DNA of 64,000 bases. It comes from Convolutriloba macropyga. Taxonomy: Eukaryota. Position 1 is the first letter of the stretch. Every line of letters starts with the position of its first letter. The stretch lies in assembly GCF_964194025.1 (NCBI RefSeq), contig NC_134469.1:66960001-67024000 (forward strand). Reading direction: 5' to 3'. This document shows positions 1 through 64,000 of this stretch, piece after piece. The notes under the pieces were generated by a model that saw nothing but the letters and a program-made list of their open reading frames with translations, searched no databases and had not been told where the DNA came from. Position numbers and translations under genes: made by a program.

Positions 1-427
1 TGCTTGTAAAACCTTGTAAAATGAAACTTCTTGATTTACAGTTTGCAAGTAATACCAGCTGGAGCGTTATTGTTGCGTTAAATATTTAGTCGATTGTTAC
101 CCATGTGTTAGGGTGATAATAGCCACAGGCGTTTGTTTCTCAATAATTCAATTGCTCCTTCACCGTCACGCGTGCTCTATTTTCTTACCTAGATTAGCCG
201 GAGGTTGGCTAGAGCACGCGCCTGCACAATCAGTTGATTTGGTCTCACTTTCCGTGTTCACTTGAAAATGGTAGTTGAGATAGTGAGTGGGCTTAGTAGT
301 GTGCTGCGTTGGAGCTGTTAGCGTTCCTTTATAGCCCATTTTACGATCAATTGATAATATGGGGGCTAAGTTTGTGTGCAAAAGGTGTTCGGAATTAGCG
401 ACTGGTGGTTTTAATTAGAGTTCATTT

Positions 428-592
428 AATGACGTCGCGTGTTTTCGCTTCAACTTTTCTTCAGCACATCTGGTTGAATTTCTTGCTTTTCTCTGATTGG
501 CCAATTTGTTCAAACTTATCGACTGTAGCTAATTCAGCACATATGTAGCCAATGTTCTTGACAATCACCTTTAAACCACCACCACCACCAAT
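428..592 (+). promoter_or_regulatory. Candidate netrin proximal promoter: CRE-like site and clustered CCAAT boxes
   Basis: TGACGTC at about 430-436, back-to-back ATTGG/CCAAT at 496-505, and CCAAT at 549-553 and 588-592, all within 300 bp upstream of the ATG. Motif presence only; the TSS is unknown. Confidence 0.3.
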
Positions 593-700
593 TGATTGTC
601 AAATACCCTTTCTCTCACTTTTACTCAATCCAAATAGAGATCGCTATTCCACAAAACCACACTTCACTCTGCATAATCTTCAAGTATTGAACGGAAAACA

Positions 701-2536
701 ATGCGCTTTGTAGAACTTTATTTAATTATTATTGCCACCTTTTGCATTGCGGGAGTCTTATTGACCACTCCTTGTTATAACGCTAAAAATAATCCAGTTT
801 TTTGTAACCCTGAATTTGCCAACATCGTCCAAAACTACCGAGCAAGTCTGTCCGCTAACAGCACGTGCGGCTCATCGCTAGAGGAAGAAAAAGTATGTCC
901 CGTTTTCTTTTCGGTCACGACCACGGGGGCGTTAGAGCCGCCAGTTCCGCCCTACAGCAAGGCGGAATGCGAGCTGTGTGATTCTCGAAGTGTGGTCGAA
1001 AATCGACAGCATCCAGTGGAACACATTACGAAAGCGACGTACTTTGGTTCCGGGAATCAGCTATGTTGGATGTCGCAACCTGGTGAGAAACAACCAGTTA
1101 TGGTTGAGATTGATTTTGGCAAACTGATGGATGCTCTCTACATGGTATTGCGCTTCTGTAATGAGCCTGCAACTGATATTGCGATTTATAAGACGAGTGA
1201 CTTTGGAGCTTCTTGGTACCCGATTCACTACATCAACGAAAACTGTAAAGAGAACAAAGGTATCGACCCTGATAAAGATGTTGTTGAAAATCAGCCATCC
1301 TGTGGACCACTTCAGAAGCAACAGAACCAGCTTTTTGGACTGTACAGCGCTGCACATAACCAAAGAAATTACGACGACAGAGAACTGCAGAGTAGAAAGT
1401 TGGCTACCGGGTTCCGTGTAGTTTTTCATGGATATGCTCCTGAAACTGACCGTGATGATTCGTACCAATTCTTCTCATTATCAAGCATGGAAATTGGTGG
1501 GCAGTGCCAGTGCAATGGACACGCAAGCTCATGCAAGAGCGATGGTGCAAGAATCCGTTGTGAATGTGAGCACAACACATATGGGTCCGACTGTGAGTCA
1601 TGTCACCCCTTCTACCAGGACCTACCGTGGCGACCTGCAACTGCCGAGAGAGGGTTCGAGTGCAAGAAGTGCTCTTGCAGTGGCCACTCAGACGAATGTT
1701 ATTTCGACCAGGACATCTTTGACGAGAGTGGTGAGGTGAGTGGCGGTGTCTGTTTGAATTGCAAAGACAATACAAGAGGAAGATTCTGCCACGAATGTGC
1801 GGAGGGATACTACCGCACCCCCAATGAGCCAATTGACAGCAAAAATGCATGCACTAAGTGCGGCTGTCATGAAGCAGGTAGCTTGCATACCGACAGATGC
1901 CACCCAATCACGGGACAGTGTATGTGCAAGGTACACGTGATAGGAAGGAACTGTGGCTCGTGCCAGGACGGCTACAAAATATCGGCAGATAACGAAATTC
2001 CCTGTGTCAAAGAGAAAGAGGAAACCAAGTTAAAACCGCCCAAGAAGCAAAAGTTTGATTTGGACGAGGAGGAGGCTACAACTCCAGCCTGGTGGAAGAA
2101 AGATGCCTCGCCCGGCGGGATGCCAGCTGACGAACCAGTTTGTCAGTCAAAAATAAACCGCGTTCTTAAGTTTGACGCCTATTGCAAGTACGAGATGGCC
2201 ATGCGAGTGACAATGACGTCATTTTCTGAGAAGACAGCCGATGGAAAATTTCACATGCACAAACTGAAGGTGACACAGCATCTGTACAGCACTTCAGGTG
2301 GTCGATTGCCCGATGAGATTTTAGTATCAGTGCCATCAGACGTTGCGGGATCCTGCATAAATTTCGACAAGAACACGGACTATTATATCCTGGCTAACAA
2401 CTGGGCAAGACACATGAGACAGGCATCTACTGTTTACTCGCTCACCGCTGATGATACAGTCCTCAAAGTCAAAGATTCACTCCGCAAGAAAATGGCAAAG
2501 TTCAGACAAAAACAAGTCAAGCAGAACAAATGTTAA
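701..2536 (+). CDS. NTN1: Netrin (netrin-1/UNC-6 class), single coding exon, 611 aa: signal peptide, laminin N-terminal (LN) domain, 3 laminin-EGF (LE) repeats, C-terminal NTR/C345C domain
   Basis: Uninterrupted ORF with a hydrophobic N-terminus. LN motifs CWMSQ, LRFC and [14 protein letters not shown] resemble netrin-1 CWQSE, LQFC and AIYKSMDYGRTWVP. Three LE repeats follow (CQCNGHA..., SGGVCLNC..., TGQCMCK...PCVK), then an NTR domain starting C..YCK and ending [12 protein letters not shown]. Exact orthology to NTN1 versus paralogues was not tested. Confidence 0.93.
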   Translation: [611 protein letters not shown]

Positions 2537-3029
2537 ACCCCAGACACGAAATGATACAATGAACTAATTTTAATGGACCAATTTTGTATTTTTATACGCG
2601 TATGTAGCTGAAAGCAGCTCGTGACGATTTTTAGAGAGAGTTTAGAGTCAAATTTGGAATGAAGAGAAACGAAAGGCGCCTTCCATTTGAAAGACTTTAC
2701 CCGACTGCCGCTTCTGGAATTATTATGAATTTTGTTTTCATATAGAAGATGTTTTCTCTTCTTTAGTTGCCTGCAGAACGTTATGTAGTAATATTTTGAA
2801 TTGCGTAATTTAACAGCAACTTTTTATACCTTTTGGGGACTTGAGGTTATGCAATCTTCAATAGCAAAGGAACGATTTTTGAGTCTGGATACCCTGGCCG
2901 AACAGTTTGCTCCCGTGTAATAGTAAAATGTAATGTGTCAAAAACTAAGTTGTGCTATCGAAATACATTTGTTAAATGCTGGAGTTTATAGAAGTTTTTG
3001 TACTACCGGAGTTTATTTTGAGCGTTTTT

Positions 3030-3296
3030 TTTCTCGTCTGACCACTTGACTTTTCGTCCTCAAAAATTGGATCTCCCTTCACCACTCCGCGCACTTCGCA
3101 TGCTACCCTCATCCCACTCGTAACCCAGCAGGTTTGACCCCCCCCCCCCCCCCCCCCCCCCCTCCTCACTCCGTTCTGTCCCCCCTCCCCCATGAAGCTT
3201 AAGCTAGCCTCCCTGAGTCGCAGCGATCTACTGACAAAGGCAACCGCTCGCCAGTTGTTTCAGAGCAACTCACCCAACGTCAATTGATTGTTTTTA
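3030..3296 (+). mobile_element. 5'-truncated HINE family B copy with poly-C tract
   Basis: The 3' block aagctagcc...ctactgacaaaggcaaccgctcgccagttgtttcagagcaact matches the copies ending at about 23002 and 35905. C-homopolymer at about 3138-3162. Confidence 0.6.
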
Positions 3297-5395
3297 GTTG
3301 TTATGCACAGTTTTTGAATCTTAATAAAATGGTGGGTGACACCAAGCGTGATAAAAATTTCAACAATCTTTTCTAACAACTCTGAAAGAATAGCTGGAAT
3401 TCGATTGCCTACGAGATTGCCTTCGATTATCTACGAGATTTCAAAGCGCATAAATTTTAAAAGTAATTTAAAAAGATCAAAATATCAATTTTGGAGAAAA
3501 AAATTAACTGAAAAATACGCTATATATTTAGTTTTTTTTTGTAGCTATATGGGTAAATTCGCCAAACTGAAAAAACTTCTGTTAAGAAATAATAGTTTTA
3601 AATTACTGATCCGAATTTTGATAATTTAATAGGGGTCTTTTAGAGCTATCTCCTAGAGATTATTTTTAGAGTCAATAGTTAGTAACCAGATTGTGTTAAA
3701 TTTATATAAGCTTAGATCTTTGATTGTTTTTTGAAAATTGTGTTCTCAAAAATTTGTCATGGGTCTAACCTGTCATGGAAAAATTCAAGCCTAGCAATAT
3801 AAATATACTTGAGCAAATGTAAGTATACCAACTGTGCAAACACTGTATTGCATGTTAAGGTACTTTGGCGTCTCAGTATTTTGAGAATTGATTTAAGTCT
3901 TGGGGAATGAGTATTTATGATTTTCTTGATTTCTTGGAAGTCATACAATCAGCATATATCGTATCTTTGAAATCATAGGAGGACTGTGCAAGGAAATACG
4001 TTAATATTTGTATTGTACCATATAGGATCCTTGTTCGACTTTTAAGAAATAGCGACCCGGGTAATGTTTCTAAATTCTTTTAAGGCATCACAACAATATG
4101 CAGATGGGAATGAATGTCTCTTAGTTTAGAAGTCATATTCTTTCTGAGTTCGTTTTGAGACTACAGATGTACGAAGGAAAAGCAGGTTTTTTTAGGAAAT
4201 CAGCTAGTCACAAATGGAGAATCATATGTCACAGGTAGTCGGTTTTTTCTCGAAAAAGTATAGAATTCCTTGGTTTGAGTTCAAAGTTGACAATAGTCGA
4301 ATTGCTGATTTATGGAGAAATAGTTATTGCCTTACTGACTTTTCATTGGGGCTTTTATCGTTTTATATTTTTTACAAGTTTTTGAAAATTTGAACGATTT
4401 TATAAGTTTTGAAAATTTGAACGATTTTATACTGAAACATTTTTCAATTCAAATGGTCGGTTAGTGTTGATTTTTCGTTTTTAAGTGATTTTTCTTGATT
4501 GCTGCTTCCCATTCTTGATTGCCATGTCTCATTGAACACCTTGTTTCTTGCCCTCTGTCGTCGGGATCCTGAAGCAGCTGGCTATCATTTGTTTACTTTT
4601 TAGATCACCTTAAGGCCAATAGATTTGCGTTCGACGTTTTTGGTATTAGTCCCGCTATTTAGTACCCCTTATTTTCACGAAGTAAAAATTCAGTTTTTGA
4701 GTCAGAATTGTTCCAATTTAAAATCACATTTTTGAAACAAATTTTTCACCATTACAGGTAGTCTTTAATCATCTTGCCTACCCTACGCTAGTCATCTTAT
4801 CTTGTCTACTTGTGAAATTCAAAGAAAACGCAGCCTTCGCTCTCCAGAAATTCTAATGCAAAGTTGATGAACATCAACCAAGTTTCAGAGAAAAGAGAAA
4901 GCAAGATCGCAATTTATTTTTATCTTTCTTTTCCTAATGTTGAACACAAATGCAAACTTGGCAATAGTTGAACAAACCTGAAAACATCGCATTTTGTGAC
5001 AACTTTCTTTTTACTGTAAAATTTGATTGTGTTTATCGACTTAACATTGGGATTTTAATTGAACGTTGCGTTTTATCTGAATTACATTGGTAGACGAGGG
5101 GACTAGTGTGGGGAACTCAATGAAATTGTTTTAGAGTGGGCGTTCTATTGCCTCAAAAATTGAATTTTCACTTCGGACAGCTAGGAGGTGCTAACTTACT
5201 TTTCGCGTTCAGTATAGCACGTTCGAGAGAAAATCTAGATCACTAGCTCCCTATAGATTGATTTCAGTTACTAAATCGGAATGTAACAAATAACATTAAG
5301 GGTAAACAAAACATGAGCTCAAAATAGGGCTGCGGAACTGAGCCAGTTGTTTGTATACTCTTGGGTCAGAGAATTCCACGTAGAAGAACGACGTA

Positions 5396-5961
5396 CACTC
5401 ATTGACAAAAGTAAACGCGCAAAATGAAATTTAACATGATAAACTACCTGTTTCTAAATACAATTTTAGTCAATCTAATATTGGTGGTTTCTTTTGATTT
5501 TTATAATAATCGAGACATATCCGTCAGAAGTTTAGTAGATCCTAATTCAGAGAAATTGACCGGCCTACTTACAGAGAAATACAGATATAAGTTGTCCAGT
5601 TTACTGTCAGCAGCAGTGAGTTGAGTTCACGTGAAATCTGTTCAACTTGATCAACCTCCATTAGTTCAAGCCCCAAAAAATTTGCATTATCAAATCAACG
5701 ACTTTATGATCGCGTTGAACAGATTTCACGTAGAACAACTCACTGCTGCTGGCAGAAAACTGGTCAACTTCTTTCTGGTTATCCGTAAGTAAGTCTGCAG
5801 TTTTTCTGAACTAATATCTTTTAAACTTTTGATTAATTTTCGTCGGTTGGTATAAACATCGAAAGAAAACACCAATTTTATGTTGACTGAAGTGAATTTC
5901 AAAAACAGGCAGTTTTCTATGTAAAATTGCATTTTGTGAGTTTACTTTTGTCAACGAGTGT
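5396..5961. mobile_element. Long inverted repeat / fold-back MITE (arms about 250 bp, spacer about 70 bp)
   Basis: 5396-5646 (acactcattgacaaaagtaaac...cacgtgaaatctgttcaac) is a diverged reverse complement of 5715-5961 (gttgaacagatttcacgt...gtttacttttgtcaacgagtgt). Confidence 0.8.
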
Positions 5962-7599
5962 CGGCATATGCTTTACTGCGCATGTAAGTAAAACGCGCAA
6001 ATAAGTAAAACTACCCTAAATAGCTTAATGTAATAGGCTGCACGCATCGATAAGATTTTCAACTTTTCCAAAATGTCTCAATACGTGAGTTTACTGCGAC
6101 TTTGTGTGATTCTCGGTTTGAAAAAAGGGGGTAGATCTTGATGAATTTTGAGACTTTTTGATTCTCTAAATTAGAACAAAAATCTTCGGCCTTGTACTCA
6201 GCACTGGAGAGCGAGAGCCCTCGTTTCAAAGCTCAATTCTCTCATGTCACTCAGATTTATGTTCTCGCCCCATAAATACTTAGTTTTTGTTTTTCGTTAC
6301 TAATAATTTCAAACTGAGTACTTGGTTTGAATTCTTCAATGTCTCGGTGAATCCTAATGCAAATATCCAATTCACACAGGTGTTCTAAGTGCATGCTTGT
6401 TAATAAAAGCAGCACGAGGGGAAAAATTTCATACCCCGACACCCAGTCTTTTGCCCCATTGCTGGCTGCCAGAGTTTTTGTTTATTTGTTTGTTTGAGAA
6501 ACAAAGGTAACATCTTAGCTTTCGAAGATGTCAGAAAGGGCTCTGTAGGCGATGCTCCGTTATGCTCTGCTTTTTTGTCATTTTAGTTTCATTGGCTCTC
6601 AAACAAGATTTTTAAGCTGTTATTTGGGTCCTGTTGTTCTTTTTCATGCAATTTTTCGTCTGGCGCTTTGACTTGTCCTCAAGAACGAAAAAACTGGTAA
6701 ACCCGAAAGCACTAAGTCTGCTCTTAGAGATCTACTTATCGCTATGTTTACGTTTCACCAAAAGTCCTGAGGAGGGATAAATTAATGCTTTGAAGGTCAA
6801 TTTATTTGTATATCACCATGCTTATTTGATGTGCTACAGCTAAAATCTTAAGCTAGAATTGATTAATATTTTTCTAATCCTTTTTATTTCTGAATATTGT
6901 TTTGCCTGGTTTTAGTTAAGAACGTGTTATGGTGTGTGATACACAGTTCAGTTTTTAGCATCCGATGAGAACTTTCCTATTCGGTCTTAACCCCAAAGTT
7001 TACAATAGAAATTATCACTCCTTCTTAGTTGAACGTATTCTGACTATATTGTATATCGGATTATACTCTCGGTGGTGAGCTCTTTTCCACAAAATCATTT
7101 TTTTCGCCTTCAAATTTGAGTGTCGGACAAGATTATTTGTACTCGGTCTAAGAATCCTAATTTTTTTTAAAATTCTGTCAATATCTCGATCTCGAACGTT
7201 AATGATAAAGTTGAAGAAAAATATACTTTATTAATGAGCAGATACGTGTTACAGTTTTTATAACACAACTGAGTCGAATCTCGCATTGTTTAAAGTTTAG
7301 TTTTATTGTTTTTTAGCGCGTGTGTTTGTGCATTATGCTGTATTATGATATGATATTCTGCGGTGAGATATAAGATTGATTGCCATATGACTGATGGAGG
7401 TAAATTTTGTTGTTTTTCTGGCTAAATATTTGAAGAATTTTTATGGGGGGCTCCAGTACCGCGAGAGCGATCGGTTGTAAGTGATAGACCATTACTTTGT
7501 GGCGCTTCAGGTGAGAAAAATAGCCCTGATAAGTACTCTTCACAAATTATGATAATTGAAACGCTTAATTATTAGATTGAGTTTGCGCCTTTCAAGTGA

Positions 7600-8250
7600 G
7601 CTCACGCAAACTCGCTCTCGCTTTTGATTGCTGCCATTCGATTAATCGTCAAGTAAACGAACCTCTCTTTAGAAGTTAACGAGGAGCAGTCAACTCGCGT
7701 TTGATATTTGGTGTGACACTTGTGCTAAAATTTGAGCGAACCAACTCTACATCAAACAACAAAAATAACCACATGAAAGTAAATATTCACCACTGATAAA
7801 ATGATCTCTTTTTGAGGTGATGCAGATATGTGATGTGCAAACGGCGGAATTCTCCAGTGTATGTGTTAAATTTTGAATGAAAATTTGAGTAAAAACGATA
7901 CTGACGGTATTTTATGTTCATGTGATAAGGCTTTTCCGATGAGGAATGAATATTGAGAATCGGTGATGTGGTGGAAATGGAAATCATTTTTTCTCACTGG
8001 ACAAAATACGGCGTTTTGTTTTCCGTAAAAATTATTTAACGTAACTAAATGTATAAAGTATACGCAGCTTTTTTTGAGTGATGAAATTCTTTTATATGCG
8101 TTGATATAAAAGAATTTCATCAGCGTTGACATACGCATCTTCAAAAAAGTGGAAAGTGAAACCAGTTCTCTATCATTTTTTTTCGCTGAGCGTGGCTTTT
8201 TAATGGAATTATTATGGTTGCTGTATTATGCACAATAACACTCTGGAATG
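7600..8250 (+). pseudogene. Possible decayed Helitron PIF1-type helicase fragment
   Basis: Broken frames give motif remnants in the expected order: IAA (about 7627), LIF (about 7701), KMISF*GD (about 7798-7821; cf. GGKxxxxGGD) and E*ILRIGD (about 7944-7967; cf. WLLxIGDG). Heavily degraded. Confidence 0.35.
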
Positions 8251-8429
8251 ATGAAATTGGAAATAATAAATTGCCTGCTATGTGATAACACCTGAATTTT
8301 TGAAATTTAAATACAAGAGTTCCTGCTTTCTTTGAATGGGCATTTGTTAATTTTTCAAATCTTGGGTATCAATCGTGAGGCTCTTGTACGCTGAGTTGCA
8401 TTTTTGAGGAAAATTAGGCGGTTCAGATA

Positions 8430-8831
8430 CCCTATGGTACGAAAAACTACATACAGCACATTCTGTGCTCTTTAAGCGTCATTTTTGGTCAAAACGTTCC
8501 ATTTGCGCTAATGCGTGAAAAAAGACATTTTTTGATGATTTAAAAGAGTTTTCATTTTCGTTTCCTCTACTTACACAGAAAAGATGGTTGAGCGGCTTTG
8601 TTTTTTTTTTCACTGTTTGCCACTTTGTTGCGATTGGAAGTGTCTTGAAGTGGTTGCGATTGTAATCTGACTGAGAAGTGAAAACTGTACAAACCGTCTA
8701 ATAGCTGTTTTAAAAGTTTAATACTCAATGACTCGTTACTAGAAAACTTATATGGAAATACCGCATTTTTTAATGTTTGGGGCGCTGTTTAAAAATTGTT
8801 CAGGTGTGCGTAGCTTTTTGGTACCATAGTG
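8430..8831. mobile_element. Tc1/mariner-type MITE with TA target-site duplication
   Basis: ta|ccctatggtacgaaaaactacatac ... gtgcgtagctttttggtaccatagtg|ta: imperfect terminal inverted repeats of about 25 bp flanked by TA on both sides. Confidence 0.7.
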
Positions 8832-9889
8832 TATATAAAACATTTGGTTTTAGCAGAATTGTTGGTATCTTAGAAGTTGTTGGTCTCTAGGCTGCCAGGA
8901 TCTAAACTAGGATGGAAAGCGACGTAACTTTTTTAAATAATTGTTTTAAATTAGGCAAACTACTTTAAAATTTATTAGAATTTGATCACTCCCTCTAATC
9001 GCACGAATGACTTCAAGTGAAGAGGGTTAAATTAATGGTGTGGTGTTTTTTAGTAAAATCTTTCAAAACGAAGTGTTTTATAAGCTTCTGGAGTTTCCTC
9101 TTCAATTTCTTTGAGATCTGTCCTTGCTGTTTTTGCTACTGTTATTTTCGGTACAAAGGAAATTGAAAGATCACTGTTTCTACTCAAAAACAATGTCAGC
9201 TTCATTAGTTGCTAGACTCAATTTTATAATCATATTGCCTATTGCCTATCGGATGAACATTTATTTTTTAGGTTTATTTTTTAGCCTGAATACCGGCAAT
9301 CAAAGCAAAATTTACATTAAACTTGTATATTTTTTAAAGTTTTTCTAGCTCTATGGTTTTAATTTCACGCATTGAGGAAAGGAACCAGTCATTTTGAGAA
9401 AAAAAAATGCGGAATAGTCACCAAAGCATTGAACTAATTTTTTGACCAAAAGTTTACGTACACTCCAAAAAGCATATAGCAGTTATTACTATGAACTGTT
9501 CATTTGTTGGTATGAAAGCTTACAATGTCTTGCTTGAATAAATTGTCAAGTCAAGTTGAACTTGATTGTTTTTCCAAAGAGTTGGTACTAGCATCCTAAT
9601 AATTGTCTGCATCTTTCATAATTAATACATCAAGATTAGAGTACCGGTAACGAAATCTTTCAATGACCCAATAATAAACGTAGCTGGATTAATTTTTTGG
9701 AAAATAAATTTGACTTGTCAGTACAAAACAAAAGTAAACTCATTTTTTCTAAGAAAAGAGCATATTTTTTTGATATTCTTATTTATTATTTCAGATTGCA
9801 TGTACCGAGTTATTCTTTGTACCGACTTAAATTTTAATTTGAACGTTACTTCGAAAAAGTTTTGCTACATGATAAATCTTTTTAATGTT

Positions 9890-9954
9890 TTTTAACCATG
9901 CTTTGTGTTTTAACCATGCTTTGTTTTTTAACCATGCTTTGTTTTTTAACCATG
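9890..9954. repeat. Minisatellite, about 18-bp unit ttttaaccatgctttgt(t/g), 3.5 copies
   Basis: Directly visible tandem copies. Confidence 0.9.
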
Positions 9955-10185
9955 GTGCATTCAATTGAATAGGTGTTGTCGAGTTTCTCACAACTTATTG
10001 CTTTACTTTAGGATCTATAGGTGCTCTTGAAAAAAATACTCAAATTAATAAGAGAACTTTTTTGTCAATAATTTGTACGAATTTTCAATGTTGGTCTCAA
10101 GAAAAATTTCAAATTTTAATCATATATATATAATTTTAATCACTTGCGTTTTTCAAAAAGCATAATTGATTACAAACCTAAATTT

Positions 10186-12713
10186 TACAAGGCGTCTCAG
10201 CAATGTGCGATGGCACATAAGGTTCCAACCCCGCCCATCCACAATTTTGGCATAATTGTCTACCAAATGAGGAACAGCTAGAAAACCCAAAAATTATATT
10301 TTGGGAATCCCAAAAAAGCCCAAGTATTTTTCAAAAAAATTGTGCATCAACGATAAGATAGCCTCCAAAGCAAATAACTCAGTGGCGTAAAAGTTGAAGC
10401 ATTAAATGGCTGTGATATGCCAATATTAAGAAAGCGAGTCAAGACGAACAGCAAAATCAAACAACAACAACAAAAAAAATTAATTACATCAAAAACTTTT
10501 TGTCCGTTTCAAAAAACAAAATTCAATAACATTAATTCAATAAGTCAACATACCGTCAGATGAACCTAAAAATAAACAAAATAACTTATAAATCACCAGA
10601 AAAGATATGGACCAGTCCATAAAAAAGTTTGGTAACAATTAGACAAAAAAGAACAAAAACAGTAAAGTTAAAAATTTCGCTTATTTTTTGAAAAACAACT
10701 AACTTCAAAGTAATTAAAACCATTAGAAATCAAGTAAAGTATCCCAAAGATACAATTACCAATGCTTCTATAGAAGGGCATTATGACCTGTCCTTATTCA
10801 TTTCTTTAAGCGGCTAAAAAGAACAACAAAGAAACAACAAACAAAAATTCAACTGAAACTTGCTGTCAAAACCGTCAAGTCATATTTCTGTCAAAACCGT
10901 CAAGCCATATTTCGGCCCTCAAAATATATTCGTTTGCACCTTCTTCAAACATCAATAATGTAGTATTTGGCCATTTTTAGTGAGACTAGGTAACGAGTAG
11001 ACAAAAAAGAGAAAAGTGCAAAAGTATGTAATAATTTTGATTTTTTTTTCGAAACAAATTTATATCCGAAGTCATGAAAAACATTAATTACAAAATGAAA
11101 TATTTAAATAGGGTCGTTTATTCATTCAGAGGAATTCTTTGAGACCTGCAATTATCCAGAATAATTCTTGCGTCTACAAGAAGAACGTCAAACATGACAA
11201 AAATCAAATTAATTTACTTTTGTGAAAAACTGGTGTCGAATTCAGTAAGGTCATAACGCATTCTTTAAAATAGATTTCGGGACATTAATCCCTTTTGACG
11301 CCTTCCCTTGACACCCATAATGTCATATCTGACCTGTAATTAACGAGATTAGGTACCAATAAGAAAAATAAAAACTTGCGAAGTTGAAAAGTTTTTTTAT
11401 TTTTAGTTTTGGAAAACGATTGTGTTCAAAGTCATGAAAGCCATCAGCTTTCTACTAATATCAGAATATCGGCTCGTCTGTTGTTCCATTAAAAAAAACC
11501 ATTGAAACCTATCACCATACAGGATTTTTCATACAACTGAAATGACAAAGTAAGAATGACAGTTAAAGACAAATTAAAAAATTCAAATAATTTCTTGAAA
11601 CTGGCAAATCTGGCAAATCTCTGAAAACAAAAAAAATCTGAAATCTAGTAGTATCAAAGCCAGAAAATAATAACTTCAGGCTTAAAAACTTAATGGAGAC
11701 TAAATGTCTAATCAGTAGAATGAAGAAGCATTCTTTCTTTGCTGACACAAAGCTGCAAGTTGACCAAATTAAGAAAAAATAGGAGGGAAAGTTCATTAAG
11801 CCATTATTTATTTTTAAAATCAATTATTTTTAAAAGTCGAAAGGATCATAAACTTTCAAGTAAAGAACTAAATGCATTAGCTTGGAGCTGCTTAGGAAGC
11901 CAATTGGACCTATCGCTCCTGAGCTTTCATTTGATATGTTCTGTTCTTTGATGGTCTTTTCAAAAAAAGATCGACTGATTGCAATCCGAATCCTTTTTGA
12001 ATTGTAACAGTCCAAGATTGGCCGAAAACTAGACCTGCTAATGCTTATTGTCCGTTAGGACCTATTGATTTCTCGAATATTGTAGATTTAGATAATTTGT
12101 TAGTTGAAAATTCTGCTTTTTGACAGTAAACGAGTAAAGCTAGCAAAAAACGGCAAAGTTTTAATTACAGAGCACTCTCAGCGGCAGTTGAAGTAGAAAT
12201 AGCCCCCTTCTGAGTCTACAAAGATTTTATTGGTGTTGCTTGGGGTTGTAGTGCCGGCAAATTTTTATCAAAGTGGACTAAAGTAGCTTATTTCGTGCTG
12301 TTTTTGATGAAAGAGGCTGAATTTTGAAATTTTGATCCAGAGTTTTTGACCAAAAAAAATAAATCAGAATAAGCAATAAGGCTTGTTTGTCCTCAAAACT
12401 AAAATCAACGACACAATTAGAAATTTTAACAAATTTTAACAAAACTGACGAAAAATTAGGCAAAAATTTCGGAAAATGTGAATAAAACAACGTGGATTCA
12501 CTCTACTTTTTTCAGAAGTTAACCTCGATAACTCCCTGTAGAAAACGAAAATTAAGAAACTCTTTTTAATTCCATATTCTACGCTGGACGAGCTTTCTGA
12601 TGATACCAGTCTCAACTCTCTACGATGAATATATCGATCGGCGAAAATTGACTGAACAAAAAAAACCCATTTGTGTATATAGTTCCTCCCCCCTCAAGAG
12701 GGGTCGGAACAAT
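10186..12713 (-). mobile_element. HINE family C element (minus strand)
   Basis: On the minus strand it starts ttgttccgacc followed by a hairpin (cccctcttgagggg). It ends with subTIR ggttggaac, palindrome atgtgccatcgcacat and ...ccttg. Both ends and sub-terminal blocks are shared with the copy at 14841-17060. Confidence 0.65.
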
Positions 12714-13373
12714 AATTTATAATTATATAGGCTTGATTATTTATATAATAATTAATACAATTGAGTTTCTGTAATCGCGCATGAGTCAATCAAATGATCA
12801 AGAGTTATTGTTCATCTGAACTTAAGTCAACTTTCCTTGTTTTTACCAAAAAATGTGACCGATAGCGGTGGTTCTGGGGAAGACAGGCCTAATTAGTTGC
12901 CCGTTTACTGCTGTATGGAAGTACAGATTTTAAAGAAATTTTGAAAATTTCTAATTTTATGCAAAAGTCTATCTGCTTCAACATATCAACGAAATTTCAT
13001 CTCATGCATTAACCTTTCTTTTGTCATTTTTGTCAGTTGCGTCTTCGCTGGATAATGAATCATGGTTTGCTGTTCAGTGGGGCCGGAACATTTTGCACTA
13101 ACTCAGTACCGAGCCGCTTTGTCTTTCTCTCTGTTCAATCAAACACCCTCAAAACAATTTTTCTTCGCTTTTTGTCAATCACTTTAGCTTTTTCAAAAAC
13201 AACTGTCTTCAGAAACAGTAGTAAATTGATAACATGCTTTGTTTTTAAATGATTTGGACTAGATAGTTTTTTTGTGAATGAATCATCACGACAAGCCGAT
13301 AGAACCGATTTATGTTACAAATTAGAGCAAAATTACAAACAAAATATTTCAGATCTAATTTAATTTATTGTTA

Positions 13374-13909
13374 TTAATAGCCGCCTCATCTTCTCAGCCG
13401 GCTATTATAGCGCTCCTATTTTTTTTACTTCGTCGAATAAAAAAATGTTTCGCTTTACCTCATTTTGCCGCCTTTTCAACATTTTGCGTGAAATCTTTTT
13501 GACTTCTCTAGGCTAGTTTCTCTCTTCTCTCATTCTGCTAAAAGTGATTTTGAACATCAGTTGCTCAGCAAAGCAATTCAAAATGAACAGTCAGTATAAA
13601 AAATTGAAGTCAGAAATAGAAACGGGATAAACCCATAAAGCCCAATTTTAGATGCCCGCTATTTGAACGTCGGTCCTATAAGTATTAGTTACCTCTCTCT
13701 AATGCTGATTGTTATTGATAGTAGCCCCTGTAGCCTCTCTCTAAGAAATAGAAGTATGTTCAACTACGAAATGCCATCAAAATAAATCGGACTTAAAAAA
13801 ATGTTTTTGTACGAAAATCTTTTTTTTTCAATATCTTCTGTTATTTCAATCCCAGTCATGCTTATTGGAATCAACGGCGGCTATTTTCCGGCAATCTGCC
13901 GGGTATGTT
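13374..13909 (+). mobile_element. HINE family A element (complete ends)
   Basis: 5' ttaatagccgcc...cggctatt forms a subTIR plus nearby inverted copy. 3' ggcggctatt is followed by hairpin ccggcaatctgccgg and gtatgttt. T-rich flanks and no TSD match the Helentron/DINE-1 architecture. Confidence 0.75.
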
Positions 13910-14093
13910 TTTGATTAAATTCCAGTGTATTTGAACGCTTGTGTTTTGGAAATATTGCGTTTTCGTTAAAAAAAGAAATGGCAAGATTTCAAAAAGTTAG
14001 AAACATTAATTTTTGCAAATTTGCACAATGAAAAAACACGAATTCAATGATAGAACTTACAGTGATAGATCTACAAGTTCTGAAGAAAATATC

Positions 14094-14224
14094 GCAACAA
14101 AAGACCTTTTCTAGTAATTGGGTGACTTGTTGCCATTTTGTTTGTTATTAATGACCATTTGTTACATATCAAACAAACAAAATGGCAGCAGGTGACCCAA
14201 TTACTAGAAAAGGTATATTGTTGC
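14094..14224. repeat. Hairpin (arms about 50 bp, loop about 25 nt), probable small MITE
   Basis: accttttctagtaattgggtgacttgttgccattttgtttgtt pairs with aacaaacaaaatggcagcaggtgacccaattactagaaaaggt. Confidence 0.8.
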
Positions 14225-14529
14225 CGATGTTTTCTTGTAAGAAAATAAGAACTTTCCGCTTCAAAGGAATGTACAGCATTTTTTGGTAAATTTGAAGACG
14301 TATGTCTATGCTCTTGAAAATGATCATGATCGGTCTTTGAGCGAACCTTTCCAAAGCACAAATTGTTTTCCTTTGGACAAAATTTTTCCTCTTCTTTCTC
14401 ACCCAATCACATGTAAAAATTGTATGGAATGTTCTAAAATTTCAGAGGTTTATAATGCTCTGAAACTTATTTCAGATTCAAATGGCTGAATTATGGACTT
14501 AAAATAACCTGCAGTTATTTGTAAAATAA

Positions 14530-14689
14530 ATGCAGATGAAAATACTTGACCTGCTAAAAACAAGGCGTTATTATGGAAAGAGCATCACGCATGAGTTGCT
14601 CCAGAGAGATGGAGTCAGTATTTGGCATCAATTTTCTCTCAACCAATGTGTAGCAGATCCAGAGCAGTTAAAGGGACAGATATTTTTGG
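14530..14689 (+). CDS. DCAF15: DCAF15 (DDB1-CUL4-associated factor 15), coding exon 1 of 4; join(14530..14689,18986..19752,20079..20511,20799..20929), 496 aa
   Basis: MQMKILDLLKTRRYYG...KGQIFLG with a phase-1 donor G|GTCAGT. Splicing to 18986 gives GQIFLGFTPDGDFLISY, matching the remembered DCAF15 GHIFLGFSKCGRYVLSY. The start could be 14530 or 14536. Confidence 0.8.
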
Positions 14690-14840
14690 GTCAGTTTTAC
14701 AGCTGGCGATCTTAACAGGATTAAGTACCAAATAAGCCGCTAGTCATTAATTGGCAAATTGCTGTTTTAAGCGGGCAAATGTACTCGCACTTCACCCGCA
14801 AGCCAAATTGACATGCGCAAATGAAAAAAAAATAATTGGT

Positions 14841-17060
14841 AAACAAGGAAGCTCGGTAATGTGCGTACACACATAATGTTCCGACCCCGCTCATCCACAT
14901 TCTTGACTTAATAATTGGCTACCAAATGATGAGATAGAACACTTTCAGAAAGATACATATCGTTCAATAAACAAAAAATGGAATAATGTCACGTTAGAGG
15001 GCCGATGAAACTTGTTGTTAGTAGGACTACTAGAAAAGACCACCATAAAAATAAATAACAAACATTAATTACGACCACAACTCGATGTCTATATTAAAAA
15101 TCATTGAAAACTCGTATCAGATAATACCTAAACAAAACAAATTAACCTATTCAATGTCTTCAATCGACTGGGTAACAGGTTGACAAAAAGAGCAAAAGGT
15201 GCGAAGTTCAAAAATAAGTTCTATTTTTGAAAGTATTTAGTTTCAAAGAGATTATTATCATTAGATAGTAATTGAGATCACTTAAAGTTTCATTTGTATC
15301 TCTTTAGAAAGCAATTAAGACCTGTCATTATCTAGTGTACGTCATACGACCACAAAAGAGGGTAAATAACTGCAAAATTAAAAAGTTCAATTCAACTTTG
15401 CGCGAAATGGCAGTGAAGCCGTTAAAACCATAAACTTGTCACTAAGAGCATTAATTGCGCAGTATTTCAATGACAATGGAACCTACTATAAATGTTATAA
15501 ATGAAAAAGAAAACAAAAATCCTTTGAAATGTACAAATATATACAAATATCAAACATTTTTTTAAATGAAATCTCGTAGTAACAGTAGAAACAAAACCGA
15601 GAACCAAGTGGTTGAAATTTAAACCGGTATGAAGATTGAATTAAAACTCAGTGGAAACGGGCTGTGATCTGTCTTTACAGAGACTAAGCTATAAAACGAT
15701 TGAAAAAAATTCAAAATGGCGAAACTGAAAAATCCAAATGTTTTTGAAAACAAATGTTTTAAAAGTCATAAGACTTAAGATTTCAACAAAGAGATGGATT
15801 AAGATGCATTAACTTAGGTAGCCAGTTGGGCCTAATATTAATGAGACTAAATGACGAGACTACAAATACAGGCAGAAGCTAAAACTTCACAAACAATTTT
15901 ACGACACCAGTGTTCAAGGCACTATATTTAGATGTTTTCTGCAAGTCATCACTTGCTTGTCATCTGAACATCAGTGGGTATTTCCTTTTAGAGGACTACG
16001 GAAAAGTTACAACAAAAAGAAACCCAAAAATTGAACAGTATAGAAATTTTATTGAATTTAAATGGTCGAAGCCATCAAAACATATAACCAACAGAGAAAA
16101 ATGTTTGAATCACAAAAGTATTTGAGAGTTCTCAATTGGTAGGTTGAGTTACACGTGACGAAAATGCGAGCAAGCAAAAAGGAGAAAGTTTAAAACCTTT
16201 TTTAAAAAGTTAATTTGAATGTCATTGAAGCAAATAGCTCCAAACTGAAATCTTTAAATAGGTTCACTTATACGTTATGAAGAGGCAATTGAGACATATA
16301 ATTATCAGTTTTATGTCAAACAACAACAAAAAGAAGGACAAACTTTGAATAAAATCCACTAAATTTTGCTACAGAACTGTGTCTCAGCGCAAAAGCATAA
16401 ACTGTTCAACCAAAACAATTAACATATTCAGATTTGCCTTTTTTCAATACTGTGCATTTTCCGAACTGTGCTTTTCTTCATTTGGACCTGTCAATACGTT
16501 GGTAATTCGACAAGGAAACAAAATGAAAAAAAAGAAAACTCTTATCAAAACAAAGAAACCGATAGTTAAATATAAAACCGTTACAGGCATTAAATTATAC
16601 CTCATAGGAAATGGGTTTCCGCCTGTTTTTACTAAGAATACCCCAAAATTGAGAGAAATAAGATAAATAGTGCTTAAATTCTAGACAATAAACTCTGATC
16701 GAACATTTCAGCAAACCTCCTATGTCTTCAAAGAGAAAATCAATCCCACTAACGTTACAATTGTAACATATTTTAGTAAAATCGACAAGAGTTTGTTCAA
16801 AAATACGGAAAATGTGAATGAAAACAAACGCATTATCGTGTCCTATTCACAAAACTTTAAACCTCCATAACTCCCTCTATAAAACGAAAATCAAAAAAAA
16901 ATTATTTCGATTTTCTACGCTGGATTTTCTACGATTTTCTTATGATACCACTCACAACTCTCTACAATGATTATATTATTGATTGGCCAAGATTGACTGG
17001 ACAACAAAACCCATTTGCTTATATAGTTCCCCTCCCCCCACTTAAGTGGAACGGAACAAT
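14841..17060 (-). mobile_element. HINE family C element in DCAF15 intron 1
   Basis: Ends are homologous to 10186-12713: caaggaagctcggtaatgtgcgtacacacataatgttccgacc at the left and tatatagttcccc...cggaacaat at the right. The sub-terminal blocks at about 12520-12690 and 16860-17030 are shared. Confidence 0.65.
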
Positions 17061-18985
17061 GAGGGCATAAAAGTCCCCCGGATTACTAATTGCAGATTAA
17101 AACGTCATGGCTCTTTATAAGTTTGGTTTATAATTGAGTAATTAATAACAAAATTTGCCAAATAAGGCTTCGGCTAATTGAAACACTTTTCCGTGGAAAA
17201 TAGTTGCCAAAGGTTGGCATGCTAGAACAGCTATTTGATAAGTAATGTAAAAATTTTATCGGTGTTGTTCGAGTTGTTCTGAAGTGTACAAGGATTTCAA
17301 AGCGTTATTATCGAGTTGATTTTTGTTTCTATTGCTCTCGAACGAAGGAAATATTGGAAACGTATGTTTTTTTGTTATGCGAAATTTCGGGTTGACCGCT
17401 TTGACTTTTTAGCTAGAACAATCGAGCTTGAGCGGGTTCAAAAACTGTTCAAGCGATAGGTCATTAAGCCTTTCAACAGCTCTCATAGAATTTAATTATG
17501 TTCAAAGTGTGAGGTTGAGCAAAGCTGCTGAAAAACGCTTGAGGAGACAGATTTTCATGATTTGAAGGGTGACCGTGAATATTTTTTTCATTATTTAGAA
17601 CTTAAATCGGGGTCAAATAATAGGAGTTGAAACTTATTCGGGGGTGAAGGGGGGATCCTTGCCAAGTGTTGCTGCTGCAGTGTTGGAAAATTTTGTGCAC
17701 CTGTTGATTGGAAAATTTTGTGCACCTGTTAATTTTTTTTCAACTTTTCATCGAAAAATGGTGAAATGTTTATGCGAGGCTAGCTTTTTATTAGTCTATT
17801 TTTCGATTTTTCTTTCGCGTCGCAGCGAAGAAAGACAGGCCATTTTTTGGTTCCTAGTGTGAAAGTTTAATTTGTTTTAAAATTTGCTGTATTTCAAGAG
17901 TTTGTAAAAGGGGGAGAGACACTTTATCTTTCTAGAGTAAATTTGAAAAGGAAAAAGACACAGGTGAATGGTGAAGTGGTTTTATTGGAAAAGTTCTGAT
18001 TTTCTTGAGCTCCATTTTACAACTTTCCTAAATTAGCAATATTGAAATTTTGTTTAATTTTTTCTCAACTCCACTTTTTTTGATTTTGCTAGATTTAAAA
18101 ATTATCATTTGATTTGTTCAATTTTTAATGAATAGAATTTATTTGAGGTACTTAAGATTTAGCGGAGTTAAGTATTTGTTAAATTTAAATAAAAAAATTT
18201 AAAGTTTTGAATATAAACTAAATTCACATTTTTTTTCTGATTTCTATTCCATCTCTGACTGAATTTAAAAGTTTTTTTTCTTGTTTGAGAACGCTAATCA
18301 TTTTAAAACCAAAAAGATGTGAACGAATGTGGATTTAATGGTATTAAAAAATCAGTGCAAAAATTTTCAAAAGATAAGTTTAGTTATCTTTGTTGATCAT
18401 CTTTTTTACTTAACTATCTGCATTTTTTGTCTAATCTACAAACTGTCTCTCAAGTGTTTGACAGTTTTTCCTTTCGATGAACATATTTATTGAGATTTTT
18501 AAGGTCCAGACTTTTGCTGTTACTTCGTTTGCTTTTGATTCCGAGAGACCGACTTTATTTTCAAATGAAGAGAATGTGAATGTTTCCAAAGAAGTGAATG
18601 TTTCCAAAGTGAATGAATTTACGCAGTTCATGATCCGAAGTGGGCGTTTTTGTTATTGTGGGCTATTTGACGGAGTTAATCTAATTTTCAGCTTCCGGAT
18701 TGTTCTTGTTTAATTGTTGATTTTCATTTTTCACTTAAGAGCCATTTATCGGAATTATAGTTGAGGGTTATCAATTTTAACATTATTTATATAAAAAGAG
18801 CAAGGTACCCAATGCTTCCTTTAAATTGTAACTGCTTCTATTTAGTTTAGGATGATCGTAGAAAACAATTCTGAAATAGCAAATAATATTTTTGACAAGC
18901 CTGATCTCTGCTACGTACGAACTTTCACCAGCTGCCTCGTTAGTTTGATCTTTGGTGAGTGTGCGGTAAAACTCTATCTTTTCAG

Positions 18986-19752
18986 GGTTCACGCCAGATG
19001 GTGATTTTTTGATTTCATACACGGCACGGCTGGTACAAAATGATGAAATATTTGACATGTACTCATATTCATTGTATTGGTGGCTGGTCGAACGGTTGTC
19101 GGGTGAGAATCGTGTCAGTATCAAAGTTGCCAAGATGTGTCCCCTGTTTAATGGCCAAAATTTGTCATCAAAAGTTGTGATTTGGATTCACTGTTGGCCA
19201 AATGACGTCAGTAAAATCATCGTCCATGGTATTGACCGCAGCTCCAGTTTGTCAGTTCACATAAATGCTGGGATTTCCACCACTGAAGATGTTGAGTATG
19301 AATCCTTGATAGATGTTTTGCCGAATCCTTCCTTACGAGCTGTTAAAACGAACTCAAAATGTGACCGACATGATTGGAGGGTCTCAATTTCGGTACCCAC
19401 TCAGAGCTCATTCATGCTGCCAATATTTTATAGAGATTTTTGTGTTATTAATGATGGGCTCGTTTATACAAATGGCTTTAGTGTGAAGTTTATTGCATTT
19501 ATTTTTGATGCCGCAAATGATGACGAAGAATTCCAGAATTCAAGCACAGCTGTCAGAGAAGAGAACGGCAGAAGTTTTTGCTGTGGAACCATTAAATCTG
19601 AATCACTAGACGTTAGCTGTGTGTACAGATCTACTATGCGTCTGGACAAAGCGAGGTTTTTGAACTGTTTGGATTGTTTTCCGCTGAGAAATGATGCGAG
19701 ACATCCAAACTTTTGCTACACGAGAACTCTCGGCGCATCCGAATCTGATCAG
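18986..19752 (+). CDS. DCAF15: DCAF15 coding exon 2
   Basis: Acceptor ttttcag| and donor CAG|GTACAT (phase 0). YSYSLYWW and CWPNDVSKIIVHG match remembered DCAF15 YIYHLYWW and EWPSDASKVIVFG. Confidence 0.9.
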
Positions 19753-20078
19753 GTACATTATTTCTTGTTCTTTAGATGTTGAGAATCCTTACTATATTTC
19801 TTGTGATTCAATCGGGTTGAAATCAGCCTATTTCAATTTTGTTATTTTTTTATGATCAGAGAAAACAAGAAGCGCTTTCCAATTCTAGGTTGATAAATTC
19901 TTATGACCAATTTTTGTTCTAAGACTTTACAAAATCTGCGATATGCCCTTGCTGAAACTTTTTGCCTATGAAATCAATTTCACTGAGGTGCAATTATGTG
20001 CCGTATTGCGTTCAATGTAAGAGGATTTTGCATACAGATCATCTTTAGCCTCAACTCTCACTCTCTGTCTTTTTTCAG

Positions 20079-20511
20079 ACTGTCAGCTCTCTTATAGTGG
20101 ACTTTATAGAAGGAGGTGAGTTGAGGGAAGCTCGAACACAGTCTGAAGATTCAAAATGTGGGCACGTGCAGGTAACTGAAGTGAGCATTGGAATTGAGGA
20201 AATGGTGGAGTCAATTTTGACTCACAAACTGTATGCAGTGCAGAAGGAACACAATCTTGAACTGATGCTTGCCGATTACACGACTATTATTTTGACAGTT
20301 TGTCCTCAGTCTCATATCGTAATATTTAAAACACCTGTTGTTTTTATGGATCGAAACACCGGATGCTCGTTCAAGTCGTCATTTGTGATCAAATGGAACT
20401 TCATTTCGGGCAAGTTTGAGGTTCTGAAGAGTTCTGGACTGTCCAAATGTAGCTCAAAGCAGATCGATTACCACAGGGACGTGAAGCCCTTAATTCAGCG
20501 CAAATGGAGGG
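20079..20511 (+). CDS. DCAF15: DCAF15 coding exon 3
   Basis: Acceptor tttttcag| and donor G|GTGAGT (phase 1). DYTTIILTVCPQS and KWNFISGKFEV match remembered DCAF15 DYDIVILEVCPET and AWDLNTGIFET. Confidence 0.9.
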
Positions 20512-20798
20512 GTGAGTAAATGGGTAGTTTATCAAAATTTTAGGATCTAGCGAACCTGTCGATTTGTATCGCACATTGATGATAATAAGAAGCTATCAAT
20601 CTAATTTTTAAAAAAAATGCTGTAATTGATTTTTGTGAATCGGTATTCTGTGTAAATTTTGTGCGATTTGCTTCCAGCATCTCCACGTCTAAGTTTGAAA
20701 TTGCAGTGACATCACAAAGTCATCTTGTAGGCTTCAAATGAGCTAGATATATGCTCAATTGATATTCTCACAATGTTACGCACTGTTGACTGTTTCAG

Positions 20799-20929
20799 AC
20801 TCCTTGAGAGACCTGAGGCTGCCCTTGACTGATGTGGCACAGTCTTATGACAACAACCTTCCATTTCTCATGGGAGTGTCGAAGAAGTGTCTTTACAACA
20901 AGCGCAATAATATGGTTTTGAAACTATGA
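20799..20929 (+). CDS. DCAF15: DCAF15 last coding exon
   Basis: Phase-compatible acceptor tgtttcag|. Encodes DSLRDLRLPLTDVAQSYDNNLPFLMGVSKKCLYNKRNNMVLKL*, comparable to the DCAF15 C-terminal GxSxKxL. Not in the ORF track. Confidence 0.8.
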
Positions 20930-22512
20930 TTACATTGTTTTCCGTTCGTTGTTTTAATCTAATATGATGTTGCTTAGCTTAATTACATTACTTCTCTTTG
21001 AAATAATTGATTGAAATTTACGAGTGATTTTACTTCTCGAAGAACTTTAGTAGCTACTATTTGACCCTGCACAACGTCGTCTCTAAAAAACATTTTGCAA
21101 GCCAATCAAACAAAAAATACCTGCAAAAAGTTATCTAACGCATTAGACAGCGAAAGTTGCGAAAGTTGCCTTCATGTTTCCGATGCCGGACTTCTGTAGG
21201 GGACCTGCATTAATTCTTCAGTAGATGTAATCCAATAATATCGAAATGCTTATCAAGACTAACCGTGTGTTGTTCTTTTAACTGCACGAAAGTGGGTCCT
21301 GTTTACCCTTTTCTTGTCCGATTTGACATTGTTTGCAAAATTTTTAAATATAGTACTTTAATAAAGGAAATCAGTTCACAACTTAACCTTTTCACGTTCA
21401 GATGTGAGGAGGATTTTAAATAGCACTCGCAGCCTCCCAACGGCTATTATTCAGGCGCTCTCCTTTTACGACTCGAAGAGGAGTATTGGATGAGCGTCTT
21501 TGATCGGTAATTTTTTGGAGTGTATTTGAAACAGGAAGTGAAATGCGTGAAATTAAAGTGTTCAAGTCCATTTCGTGAAGAGTGGAGAGAAGAGATAGTG
21601 GTTTTCTGATCATGCTATTTTTGGACAGAGAAAGACAGAGAGAGCGAGAAAAGTGAAAAAACAATTTGTTAAGCGAGCAAATGTTTTTGATCACGTGCAG
21701 TATTTTCAAAGCAGTTTTTTAGTTTAAACTCCAATTTGTCGGTCAAAGACGGCTGTATCGTTTACCCAATCTAGGAATCTTGCGTTTGAATGCTTTTTGA
21801 CCATCTGAATCAAATAATGATGTTTTAGATTCATTCTTGAGCTATTTTTTTTTACATTTTGCCATGTTTTAAGCTTTTTTAAGCAGTTTTTGTTTTCTTC
21901 GAATTTTTCTAGCATGTGGGGAGTTCCGTCGTTGAAACTAGCTGTTTTAATGGTTTCGGTTGGCTGGCGATATAATTCTTTCTGATTTTGCGCCTTTTTT
22001 TAAACGATAAGTAAACGACTAATTTTAAGCAATTTTACAGATTTTTGTCTTTTTTAGTTTGAATGTTTTTGCTCATTATTAGCTTGTCGCTCAAGTTTTA
22101 CTTGTTCAATCTTGAAGTTGTAGTTTTTACAGGTTTTTCTCCTAAAAGGTGCTATTGAAGGTCAGAGAGGGCACTTTCACTGGGATAGATAATACATATT
22201 TCTTGTTTTTTTCGGCGTCTTTTTTCTTGTTCTTTGCTTTTTTGGAGTTTACCAGGTGTTGGGTGGTTAAATGCCTGTACAGAAGCAGCGATACAGTTTA
22301 GTTGCCAGTTATTTGAGGGGAAATATCATTTTATCATTTTGTGAATAATTTTTTCTGCATTTCTTTTTCCTTTCCTCAGTTTTCTCTGATCATTTGTGTT
22401 ACTCTTTCTGTCTTTTAGTGAGAACTAACTCTGTCGAAAGGTTTTTACCGCTATTTGTTTTGGAGCCGCAATTAGTAACGAAGTTTTCATCAGGTTTTTT
22501 TTCAGTTATTGT

Positions 22513-23002
22513 TGATTGCTCTCAAGCAAAGTTTATAGCAATTATATTAGTCCTGTCGGTCTTTTTAATGCAATTTGTCTGACCAGTTTGACTTTTAGTC
22601 CACAAAACAGGATAAACGGGTAGGGCCCAGCGAGCTTTAAGTGCTCTTAGAGCCTTTCAGCTCACTAGTCTCCAAGTCTGCGATTCACAGAAACTGTTTA
22701 ATACTTTTGGTGTGAAGGGCGGTTCTTGGAGTTCTTGCAGGTTGACCCCACAACCCCTCCACCACATCAGCTCCTCTCACGTCACCCATCCGCAGCCCTG
22801 CACATATTTCAAGCCGCAAGGGCGCCGTGCAGCTAAAATTTGCCCTCCCACTTGCCTCACCCCATCAGCCCCCCGCTTCGCTCACCTCACGCCCCTTCAA
22901 TTAGGCTGAAGCTAGCCTCGATATACCCTGACTAGCTACTGACAAAGTCAACCGCTTGCCGGTCGTTTGAGAGCAATTTGCCCGACGTCAGTCGGTTATG
23001 TT
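22513..23002 (+). mobile_element. HINE family B element (complete ends, C-rich core)
   Basis: 5' attgctctcaagcaaagtttatagcaat (subTIR + hairpin); 3' tcgtttgagagcaatt, hairpin ccgacgtcagtcgg, then ttatgtt. Confidence 0.75.
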
Positions 23003-23380
23003 TGTCAGTTTATTTTACATTGCTAATTTGCCTGTTATTGTTTCAAGTTGTTTCGCTTAATCAAGAGGTTCATTGTAATTGTTAGGTTAGTCAGTTTTGT
23101 ACTCCGGGTCGTTACCCGATCTTTCGGCTATTTTTTACAATTCAAAGAGTTTGAATTGTATTGGGGTGCGAGCTGTTCACATATTTTCATTAATTATGAG
23201 GTCCAATTGGAGTTGTGATTTTGTTCACGCCGAAACAGGAAAATGGAGCGAAAAAGTGAGTAGTTTTGCGGCGTGATTTTTTTTGCTCTAATTTTAAAAT
23301 AGTCAGAAAAATGTGTTTGAACAACAAATCGTTTTCTCGCTTGTGGTTTTTTTTCACTTGCGTTGATCCGACTGTGATTT

Positions 23381-23901
23381 TTATTAGTTGCCGTCAGCCT
23401 CTCACGACAATGTTTTGGTAGCGCTTTATAAAATTTGCTTTCTGTTTTCATCGCGTTTTTGTTTTAGATTAGTCAAGATTTTCAGGCCTGACTTATGACT
23501 TACCTCACTCACTGTTTTAACTGAATGGGTTTTCACGCATTGAATTAAGCAATGTAGTGAATACGGTTAATCTCAAAAGAGCAAAATTAAAAGAAATGGG
23601 ATAAACCGATAAAGCCCAGTCATTAAGTCATAGTGCATTAGATGATCAAAGTTTATTAAAGCAATTGCTAGCTGGCATTAGTATTATGATGCCTAATAGT
23701 GTTCAGTTTAGAAGCTGAATTAAGTATAGTTTTTGAATCTAACCGAATAAGCACAATTTGCACAACAAATGAGAATACTTTGTCACTTAGAATAATTCTG
23801 TCAATTTCTATCTCTTAGTTTTTTTTCGTTTTCTGTTTCAATCCCAATGTGCGTTGAGTGGGTCAACGGCGGCTATTTTCCGGCTATTTGCCGGCTATGT
23901 T
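23381..23901 (+). mobile_element. HINE family A element
   Basis: Degenerate 5' end (ttagttgccgtcagcctctc). The internal gggataaaccgataaagccc motif is shared with about 13623 and about 49803. 3' end cggcggctattttccggctatttgccggctatgtt. Confidence 0.65.
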
Positions 23902-25176
23902 TGTTCAAGCACCCTATCATTGATAGATTTTGGAATTCAGAGTTGAATAATAAGTGAATTTCGTGCAAGTACGATTTTATAAACGGATGCTGCTAACGAA
24001 AGATGGAACTGTTTGTAGTAGAAGAGTACTCAGATTTTATGAGCGCATGTGACATATGACGTAAACCTACTCGTGTCTGTGCGCAGTCATACAACCATAG
24101 CGCAAAGCTATGCACAGCCTGATTTCGACTCTTTCCAGCTTTATTTCCACTCACAGAGTTAGCACAACTTTTCCCTGCTACGGGGTTAGCTCTAAAAGCA
24201 CAGTTAGGCGATTCAACGTAAAATGTAGAATTGCGTCCAAAAATTTAGCGAAAAAGTCAATTTAAAGAATAGGCTGTGCTTTGATCGAATTTGTTAATTA
24301 ATGTGCTCAAGAAGAGTTTCTCATTCGAGCGGAACTTTTTGTTAACTCATATGATAAAGGATGAATCTGCAATGATGATATTGTTTGAATTTCTCTCATT
24401 CTAGCAGAATGTTGTTTTCACGCTTGATGAGGCTGGATCTCCAGTGATGAGTGTTTGAGTTTTTTGACGCAATAGAGCAAAATTTCTAGAAAGAAACTGT
24501 GTAAAATGTGTTGAGACAACGGACCACTGTTTCTGAGTGAGGTTTAATTATGCTTCTCAGATGACAAAACAATCTAAACGCTTTAGGTTTTTAATTATTG
24601 AGGAGTTTGGAAGAAAAAGCCTGCGAATACAAAAACATGAGGAGAAAAGAGTTAGCGATACTAGAATGGCCAGCATATACTTTGTATTTGACTAAAAGTT
24701 TACAAAAACAGTTTACAATAGTTACAAAAACACTTTTTGAGGACATTTTCGGAAGAAAATCCGATTGACAGTTGGGACTAATTTGACCTCTTAAAAGCTT
24801 TGTATTAAAGGTATAAAAATTGTCTTTTAAACGTTGAAACGACTGAAGGTGTTAAGACTTTTAGTTTGATAACTGATTCGAACTTAAAATAAATGTTGTT
24901 TGATATTTTTCTTAGAAGCTGTACGTGGACGTTATTATAGTGTTGACATTTTGTAAAGCGTAATAGCAGACGAGACAAGATATCATATTAAAAAAAGCTT
25001 TACACGTTTGCAAAATTTCAAATATCTAAGGTCACATCCACGCGATGGAGAGGAAAGAATCTTGGAACGTGTCGTTTGGGTCTATCTTTAGTTAATTGAG
25101 CCAATATTTGAGCAATGTGATGAAAGATTTCAGAGTAACATGCAGCATCGTTCACCACTAAGATGATTGGGCTGTC

Positions 25177-25218
25177 ATGTATCTACGAAAATATCAGAAC
25201 TCAGAAACTATACGACAG
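25177..25218 (+). CDS. Ankyrin repeat and SOCS box (ASB-type) protein, coding exon 1 of 4; join(25177..25218,25692..25842,27812..28402,37862..38064), 328 aa
   Basis: ATG preceded by an in-frame TAA; encodes MYLRKYQNSETIRQ; donor CAG|GTGAGG is phase 0 and in frame with the next exon. Confidence 0.65.
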
Positions 25219-25691
25219 GTGAGGGTGTAAAACACATATTGAGCTTGCAGCAAATATTATTCACAATGTAGTCTTTTTTATTAACTGTTTTCCTAATGTG
25301 ACTAAAATTCTATTCATGTGGGCGGGTTCGTTAATTCTTTTTCCGATAGCCCAAAACTAATTCAGATCAGACAATATATCTCACGATAAATTGAACTCAG
25401 CTCAATTGTACCTGGAGGGGGAAGAGGAAAAAGGGAAACAGTCTTTCTGATCAGTTTTGTAAAGTATCAATTTGAGGTGTTGCTATCTATAAACTAACTG
25501 ATTGTTTGTCAGTTTAGAGATGAGATGGTTGTCCGAAATTTCACGTTGAAATTGAAGGGAAGTAGTGGATATGTTTTTCAGCTCAAAATTGTCTTGCTCT
25601 TTGTTGTTTACATCACTGTGGAAAATAAGTTAACAGCAAACACGTATTTGCATGATTTTCAAGGCCTCTCTGGATTAATTGTTTGTTTCAG

Positions 25692-25842
25692 ATCATCAAG
25701 AGCAACAATGCTCAGAGGCTGGAGCATGAACTACGAACCACTCCTGAACTACTAGACATCATAGCCAGACACGGACTTAGGCCCATCCAGCAGGCCATTG
25801 TTCAAGGAAGTGTGACTCTAGTTCAGATTCTTCTCGAGCATG
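25692..25842 (+). CDS. ASB-type gene exon 2 (ankyrin repeat)
   Basis: Acceptor tgtttcag|. Encodes IIKSNNAQRLEHEL...HGLRPIQQAIVQGSVTLVQILLEH, with donor G|GTTTGT. Splicing gives the canonical ankyrin junction LLEHGADI. Confidence 0.85.
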
Positions 25843-26718
25843 GTTTGTGAAAATCAAATTGTGATTTCCTCAGCATTTAGTGTATGTTATTGAATTGCTC
25901 TTCGATGAAGCTCGGACCAAATATTTGGGCTCTGAAATCGATTTTTCGTGTGAATGTTAGGCTTTTCGTATGTCCTTTCTCTGCTTAACTTCTTTGTTTT
26001 TGGGTGATCTAAATAATGCTCTCATTCAGAAGTTAATCCGCTATCTTAATGCGCAGTAGTTTTACTACTAAAAGTCTAATCAACGCACCAACGTTCTTTA
26101 TTTCGAATCTTAGTGATAGTTTATACTAAGCTCTAACGCCATAATTCTAGCCAGCTTAGTGATATTATAACCGTTGCCCGACTGAAGCAAGGCACAATTG
26201 AACACGCTTGTCGTTTGAGAGCAATTCCTGCGACATTATGGGGTTATGTTTTGTATATTAATCCGCTTCGATTTGAAATTAAAAGTTTTTTTTGCATTTT
26301 TATTGATTTAGCTGGTTTATTTGTCTATTACGAACTTATTGCCCATGTTTAACTCCTCAGCTAATGGTAAGTTTATAGACTAGAAATCTAGATGTTCGAA
26401 TTTTCGAGCAACAATAATTTTTCAGTTTTAATGCAGTCGATTTATTAACAACCGCAACGCAATAGCTGAGACTTCTGTTGGCCTTATCTTGGTTTCTGTA
26501 CGATAAAAAGAGGAATTTGGTTTTTTGCGGTCTTTTACGACTCTAAGCTGTGTATTGGTTTTCTTGGGTCTTTTTTTTCTTGGGACTTTTACTCTACGTG
26601 AAATGACTGACTTTTCGGGTTTGGAAAGTGTTCTTGAGAAAATGGGTCATAAAGATAATCGTTTTTAGCCGGCTTCATTTTTTTGCTCGTTTTTCTTTTT
26701 GTAGAAACATATTTTCTA

Positions 26719-27095
26719 TTAATTGTCCTCGAACGAAGTTCGTAGCAATTATTGTAAACTTGTTGATCTTTTTTATGAAAATTGTTTGCTTGACCGTTTC
26801 TCGAGTTTTTCTTCTAGAACAATCTTTGACCTCGCAAGTGACTTTTTCACGCTTTCGTTCTTCATTTTTGAGTGATCTCTATTGCTCTCACTCCGAAATA
26901 AAGCTTGTTGCTAAAATAAAATTGATTGCAGCATAGCAACAAGAAGGACCTGATAGCCGAGTGGGCATTGCTCCTGGTGAGGGATCGGGAGGTCCATGGT
27001 TCGTTAACTATTTTGCACCCATAAAGAGAGATTTATCTAGGCTACAGCCCCCGAATTAATTTGCCTCACAATTCTTCCGACATTAGTTGGTTTTT
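26719..27095 (+). mobile_element. HINE family B subtype carrying a tRNA-like (A-box/B-box) segment
   Basis: 5' aattgtcctcgaacgaagttcgtagcaatt; A-box TAGCCGAGTGG at 26954-26964; B-box-like GGTTCG at 26998; 3' caattcttccgacattagttgg. Confidence 0.6.
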
Positions 27096-27811
27096 GTTTC
27101 ATGCTGCTTCAATATTTAACCCTCTGAAATTTTTTCTACAATAATTTGGGACCTCAATATAGAGTTTCAAGTTGAAAGTAAACTCATATTTCTCAATTTT
27201 TAATGTCAATTTTTGAATTTTTTTTTATTTTTTATTTTTGAGCGGACTGTTTTGCAATTAGTGCATGTAACAACGTCCGTTTAATTTTTCTTGCATTGCA
27301 GTCCTCTGTTTATAACGTAAGGTGATTGTGTTTTACAAAATTTAAATTAAGTAATCCTATTCTGGTGGTAAATTAGAGTTTTTTTTAAAAAAAGCAGTTC
27401 GGGTTTTATCAAACTATCTCCTCTGTCTTATGCATTCCAATTTTTACTTTTGAATTTGTTTCTCGTGAATTTTCTCCCGGTCCGTTTTCAAGCTTAACAG
27501 TTTCGGATATTGTTAACTTTGCCAATATGTTTCTAATAAGACAATAATAAAGAGATAAGGTCAACTGATTGTATGTAACTGATTGTGCTAACTGATTGAA
27601 GGTGTTATTTTAGAGCAGCTATTAAACGCAGCATTAAGTTATACCGCCTCTGAATTAAAATATAACATCTCTTTTTAGGTCTGTTGTTCAGATTGAACAA
27701 AGCTATGGCAGCTATTTTCTGGCGATCTGCCAGCTATGTTTTCTTCATTATCGAATTGGTATTACATTAGTTTTCCATTCTGATAGTTTTGAAAGGATTC
27801 CTTATTTTAAG

Positions 27812-28402
27812 GCGCTGACATAACCGTTCTGAAACCAGATGGGTCCTCTCTGTTACACCTTGCAGTGCTTAACTCGAGTTTGGAGCTGGTGCGATTGTTG
27901 CTCAGAGCAGGTTGTGATGCTCGACTAGCCGACGAGAGAGGCGAGACGCCTCTCTTTCTCGCTGTCCACTTGAACGACTTGAAAATTGCGAAAGATTTGC
28001 TGGACAATCTTGCTGACCCTTTAGTACGAGATGCAAATTGTTGCAATGTATTTCACTTGTGCGCTTTGGGAGATAAAGCTCAGGAACTTATTGTGCTGTT
28101 ATGTGAAGCTGTTGGGGATGAGAAGAGTTTAGAAACGGCGCTTTGTGCTTCCTGCTTACGGAGCGAGTTTTCCACGGAGAAAACAAGTAGTCCCATCGAA
28201 ACGGCGATTTTGACAAAATCTATTACTCCTCTAAAGGTGTTTTTATCATTTCTGTCATCTGATGTCCTCAATTTGCGATTCCAGTGCCTCATTCAACATT
28301 GTATCAAGACCAAAACTTCCCTTGAGATCATTGAAGTTTTAGTGGAGGCTGGCTATAACTACAGACGAGAACTATCTGGGCTCAATTTGGACGACTTTTT
28401 CG
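27812..28402 (+). CDS. ASB-type gene exon 3 (ankyrin repeats)
   Basis: Acceptor ttttaag|. Encodes GSSLLHLAV...LLRAGCD, GETPLFLAV and NVFHLCA. Donor G|GTGAGT is phase 1. Confidence 0.9.
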
Positions 28403-28848
28403 GTGAGTTTTTGACATAGTTGTGATTGAACTGTGATCTTGTAATGATTTATCCTCTTCAAATGAGCTTCAAGCAGTAATAGGGCAGCTTTGTAATTTGT
28501 CTGCCATCATGTTATTCCAAAAATTAATCTATTTAATTTTATTTTTTTTTAAATTTAATTGTTTAAAGTAATATTAATGAATGCTTGGATGATTTGAGGT
28601 TACGTTTTTTTCCAAATTTCTTTAACTTTTTGGTGATAATCTAATAATCCAAATTTTTGGTGATCCCGCATATTGAGCAATATCGGATGTTGTAAAATTT
28701 ATTAAAAAATTTGGCCGACAATGTGCTGAAAATTGTGCAGTATGTTATTTTTATAGCGTCACATAAACTTAGCGGAAGCTAGTGTCATAAATGTTACTTC
28801 CTTTGGTAATTTTTGTTCATTGATAGATCAATAATTCTTAATAATTTT

Positions 28849-29930
28849 TTAATAGCCGCCGTCAGCCTCTCAAATGGCTATTTTTTAGGTGCTCTCCTTT
28901 TTTACAATTCAAAGAAAGTGGTTTTGCGGCGTGAAATTTTTCAAATTTTTCTGCTCTAATTTTAGAGTGAGAATACTGTGCTTGAACAAAAATTTGCTTT
29001 CTCGGGAGTGGTTTTTGTTCACATGCGTCAATTTCACTTTGATTTTTTACTGTTCTTTTCGATTTTTTGGATCTGATTGTTTTAAAATGGTTTTTCTAAT
29101 CCATTTATAGTTCATTCCAGACCTAGATTTTTGTTTGAACCAAATTTCCATTCCTGGATAATGGATTTTTTGTTCACATGCGGCATTCTTACATTGATTT
29201 TCTGTTTTTTTAAAATTTTTTAGAAATGGTTTTCCCAATTCACTCATAGTCCGTTCTAGCTCTAGTTTTTTGTTTAGTCAACGAAAATTCTTTGAATTGT
29301 AAGTCAGGACTTATCCTGCTATGTTTTTTTTTACAATTCAAAGAATTTGAATTGTATTGGGGCGCTGTCTTTTTTTAAGATCTGTTCACAGATTGTCATG
29401 ATTTTTGAAGTCAAATTGGAGTAGTGATTTTGGTCACGCCGAAACAGGAAGTGGAGCGAAAAAGCGAGTGGTTTTGCGGCGAAATTTTTTCGCTCTAAAT
29501 TTAAAGTAGAGTGAGATAACGGTGTTTGAGCAAAATTCGCTTTCTCGCTGGTGGTTTTTTTTGTTCACATGCTGCAATTTCACTTTGATTTTTACAGTTT
29601 TTTCGATTTTCTTGATCTGATTTTTTTTCTAAATGGTTGTCCCAATCCATTCATAGTTCGTTCTTGATCTAGTTTTTTGTTTAGTCAATGAAAATTCTTT
29701 GAATTGTACGTCAGGACTTGTCCTGCTATGTTTTTCTTTAAATTCGCCTTTTGATCACGTTTTTCGTTTTACATCAGTCACGACTTTCACGTTTGACTTC
29801 TGATTTAGCTCACTCACTGTTTCAACTGAATGCTTTTTAAATCCTTTCACTCAATGATCCGATAAAGCCCGGTCATTAAGTCATTGAGAATTAGGTTATC
29901 AAAGTTCATTAGAGTGTTTGCTAGCTGTTT
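28849..29930 (+). mobile_element. HINE family A element with two head-to-tail family D elements nested at 28902-29325 and 29331-29732
   Basis: A 5' end aatagccgccg...ggctatt. D 5' end is ttacaattcaaaga; the D 3' end tctttgaattgta + hairpin caggacttRtcctg + ctatgtt occurs twice. A-type internal sequence resumes after 29740. Confidence 0.7.
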
Positions 29931-31027
29931 GACAAATTTTTCTATAAATTGAAATAGGTAATTGTTTTTTCCTGCTATTTTCTTAGAAGTTGTTTTTCAT
30001 GGAGTTGCCCTTATGGTTCTACAATTGAATATGCAAAAGTTGTTATTTGCTTCGAATAAAATTCGAAGCACTTAGTAGAACCGTGGGTTTTATGCAAATT
30101 TTCGCTTGAGCAGTTTGACTTTTCTGAGTCACTTTTGCATCTTTGACTTTCTGAGCAGAATGTGATTTTGTTTTCAATAGAAATCGATGGAAAGTTGCAT
30201 AAAAAGCTCTGATAATGTAAGTTGAAGTCACGATGTGAAACTATAGACACCGTTAAAACAAGCTACAATCCTCCTCTCGCATGAAGCGTGCTGCAAAAGA
30301 ATAGAGAGCATATTATCAAAGAGAGTTGAAATTGAAGTTGAGAAATTGAGTTTTTTATCTGTTCAAATTTTTGGCCTCTGCTGATTAAGGGGAAACACCG
30401 CAATGATGGACAATTTAAACAAAAAGTTGCAAAAAGAAGTGTGAGTTAAATAAAAATGACATTCAAGGTGAACGGATTTGAAATAATGATAATTCACAAA
30501 TTTTTGAACTACAACATTCCCTCGCGAAATGCAGGACTTTCTGCAATCACGTTCCAAAGTCTTTTACGTGCCATTTCCTTTGCACAAAAAAAGTAACTCT
30601 GAGCATTGTGGTCTTTCCGAAACAACATGGGTCGGAATCCTATCACAGTTGCCCTTTTGGTAAGGGATAAGTTTTTGTCAACCTAAATTTCTTTCTGAAA
30701 GTATCTTGGATCTGCTTACAATTGTTAGAGAAGTTAACCCTACTGTTTTTCTAGAGATTGAACGAGATATGGCAACCAAAATTCAGGATGGGGGGATTTT
30801 TGGGGCGGTTTTGGTGGGAGCGTTTTTCTCAATCTAACTAGAAATGTTGTTGATTTTTTTCCCTGAGAGGAGAGCAGCGGTACCAATTTATGGAGAAATT
30901 AGCATGAGAAGTGCCTTAAATGTGGCAAAAAAGCCGAGTTCATATGTTCCGTCAAAACCAATTTTTGTTTGCTGATTTCTCCACTTCTATGGAGTGGATC
31001 GAGTTTAGGTTTGGCTCCTTGTTCTTT

Positions 31028-31741
31028 TTAATAGCCGCGAAGCGATAGCGGCTATTATTGGGGGCATCGTGTTTTTTTTAATTCGTCGTCGTCTCCATCG
31101 ATGATAGGGATCTATTCTGTTTCGGCCCCCCAGCTTAGTGAGCTTATATTTTTTACGCCCACAGGCGCACGTGCTATTTTCTTACATAGTAACGTGCTAT
31201 ATAACAACATATAATTTGTAACTGGGGGTCATAAAAAGCACTGGGGGGGGGGCGAAACAGAATAGATCCGATGATTCTTACGACCTGACTTCTTGGAATT
31301 GACTTTTTCAATGACTTCAGTGACTTCTACTGCTTTGCAGTTAAACTTCGTGTACGTGATGTCATTTCTGCTTTTATGTCAATTGCGTGACTTACCTCAC
31401 TCAAAAAATGACTTCTGAACTCACTTATGGAACTTTAAATTTTATGAACATTTACTAGTTAATAGTGTGCATATAAGTAGTGCCAAACTTCTATGCCGTA
31501 ATACTTGATTATTAGTCTTGAGTTTTTGATTTCGAATATCAATTTTGAAAAAGCTCCAGGGTTTTTTTTTCCTTAAAGACCGTATGTGTCATAAAAATGA
31601 CAGTCCGAATTGACCCGAAAGGTCTAGATGTCTTAAAGGACTGCTGGTCGACCTGTCTATCTTATTCCTTTAGTTGTTTCAATTCATGGAAGGCCACAAG
31701 CGTCTATCGCGGCTATTTTCCGGCAATCTGCCGGCTATGTT
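31028..31741 (+). mobile_element. HINE family A element (complete ends) interrupted by a MITE
   Basis: 5' ttaatagccgcgaagcgatagcggctatt; 3' cgcggctattttccggcaatctgccggctatgtt. Confidence 0.8.
31108..31269. mobile_element. 162-bp MITE (GG...CC termini; possibly Merlin-like)
   Basis: TIRs are ggatctattctgtttcggccccccag and ctgg(g)ncgaaacagaatagatcc. Flanks gatgatag / gatgattc form an imperfect duplication. The homologous site at about 51920-51945 lacks the insert. Confidence 0.75.
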
Positions 31742-34237
31742 TTTTAAATGGAGCTTTACAGCCATATGTCTAACATAATATCAGTTCCCCCAGAAAACGT
31801 CACTTCTATCTGAATCCCAATGTTCCGAAGTTATAATACGATCTAGCCCTTATACCGGATGAGAGGTAGAAACATCAAGTAGTGGAAGTTGGCATACTTA
31901 CTTAAATTTTCGTTGAGATTGTCGTTACTAATAAGAGCCAGTTAGGACAATAACTGGCGTTTTTTGAAGTTTTGAGGAACTTGTGCCCCGTGATTTGCAT
32001 TTGTTTAAAAAAATTTTGTTGTTTTTGGATTTTTGTGCAAAATTGAATTTGTTCCCGTGCGACTAGGCTAATATTCTTTCAACTTGCTATAGGTTATATT
32101 TATGTTGAGGTTTTCAAAAATATAATTCTCATTAAAATTGGCTGGATTTTTGTTTAATGCGAGCTGACAATTTTTGGAAAAATTAGGGGTTATGGGCTTC
32201 ATTTGTACAATTGATAAACAATAAGCTTCTTTGATAAACGACCACCGCTTCCGAACAGCCAAAACGTTAAATTTACAGCCCTTTTTTATAACAATTTTGA
32301 GGCCGGAAACATTGTTTACGGCCAACTTTTTTTTCGGGTAGCTCACCCGCAAATGGATCCCACAAAATGACTCTAATTTTTGCATCCCGTGTCAAGAAGA
32401 AGAATTGTAGAGCTTTAAAATGACCTATATATAACTTATTTTGAGCTACTTTTAGTTGACTTATCGAACCATCAAACACAAATGAACTTTTGCAAAAAAA
32501 ATGGCCTATATATTTTGGACAAATTAAAAGTGTTCCTGGACGTTTTTTGCAATGAAATTTATATTCATGTAATCTAGAGCTTAAATGTTTTGCAGTCATT
32601 CTTGTTTTATGATTGTTGCTATCAGTTCAAGCCTTCAAAATCGTTACACTTAACATAAATTTTTGGACTGTAAAACGAAAGTTGACGGTTTTCACTACGA
32701 GTGATATTTATATTCACTCAAAGGAACTCAGCTTTATATGACGGTAAAGAATAAATGCCGGTTTTTCAAGTAAGCCGTATATAACCTTATTTGAGTCAAA
32801 ATTTGAGTTCAATGCTTGCTCTTTATTAGATCTTCACAGAAAAAGGATGAATGGCTAGTCCGACTAATGAAAAGTGGTCAGAAATAGCTACTTCTTAACA
32901 AGTCATAATTGCTTCATTTTTCTCTTTCTTTTGATACTGTTTGGAAACCTTATAGCTAACAGTGATACAGAAAAATATTTTTGACTACAAACTTTTTTAA
33001 AAGAGCTGTAAAGTGAGCCATGTATAAATCAATTTGAGCCATTATTGGTTCCGTTTTGGTAAAAACGAATATTAGTGACTTCTTGTCTCTTATTTACTTA
33101 ATTACTCCAGGTACCCTGAAAGTACCTAAACGGCGAAAACGTTTTTTTTATCCTCGCAGTTCTGTCTATACAACAACTTGACAAAAAGTATGACCCGCTT
33201 GTGACGCTTTAATAAAAGTGTTTGGAAACAGTGTATGAAGAAAGTCAATAAGTGCTCCATTTTACTCGTTTACTCCATTCTCTGCTCAAAATTTTTGGCC
33301 CATTAACTCTGCTAATGAAGAGGTAACACCGGACAGATCGACAATGTAAACAAAAGTTTGCACAAAGAAGCTTGAGAATGAAAACAACATTGACCGTGAA
33401 CGAATTTAAAATGACTTTCTGCGGTCCTCAGTTTTTTTTACGTGCCAAAGTCCATTGAACGAAAATGTTCTCTGTGCAATTAGGTCTTCCCGCTGCAACG
33501 TGGCTCGGAACAAGAATTAGAGACTGAGGTATTTTCGGTGGTGTGCAATTAATCGTTTGGAGAGTAAATACTTTTCATCATAATTTTAGCGGGATTGAGT
33601 TAGGCGAAGCTATTTCTGATATTTAAAAGATTTTATTATTTTTTGAAATGATGTATAGCCGATTTGTTAGACACCTGAAACTGAACACTGAGATAACACA
33701 GGATTGCCTGAAATGTTTGAACACCACATGAAGTTCTAAACCAAATATTTCATAATGTGCAATAATCTTTTGAAGTTAAATTTAAGACAGAATAATGATT
33801 GTGAGACAATAAAACTATCACTACTTTAACACTACTGAATAAAAAAACGACGATAAGAAATTGACAACATCAAAATTGTTCATGTACTAAACCTCCTTTT
33901 TTGAGGAATGGTTATTTACCCAAAGCTGAGATAGTCAGCTATTATAGGCCTTCACCACTGATTTTTTTTTACGACTCGAAAAGAAGTATTGGATTTGTTG
34001 ACTTTTTGAAACCGGAAGTACTATTTCTCCAGCCGGCATTTTGACTTAAAAGCAAAGATGAGAAAAATTAACTTGTGAGCAAGGTTTCTCATATTTTTCT
34101 ATTTTACATCATTTCTTGGATTTTTAAATTGATTTTGATTTTTGGATCTTTTGAGCGGAATGTTTGTAATTAATTAGTGTCTATGGTAACGTCTCTTTGG
34201 TAATTCATGCATTGATTTGCTCTGTTTTGGTTATTTT

Positions 34238-34560
34238 CTCGCGAGCAATATTCGATTCAATTATTGTAAACGTGTGTCTTGCTCGGCTGTTTTTTTTTGG
34301 AAGTTTCTTTGGACTTGACTAATAGAATTGCCATTTCACGCATGATTATACTCTTTTAGTCATTTGAATTGCCGGCATTCAGAGAATGAATCTTTTGCTA
34401 AAATAAAACCGAGTGTGAGCAATGACTCTAGGTAGTGCGTGTAGCTTAGAGGTTAATGTCAGTCACGCTTAGAGATGAATGCCTCTCACCCGAGAGGTCG
34501 CGGTTTCCAACTCCTCGCCAGTGAGAAGTTTTTAAGCCATAAGATCTTCTCGATTGTATG
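34238..34560 (+). mobile_element. Degenerate HINE-B/tRNA-like segment
   Basis: B-type caattattgtaaacgtgtgtc 5' region, A-box-like TAGCTTAGAGG at 34442, and gagaggtcgcggtttc resembling a tRNA variable loop/T-arm. Confidence 0.4.
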
Positions 34561-35503
34561 CCCGTATAAAATCGTTGCCTATAGATTAAAAAGCCAATTT
34601 TTTTAGCCATTAGGCTGCAATTTAATTTTTGTGGTAGGAACAAAAAATGACTTGAATTGTACCCAAGAGTCCACTTGACGCTGTCAAGTCTTCATTTATC
34701 CCTGTCAGTTATCTTTATATGATTTTATCTTACAGAGACAATTTTTTAAAACATACAAAAATATGTCGAGCATTTGTAGTATTTCAGTTTAGTTCAATCA
34801 CACCATTATGCCAACCATTATTGACGTTTTCCGCGCCTAATAGCTCTAAACTAGTATGAATAAAACAATGAAGTTTTTTGAGCGCCGAAGCTGCAAGCTG
34901 AGTGTTGCTACATTATGTTGATCTTCGTTCTTACAAGGCGAATATTAATTTTAGTTTTTTGAAGTTTTCTTTTTACGGAAGTACCATTTCGATCAGACGG
35001 CGTTTCGACCTAAAAGCAAGAGTGAGTAAATTTGCCATGTGCGCTAATTATTTCTGAACTGGAGAAATTTTATGTTCATGCACTGCGATGAGGTCAGAGC
35101 ATGGCTAGTTTACGCATGTAGATAACCGTTTTAGGCCGTTTTTGTCCAGTTCTCGATTTTTTGTTAGAAATGTTTTTATTCGAGGCTGCACTGATATGTA
35201 AGCCTATGAAATGCGTTATACAGTGATCTTGAGAGGCTTATAACGCGTTTCACTTGCCAAACTGGCTCATATTTCTCAATATTTCGCTTTTCAATAATTT
35301 CTTTAGGTTATGATCCTTGACCGGTTTTTTTATGCAGCGTATTTGGCAACATACCTTTGACAAGTTATGCATTGATCGCCCCTCTTTAGGCACTGCCAAG
35401 GACTTTAGTTGTGTGTTTTGGATAATTTAATTCTCTTGCGTCAAATGTGGCTAATTGTTCCGTTTTTAAATTGCGATTGTCAATTAGCGCGGATTCGAAT
35501 CTT

Positions 35504-35905
35504 TTAATTGCTCCCAAACGAAATTTGTAGCAATTATATCATTCCTGTGGTCTTATTTATGCAATGTTTTGCTCGACAGATTTTCGCGTCTGACCCTTGA
35601 CTTTGCGTGCTCAAGAACACTGTAACAGGTGGCGCCCATGGGACTAGCTCACTAGTCTCACTCATCCCCCAATCCCCAATCCTGCACAATGTTCAGGCCG
35701 CGAGGACGTGGGCCCCGTGCATCCAAAGCCCCCCCCATCGTTGCGTCATCAATTACCCTTCCCAGTGCATCCCCCACGCTGAGCTCACTGAACACCCGTT
35801 CAATTATTCTAAAGCTGGCCTTTCTAAACCGTAGCTAGCTACTGACGAAGGCAACCTCTCACCGTTCGTTTGAGAGCAATTCGCCCGACGTTAGTCGGTT
35901 ATATT
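35504..35905 (+). mobile_element. HINE family B element (complete ends, C-rich core)
   Basis: 5' ttaattgctcccaaacgaaatttgtagcaatt; 3' ttcgtttgagagcaattcgcccgacgttagtcggttatatt. Confidence 0.75.
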
Positions 35906-36554
35906 TGCTGCTTGATTTTGATTGAATTTTACTGAACTTACAATGCTGCAGTTACTGGTTTTTAATTTTATTTTTGACTGATTCAATTGACTGATATTTC
36001 TTACTGAACTGTTTCGTTCTGACTTTTTTAGTGACTTTTCCACGCTTGACTTTGAATTCAGTCATTTGAATTATTGCCACTCAGGAAATAAGTCGGCTGC
36101 CTAAATAATACTGATTATGAGTGATGACCGTATGTAGCCTATGTACCGTAGAGCTTAATATCCCATTTCCCCCGAGTCTAATCCGTTTTTCGTGATATTT
36201 AAATTATGCAATTGTTAGAATTAATTTTAGCGACGATATCCAATAGCAGGTAAGAATTTTTATTTCGAACACTCGATGCCAAAACAAAAAAAAAATTATA
36301 TAAGAATATTTGAGACAAAATATTGTAGATGAATTATTTGCCGGACCATTATTTGCCGTTTATTGTAATTTGAATTTTTACGATTTTAAGATTTCAATGA
36401 GTTGTCTGTCAAAATTTTGTTGTTAGATCCATTTTTGATCTGAATTTTAATAGTTTTTTTGGAAGTTAGTTTTTAATGCCTGGTGCTCAAGTGATATCAT
36501 ATTTTAAATTTTTTGGTTATGATAAGCGTTTAAGTTACAAATTTTTTAGTTGAC

Positions 36555-37330
36555 CCTCGTAAGGAATAATTGCTTTATTAGTGACTAAAGCTGGAGGTTT
36601 TGGCTGTTAATTCGTTTTTGGAAGTTCCTACATTTTGAGTCGCTTTTGGGATTCTTCCGAAAATGTTTTTCATTTCGTTGTATGACGTTTTGTTCGTTTT
36701 CCATTTTCAACCTTTTACTCTTGATTTGTTTGTTTTTTTTTCTCACATTTATTTCTGACGGAGGTGGTTTCTCTGAGTGGTTACTGGATCTGACCGCGAT
36801 ACGCAGATTGTTGGTTTGACCTTTTACTTGTTGGAAGTTCTGGCCTTCTCAAAAACTTTTCTTGAATACACCCCTTCTGACTATGGCGGAGCCGATATTT
36901 TTTGAAATCATTTCTGTATGTTTTTCGAGTGTTTAAGTTTTAAAAATTCCTAATTAACCTTGTTAAGGAATAATTTTTTTGTTAGTGACAAATTTGGTGG
37001 CTTTGGTTATTAGTACATTTTTGTTAGGGAAGTTACAACGTTTTGAGTCCAGCAATGTGTTTTTTCGACGTTTTTTTCCGTTTTGGGTTTCCAACCATTT
37101 CACTCTTCATGTTGAAGTTTTTGATTTCTCATTTTAAGTTCTGGCAGACGCGATTTCTCTGAGTGTTTAAGTGTTTAATAAAATTGACCACCATACGCAG
37201 ATTGCTGGTTTGACTTCTTCATTGTTGGACGTATTGGCACCCTCAAAAAGTTTGGCACCCTCGACTACACCCCTCTGAATATGGCGGAGCCAATATTTTT
37301 GGAATTATTTTCTGTATCTTTTTCATGTAT
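36555..37330. repeat. Diverged tandem dimer, unit about 390 bp, in ASB intron 3
   Basis: taaggaataatt...ttagtgac at about 36560 and 36964; tacacccc(t)tctgaMtatggcggagccRatatttt at about 36867 and 37266. Confidence 0.75.
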
Positions 37331-37861
37331 TTTATGGCATGCAAGTGAAAGTCTTTCTCAGCTATTCGGTTAATCTGCGGGCTGCTTTTTTCACCTCTAC
37401 TATTTCCCCTGTAATCGCCAAAATCTTTTCCGGATATTTCCTGGGTTTTGAGAAATGATAATGCATTATTTGAAAATTTAATGGATCTTGCAGGCTTAAT
37501 TTTTTATGAAGTTAATATTTATGTTAGATCAGTTGTTTGGAACACCAAATTACGTGATGTCGTAGCGTGAATTTTGAAAAACCGTTTTCATATGTGTTAA
37601 TCGTTTTTGCCTAAGTTTAGTAAACAAAGTTTGTTAAAAAATTTTTTGCTCAATGGCTGCAAGTTTTGTTTAGCCAAATCGAGCTTCCGCCTTATATCCC
37701 ATAAGCTCTATTTCTATTTATTTAATGTTGCGGACTTTTTTAAACGGTTTAACATGAACTACAAACTTGATGAGCATGATATTTTTGGAAATTGGAGGGA
37801 GGCAATTCATGATTTAAACCAACTTCAAAAATGCATGTGTTGATACTGAGAACAATTTTAG

Positions 37862-38064
37862 ATTTGGGAGGACATACTGCGAGTGAAGTATTGTCTATCT
37901 ACACATATTTAAGAGACCTTCAGTATGAGGTGCCCTCTCTGCTCAGTCTCTGCAGACTTCGTCTTCTCTCTCTGTTACCTCCAAAAGACAGACGATCCGT
38001 TGACGCCTTCACTCAATTGCAATTACCCAAAATGCTGTCACAAAAACTTTGTATCAAATTTTAG
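37862..38064 (+). CDS. ASB-type gene last exon (SOCS box)
   Basis: Acceptor ttttag| is phase-compatible with the 28402 donor. VPSLLSLCRLRL is a BC-box and LQLPKML a Cul5-box-like LPxxL, at the C-terminus before TAG. Confidence 0.88.
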
Positions 38065-39129
38065 TATTTAATTCACCAGTTTCAGTTTTGTATCGCAGTT
38101 AATTTTGTTAGTTTGCTTAGTTATACTGTATGATCTTTGTGTTAAAAGCTAATTAAAGAAACTATGTACAGTGATGCCTTTTTTGATTCTTCAATCTTCG
38201 CGTGTGTTGGTATGGTATCATTGAATGGTCTATTGTGAGAATGACATCATTGGAACCTCTAGATAATATAACAGAGAGCATGTTCATCATGCAATATTTT
38301 CATCGGCAATTTCTCTCGTAGTAGCTTTCTAGGGTGACAATTTCTCAAAATTTGGTCATCTGGGGGCTTTATTCATTGCTCTCGAACGAAATTCGAAGTA
38401 GTTATTATAAACGTATATCTTTTTAATGTAGAATGTTCACTTGACCGTTCTAGTGACTTCTTAACGCCTGAGTTCTAATATATTCTGTGATCTAAATTGA
38501 TGGCATTCAGAAATTCAGTCGGTCTGAAAACGCGAAATTAAGTCGATGTCTGTCGGAAATAAAACAGATTCTGAGCGAACCGATATGGCGTATTGATTCA
38601 GGCAGGGACGAACATGTTGGATGTCACAGGTTTTTGAACCCCTCCTCTAAACCTGTGAAGATGTCTCGGCTACACCTGTATGAATTAATCTGCCCAGCAT
38701 GCTGTTCAAAAGCAATTTGTTACGTTTGTGGGTTTAGAGAGAGGTAATTCCAATGTGTAAAAATGTATCAAATCTATAATTCAACATAACATCAGAAAGC
38801 TTCAAGTTATCTTTGGCTATATAAAAAACTATGATAAACTCAGAGAGGGGAGTTGACTGATCCAAATGGATCACTGAGCACTGACGTGTCACGAGACGCC
38901 ATTTCGAATTAAAAAATCAACATAATAAAAAAAAAAAAACAATTTTTTGTTAGACAAAAATTGTAAGAAAAAGGTAAAAGCAAAATTTCTCACCAAAGTC
39001 ATGGGATTTTTCAGTTTTGTCAACATTTTTGTGCCCCATCAGGAGGCCCTACCTACAGCATTTTGAAGCATTTGTGTGATATGTTTTAATGATTATAAAT
39101 AAAGTAAAAAAAACGCGGGAATCAATTAT

Positions 39130-42100
39130 GCGAAAACAGTGTTCGTTAACTGATTGTTCAATAAAATGAAGTTCTCCTTAATTATATGCACATAATTTGT
39201 ATCCGAGAATTCAGAGGGTTGGGCAAAATTAAGTAATAGTCTATTGCTTTCCATTGAGATTAAATAGTTTGGCATCTCTGTATCTAAGTGAATACTGTGA
39301 AGTTTTTGTTCACACTTTGAGTTTGTAAGAACCTTTTTTGATCTTCTGGTCGAATGGTTTGAACGATATTCATGGGCACAAAAGAGATGTGTATCACTGT
39401 GCATTTTTTTCATTGATGTTATCCAAAACTTTTCGCAAAAAGTTTATACACATGCAGTTCGTTATTTGTTAAGATTTTATTTTTCTCAAGAGTAACATTG
39501 TGTGTACTTAAGGAACAAAATGAGTCTGAATTTCCCTTCAGTTATACTAGTGGTTCACAGATGGTAAAATTAACTTATCCATGTATCGAAACACCGTATT
39601 GATATTCTTTGCATAATATTGCCGTTATATATTTTTTTGAAACATAATGCCCTAACTATGTCACAATTACGCACTAATTAGATAATTTTTTTCACCTCAT
39701 GCGCCAATACGAGTTCAATCTTTTTAATTATATATGCACTCCAAGTGATTTGCAGCTTCAGCTGAACAGGGATTTTAATTTTAAAATCAGTAAGCAGATT
39801 GGCGATAGGGGCACTTACCTTTTTTGTTTCTCATTTCACCACTCTTTTAGTGGCAACTTCTGCAGTAAAGCCATTTATTTTTCGGAGTTCATCACATCTT
39901 TGTATTACGCCAAATTATTTTTTCTTGCTATTAGGATTATCGGCAAAGAGAAAAATTTGCAGTATTTGTATACATCTGCAAGGCAATTTTTTTAAGAAGG
40001 TGGTGAAGGTCCGAAAGTTGAGTTTTGTGGAACTGCTTAATCTATTTTTGCCAGTATGAGTTAACATTTTTGACTGCAACACAGTCTTCGTGATAAATAA
40101 TCTCTAATCCAGGTAAGGCAGACGCCTCTTATGCTATATGCTTCAAAATTTTTTAAGAGGATTTATTGACTAACTCTAACAGTATCAAAGGCTTGAAAAT
40201 TATAGCTTTCAGGAATTGGTTCTGTTAACTTTGCAACGGCATCAATTTGTTTTTTTTCGACAACCGGGAATGTGCTATCTTTGAAAAAGTTGTTTATAAG
40301 ATAAACAAGATTATTGTAGGTTCAAGAACTTGTTTTCTTAATCGAGTTGATACGAATATTATCTCACCGATTCCTGAAGAGGATTTGATTTCTGTTTTAG
40401 ATTGTCACTGATTTGAATGACCTTGTGGCCGTTAGTTCGATAAAGCTAGTTGGATTCTTATTGGAATTCAATACCGAGAAAACATCAATTACTTGTTCTA
40501 ATCATGCTTCGAAATGCACAAAAGCAATGTTAGCACTTCCTTTTTCTGTGTTCTTTATTTTGGCCATTGAGTTGGAAGGTTAAAAAACGGCCGTTTTGTT
40601 AGGTTTTAAAAAAACTGGTTTTACGCAAAGAAGTGCAAAGAGTTTCTTTTGTTTTTTTGCGCTTCAAAATAATGATTGGTGGGAAGATAATCGCAGTACG
40701 TTTGGCTTTTCAGTGCAAATGCGTTCTTAGCCTTCACATTATCACAAAAAATGATCCAAGTAAATCTCAGTAATTCGGTAAGGTGAGTTGACTCAAGAAA
40801 ACATAGTTCAAAGCTATTTGATCTTATTTTAAAGATTTGAAGAATTCAACCAATTTTTCAACTACGTTAATGTTTAGGTCACCACGAACTATTATTGTCA
40901 TAACATTTGTGGAGGTTTCCGTAGTTTCATCCAGCTCAAACATAGAGTTCTGCGTATTCACGCGAGGATAATACTGAACTAACTACGCAATTTTCAAAAC
41001 TCAAATCTTTAGATGAACTGAAAGATTTTGCTCTATATTACTATTCAGCTCTTCAATCAAGTTCACGTCACTTAATTGAATCATGATACCTCATCCCCTA
41101 CCACTCCTTGATATTGTCAAACAATTCTTATATTTTGTTTCATTCAAGAGGTTCGTATTATATTTTATTGTTTGCCAAGATTCTTTTAAACAGATTATGG
41201 AAGGAGCAGACCCACAACAAAAAATCAGTGCCTCTAATTCTACATATTTTGTATGGGTCTGGTATTGAGTTTTGTATGGTTTTGGTGCAGTTTTTTTTTG
41301 TTAATTTGATTGAGCTATTTATAGAACTCTGACTTAGTCTCCTTTCCATTAGTTGAGTCACGTGAGTTAATTTTGAGACCCATAATAAAATGTAAGGATT
41401 TGTCTCTGAGCTCTCTTTATTTTTAGCTGCTCCATAAGATTTTTATATAGTTTTGTTTTATTATTTAGGGCCTGCATTTCAGAGAGGGCCTCTAAGGTGA
41501 TGATGGTTTCCCCAGCAGGAAATTTGGTGGCTTAGATAACCTTGGAACAGACGTGTCTAAATTGAATGCAATGAATCCATTGAATTCTTATCGATTTGGT
41601 TTTTTTGTCTTTGGGCATTACTTGAAAATCTGGTAAACGTATTATCAATGTTATCAGCAATGGGCTGCAACTCGGCAATGTGTTTGCTCGAATTGGGCTC
41701 AATATAACGTGTCATCCGATCGGACTGGATTTGTTAAAGTGGAATCGAATTTTTGGAATTCACTTCATTAAAATGTTTGGCCGGGGCGTCCTCTTCGAAG
41801 GCCAAATCATGTCTGGCCAGTCTTTCATGAATAAAAACTGGCTTTCCATTATTTGGATTTTGAAAGTTTGGAGCAACCCCTTCCTGGTCCAGGCTCTTGC
41901 TTTTGTTCGAAATACATCATTGTTGACTTTCAGTACGTTCAGGTATAGATTAATGGCAAATGAGAGGTAAGTACCATTTGTGCTACCAATGGCTACCAAT
42001 TCAGTTTACGAAATATTAAACATCTTTAGATTGATATCTCTCAAGTTGAATGATATCTCTCAAATTATCATTTGTGCCACCTCTGATTCTAATTTGGCAC

Positions 42101-42300
42101 TTCGCCCGTTTTGACGGCTTTTTTTTACAATGAGCAATTTCTTTACATGAATCGTGAAGGTCCTCACTCTCCTTCAATTTTTTCATCAAATCTCCCATAA
42201 AATGAACGTGCAATAAGTACCTTATCATTACAAACAAAATTCAGGTTGGTCTGAAAGAAAACAAGACCAGCCAGTCTCGCGCTTTGTGTACAGTTAGATC
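39130..42300 (-). mobile_element. Decayed CR1/L2-clade non-LTR retrotransposon (ORF1 + APE endonuclease + RT remnants)
   Basis: Minus-strand motifs occur in the correct order. ORF1: IIQLERYQSKDV (about 42016-42060) and GKPVFIHERL (about 41820-41850). APE: GDLNIN (about 40866-40883) and LDHF (about 40750). RT: LINNFFKDSTFP (about 40270-40300), AFDTV (40178-40192), ILLKNFEAYSIRGVCLTWIRDYLSRR (about 40085-40165), LADV for YADD (about 39975) and QYGV (about 39595). Many stops and frameshifts; boundaries approximate. Confidence 0.8.
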
Positions 42301-43642
42301 TCACCGCCACTTTCGAAAGGGTTGATCACAGCCTATTACATCAGAAAATGCCGGAAGTCCTTGAAAAAAAACCGCATTCTTACTAGAACTGTTAAATGTA
42401 TAATACACCAATACCGCTGTAAGCTTAAGTTGTGATTGCTTTCTATCGTCTATGAAAGCATTTATATGAAACATGATTGGATTAGCGTAGAGCGGGGGTT
42501 GATCGCTAAAGGGTTTATCCGAAGTAATGACAACTAATTTTTTTAAACCATATAAATGCCTCAGAAAATAGATTTTGTTGTGTTGGACAATCCGGGAGCC
42601 CATTTGCCGCTAGATTGATCGATTTAAAGTTTTCCAATTAAAAAGCCATGCGGGGATTTTCACCAAAAGTATCCGAAACGGTGATGAGAAATTGCTGATT
42701 GGCTAGTTTAAAAATTTTGGTTGAATTTTTGTTTTTCACAGTCTTATCCCGGAAGCTGTTTAATTTATTTTTGAACTCTGAAGACATCAGATAATGAGAT
42801 ATTATTCATGCGCATGCACAAGCAGAAAACTGCTTGTTTTGTATGCGATCTATAAAAAGGATAGCACTTTACGTATTGGAATATTATCAACTTTTTGGGA
42901 AAAATGACAGATTCAAAACTAATTACTTCTTCAGGTTTTAAAATATTTTAAGCTGTGACAGCCTTGAGAAGCGATTTCATCTGATATTTAGGAGGATATC
43001 AGGCTTCGGTGGATAAGTTTTCTTAAAATATTTCATCATGCCAATACCCTGCATAGGAGTGTATTTCTGAAATGCATTATTAATGAAAAAAATCGGTCCA
43101 CCTCAGTTTTGAGATATTTGTAAGCGTGAAATTTTAAAATTTGGCGTGTAATGTCAATGCAGTGAATGTTGAGGGAGTCTAACGGCTTCTTATCCACTTC
43201 CTTATCGCATAGCTGCTTAAAAGTTGGTCTTCAGAACTGTGAAAAATGAGCAAAGTTGGAAAGAATGTTTACGACTAAATAGGAACACCATACGTCATAG
43301 CGGCCTTGCTGAACTGCGTTTTGCTGCCCCTTAAATTAAGGCAAGGTGACTGGCTGAGAACAATCAACAGCAATCTCGTTGGGTCAACCTACGGACATAG
43401 TTTGTCCCGCAGATCTAACACCGATAACAAGCGCGTTGTGGGGGGCATTGCCAATCGCGGAAGGTACTTCGCGTCAAAACCCGTTTGCAGTCACATAATG
43501 TTAGTTTTCAAAGCTGTTTCATTTGTTCTGCAAATTGCTGTCTTTGTACCTAAAATAAGCTAGTCTTTGTAAGTGTAACCTCGCCATTAGCATTCACGCG
43601 GCGCACCGTATAAGTTCGACTAATTAGAGGTATTTGTTTTGT

Positions 43643-46600
43643 TTAATAGCCGCATAGCGATAGTTGAGGCTATTATTTGCCGTCTTTTGGCTTTTTACAA
43701 TCAAAAGTATTTAGATTGTATTGGTGTGCTGTCTTTTTTAAGATCTGTTTAAACTTTGTTCGGCTTTTTGACGTCAATGAGAAATCAATTTATAGTGGTG
43801 ATTCTAGTCAAGCTGAAGTAGTAAAGGGAGCGAAAAATCGGTTAGATCTGAGGTGTGATTTTTTTTGACAAACTTCTTTTAACGTTGAGTAATAAATTGG
43901 TATTTGAACAAAATTTCAGTTTTTCTTGGGGATTTTTTTGTCACGTGCGTCAATTTGACTTCTGTTTTCGTTATTTCCTCTATTGAGTGCTATTAAAATG
44001 ATTTATATGTCTTCTAATTGCGCTTATTTGCACTTGCTTGAATTCATCAATGGGCAGTTGTATTTTTAATTGCTCTTGAACGAAGTTCATAGCAACTATT
44101 GTAAACGTGTGTGTCTTTTTTAATGCAAAATTTTTGCTTGACGGTTTTGACTTTTCGGGTGACTTTTACGCCCTCGACATTTTGCGTTTAGCGTGCACTA
44201 AATTTTTCTCTCAATCACATTTTCAAGCAGCTGAACTCAATTGGCGGCTATTTAATACTAAAGGTCAAATGAAAATTGCGCCGAAACTGGTGCCATTTTT
44301 CACTTAATAATGGTATATCTTAACCTCTAATGTGGTTATTTGAAGCCCACTATTGAACTTCTTAGTCCCATTTAGTCTCCCTTCCCTCCCTCCCCTCCCC
44401 GATTGAAGCAGGCTGCAATTGATTAGAGCTCCTTCTAGTCGTTCGAGAGCAATTCTTCCGACGTTTAGTCGGTTATGTTTAATAGAGTATATAAGTAAAT
44501 TATGAGAACTCATTAATGTGTTCCATAAAACTGCTTCTGAAGGCTCAAGTTTTTAGGTGAGTTTTTTAGTCCTTTCTCACTGCAATTTCTTTATTTTTGA
44601 ACTGTTATTGTAATCGATCTATATAAAGATGTTTTATTCATTTTTTGGTTGTATAAATGATTTTTGTTTTGGTTTGAGCATTGACAAAGCTGTACTCGCA
44701 ATAATGCTACTTGTGACTTCTTCGTTCAGCATCTCTTCATTTTTTTGGTTGTTCACCACCCCCGACTGAAGCAGGTTGCAATTGATTAGAGCTCCCACTA
44801 GTCGTTTGAGAGCAATTATCCCGACATTTAGTCGGTTATGTTTTTTTTACTTTGACACTATTTGTAGTCATAAAATATTAGACAATATTTGAATTTTCCC
44901 CTTTTTTAAATTTTTATCCTGTCCTATGACTTGTTATTGTTAATGACAGGTCTTATTGGCTGCTAATCAGACAGAAAAGAGACAATTTAATTGTGTGAGT
45001 CCACAGCTAGTGGTTTTTGTGACTTTAACACTATTTGTTCTGAAAAGTTTTTAGTGAATGTTTGAGTTTCTCGTATTTATTGAACTTATTGTGTTATGAC
45101 TTAATCTCATTAGGGACAGGTGTATTAGGTTTCGAATAGAGATTAAACTGATCGATATCAGTTTAAGGCTATTCATGTATTTCAAGAAATGTTCTCTCAG
45201 TTTCCTTAATGACAGCTGCCATCAGTTGCCAAGAATGCAAAATTCATAGCATTTGCTTTCTAAAAACTATACGCTGTTCGTTTTCAAATTAAATTTGTCA
45301 GTTTTTGAGTTTTGGATGTATTTGTTATACTTGTTATGCTGTCGTGTCACTTATTCTCAATGAAGACAGGTAACGGAGGTTGGTAATAAACATTTTGTTA
45401 CTCGAAAAAATGGCATCCTGTTCTTTAGTTTTTGCGAAATTTGAATTGTTTTCCGTTGTCTTCAGTTATCTCATTTACGATAGGTTTCATGAATTGCTGA
45501 TGAGAAAAAAGTTCAATCAAGTTTATCGCCTGAGATCATAGCTTTTTTTTATTTTTGGACATTCTTTCCAAAAAAGAAAATTGATTTTTAGTCTTGCATT
45601 CTTTCTCAATCATTTTACAAAAGTACATATTTCATTGGTTTTGTAGTGCTGTGTGATGTTGGTCAGTGATGATTCAGTTTTTGCTAATTTTCATATAAAT
45701 ATTACGCTGTTCGTTTTCTTTAATTTTTGTCGATTTTTGTGTTTTGCGAATTTGTGTCACTATGCTGTCTTATCTCGTTGTTTCATTATTGGCAGCGCAT
45801 CAAATACTGAGGATATTTAATTATTTGAGTTAATGATTTCAGGTTATTTAAAATGTTTTCTTTGAGTTATACGTTGTTTGTTTTCAAGAATATACTGAAT
45901 TTTGCATGTTTTCAAGAAAGTGCAGAGTTTTGCTTGTACTACAGAGTTTTCCTTATCGCTGAATTGTCACACATTCTCATTAACGATAGGTCTGCTTAGT
46001 TGCTAATGAAGATTTGGTTTCTGAAAGAACTCTTCGAGTTTATAGCTAATTCCCTTTGTTTTTTTCATACTGCTTATGTTCAAAAATGTAAGCCTGTTTA
46101 GTTTTTGCGAAAATTGATTGAATTTTTGTTATCTTTTTGCTTAGTCTCATTTATGACAGTTTTAATTGGTTGCTAATGATGCAAAACTAATCTAATAGTG
46201 TAGTTCACGGGAATCAATTTGTTGCTTTTGACTCTTCTTTAAAAAATCTCATTTTTTTACTCTTGCACATTTTTGTTTTGCCTGTGGTCTAGTAGCTCGC
46301 TCTAAAAAAATGAAATTCTCAATTTTGTTCAGTTTATTTACTTATCGTTTGTTGATCTGTTTTTGACTGAAAAACTGTTTTTTTCCCAGTTTTTTAAGGG
46401 AATTTGTATATCTTGCCTTCATTTTCAGTATATATCTTTCAGCCATGAGAGGTGCTAATAAAAATTTTACTGAATATAAATAAGTTGTTTTTTGGTTCGC
46501 TCTGACTAAAAATTCTTGTATGTAATTACGTGTTTATTTTACTTCGACTCTATTGGTTTTTAAAAGTTTCTTGATTTCCAAGTTTTTGCCTCCTTTTTGC

Positions 46601-47172
46601 TTTGTCTCGCCTTGTTTCCTTGTTTCCCCACTAGATTGTTGTATTGTTGAAGTCATTCTAGGGATGCCAAGGGTCATTGTAGGGGTCGTTAATAAAGTGA
46701 AGTTATTATTGCGCATTACCATTATAGCGTACTGTTTTTGTTTCTCAAAGTACTGGATCTTGGAAAATTAACTTTTTTGATTGTTTCAAATTGCAATTCA
46801 ACTCCTCGGATTATTATTCAAATCTTCATTATTCAAGTCAGTAAGTCAGGACTTGTCCTGCTATGTTTTTTTTAATTTCGTCATTTTTTTGTTACGACCA
46901 TATAACCTCATGACTACTTTAAATCTGCTTTTTGTTCATTCGTTCATGCAATTGATTTGCATGCGTGACGTCCTCTTTCACTCGTAGTGGAGAGAAGTTT
47001 TTGTTCATTAGCGTGATGAAATGTGACTTAGCTCACTCTCAAAGATGACTTCCTCACTTTGAAGCAGTAATAAGTACAAAAAAGCAACTCGGTATTTAAT
47101 AAAGAAGTTTTTTGAGACGGCAGATCTACGAAGCTATTGCGGCTATTTTCTGGCAATCTTCCAGCTGTTTTT
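43643..47172 (+). mobile_element. Nested HINE complex: A(43643-47172) containing D(43695-46867) containing B(44066-44479, extra B 3' end at about 44842)
   Basis: Terminal motifs appear in bracket order A5', D5', B5', B3', B3', D3', A3'. Confidence 0.7.
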
Positions 47173-48705
47173 CAATAGCTGCGGTAGCTGAAAATTGCCA
47201 ACGCTGCTTTTCGTTCATTCAGTTGTGCAATGCGTCAAAAGTATTGCGTGTGTGCCGTCGCTTTTGTCATACCTATGTAATAGTTTTTCTCTAGTGAATA
47301 ATTTTTTTGTCATTCCTGATTTACATCTCACAAACTGACTTTCCTCTTTGATTTAATTTTACTTACTCTGCTGGGATCATTTAAATAGGAATACTCTAAC
47401 TGAAGGTTATTTGGAGTCAGCTTCACTCTACATAAGTCTTTATCAATTTACAGGCATCAATCGAATTCAATTTTTCCATCTTTATAAGGTCTATCTTTAA
47501 TTTCATTTTGAAACTACCCGGTCTATAAAGCTATCCTGGCAAGCTGCCATCTATGTGTTAATTGTAATTAGACTTGTTTTATCATTTGAGAAAAGAGCTC
47601 TCATTTGTTTTTAATTTTGAGCTCCACATATTTTTTGTTGGTTTTGAAGAATAAATGAAAACCAAGATGAACCTACAGAGGTGCTAGAATTGAGTTTTTA
47701 CAACGCAATTTGCTGTGTAATTTGTAATTTTTTGTAATTATGTAGTTCGAAAATTTCTAGTTCTAAAATTTTGCCAGATTGAGTCCTTGTGAAATGGTTA
47801 TTCGTTTCCTCCCATTTAATTTGGCTCTTGTTTTTCACGAGTTGAATCTATTATTTCGTTCTCTGTAGTAGTTAATTAGGGAAATTGAGCTGAATAGTTG
47901 CTCTCCGAAAACTACTTTTCTTTTTTGTAATTCTGTCGGCGTTTTGAATTTTCGATTGACTCATTCGCTCCTCTCTTCTGTTTTTAACCGCAATTCGATC
48001 GAGGTTAGTCGACTAGTTTTGTAACCTAAAAGTTAAAATGTATTTAGCATGTAAATTGCTTGGCATCAAAATTCAGCTAAAATTTGAGGGTCTTGAGTTA
48101 TTGGAGCTAGATATGCAAATGATATTCATGTTAGATAATTCACAATTCGAATAGCTGTAGTCAATTGGCATGAAAAGTGATATCTGAAGACAGATTTCGG
48201 CCTATATCAAAATCTCCTCTATCAAAGGCGTTATGTATACTGATTCGATTTTATCTAACGATGTTTTTTATACAGCAAAACCTTATCCACAATTTTTGTA
48301 ATGCAAAAAGTTTCTGCAAAAACGATTTTTCGGCTTGAATTTAGGGCTAACATTTTGATTCTTCATATTGGAAACTTCAAATGCAAACGATATGCTCTCT
48401 AGTATAATACAATGCTTATCGAACCGATTCAGCTATTGGCGGTGGCAGAGTGGAAACAAATAACATTGCTCAAAAATGAGTTTTTCCTCGGTGTTTTTCC
48501 TCAAAACTTTTAAAATACTTGGGTCATTAATAACTGTTTGTGATATTTAAACTACTTTTCTCCTTTTCAGAAAAAAAACTAACTATGTAAGGTGCCATTA
48601 AATTTTCATTCACTTATTAAACACCAACTCATTTTGATTTCCGTGGTAATGGAGATATCTTCTCAACCCTCGCAATCTTCCGCGTGGTTAAATTTTTCTT
48701 TTTTG

Positions 48706-50064
48706 TTAATAGCCGCCGTCAACATATCAAGGGCTATTATTTTGGCGCTCTCCTTCGCACGACTCGTATTGGTATTCTTTTGGAATAGATTTGAAATAGG
48801 AAATTCCGCGCGTAAGTTTTAAAGATTTCACTGCTCTACAGATTTGAAGGGCAGAGCCAAAAGAGTGAATTTGTTTGCTCATACTGCAGTTATTGAGAGT
48901 GCGAGAAACCGAAGTGTTTACAAATTTCTAAGTGAGCAAAATTTTATCACTTGCGGATTTTTCAATAAGTTTTTGGTTGACTATTTTTTTCAGTTAAGAG
49001 GTTTGAAAAGGCTTTTAAACAATTTCAAGGTTGTTGTGACAGTGCATTCAATTTTATGGTTATTAATATATGCTAAGTTTAATCTATGCTAAGGAGTTCT
49101 ATGCTGATTTTGAGGTTTTGCAGTAATTTTGCTTTTTTAAACTACTTTCACAATTTTTTGCACGTTCGTTTTCAGTGCAATCATTGGGTATTGAATCGCC
49201 GCTTAGTGTTCGATATAATTTTGAGATACCAGTTCTCTGCAGTTTGGGAACATATGGCATAAACCATTTTTGTTGAGACATGACAAAAAGTGGAGATATT
49301 TAAAACTTTTTTGTAAATTTCTTTCAGTTTTTCAACTTTTACTTATATTAAGCATGTTTTTGAGCCTAATACGCTTTCCTATTGTTGTGTAAGCATTTTA
49401 GTGATCCACATCTTGATTATAGAAATGATTTTGTTTTTTTGTGCGCTTCAATCGGATGAGGAGTTAAATTTTTCTGTTCTTTATTTTAGTTGGTTAGTTT
49501 GGATCTATTTATTTGATTATTGACTTTAATTTACCTTCTTTGTTTTTTCTGAGAAACTTCATTATGTTTTAGTTTTGTGAAAGGGTTGTTTTTGGCAGAG
49601 ATTTTTCTTTGATTCGTTTGCTGAATTCTTCTGTATATGTTAGTGTTCGTTTTACCTTCCGGTCAGGTTTTTTGTTTTACATGTCATGACTTTCATCTTT
49701 GACCTCACTCAATGTTTCAACTGAATGGAATTGAGTGCTTTCAATTATTGAGTTATGCAATGGAGTGAATACGGTCAAGGTCAAAAGAAAAATGAAAAGA
49801 TACGGGATAAACGGATAAAGCCGGTCTTTAATAGTGCATTAAGTCATCAAAATTCAGTAGAGTAGCTGACTCTACTATTGAGCTTAATAACCTTCAGTTT
49901 AGAAGTTGATTTAAGTATAAGTTTAGAATCTAACCTAAAAGCCACATCAAATTTGAACACTTTTTGACAGAAAAGGTTAGTGTCAATTTCCATCTCTTCT
50001 TTTTTTCTGTTTCAATCCCGATAAGCGGAATGAGCGCCAACGGCGGCTATATTCCGGCTATGTT
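48706..50064 (+). mobile_element. HINE family A element with internal insertions
   Basis: 5' ttaatagccgccgtc...gggctatt; the internal block 49680-49930 is homologous to 23490-23740; 3' cggcggctatattccggctatgtt with a partly deleted hairpin. Confidence 0.65.
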
Positions 50065-50758
50065 TACGTTTTGCTAGCTAACTAGTGATGGTTGTGGAAC
50101 CACCCCCCCCCCCCCCGCCCCTCCAAGAGGTGGGGCTGAACGTTACAAGTTGTATGCCTTCTTGTAAGATAGAAAAAATCCGCATTTATACTCTTGTTGC
50201 TAAATTAGTCAGTTCGAGCATTCTCTCATGCTATGAAAACTTGCTGACGTCATATTTGTTTTGACTTAATAGTGGCAAATAGTTAAATCAAGCTTCAATA
50301 GTAGTTAAAATTCCTCAAATTTAGAAGCCAACAAAACTCTGGTACATCAAGCATTAAGTTTTAGAGGTGTATACTCCTTAATTGATTCATTTTTGTGATG
50401 TTACGCTTTTGCTAATCTTTATGGCACATGCGTTTTCTTGTTTTCTTCCAAGTCTTGTTTTCTTTCATTAAAATGTGTTGTTTTCAGAAACTTGAAATGG
50501 AGGAGACGAATAGTTGCTGCATGAGAAGTCTTTTTCATAAAGCTGCAAAATATTTCAAAAGTAGCTCAGAACATTTTATTTGCGAATCCATATTTCTGCT
50601 TCAGATCAAAATGAGCTTAACAAGCAAACAGAACTTTAAATCTTTAAGTTGGCATTGTTAATTTGTATTTTTTGAAAGAGCAGCTTTATGATACAGACTG
50701 TCAGCAGGTAGAGTACATTCAGCTGAGCAGTGATTGAGCTGAGTGATTGTTGGGAGAA

Positions 50759-50854
50759 ATGATGCACCCTGTGCTGAAAGAGGCGCTTTTCGCCAATTGG
50801 GAGACCATTGTGTCCAATATGCCTTTCGACCTCATTCTAAATAAGTTCAACTGG
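50759..50854 (+). CDS. CARD-domain protein, coding exon 1 (N-terminal part of the CARD); joins 63015..63306, gene continues beyond the window
   Basis: MMHPVLKEALFANWETIVSNMPFDLILNKFNW with a perfect donor TGG|GTAAGT (phase 0), in frame with the acceptor at 63015. Not in the ORF track. Confidence 0.7.
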
Positions 50855-51249
50855 GTAAGTACTATACTTTGATATTAAAGCTGAGTGCTTATTCATTTGA
50901 TTGATATTTTAGCTTTCAAATGCGGAATTTATATTTAAACAATGAATTTTTTCACGATAATTATTCTAAGTTCTCGTGGCGCTTAGTTGCTCTCGTAAGA
51001 TGTATGCGCCCAAAGCTTGGGTCCTGCTAAGACAAACTTGAATCTTAGTCGCATGACCGGTCGTTGCTTAGCAGAACTCAGGTTAAGAAAGGCAACTGCA
51101 CAGGGCAGAAAGCTAATTGAACAAGTTTAGCCGCCGCGAAATGTTGGATCCTGAATATTCGCTTACCCTCGATTCGTAAATGGGGTTATTTTATCCGATG
51201 TATTTTAATTGTTTTTCAAATGAATTCCTCCATACATTTTTTATTCTTT

Positions 51250-52332
51250 TTAATAGTCGCGAAGCGATAGCGGCTATTATTGGGTACATCGTGAATTTGA
51301 ATTGTATTGGGGGGCTCTCTTTTTATGATGGTTTCACACATTTTTAAATGACTTTGATCTTTCAAAACGGGATAAACAGGTAAATCCCAGCGGGCATTAA
51401 GTTTCGTTAGAGGCCCAAAGTGGGCATTAGTATCCTTTCAAGTGCTTAGAGTGGTGCAGCTGCTGGTATGGCCTTAATTTAAGGTTAAAATGTCATTTTT
51501 AGGAGTTTTTAGCTCAAATTGTTGCAATTTTTCACGTTTTTTTTTCGTTTATTTTTAGTTTTTGATTTTTAATTTTTTGTTTGATTAGTCTTAGGTTGAA
51601 CTTTTCGAAAGTTGATGAGGGTCTTTTGCCAGACCAAAAATTACTTGAAATCTTCAGGGGCTAATGCGTATTTTTCAGGTCTGGCAGGTTTGGTTTTGAA
51701 CATATTTTTGTATTAGGTATATTTAGAGGGATCAAATTTTGCCTGTTCGTTTGATTGTTTAGGGTTCCCAAATTTTGAGATGTTTGCTTTTCGGCTGTAG
51801 ATGTTTGCTTTGCTTTTTGTTCAATAGAATTGCTTGTCAGGTAGTGTACTTCAAAGTTTTTCATTTTCTTCTTTGGATTGTTTTTCCGGACTTGTACTGC
51901 TATGTTTTCTAGTTCGTCTGTCGTCTCCATCAATGATTTTTACGACCTGATCTCTTGGAATTGACTTTTGGTGACTTCTACTGCTTTGCAGTTATAATTT
52001 GTTTGCGTGACGACATTTGTTCTACTTTTAGGTCAATTGTGTGACTTGACTCACTCAAAAAATGACTTCTGAATTTAATGAACTTCGAGTTTTATGAACA
52101 TTTACTAGTTAAATGTCAATAGTGTGCACATAAGTGGTGCCAAAGGTATATGCCCTAAATCTTGAGTATTGGAGTCTTGAGTTTTTGATTTTGAATTTTA
52201 ATTTTGATAAAGCTCCATCAGAGAGTTTTCCTTTTTGAGCGCATGTATATCTTATTTCTTTAGATTTTTCAATTAAATGGAAGGACACAAGCGTTTATCG
52301 CGGCTGTTTTCCGGTAATCTGACGGCTATGTT
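51250..52332 (+). mobile_element. HINE family A element with nested family D element (about 51290-51908)
   Basis: 5' taatagtcgcgaagcgatagcggctatt is nearly identical to 31028. D-type tttgaattgtattgggg follows at once, and the D 3' end lies at about 51875-51907. A sequence then resumes (ttcgtctgtcgtctccatc) up to gcggctgttttccggtaatctgacggctatgtt. Confidence 0.7.
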
Positions 52333-55300
52333 CTGTAAAATGAGGACATTTGTGGTTTTGAGGTCAATGAGGCCAGTTGATAGAGTTAAATTCCATCTTA
52401 AAATATTATAGGTAACAACCTAATTGTCGTTATGCTATAAATCAAGTGGAATTTTTAAATAGATGATAGTGATTGCGAGAATTATAATGATATTATTGGT
52501 CTTGCCGGCATTCTTTACAATCCAATGAACTGAAATTAGTTTTGCGTTGTATTATTCTTTTTAAAAAAATGATTAGATTGTTCAGAGAGATCTAATCAAA
52601 AAAGGAAAGTGGTCAAAAAAGTTCTTAGAATTTTTTTGTTTTAAGATAAAATGCAGTTGGCGATTTGTCTCAACCAACTGTTTTGGCTACATTTTCTGCT
52701 AACTTTTTAAACACTCAGCATTTTAAAAATGAAAAATGGCATCAAATATGCCTATTTAGGCCCCTTTGTCCAGTTTTACCGGTAGTGCAGACATGTTAAC
52801 TGCCTTCATATTCTTTAAATTTTAAACCTCCGTAACTCCTGGGAAAAAGCGAAAAAATTTCTTATCCTCAGTTTTGGGCTTATTGTACCTCGATTCCTCA
52901 CAGTTTTCCGGAATTAATCAAAAATGCACAATTTTCTTTGGTATTATGATTTTCGTTTGCCAAAAATACATTTACTCAATGTTTTAGAACTTCGTTTTTA
53001 ACAGCCGCGCAGGGATAGGAAGGCCAGTTTTGGTCTCACCGTTGACTTCTGCAATAAAAATATTTTTGTATCTTTTTCATCTAAATTACAGGCTAGCTTG
53101 TTTTCAGTTAGTGTAGTTAACAACAAGTCCAGTTTATTTTGAAATAACGTCTAACGAATCGGTATTGTGATTTTTGAGTAAAGCTCATGGTTTTTAAGGC
53201 TCAGACAAATATTTTGTAATTTAAGTAAATTTTGATTTTTTGGCAGAATTTGATGTTCTTCTTGTCTTATGACTAGTCCAATTAATCAATTATCTAGTTC
53301 GATAGAGCAATTAATCGAAAGAGCAGATTAATCAATTATCTAGTTCGAGGGAGCCATTAATGAAACTAACACTCTCAGTGGTGATAAATATCTTTTTAAT
53401 TATATAAATCGACAAGTATCCAAAATTAAAGATTTATGAAATTTTGACCTTTTGGTCAAATTAGCTCAATATGGAGGGAGCAATTAATGAAACTAGTTCG
53501 ATATGGAGGGAGCAATTAATGAAACTAACGCTCTCAGTGATGATAAATATCTTTTTAATTATATAAATCAACAAGTATCCAAAATTAGATTTATGAAATT
53601 TTGACCTTTTGGTCAAATTAGCTATTTCGTTAAAATTTTGAACATTTTTTTTTTGTTTTAATGAAGAAGCAGAAGGCGCAAAATTATTTTTGGTCTGGCT
53701 GAGGATTTTTTTAAAAAATATTAGGATTGTAATGGCGCGCTGTATATCCTTTTCGAAGTACTTTTTACGGTTTTTTTTGTGTTCTTGTTATTTACAGAAC
53801 AGAATTATTTCGAAACTTTTATTGACAAGTCAAGTATACCTTCCAATAAAGGCCAATGAACAAAAATGATAGTTTCAGCTGAAAGCATATGATTTTTTAG
53901 CTCCAACACCGCTTGTGTAAAATTGTTTGTGAAAATTCTGCATGAATTCTTTGTTAATTTTTAGTCTTTTTAACATTATTATATAACATAGTTGCTTGGA
54001 GCAATGGAATGGTTTTCAACTTTTTAAAAGAACGAAGTTTAATTTTCAGAGATAGTGAAATTTTTTCTAAAATTTTTTGGCTTTTACCTAGGTTAACGAT
54101 CTTTATGAGCCAATGAATTTTTTAAGGCTTGGAGTTGAGATACTGAATATCCTCTGGAGACATGGAAATTGTTCCGAAGATATTATTTTTTATAAGTTTT
54201 AGCAACATTTCTTTAAATTTTGCAGATGATTTCGTTTTTTTTTTGAACTTTCGTTGTTTTCTGAGTTAAGCGATCTTCAAGGGATAATGAATATTTTTCA
54301 GGTCTTGCTGGTCTGGTTTTGAACATTTTTTGCTTTAGGTATAATTAGAGGGAGCAAATTTTGCCTGTTTATTTGATTGTTTTAGTTTCCCAAATTTTGT
54401 ATTTTTGTGTTTTGGCTGGCATTGTTCAATAGATCTGCTGGTCAGGTAGTGTACTTCTCTAATTTTTCATTTTGTTATTTGGATTGTATTTGCGGACTTG
54501 TAATGCTATGTTTTCTAGTTCGTCGGTCGTCTCCATTGATGTTTCTTGCAAACTGACTTCTTGGAATTTACTTCTGGTGTCTTCTTCGGCGTTGCAGTTA
54601 ATATTTGTGTGCGTGACGACATTTGTTCCACTTTTAGGTCAATTGTGTGACTTGCCTCACTCAAAAAATGACTTTTTAACTCGCTTAATGAACTTCAAAA
54701 TTTTTATGAACAGTTACTTTTTAAGTGTCAATGGCATGCATCCAAGTAATGCCAAACGTATATACCCTAATTCTTGAGTATTGGAGTCTCGAGTTTTTGA
54801 TTTTGAATATTAATATTGATAAGGCTCCATCAGGGCGTCATCTTTTTGAGCGTATGGGGCTCATAAAATTGACAGGCCGAATCTAAGCCAAAAGTCTAGT
54901 GGTCTACTAGAGGAATGGTGGTCAATCTGTCTATCTTATTTCTTTCCATGGAAGGCCACAAGATTCTAGCGCGGCTATTTTCTGGTAAGCTGCCGGCTAT
55001 GTTCCGAAAATTGCGGACATTTGTGATTTCGAGGTCAATGAGGCCAATTGGAGGAGTTAAACTCCATCTTAAAGTATTCTAAGTAACAACCGAATTGTTA
55101 TGCTACAAATCAAGGCGTTCTTTACAATCCAATGAACTGAAATTAAATTTGTGTTGTTTTGTACTTTTTAAATTAATTGGTCAGATTGTTCAGAGAGATC
55201 GAATCGAAAATTGAAAAAGGTAAAAACTGTTGTTAAGGTTTTTCGTTTTAAGATAAAATGAAGTTTTAAGATAAAACTGTTTTGGCTGATTTTGCTGCTA

Positions 55301-58300
55301 ACTTTTTCAACACTCGGCTTTTTTTCAAATAAAAAATGGCATCAAATCTGCCTATTTAGGCGAGTTTGTCCAGTTTGACCGGTAGTGCAGACATGTTAAC
55401 TGCTTACACATTCTTTTAATTTCAAACCTCCGTAAATCCTGGGAAAAAGCGAAAAAATTCTTTCTCAGGTTTGGGCTTATTGTACCTCGATTCCTCAGAA
55501 AGTCCAAAAGCCAAAAAGCAAGCCAAAGCTCATGGTTTTTAAGGCTCCGACAATTTTTTTGTATTTTAATTAAATTTTGATTTTTTGGCAGCATTTGATG
55601 TTGTTCTTGTCTTATGACTCAGTCGAAATTAATCAAATATCTAGTTCGGTATCGAGGGAGCAATTAATGAAACTAACACTCTCAGTGATGATAAATATCT
55701 TTTCAATTATGTAAATCGACAAGTATCCCAAATTAAAGATTTATGAAATTTTGATCTTCTGGTCCAATTGGCTATTTCGGTAAAATTTTGAACATTTTTT
55801 TGTTTTAATGAAGAAGCAGAAGGCGCTAAATTATTTTTGGTCTGGCTGAGGATTTTCAAAATATTAGGATTGTAATGGCGCGCTGTATATCTTTTTCGAA
55901 GTACTAATTTTTCATTTTGTTCTTTGGATTGTATTTGCGGACTTGTAATGCTATGTTTTCTAGTTCGTCGGTCGTCTCCATTGATGTTTCTTGCAAACTG
56001 ACTTCTTGGAATTTACTTCTGGTGTCTTCTCCGGCGTTGCAGTTAAAATTTCTTTGCGTGACGACATTTGTTCTACTTTTAGGTCAATTGTGTGACTTGA
56101 CTCACTCAAAAAATGACTTCTGAATTTAATGAACTTCGAGTTTTATGAACATTTACTAGTTAAATGTCAATAGTGTGCACATAAGTAGTGCCAAAGGTAT
56201 ATGCCCTAAATCTTGAGTATTGGAGTCTTGAGTTTTTGATTTTGAATATTAATTTTGATAAAGCTCCATCAGAGAGTTTTCCTTTTTGAGCGCATGTATA
56301 TCTTATTTCTTTAGATTTTTCAATTAAATGGAAGGACACAAGCGTTTATCGCGGCTGTTTTCAGGTAATCTGACGGCTATGTTCTGTAAAATGAGGACAT
56401 TTGTGGTTTTGAGGTCAATGAGGCCAGTTGGTAGAGTTAAATTCCATCTTAAAATATTATAGGTAACAACCTAATTGTCGTTATGCTATAAATCAAGCGG
56501 AATTTTTAAATAGATGATAGTGATTGCGAGAATTATAATGATATTATTGGTCTTGCCGGCATTCTTTACAATCCAATGAACTGAAATTAGTTTTGCGTTG
56601 TATTATTCTTTTTTAAAAAAATGGTTAGATTGTTCAGCGAGATCTAATCAAAAAAGGAAAGTGGTCAAAAAAGTTCTTAGAATTTTTTGTTTTAAGATAA
56701 AATGCAGTTGGCGATTTGTCTCAACCAACTGTTTTGGCTACATTTTCTGCTAACTTTTTAAACACTCAGCATTTTAAAAATGAAAAATGGCATCAAATAT
56801 GCCTATTTAGGCCCCTTTGTCCAGTTTTACCGGTAGTGCAGACATGTTAACTGCCTTCATATTCTTTAAATTTTAAACCTCCGTAACTCCTGGGAAAAAG
56901 CGAAAAAATTCTTATCCTCAGCTTTGGGCTTATTGTACCTCGATTCCTCACAGTTTTCCGGAATTAATCAAAAATGCACATTTTTCTTTGGTATTATGAT
57001 TTTCGTTTGCCAAAAATACATTTACTAAATGTTTTAGAACTTCGTTTTTAACAGCCGCGCAGGGATAGGAAGGCCAGTTTTGGTCTCACCGTTGACTTTT
57101 GCAATAAAACTATTTTTGTATCTTTTTCATCTAAATTACAGGCTAGCTTGTTTTCAGTTAGTGTAGTTAACAACAAGTCCAGTTTATTTTGAAATAACGT
57201 CTAACGAATCAGTATTGTGGTTTTTGAGTAAAGCTCATGGTTTTTAAGGCTCAGACAAATATTTTGTAATTTAAGTAAATTTTGATTTTTTGGCAGAATT
57301 TGATGTTCTTCTTGTCTTATGACTCAGTCCAATTAATTAATTATCTAGCTCGATAGAGCAATTAATCGAAAGAGCAGATTAATCAATTATCTAGTTCGAG
57401 GGAGCCATTAATGAAACTAACACTCTCAGTGATGATAAATATCTTTTTAATTATATAAATCGACAAGTATCCAAAATTAAAGATTTATGAAATTTCGACC
57501 TTTGGTCAAATTAGCTCGATATGGAGGGAGCAATTAATGAAACTAGTTCGATATGGAGGGAGCAATTAATGAAACTAACACTCTCAGTGATGATAAATAT
57601 CTTTTTAATTATATAAATCAACAAGTATCCAAAATTAAAGATTTATGAAATTTTGACCTTCTGGTCAAATTAGCTATTTCGTTAAAATTTTGAACATTTT
57701 TTTGTTTTAATGAAGAAGCAGAAGGCGCAAAATTATTTTTGGTCTGGCCGAGGATTTTTTTAAAAATATTAGGATTGTAATGGCGCGCTGTATATCCTTT
57801 TCGAAGTACTTTTTACGGATTTTTTTGTTTTCTTGTTATTTACAGAACAGAATTATTTCGAAACTTTTATTGACAAGTCAAGTATACCTTCCAATAAAGG
57901 CCAATGAACAAAAATGATAGTTTCAGCTGAAAGCATATAATTTTTTAGCTCCAACACCGCTTGTGTAAAATTGCTTGTGAAAATTCTGCATGAATTCTTT
58001 GTTAATTTTTAGTCTTTTTAACATTATTATATAACATAGTTGGTTGGAGCAATGGAATGGTTTTCAACTTTTTAATAGAACGAAGTTTAATTTTCAGAGA
58101 TAGTGAAATTTTTTCTAAAAATTTTTGGCTTTTGCCTAGGTTAACGATCTTTATGAGCCAAAGAATTTTTTAAGGCTTGGAGTTGAGATACTGAATATCC
58201 TCTGGAGACATGGAAATTGTTCCGAAGATATTATTTTTTATAAGTTTTAGCAACATTTCTTTAAAGTTTGCAATTGATTTCGTTTTTTTGAACTTTCGTC

Positions 58301-60200
58301 GTTTTCTGAGTTAAGCGATCTTCAAGGGATAACGAATATTTTTCAGGTCTTGCTGGTCTGGTTTTGAACATTTTTTGCTTTAGGTATAATTAGAGGGAGC
58401 AAATTTTGCCTGTTTATTTGATTGTTTTAGTTTCCCAAATTTTGTATTTTTGTGTTTTGGCTGGCATTGTTCAATAGATCTGCTGGTCAGGTAGTGTACT
58501 TCTCTAATTTTTCATTTTGTTCTTTGGATTGTATTTGCGGACTTGTAATGCTATGTTTTCTAGTTCGTCGGTCGTCTCCATTGATGTTTCTTGCAAACTG
58601 ACTTCTTGGAATTTACTTCTGGTGTCTTTTCATGCGTCGCAGTTAAAATTTGTGTGCGTGACGACATTTGTTCCACTTTTAGGTCAATTGTGTGACTTGC
58701 CTCACTCAAAAAATGACTTTTTAACTCGCTTAATGAACTTCAAAATTTTTATGAACAGTTACTTTTTAAGTGTCAATGGCATGCATCCAAGTAATGCCAA
58801 ACGTATATACCCTAATTCTTGAGTATTGGAGTCTCGAGTTTTTGATTTTGAATATTAATATTGATAAGGCTCCATCAGGGCGTCATCTTTTTGAGCGTAT
58901 GGGGCTCATAAAATTGACAGGCCGAATCTAAGCCAAAAGTCTAGTGGTCTACTAGAGGAATGGTGGTCAATCTGTCTATCTTATTTCTTTCCATGGAAGG
59001 CCACAAGATTCTAGCGCGGCTATTTTCTGGTAAGCTGCCGGCTATGTTCCGAAAATTGCGGACATTTGTGATTTCGAGGTCAATGAGGCCAATTGGAGGA
59101 GTTAAACTCCATCTTAAAGTATTGTAAGTAACAACCGAATTGTTATGCTACAAATCAAGGCGTTCTTTACAATCCAATGAACTGAAATTAAATTTGTGTT
59201 GTTTTGTACTTTTTAAATTAATTGGTCAGATTGTTCAGAGAGATCGAATCGAAAATTGAAAAAGGTAAAAACTGTTGTTAAGGTTTTTCGTTTTAAGATA
59301 AAATGAAGTTTTAAGATAAAACTGTTTTGGCTGATTTTGCTGCTAACTTTTTCAACACTCGGCTTTTTTTCAAATAAAAAATGGCATCAAATCTGCCTAT
59401 TTAGGCGAGTTTGTCCAGTTTGACCGGTAGTGCAGACATGTTAACTGCTTACACATTCTTTTAATTTCAAACCTCCGTAAATCCTGGGAAAAAGCGAAAA
59501 AATTCTTTCTCAGGTTTGGGCTTATTGTACCTCGATTCCTCAGAAAGTCCAAAAGCCAAAAAGCAAGCCAAAGCTCATGGTTTTTAAGGCTCCGACAATT
59601 TTTTTTGTATTTTAATTAAATTTTGATTTTTTGGCAGCATTTGATGTTCTTCTTGTCTTATGACTCAGTCGAAATTAATCAAATATCTAGTTCGGTATCG
59701 AGGGAGCAATTATTGAAACTAACACTCTCAGTGATGATAAATATCTTTTCAATTATATAAATCGACAAGTATCCAAAATTAAAGATTTATGAAATTTTGA
59801 TCTTCTGGTCCAATTGGCTATTTCGGTAAAATTTTGAACATTTTTTTGTTTTAATGAAGAAGCAGAAGGCGCTAAATTATTTTTGGTCTGGCTGAGGATT
59901 TTTTTCAAAATATTAGGATTGTAATGGCGCGCTGTATATCTTTTTCGAAGTTTTTTTACTTATGGGTTTTTTGATGTTTTCTTGTTATTTACAGAACAGA
60001 ATTTTTCGAAACTTTTATTGACAAGTCATGTATACCTTCAAATTAAGGCCAATCGACAAAAATGATATTTTCAGCCGACGCATATGATTTTTTAGCTTCA
60101 ACACCGTTTGCGTAAAATTGTTTGTTAAATTTCTGCTTGTATTCGTTGTTGATTTTTAGTCTATTGACTAAATTTTATTAATGGCATATCCAATCGGCTT
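51670..60200. repeat. Tandem array: two near-identical copies of about 4.05 kb (about 51990-55903 and 56040-59950), each made of two older diverged sub-units
   Basis: Identical blocks are offset by about 4045 bp (e.g. 54472 vs 58517). A HINE-A 3' end recurs at about 52300, 54970, 56350 and 59015. A more diverged partial unit follows at about 60420-61900. Confidence 0.92.
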
Positions 60201-62738
60201 CCTAAGCAATAAAAGAAATCTATTTATTATTGGAAAGCTCAAAATTGCTATGTCGTACGGTTTTTAGAAAATAGGTTAGAAAAAATCAATGGTGTTTTTA
60301 GATTCGCCGCTTTCAATCTTGTTTCTACCATCTTTTAGCGTGGTGTTAGCAAACAGAGTGGCATTAAATTTCGTTCAATTTTCACTAAATCTGTTCAAAT
60401 TGTTCACGATTGTCCGATTGCTTTTAGGTTTTAAGATAAAGGGATTTGGCGAAGTGTCTAAATCAACTGTTTTAGCTAAATTTTAAGCTTATTTTTTTTT
60501 TAAAAAAAACTCGGCGTTTTTCATTACGAATGGAATCCAATATGCCTATTTTGCTAATGCAAACACTTGAACTGCTTACACAATCTCGGTTTTGGGCTTA
60601 TCTCAGATTTGGGCTTATTTTACCTCCGGGTCCTCAAAAGTTTTCCGGAAATGACATTTTTGCGGTCTTTCTCTAATTTAACAAATATTAACAAAAAGTG
60701 CATAATTTACATTTGACTTATGTTTTTGAGTTGCCGAAAAAAATTACGCATTGTTTTAGATCAATTGCTGACAGCGGTGCAGTGATTACGAGGCCAGTTT
60801 TGGTCTCATCGTTGATTTCTGCAAAGAAATTTTTTTGAAACTTTTTCCCAATTACAGACAAGACTGTTTTCATTTGAAAGGGTAGTTAGCAACAGGTTTC
60901 ATTTGTTTTGAAATAAGATCTAACAATTAAATATTGAATTTTGTGTTTTTTGAGTAAATCTCATGGTTTTTATGGCTCCGATGTATTTTGGTAAATTTTA
61001 AATGGCCTTTTGATTTTTCGGCAGTATTTGATGTTCTTTTTGTGGCCGCATGAATAAAAGCATTTATTTAATTATTAAATGGATTAGACGGGAAATAATG
61101 GTTTGAGACGTTGATACTGGGAGTGTTTGAAAAGTTTTCAGGTTTTGACAATTTCCTATTTTGACGTTTGCTTTTTGCTGTCTTGTCCGATCATCGCATT
61201 ATCGGCATGTTAATTACAAGTCGCATATCACATTTTTGGCGTTGAAAGAAGAAGGTGCAATCGATTACATCAACTATTTTATGTGAATCGATTAATGAAG
61301 CTATCTATAACTTTCAGTTCATAAATTTTGGTTTTTCAGAATTATAACGCGTTCCAAATTTCATATTTTGTTTTTGATGTATTGACATTTTCCTTTAATT
61401 AGCTATTTTGGTAGTATTTGGAATATTTTTGTTTAATGGCGAGGCAGCGATGGCAAAACCAGTTTTGGTCTGGTTGTGGAATTATCTATACAAAATATTA
61501 TGATGGTAATGGCGCGCTGTATTTTCTTTTTGAAGTACTTTTTACTTATGACTTTTTGAGGTTTTTATGTTATATACAGAACAGAATGATTTCAAATGAT
61601 TTATTGACAGGTAAAATATATCTTCCAATACAGGCCAATTATCATAAATGTTAATTTCAGCTGAAAGCATATTTTTTTTGGCTTTAACACCGTTTGCGTA
61701 AATTTGTCTGAAAGTTCTGCATGTATTGGTTGTTAATTTGTAGTGTAACGACTAAATCTCACTATTGACATGTCCAGTTGGCTTCCTATTCAGTAATAAT
61801 GTAATCTGCTTAAATTTTTTTTAACTGGAAGCTCAATGTTGCGATGTCTAACGATTTTTAAAAAATTCAAAAAAATTAATAGTTTTTTTGAGATCGGACA
61901 CTTTTTATCGTCTTTCTGCCACTTTTCAGCGTGATCTGAGAGAGAGAGGCCGCATCTTTTTTATAATCAATATGATTTTAGTCTGCATCCATTTCTATTA
62001 GTAGTATGCAACCATTTCTACTGGTTTTGGTCGCTGATTTTCAAATAAAGGTTTGATAATTTCTGGTTTTTGATGTTTGCTTTTGCTGTTTTGTCCGATT
62101 ATCACATTAACGAAATATTAATTATAATTTACATATCACGTTTTTGGCATTGAAGGAAGAATGCGCTTGTTTATAATATTTTTAAGTGAATTTCTGATTT
62201 TTTAGGCTTCCACGCCGTTTCCTCGCAAAATTGAATTAACTTTTTGATTTTTGCCTTTTATTTGTTCTTTTTTAGTCATGTGAAATTCTGGATAATGACA
62301 GGTCTCAATTGTTTTTTTACGAAATTATAAGTAAAGCCATGAAATTTTTTCAGTTGAATTCTAATGGCTTTGCTGTCTTTGAATTTAATTGTTTTCCAAA
62401 ATTGTAAACGTTTTTTCTAAGTTTGCCCTTTTTCTTTTCTGTCTAGTTGATAATTAGTTTCAATAAAGAGAAGTCACTTTTCTTTTCTGGTTTAGTTTGG
62501 TTTAGTTTTGTTCTTATCTGATGCTATTTGGACTTTTTCAAAGTTTAAATATGGACAGACAATGAGTCGTACGTGTTTGTTGTTTGTTTTTGTTGTGTCA
62601 TATCTCTTACTTTCGTTAATGGCAGGGATCATCAGCCCTGCAATGTATCATTGTTTAATTTGTTCAGTGGTTTGAGCCTAAATATATCTCTTCCTTTTCC
62701 CATCTCTTCCTCATTTGGCGGAGAAGTCAAAATTAGGC

Positions 62739-62908
62739 AATTGCTCTCACTCCGAACTAGTGAGGGCACAAGGGCCTTATAGCCGAGTTGTGATTGCTTC
62801 AGTGGAGGACTCCGTAGGTGACGGGTGCGAATGGCACCTTAGTCGGATGAGTTTGCACCCATACACAAAAATTTATCTAGGCTAGGCCGACGTTTGTCGG
62901 TTTATGTT
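62739..62908 (+). mobile_element. Short HINE-B subtype copy with tRNA-like segment
   Basis: Hairpin tgctctcact-ccgaact-agtgagggca; A-box-like TAGCCGAGTTG at 62780; B-box-like GGTGCGAAT at 62824. The block tttgcacccata...atttatctaggcta is shared with 27012-27045. 3' end is ccgacgtttgtcgg + tttatgtt. Confidence 0.6.
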
Positions 62909-63014
62909 TTATATTATTTTAATATTCAATAAAATTTTTAATTTTGATTTTTACACAAACGGGAAAGATACAAAAGTTATAATGATCGGGTCTCATTGTT
63001 TTGTTATTTTATAG

Positions 63015-63306
63015 GCATTCTCAACAGATGAGTACGAGTCTATCATTTTGGAATCAGGTGAGACATCCAGGCGTGAGCAGCTGTTGCTCATCTTGTCTCA
63101 GAAAGGTGATGCGCTATTCTACGAATTGATCAAGTACCTTCAGTTTAATGAAGCTCAACAACAGCTTCAGTCGCAGAAAGAAGAGCAAGGTAACAGTGGT
63201 GTTGATGGATCCTTTTCAAGTTACTGCACTGCGCGAGTGGCAGGACAGTCAGAAATCGTGCGCAGTCTAGTTGGACACATAGAGTACTCGTACGAGATAC
63301 AAGGAT
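63015..63306 (+). CDS. CARD-domain protein, coding exon 2 (rest of CARD + linker + start of next domain); partial gene
   Basis: Acceptor ttttatag|. AFSTDEYESI...SRREQLLLILSQKGDALFYELIKYLQ fits the CARD pattern (t.ee.e.I...r..LL..L..KG..af..f...L). Donor T|GTGAGT at 63307. Confidence 0.75.
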
Positions 63307-63629
63307 GTGAGTAATTATGACTATAATGGCTCCTGCCTTCTGAGATTTTTTTTTGTAAAACTACAAACTTAAATTTGGGTCCTTTTTTACGAGAACTTAC
63401 TGAGAATAGACGTGGGAAGACAAACAACATGACGATAATGCAGTAAGCATACTTGAAAGAAACAGCAATAGCTTGTCATAATAGATAATTATCGATAGCG
63501 ACATCGTAAAGTATCGATTACGACAATATTTTACTACATTCGATTATCATAATAAACGAAAGTATATAAGCAAAGCCTAGAATCAACTGCAATTGCCTTA
63601 CATTAAAATGATCCGATTTTTTTTATCCG

Positions 63630-64000
63630 ATTCGAGAGCAATTCTTCTGACATTAGTCGGTTTATGTTTCTAATTGCCCTCTAACGAAATTAGCGCTTAT
63701 ACTAGCCATGCGGTCTTTTTAATAGCCGCCAAGCGATAGCTGAGGTTATTATTGGCCTTTTCTTGGTTTTTACGACTCGAAGAGGAGTATTGGCTTTCTT
63801 AAGGTTTTTTTTTACCGGAAGTACTATTTGTTCAGGCAGTGTTTTGACCTAATGGTGGAAGTGAGTAAAATTGCCGAGGGAACCAGAGAAATTTTTTTTG
63901 TTTTTACGCTGCGTTCATTGAATGACTTTTTGACTTTGAAAAGAGTTTTTGAGAGTTTGGTGCATTTAGATGACAGTTTGTAGCCGTGTTTTCGTCCATT
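63630..64000 (+). mobile_element. Cluster of HINE termini: B 3' end, B 5' end, A 5' end, D/E-type 5' end
   Basis: ttcgagagcaatt...gacattagtcggtttatg (63631-63666); taattgccctctaacgaa (63671); aatagccgccaagcgatagc (63721); ttacgactcgaagaggagtattgg (63770). Confidence 0.6.

Follow-up and report, generated by a model that had tools for sequence, protein, structure and literature searches.

A CARD-encoding 5′ gene end in Convolutriloba macropyga, an acoel, with a possible continuation into a STAND-type NTPase

The CARD, a death-fold module of six helices, interacts with further CARDs and serves as a recruitment domain in cell-death and immune signalling. Towards the end of a 64,000-nucleotide stretch (the window) of chromosome 2 (OZ077300.1) from the acoel worm Convolutriloba macropyga, two exons on the plus strand appear to encode such a module, and the question raised by this locus is which domain the CARD is joined to. 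The first-pass annotation had read the product as a CARD followed by the possible start of a Clp/torsin-type AAA+ ATPase.

Exon structure and surrounding repeats

The features on which the gene structure is based are the following:

50759–50854, plus strand: exon 1, of 32 codons including the start codon(s) (MMHPVLKEALFANWETIVSNMPFDLILNKFNW); donor TGG/GTAAGT, phase 0.
50855–63014, plus strand: intron 1, mostly a tandem duplication of about 4.05 kb with inner repeats of 1.4–2.6 kb.
63015–63306, plus strand: exon 2, which has acceptor ttttatag/G and donor GAT/GTGAGT and comprises 97 codons plus 1 nt.
63015–63185, plus strand: CARD part of exon 2 (exon residues 1–57), read as CARD helices 2/3 to 6.
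63589–64000, no strand assigned: high-copy dispersed repeat in the next intron, which reaches the window end and breaks short-read contigs.

Exon 1 opens with ATG ATG, and an in-frame TGA (50744–50746) lies five codons 5′ of it. Since exon 1 ends and exon 2 begins in phase 0, the two are joined in frame across an intron of 12,160 bases; the acceptor of exon 2 sits immediately 3′ of an in-frame TAG. The in-frame pair of exons claimed by the first-pass annotation is therefore placed correctly, with canonical splice sites and matching phases, and the peptide quoted there, FSSYCTARVAGQSEIVRSLVGHI, is found as written in the exon 2 translation. The GC content of the exons is 0.44–0.48 vs 0.32–0.36 in their flanks, with exon 1 at 0.46 vs 0.36 in its 3′ intron. 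As part of the preferred explanation, and with the same reserve as the whole, the two exons are tentatively regarded as the 5′ end of a so far uncalled multi-exon gene. The same window also contains a netrin ORF, which extends to position ~12.5 kb only.

The repeat families of intron 1 (D1–D13) form pairs that are 96–100% identical at a spacing of 4045–4050. An ORF taken from one of these repeats has no Pfam match, and tblastn finds no second CARD-like exon in intron 1 or in the rest of the window. Over the dispersed repeat at the window end, the summed contig depth rises to 1e3–8e5 vs 30–60 over exon 2, and many loose ends are present.

The CARD and its occurrence in sequence records

Residues 2–57 of exon 2 match positions 31–84/85 of the Pfam CARD profile (PF00619) with an E value of 3e-4 and 21.1 bits for exon 2 alone, a half-domain score slightly below the gathering cutoff of 23.9 bits. 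Exon 1 alone (32 aa) gives no Pfam match, being too short for a score of its own. Its 32 residues would nevertheless be of the right length for the 30 profile positions missing from exon 2, and we read them as helix 1 and the beginning of helix 2 of the CARD. Furthermore, the profile match begins precisely at the exon junction, which favours a full CARD. The half-domain match, under the cutoff as it is, and the length of exon 1 together support the earlier claim that the predicted product starts with a CARD. Modelled by AlphaFold from its single sequence, exon 2 reaches a mean pLDDT of 50.8, with helices at residues 4–12, 19–30 and 33–55 and no reliable tertiary fold; the model is too poor for a fold search.

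Among 1.84 billion representatives of predicted proteins, none containing exon 2 is found by HMMER, and a word search restricted to products of 53–170 residues is also empty. The sole HMMER match, a bacterial repeat protein aligned in five stretches, was rejected as spurious. No close paralogue of the exon 2 CARD is detected among predicted proteins, no PDB chain is similar to exon 2 at E ≤ 10, and no contig on record was found to encode the exon 2 ORF. The four sequencing runs listed with exon 2 are genomic DNA, with contigs that cross both exon borders at even depth. Among the runs listed, at most four per study, none recorded as RNA holds exon 2; because of this small number per study, the absence is weak evidence.

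These observations bear on whether the locus is a living gene or an unexpressed relic, i.e., the 5′ remnant of a CARD gene, decaying or orphaned, that repeat insertions severed from its 3′ part. The relic reading is consistent with the exon being in no gene model, with the lack of an RNA-recorded run among those listed, and with the repeat content, since a recent 4-kb tandem duplication fills intron 1 and a repeat of very high copy number stands at the start of the next intron. On the other hand, both exons are intact, their splice sites are good, a start codon is present and their GC content is exon-like, and the RNA argument carries little weight for the reason given above. A relic is quite improbable, and we infer that the gene is expressed.

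The end of exon 2 and the tail motif

Beyond the CARD, the product is predicted to continue through a short linker into a 39-residue tail. The relevant features are:

63162–63200, plus strand: Q/E-rich linker (EAQQQLQSQKEEQ), overlapping the end of the CARD match; pLDDT below 50 at residues 54–65.
63190–63306, plus strand: 39-residue tail GNSGVDGSFSSYCTARVAGQSEIVRSLVGHIEYSYEIQG with an hhGQxxhhxxhxxxh motif, ending 1 nt into a split codon (phase 1) at the donor GAT/GTGAGT.
63190–63195, plus strand: alternative donor AAG/GTAACA (63189/63190), without G at +5; its use would drop the tail and keep the same phase.
63312–63314, plus strand: in-frame TAA, two codons 3′ of the donor; the unspliced product would be CARD-only, with 131 residues ending ..EIQGCE.

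The tail looks exonic and coding. Its GC content is 0.48 vs 0.33 in the terminal 1 kb of intron 1 and 0.32 directly downstream, its frame stays open for 41 codons (a length reached by ~8% of random starts in the non-coding DNA of the window), and it ends at a GTGAGT donor. The two donors are separated by 117 nt, exactly 39 codons, and hence the phase is preserved whichever is used. As the frame leaves the window at a phase-1 donor, the effector part would be encoded further downstream.

If the donor at 63306 were left unused, translation would end with GCE-stop and the gene would encode a CARD-only protein of 131 residues; a related possibility is a small adaptor in which a non-enzymatic module, for instance a coiled coil or death domain, comes after the CARD, as is the case in CRADD, BCL10 or CARD9. 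CARD-only regulators are known, the stop codon lies only two codons 3′ of the donor, and the Q/E-rich stretch could start a coiled coil. As in BCL10, CRADD and CARD9-type proteins, no domain other than the CARD can be recognised in the available sequence, and such a stretch follows it. Against this, GC drops sharply exactly at the strong GTGAGT donor, whose phase 1, in contrast to a CARD-only or adaptor gene, implies more coding exons; moreover, the range of the word search spans the 131-residue product, and none was found. The AATAAA closest to the TAA (63551–63556) is uninformative, because chance alone would yield this hexamer more often than it is seen in the window. A CARD-only or adaptor product is, overall, improbable.

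The case for an ATPase depends on the motif of the tail. Aligned to E. coli ClpB without gaps, the tail matches best at residues 569–587 (RVIGQNEAVDAVSNAIRRS), the helix ahead of the Walker A of the second nucleotide-binding domain (NBD2), with 8 of 19 residues identical and the pattern R-V-x-G-Q-x-E-x-V...I in common; the score of 30 is reached by 13% of shuffled tails and is not significant. In BLASTP of the tail vs ClpB, the motif alignment is not reported. The 19-residue core of the tail scores 24 equally against ClpB-D2, DnaX (ADVVGQEHVLTALANGLSL) and, among 15,054 residues compared, an unrelated MdlA/B ABC-transporter segment; the ClpX motif is not picked out by it. The ClpB match of the tail and the DnaX match of the core both fall on the helix before Walker A, 29–37 residues ahead of the P-loop; at this distance, a P-loop would be expected just inside the next exon. 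Within the window, no Walker A or other NTPase feature is present; a Walker A (GxxGxGK[ST]), Walker B (hhhhDE), sensor 1 and arginine finger, like the specific motifs and winged-helix domains of NB-ARC or NACHT proteins, would be encoded by exons past position 64000. The tail alone has no match in Pfam (Torsin included), NCBIfam or the PDB even at E ≤ 10, a search of low power on 39 residues, and the tail with the linker has no Pfam match. The start of a RIG-I-like helicase (RxYQxE...GKN) was also considered and rejected as improbable, since what comes after the motif would not lead on to a P-loop at the required spacing.

The equal scores of DnaX and the MdlA/B segment, together with the failure to pick ClpX, indicate that the likeness is that of a generic hhGQxxhhxxhxxxh helix. 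Such a helix occurs in many AAA+ clades, and STAND NTPases carry a similar one, more often with GR than with GQ at this position. At most, the tail is a putative AAA+/STAND-like helix of generic type preceding a P-loop, bearing no Clp/torsin signature. Of the fusion proposed in the first-pass annotation, the CARD half is supported, whereas the shuffling result, the tie with DnaX and MdlA/B and the empty family and PDB searches give no particular support to the assignment to Clp/torsin.

A fusion between the CARD and a classical AAA+ domain of a ring-forming, GQ-type clade (Clp/Hsp100 NBD2, torsin, clamp loader or another), in which a hexameric ring of a non-STAND ATPase would display the CARDs, can still be weighed as such. 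It is favoured by the placement of the tail on the pre-Walker A helix of ClpB NBD2 and by its GQ, which rather than GR is usual in classical AAA+ proteins, ClpB-D2, ClpX and DnaX among them. These points are countered by the fraction of shuffles that reach the ClpB score, by the equal scores of DnaX and of a segment that is not AAA+, which with ClpX unpicked leave nothing specific to the Clp/torsin clade, and by the absence of a match to Torsin, other AAA+ family models or the PDB. In addition, the residues after the helix (EYSYEIQG) are unlike those of ClpB (RRSRAGL). To our knowledge, no CARD-classical-AAA+ protein has been described in animals, for which reason the prior is low, and no known ClpB/Hsp104 or torsin family member carries a death-fold domain; the resemblance to these families amounts to the non-significant identity described above. 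The classical AAA+ fusion is very unlikely.

The possible downstream domain and its closest relatives

CARD-caspases are the commonest invertebrate CARD architecture and have an N-terminal CARD followed by a linker of 30–60 residues. The gene could encode a caspase-9/-2-, Dronc- or CED-3-like initiator caspase, where the CARD would be the prodomain, the tail part of the variable linker between prodomain and p20, and the protease would follow downstream. Apart from this frequency, the absence of significant similarity between the tail and anything else is as expected for a linker, and an N-terminal CARD followed by low-complexity sequence is shared with these proteins. Unlike such a linker, however, the tail is predicted (with low confidence) to be helical and amphipathic rather than disordered, it bears an NTPase-like motif, and no caspase feature, p20 included, lies within the window; the catalytic His (SHG) and Cys (QACxG) would be encoded beyond it. 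An initiator caspase is unlikely, and it ranks after a STAND (Apaf-1/NLR-like) NTPase and before a CARD-only or adaptor protein.

The reading that we tentatively prefer is an uncalled CARD gene that continues into an NTPase of the STAND/AAA+ superclass, of Apaf-1/CED-4 or NLR type; everything on the downstream domain is what we infer from the part in the window. The product would begin with the CARD, followed by the short Q/E-rich linker and the tail, and the tail (RVAGQSEIVRSLVGHI) would form the helix immediately ahead of strand beta-1 and the Walker A loop of a P-loop oligomerising NTPase. Nucleotide-driven assembly into a ring or disc would then cluster the CARDs, and the clustered CARDs may in turn draw in a caspase or adaptor that bears a CARD and activate it. 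Counted in favour of this STAND reading are the splice sites and their phase, the upstream stop, the position of the CARD at the junction, the GC content, the open tail, the placement on ClpB and DnaX, a helix predicted at exon 2 residues 80–96 (single-sequence model, low confidence), the acoel NACHT proteins and NLRs reported, and the CARD-NTPase architectures established in animals. Counted against it are the missing NTPase features within the window, the non-significance of the motif, GQ where GR is usual, the absence of exon 2 from predicted proteins and from the RNA-recorded runs among those listed, and the lack of a homologue showing the architecture.

The established animal CARD-NTPase architectures are CARD-NB-ARC and CARD/Death-NACHT. 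Apaf-1, CED-4 and Dark (CARD-NB-ARC) have an N-terminal CARD of ~90 residues, a linker of ~40–60 residues and an hh-x-x-x-x-hh-x-x-h-x-x-x-h helix before the P-loop, an arrangement that the predicted acoel product resembles, and they form the kind of nucleotide-driven CARD platform proposed here. In contrast to these proteins, no NB-ARC is found in the window and the acoel motif has GQ vs the usual T/G-R of STAND proteins; the acoel sequence has no detectable similarity to any solved chain of Apaf-1 or CED-4. With invertebrate NLR-like proteins (CARD/Death plus NACHT, with or without LRR), the gene shares the N-terminal death-fold domain, although no NACHT is present in the window. Furthermore, expanded NLR families usually comprise many paralogues, in contrast to the acoel CARD, which has no close ones among predicted proteins. 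Both C. macropyga and further acoels have been reported to possess NACHT proteins and NLRs (PMC12849515).

Several pathways of immune signalling that are otherwise conserved have been reported as missing from acoels (PMC12849515); no description of acoel cell-death machinery was found in the literature searched. What the present evidence supports is a CARD gene whose partner domain would be encoded past the end of the window. Only if the classical AAA+ fusion, very unlikely as it is, were true would the locus represent a new kind of death-fold platform. As a CARD gene absent from the gene models, it is a small but useful addition to the immune and cell-death inventory of acoels, and if its downstream part encoded either a caspase or an NTPase akin to Apaf-1 or the NLRs, the gene would constitute an apoptosome- or inflammasome-type node in the acoel lineage.

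Gene start and CARD

The start of the candidate CARD gene is well supported and comprises two exons:

50759-50854, forward strand: exon 1, 32 codons, ATG ATG start, donor TGG/GTAAGT
63015 to 63306/63307, forward strand: exon 2, 97 codons plus one base, acceptor ttttatag, donor GAT/GTGAGT

Five codons ahead of the ATG ATG of exon 1 the frame is closed by a TGA, and an in-frame TAG stands directly before the start of exon 2 at its acceptor. The exons meet in phase 0, which keeps the frame intact over an intron of 12,160 bases; with open frames and splice sites present, the predicted splice of about 12.2 kb from the first-pass annotation is upheld. The intron is dominated at 51857-61700 by a unit of about 4.05 kb, present in two tandem copies (96-100% identity) and itself composed of older sub-repeats at intervals of 1.4-2.6 kb; no protein-family match was found in this unit.

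In profile searches run on each exon singly, exon 2 gives a match to Pfam CARD (PF00619) in which residues 2-57 cover profile positions 31-84 of 85 (E 3e-4). The score of 21.1 bits is slightly lower than the 23.9-bit cutoff, as expected, because exon 2 carries only two thirds of the domain. Exon 1 alone, with 32 residues too short for Pfam, gives no score; this length fits the 30 profile positions absent from the exon 2 match, and the residues of exon 1 resemble the first CARD helix and the beginning of the second. The CARD is well supported, and its predicted assembly from two exons stands as first described. The single-sequence AlphaFold model of exon 2 (pLDDT 50.8) is too uncertain beyond helix positions. 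A tblastn search of the window finds no further CARD-like exon.

End of exon 2

The last 39 residues of exon 2, GNSGVDGSFSSYCTARVAGQSEIVRSLVGHIEYSYEIQG (63190-63306, hereafter the tail), follow a Q/E-rich linker and have a GC content of 0.48, compared with 0.33 in the last kilobase of the intron and 0.32 directly downstream. Beyond an earlier candidate donor, AAG/GTAACA (63189/63190), 41 codons pass without a stop, as they do at about 8% of random non-coding positions in the window. This donor shares the phase of GTGAGT at 63307 and lacks the +5 G. GTGAGT is the stronger of the two, the GC drop coincides with it, and a one-base length polymorphism in the T-run at 63346, found in both runs of a single sample, is compatible with non-coding sequence beyond 63306. 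Consequently, the end at 63306, where the first reading placed it, is the more likely. Within exon 2 (63028-63057), contigs of three runs break near 63043-63057, where depth is also raised; this may reflect either a shared k-mer or a heterozygous site.

A TAA lies two codons beyond the GTGAGT donor, so an unspliced transcript would yield a CARD-only protein of 131 residues. Weighed, as are all the readings here, on priors from known animal architectures and weak motif evidence, a CARD-only protein or non-enzymatic adaptor is an unlikely product and ranks third.

Records and neighbouring features

When exon 2 was searched with HMMER against 1.84 billion protein representatives, the sole match was a bacterial repeat protein, rejected as spurious; neither a word search for exon 2 proteins of 53-170 residues nor an exact look-up of the exon 2 ORF among recorded sequences gave a hit. 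Since no protein was found although a netrin from the same genome is in the 1.84-billion collection, exon 2 is most simply read as missing from all gene models. The annotation of this genome is still to come, according to the genome note, in which OZ077300.1 is chromosome 2 of Convolutriloba macropyga, assembly txConMacr16.3 (PMC13650328). The four sequencing runs containing the stretch are genomic DNA, and their contigs span both exon borders at even depth. None of the runs listed (at most four per study) is recorded as RNA, which is weak evidence; an unexpressed relic is improbable and ranks below the CARD-only product. Downstream, 63589-64000 consists of a repeat of very high copy number, where the summed depth of contigs reaches about 8e5 (about 35-60 in unique DNA) and variant joints and loose contig ends are numerous.

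The window also holds the following:

701-2536, forward strand: intact single-exon netrin-like gene, 611 residues, Laminin_N and laminin EGF repeats, signal-peptide-like start
19009-19779, forward strand: open stretch with DCAF15_WD40 match (E 6e-11)
25656-25847 and 27811-28416, forward strand: ankyrin-repeat exon(s), Ank_2 E 3e-13 on the second
2975-3284, 22616-22906 and 35601-35835: short islands rich in GC (0.54-0.63) within AT-rich DNA

The netrin ORF, the sole window product found recorded, is present in OZ077300.1 (GCA_964194025.3) and an ENA contig. The DCAF15_WD40 stretch probably belongs, as an exon, to a gene for a DCAF15-like CUL4 substrate receptor; the adjoining 156-codon open stretch (20049-20516, forward strand) has no Pfam match. 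The ankyrin-repeat exon(s) lie on the same strand as the CARD exon, 22 kb before it; no sign of their belonging to the CARD gene was seen, given the in-frame stop ahead of the CARD start codon. Regarding the islands, a run in 3050-3284 translates as poly-Pro in one direction and as poly-Gly in the other, and the translations of those near 22.7 and 35.7 kb look alike, so these two may be copies of one element.

The tail motif and the downstream part

The tail had been taken for the start of a Clp/torsin-type AAA+ domain. It has no match in Pfam, NCBIfam or the PDB sequence set even at E <= 10, a search of low power on 39 residues; Pfam includes Torsin and other AAA+ models spanning the helix before Walker A. 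When real AAA+ proteins from E. coli K-12 are compared, the top ungapped local match anywhere in ClpB is RVAGQSEIVRSLVGHIEYS versus RVIGQNEAVDAVSNAIRRS (8/19 identical). This ClpB segment is the helix 37 residues before the NBD2 Walker A, and the pre-Walker-A motif as first described is therefore correct. Shuffled tails reach the same score somewhere in ClpB in 13% of cases, and the motif alignment is absent from the BLASTP output of tail against ClpB. Furthermore, when the 19-residue core is compared with 15,054 residues of E. coli protein, three segments share a score of 24: ClpB-D2, a stretch of the clamp-loader subunit DnaX (ADVVGQEHVLTALANGLSL, 29 residues before its Walker A) and an unrelated MdlA/B ABC-transporter segment; ClpX's own motif is not among them.

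Taken together, the equal scores, the unpicked ClpX and the shuffles suggest that the tail resembles the generic hhGQxxhhxxhxxxh helix before strand 1 and the P-loop (Walker A) of many AAA+ clades, a lead and not a family assignment. With DnaX and MdlA/B scoring equally, 13% of shuffles doing as well and no Pfam Torsin match, the tail shows no clear Clp/torsin-type signature. A CARD fused to a classical AAA+ ring, for which this non-significant 19-residue resemblance is the sole support, is the least probable reading.

A similar helix, with GR replacing GQ, occurs in STAND NTPases (the Apaf-1/NLR type, with NB-ARC or NACHT) such as NB-ARC proteins. CARD partners in animals are caspases, Apaf-1/CED-4, NLRs, RIG-I-like helicases and small adaptors. 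A CARD-caspase, in which the tail would be the prodomain linker, ranks second and is rather unlikely. We tentatively place first a downstream STAND NTPase of Apaf-1/NLR type, a possible reading helped by the NACHT proteins and NLRs reported in Convolutriloba macropyga (PMC12849515). If the STAND reading is right, nucleotide-dependent oligomerisation would bring the N-terminal CARDs together, and the clustered CARDs would recruit a CARD-bearing caspase or adaptor through homotypic binding, a familiar mechanism. The locus is an uncalled CARD-domain gene in an acoel: the gene is new, and the kind of gene is known.
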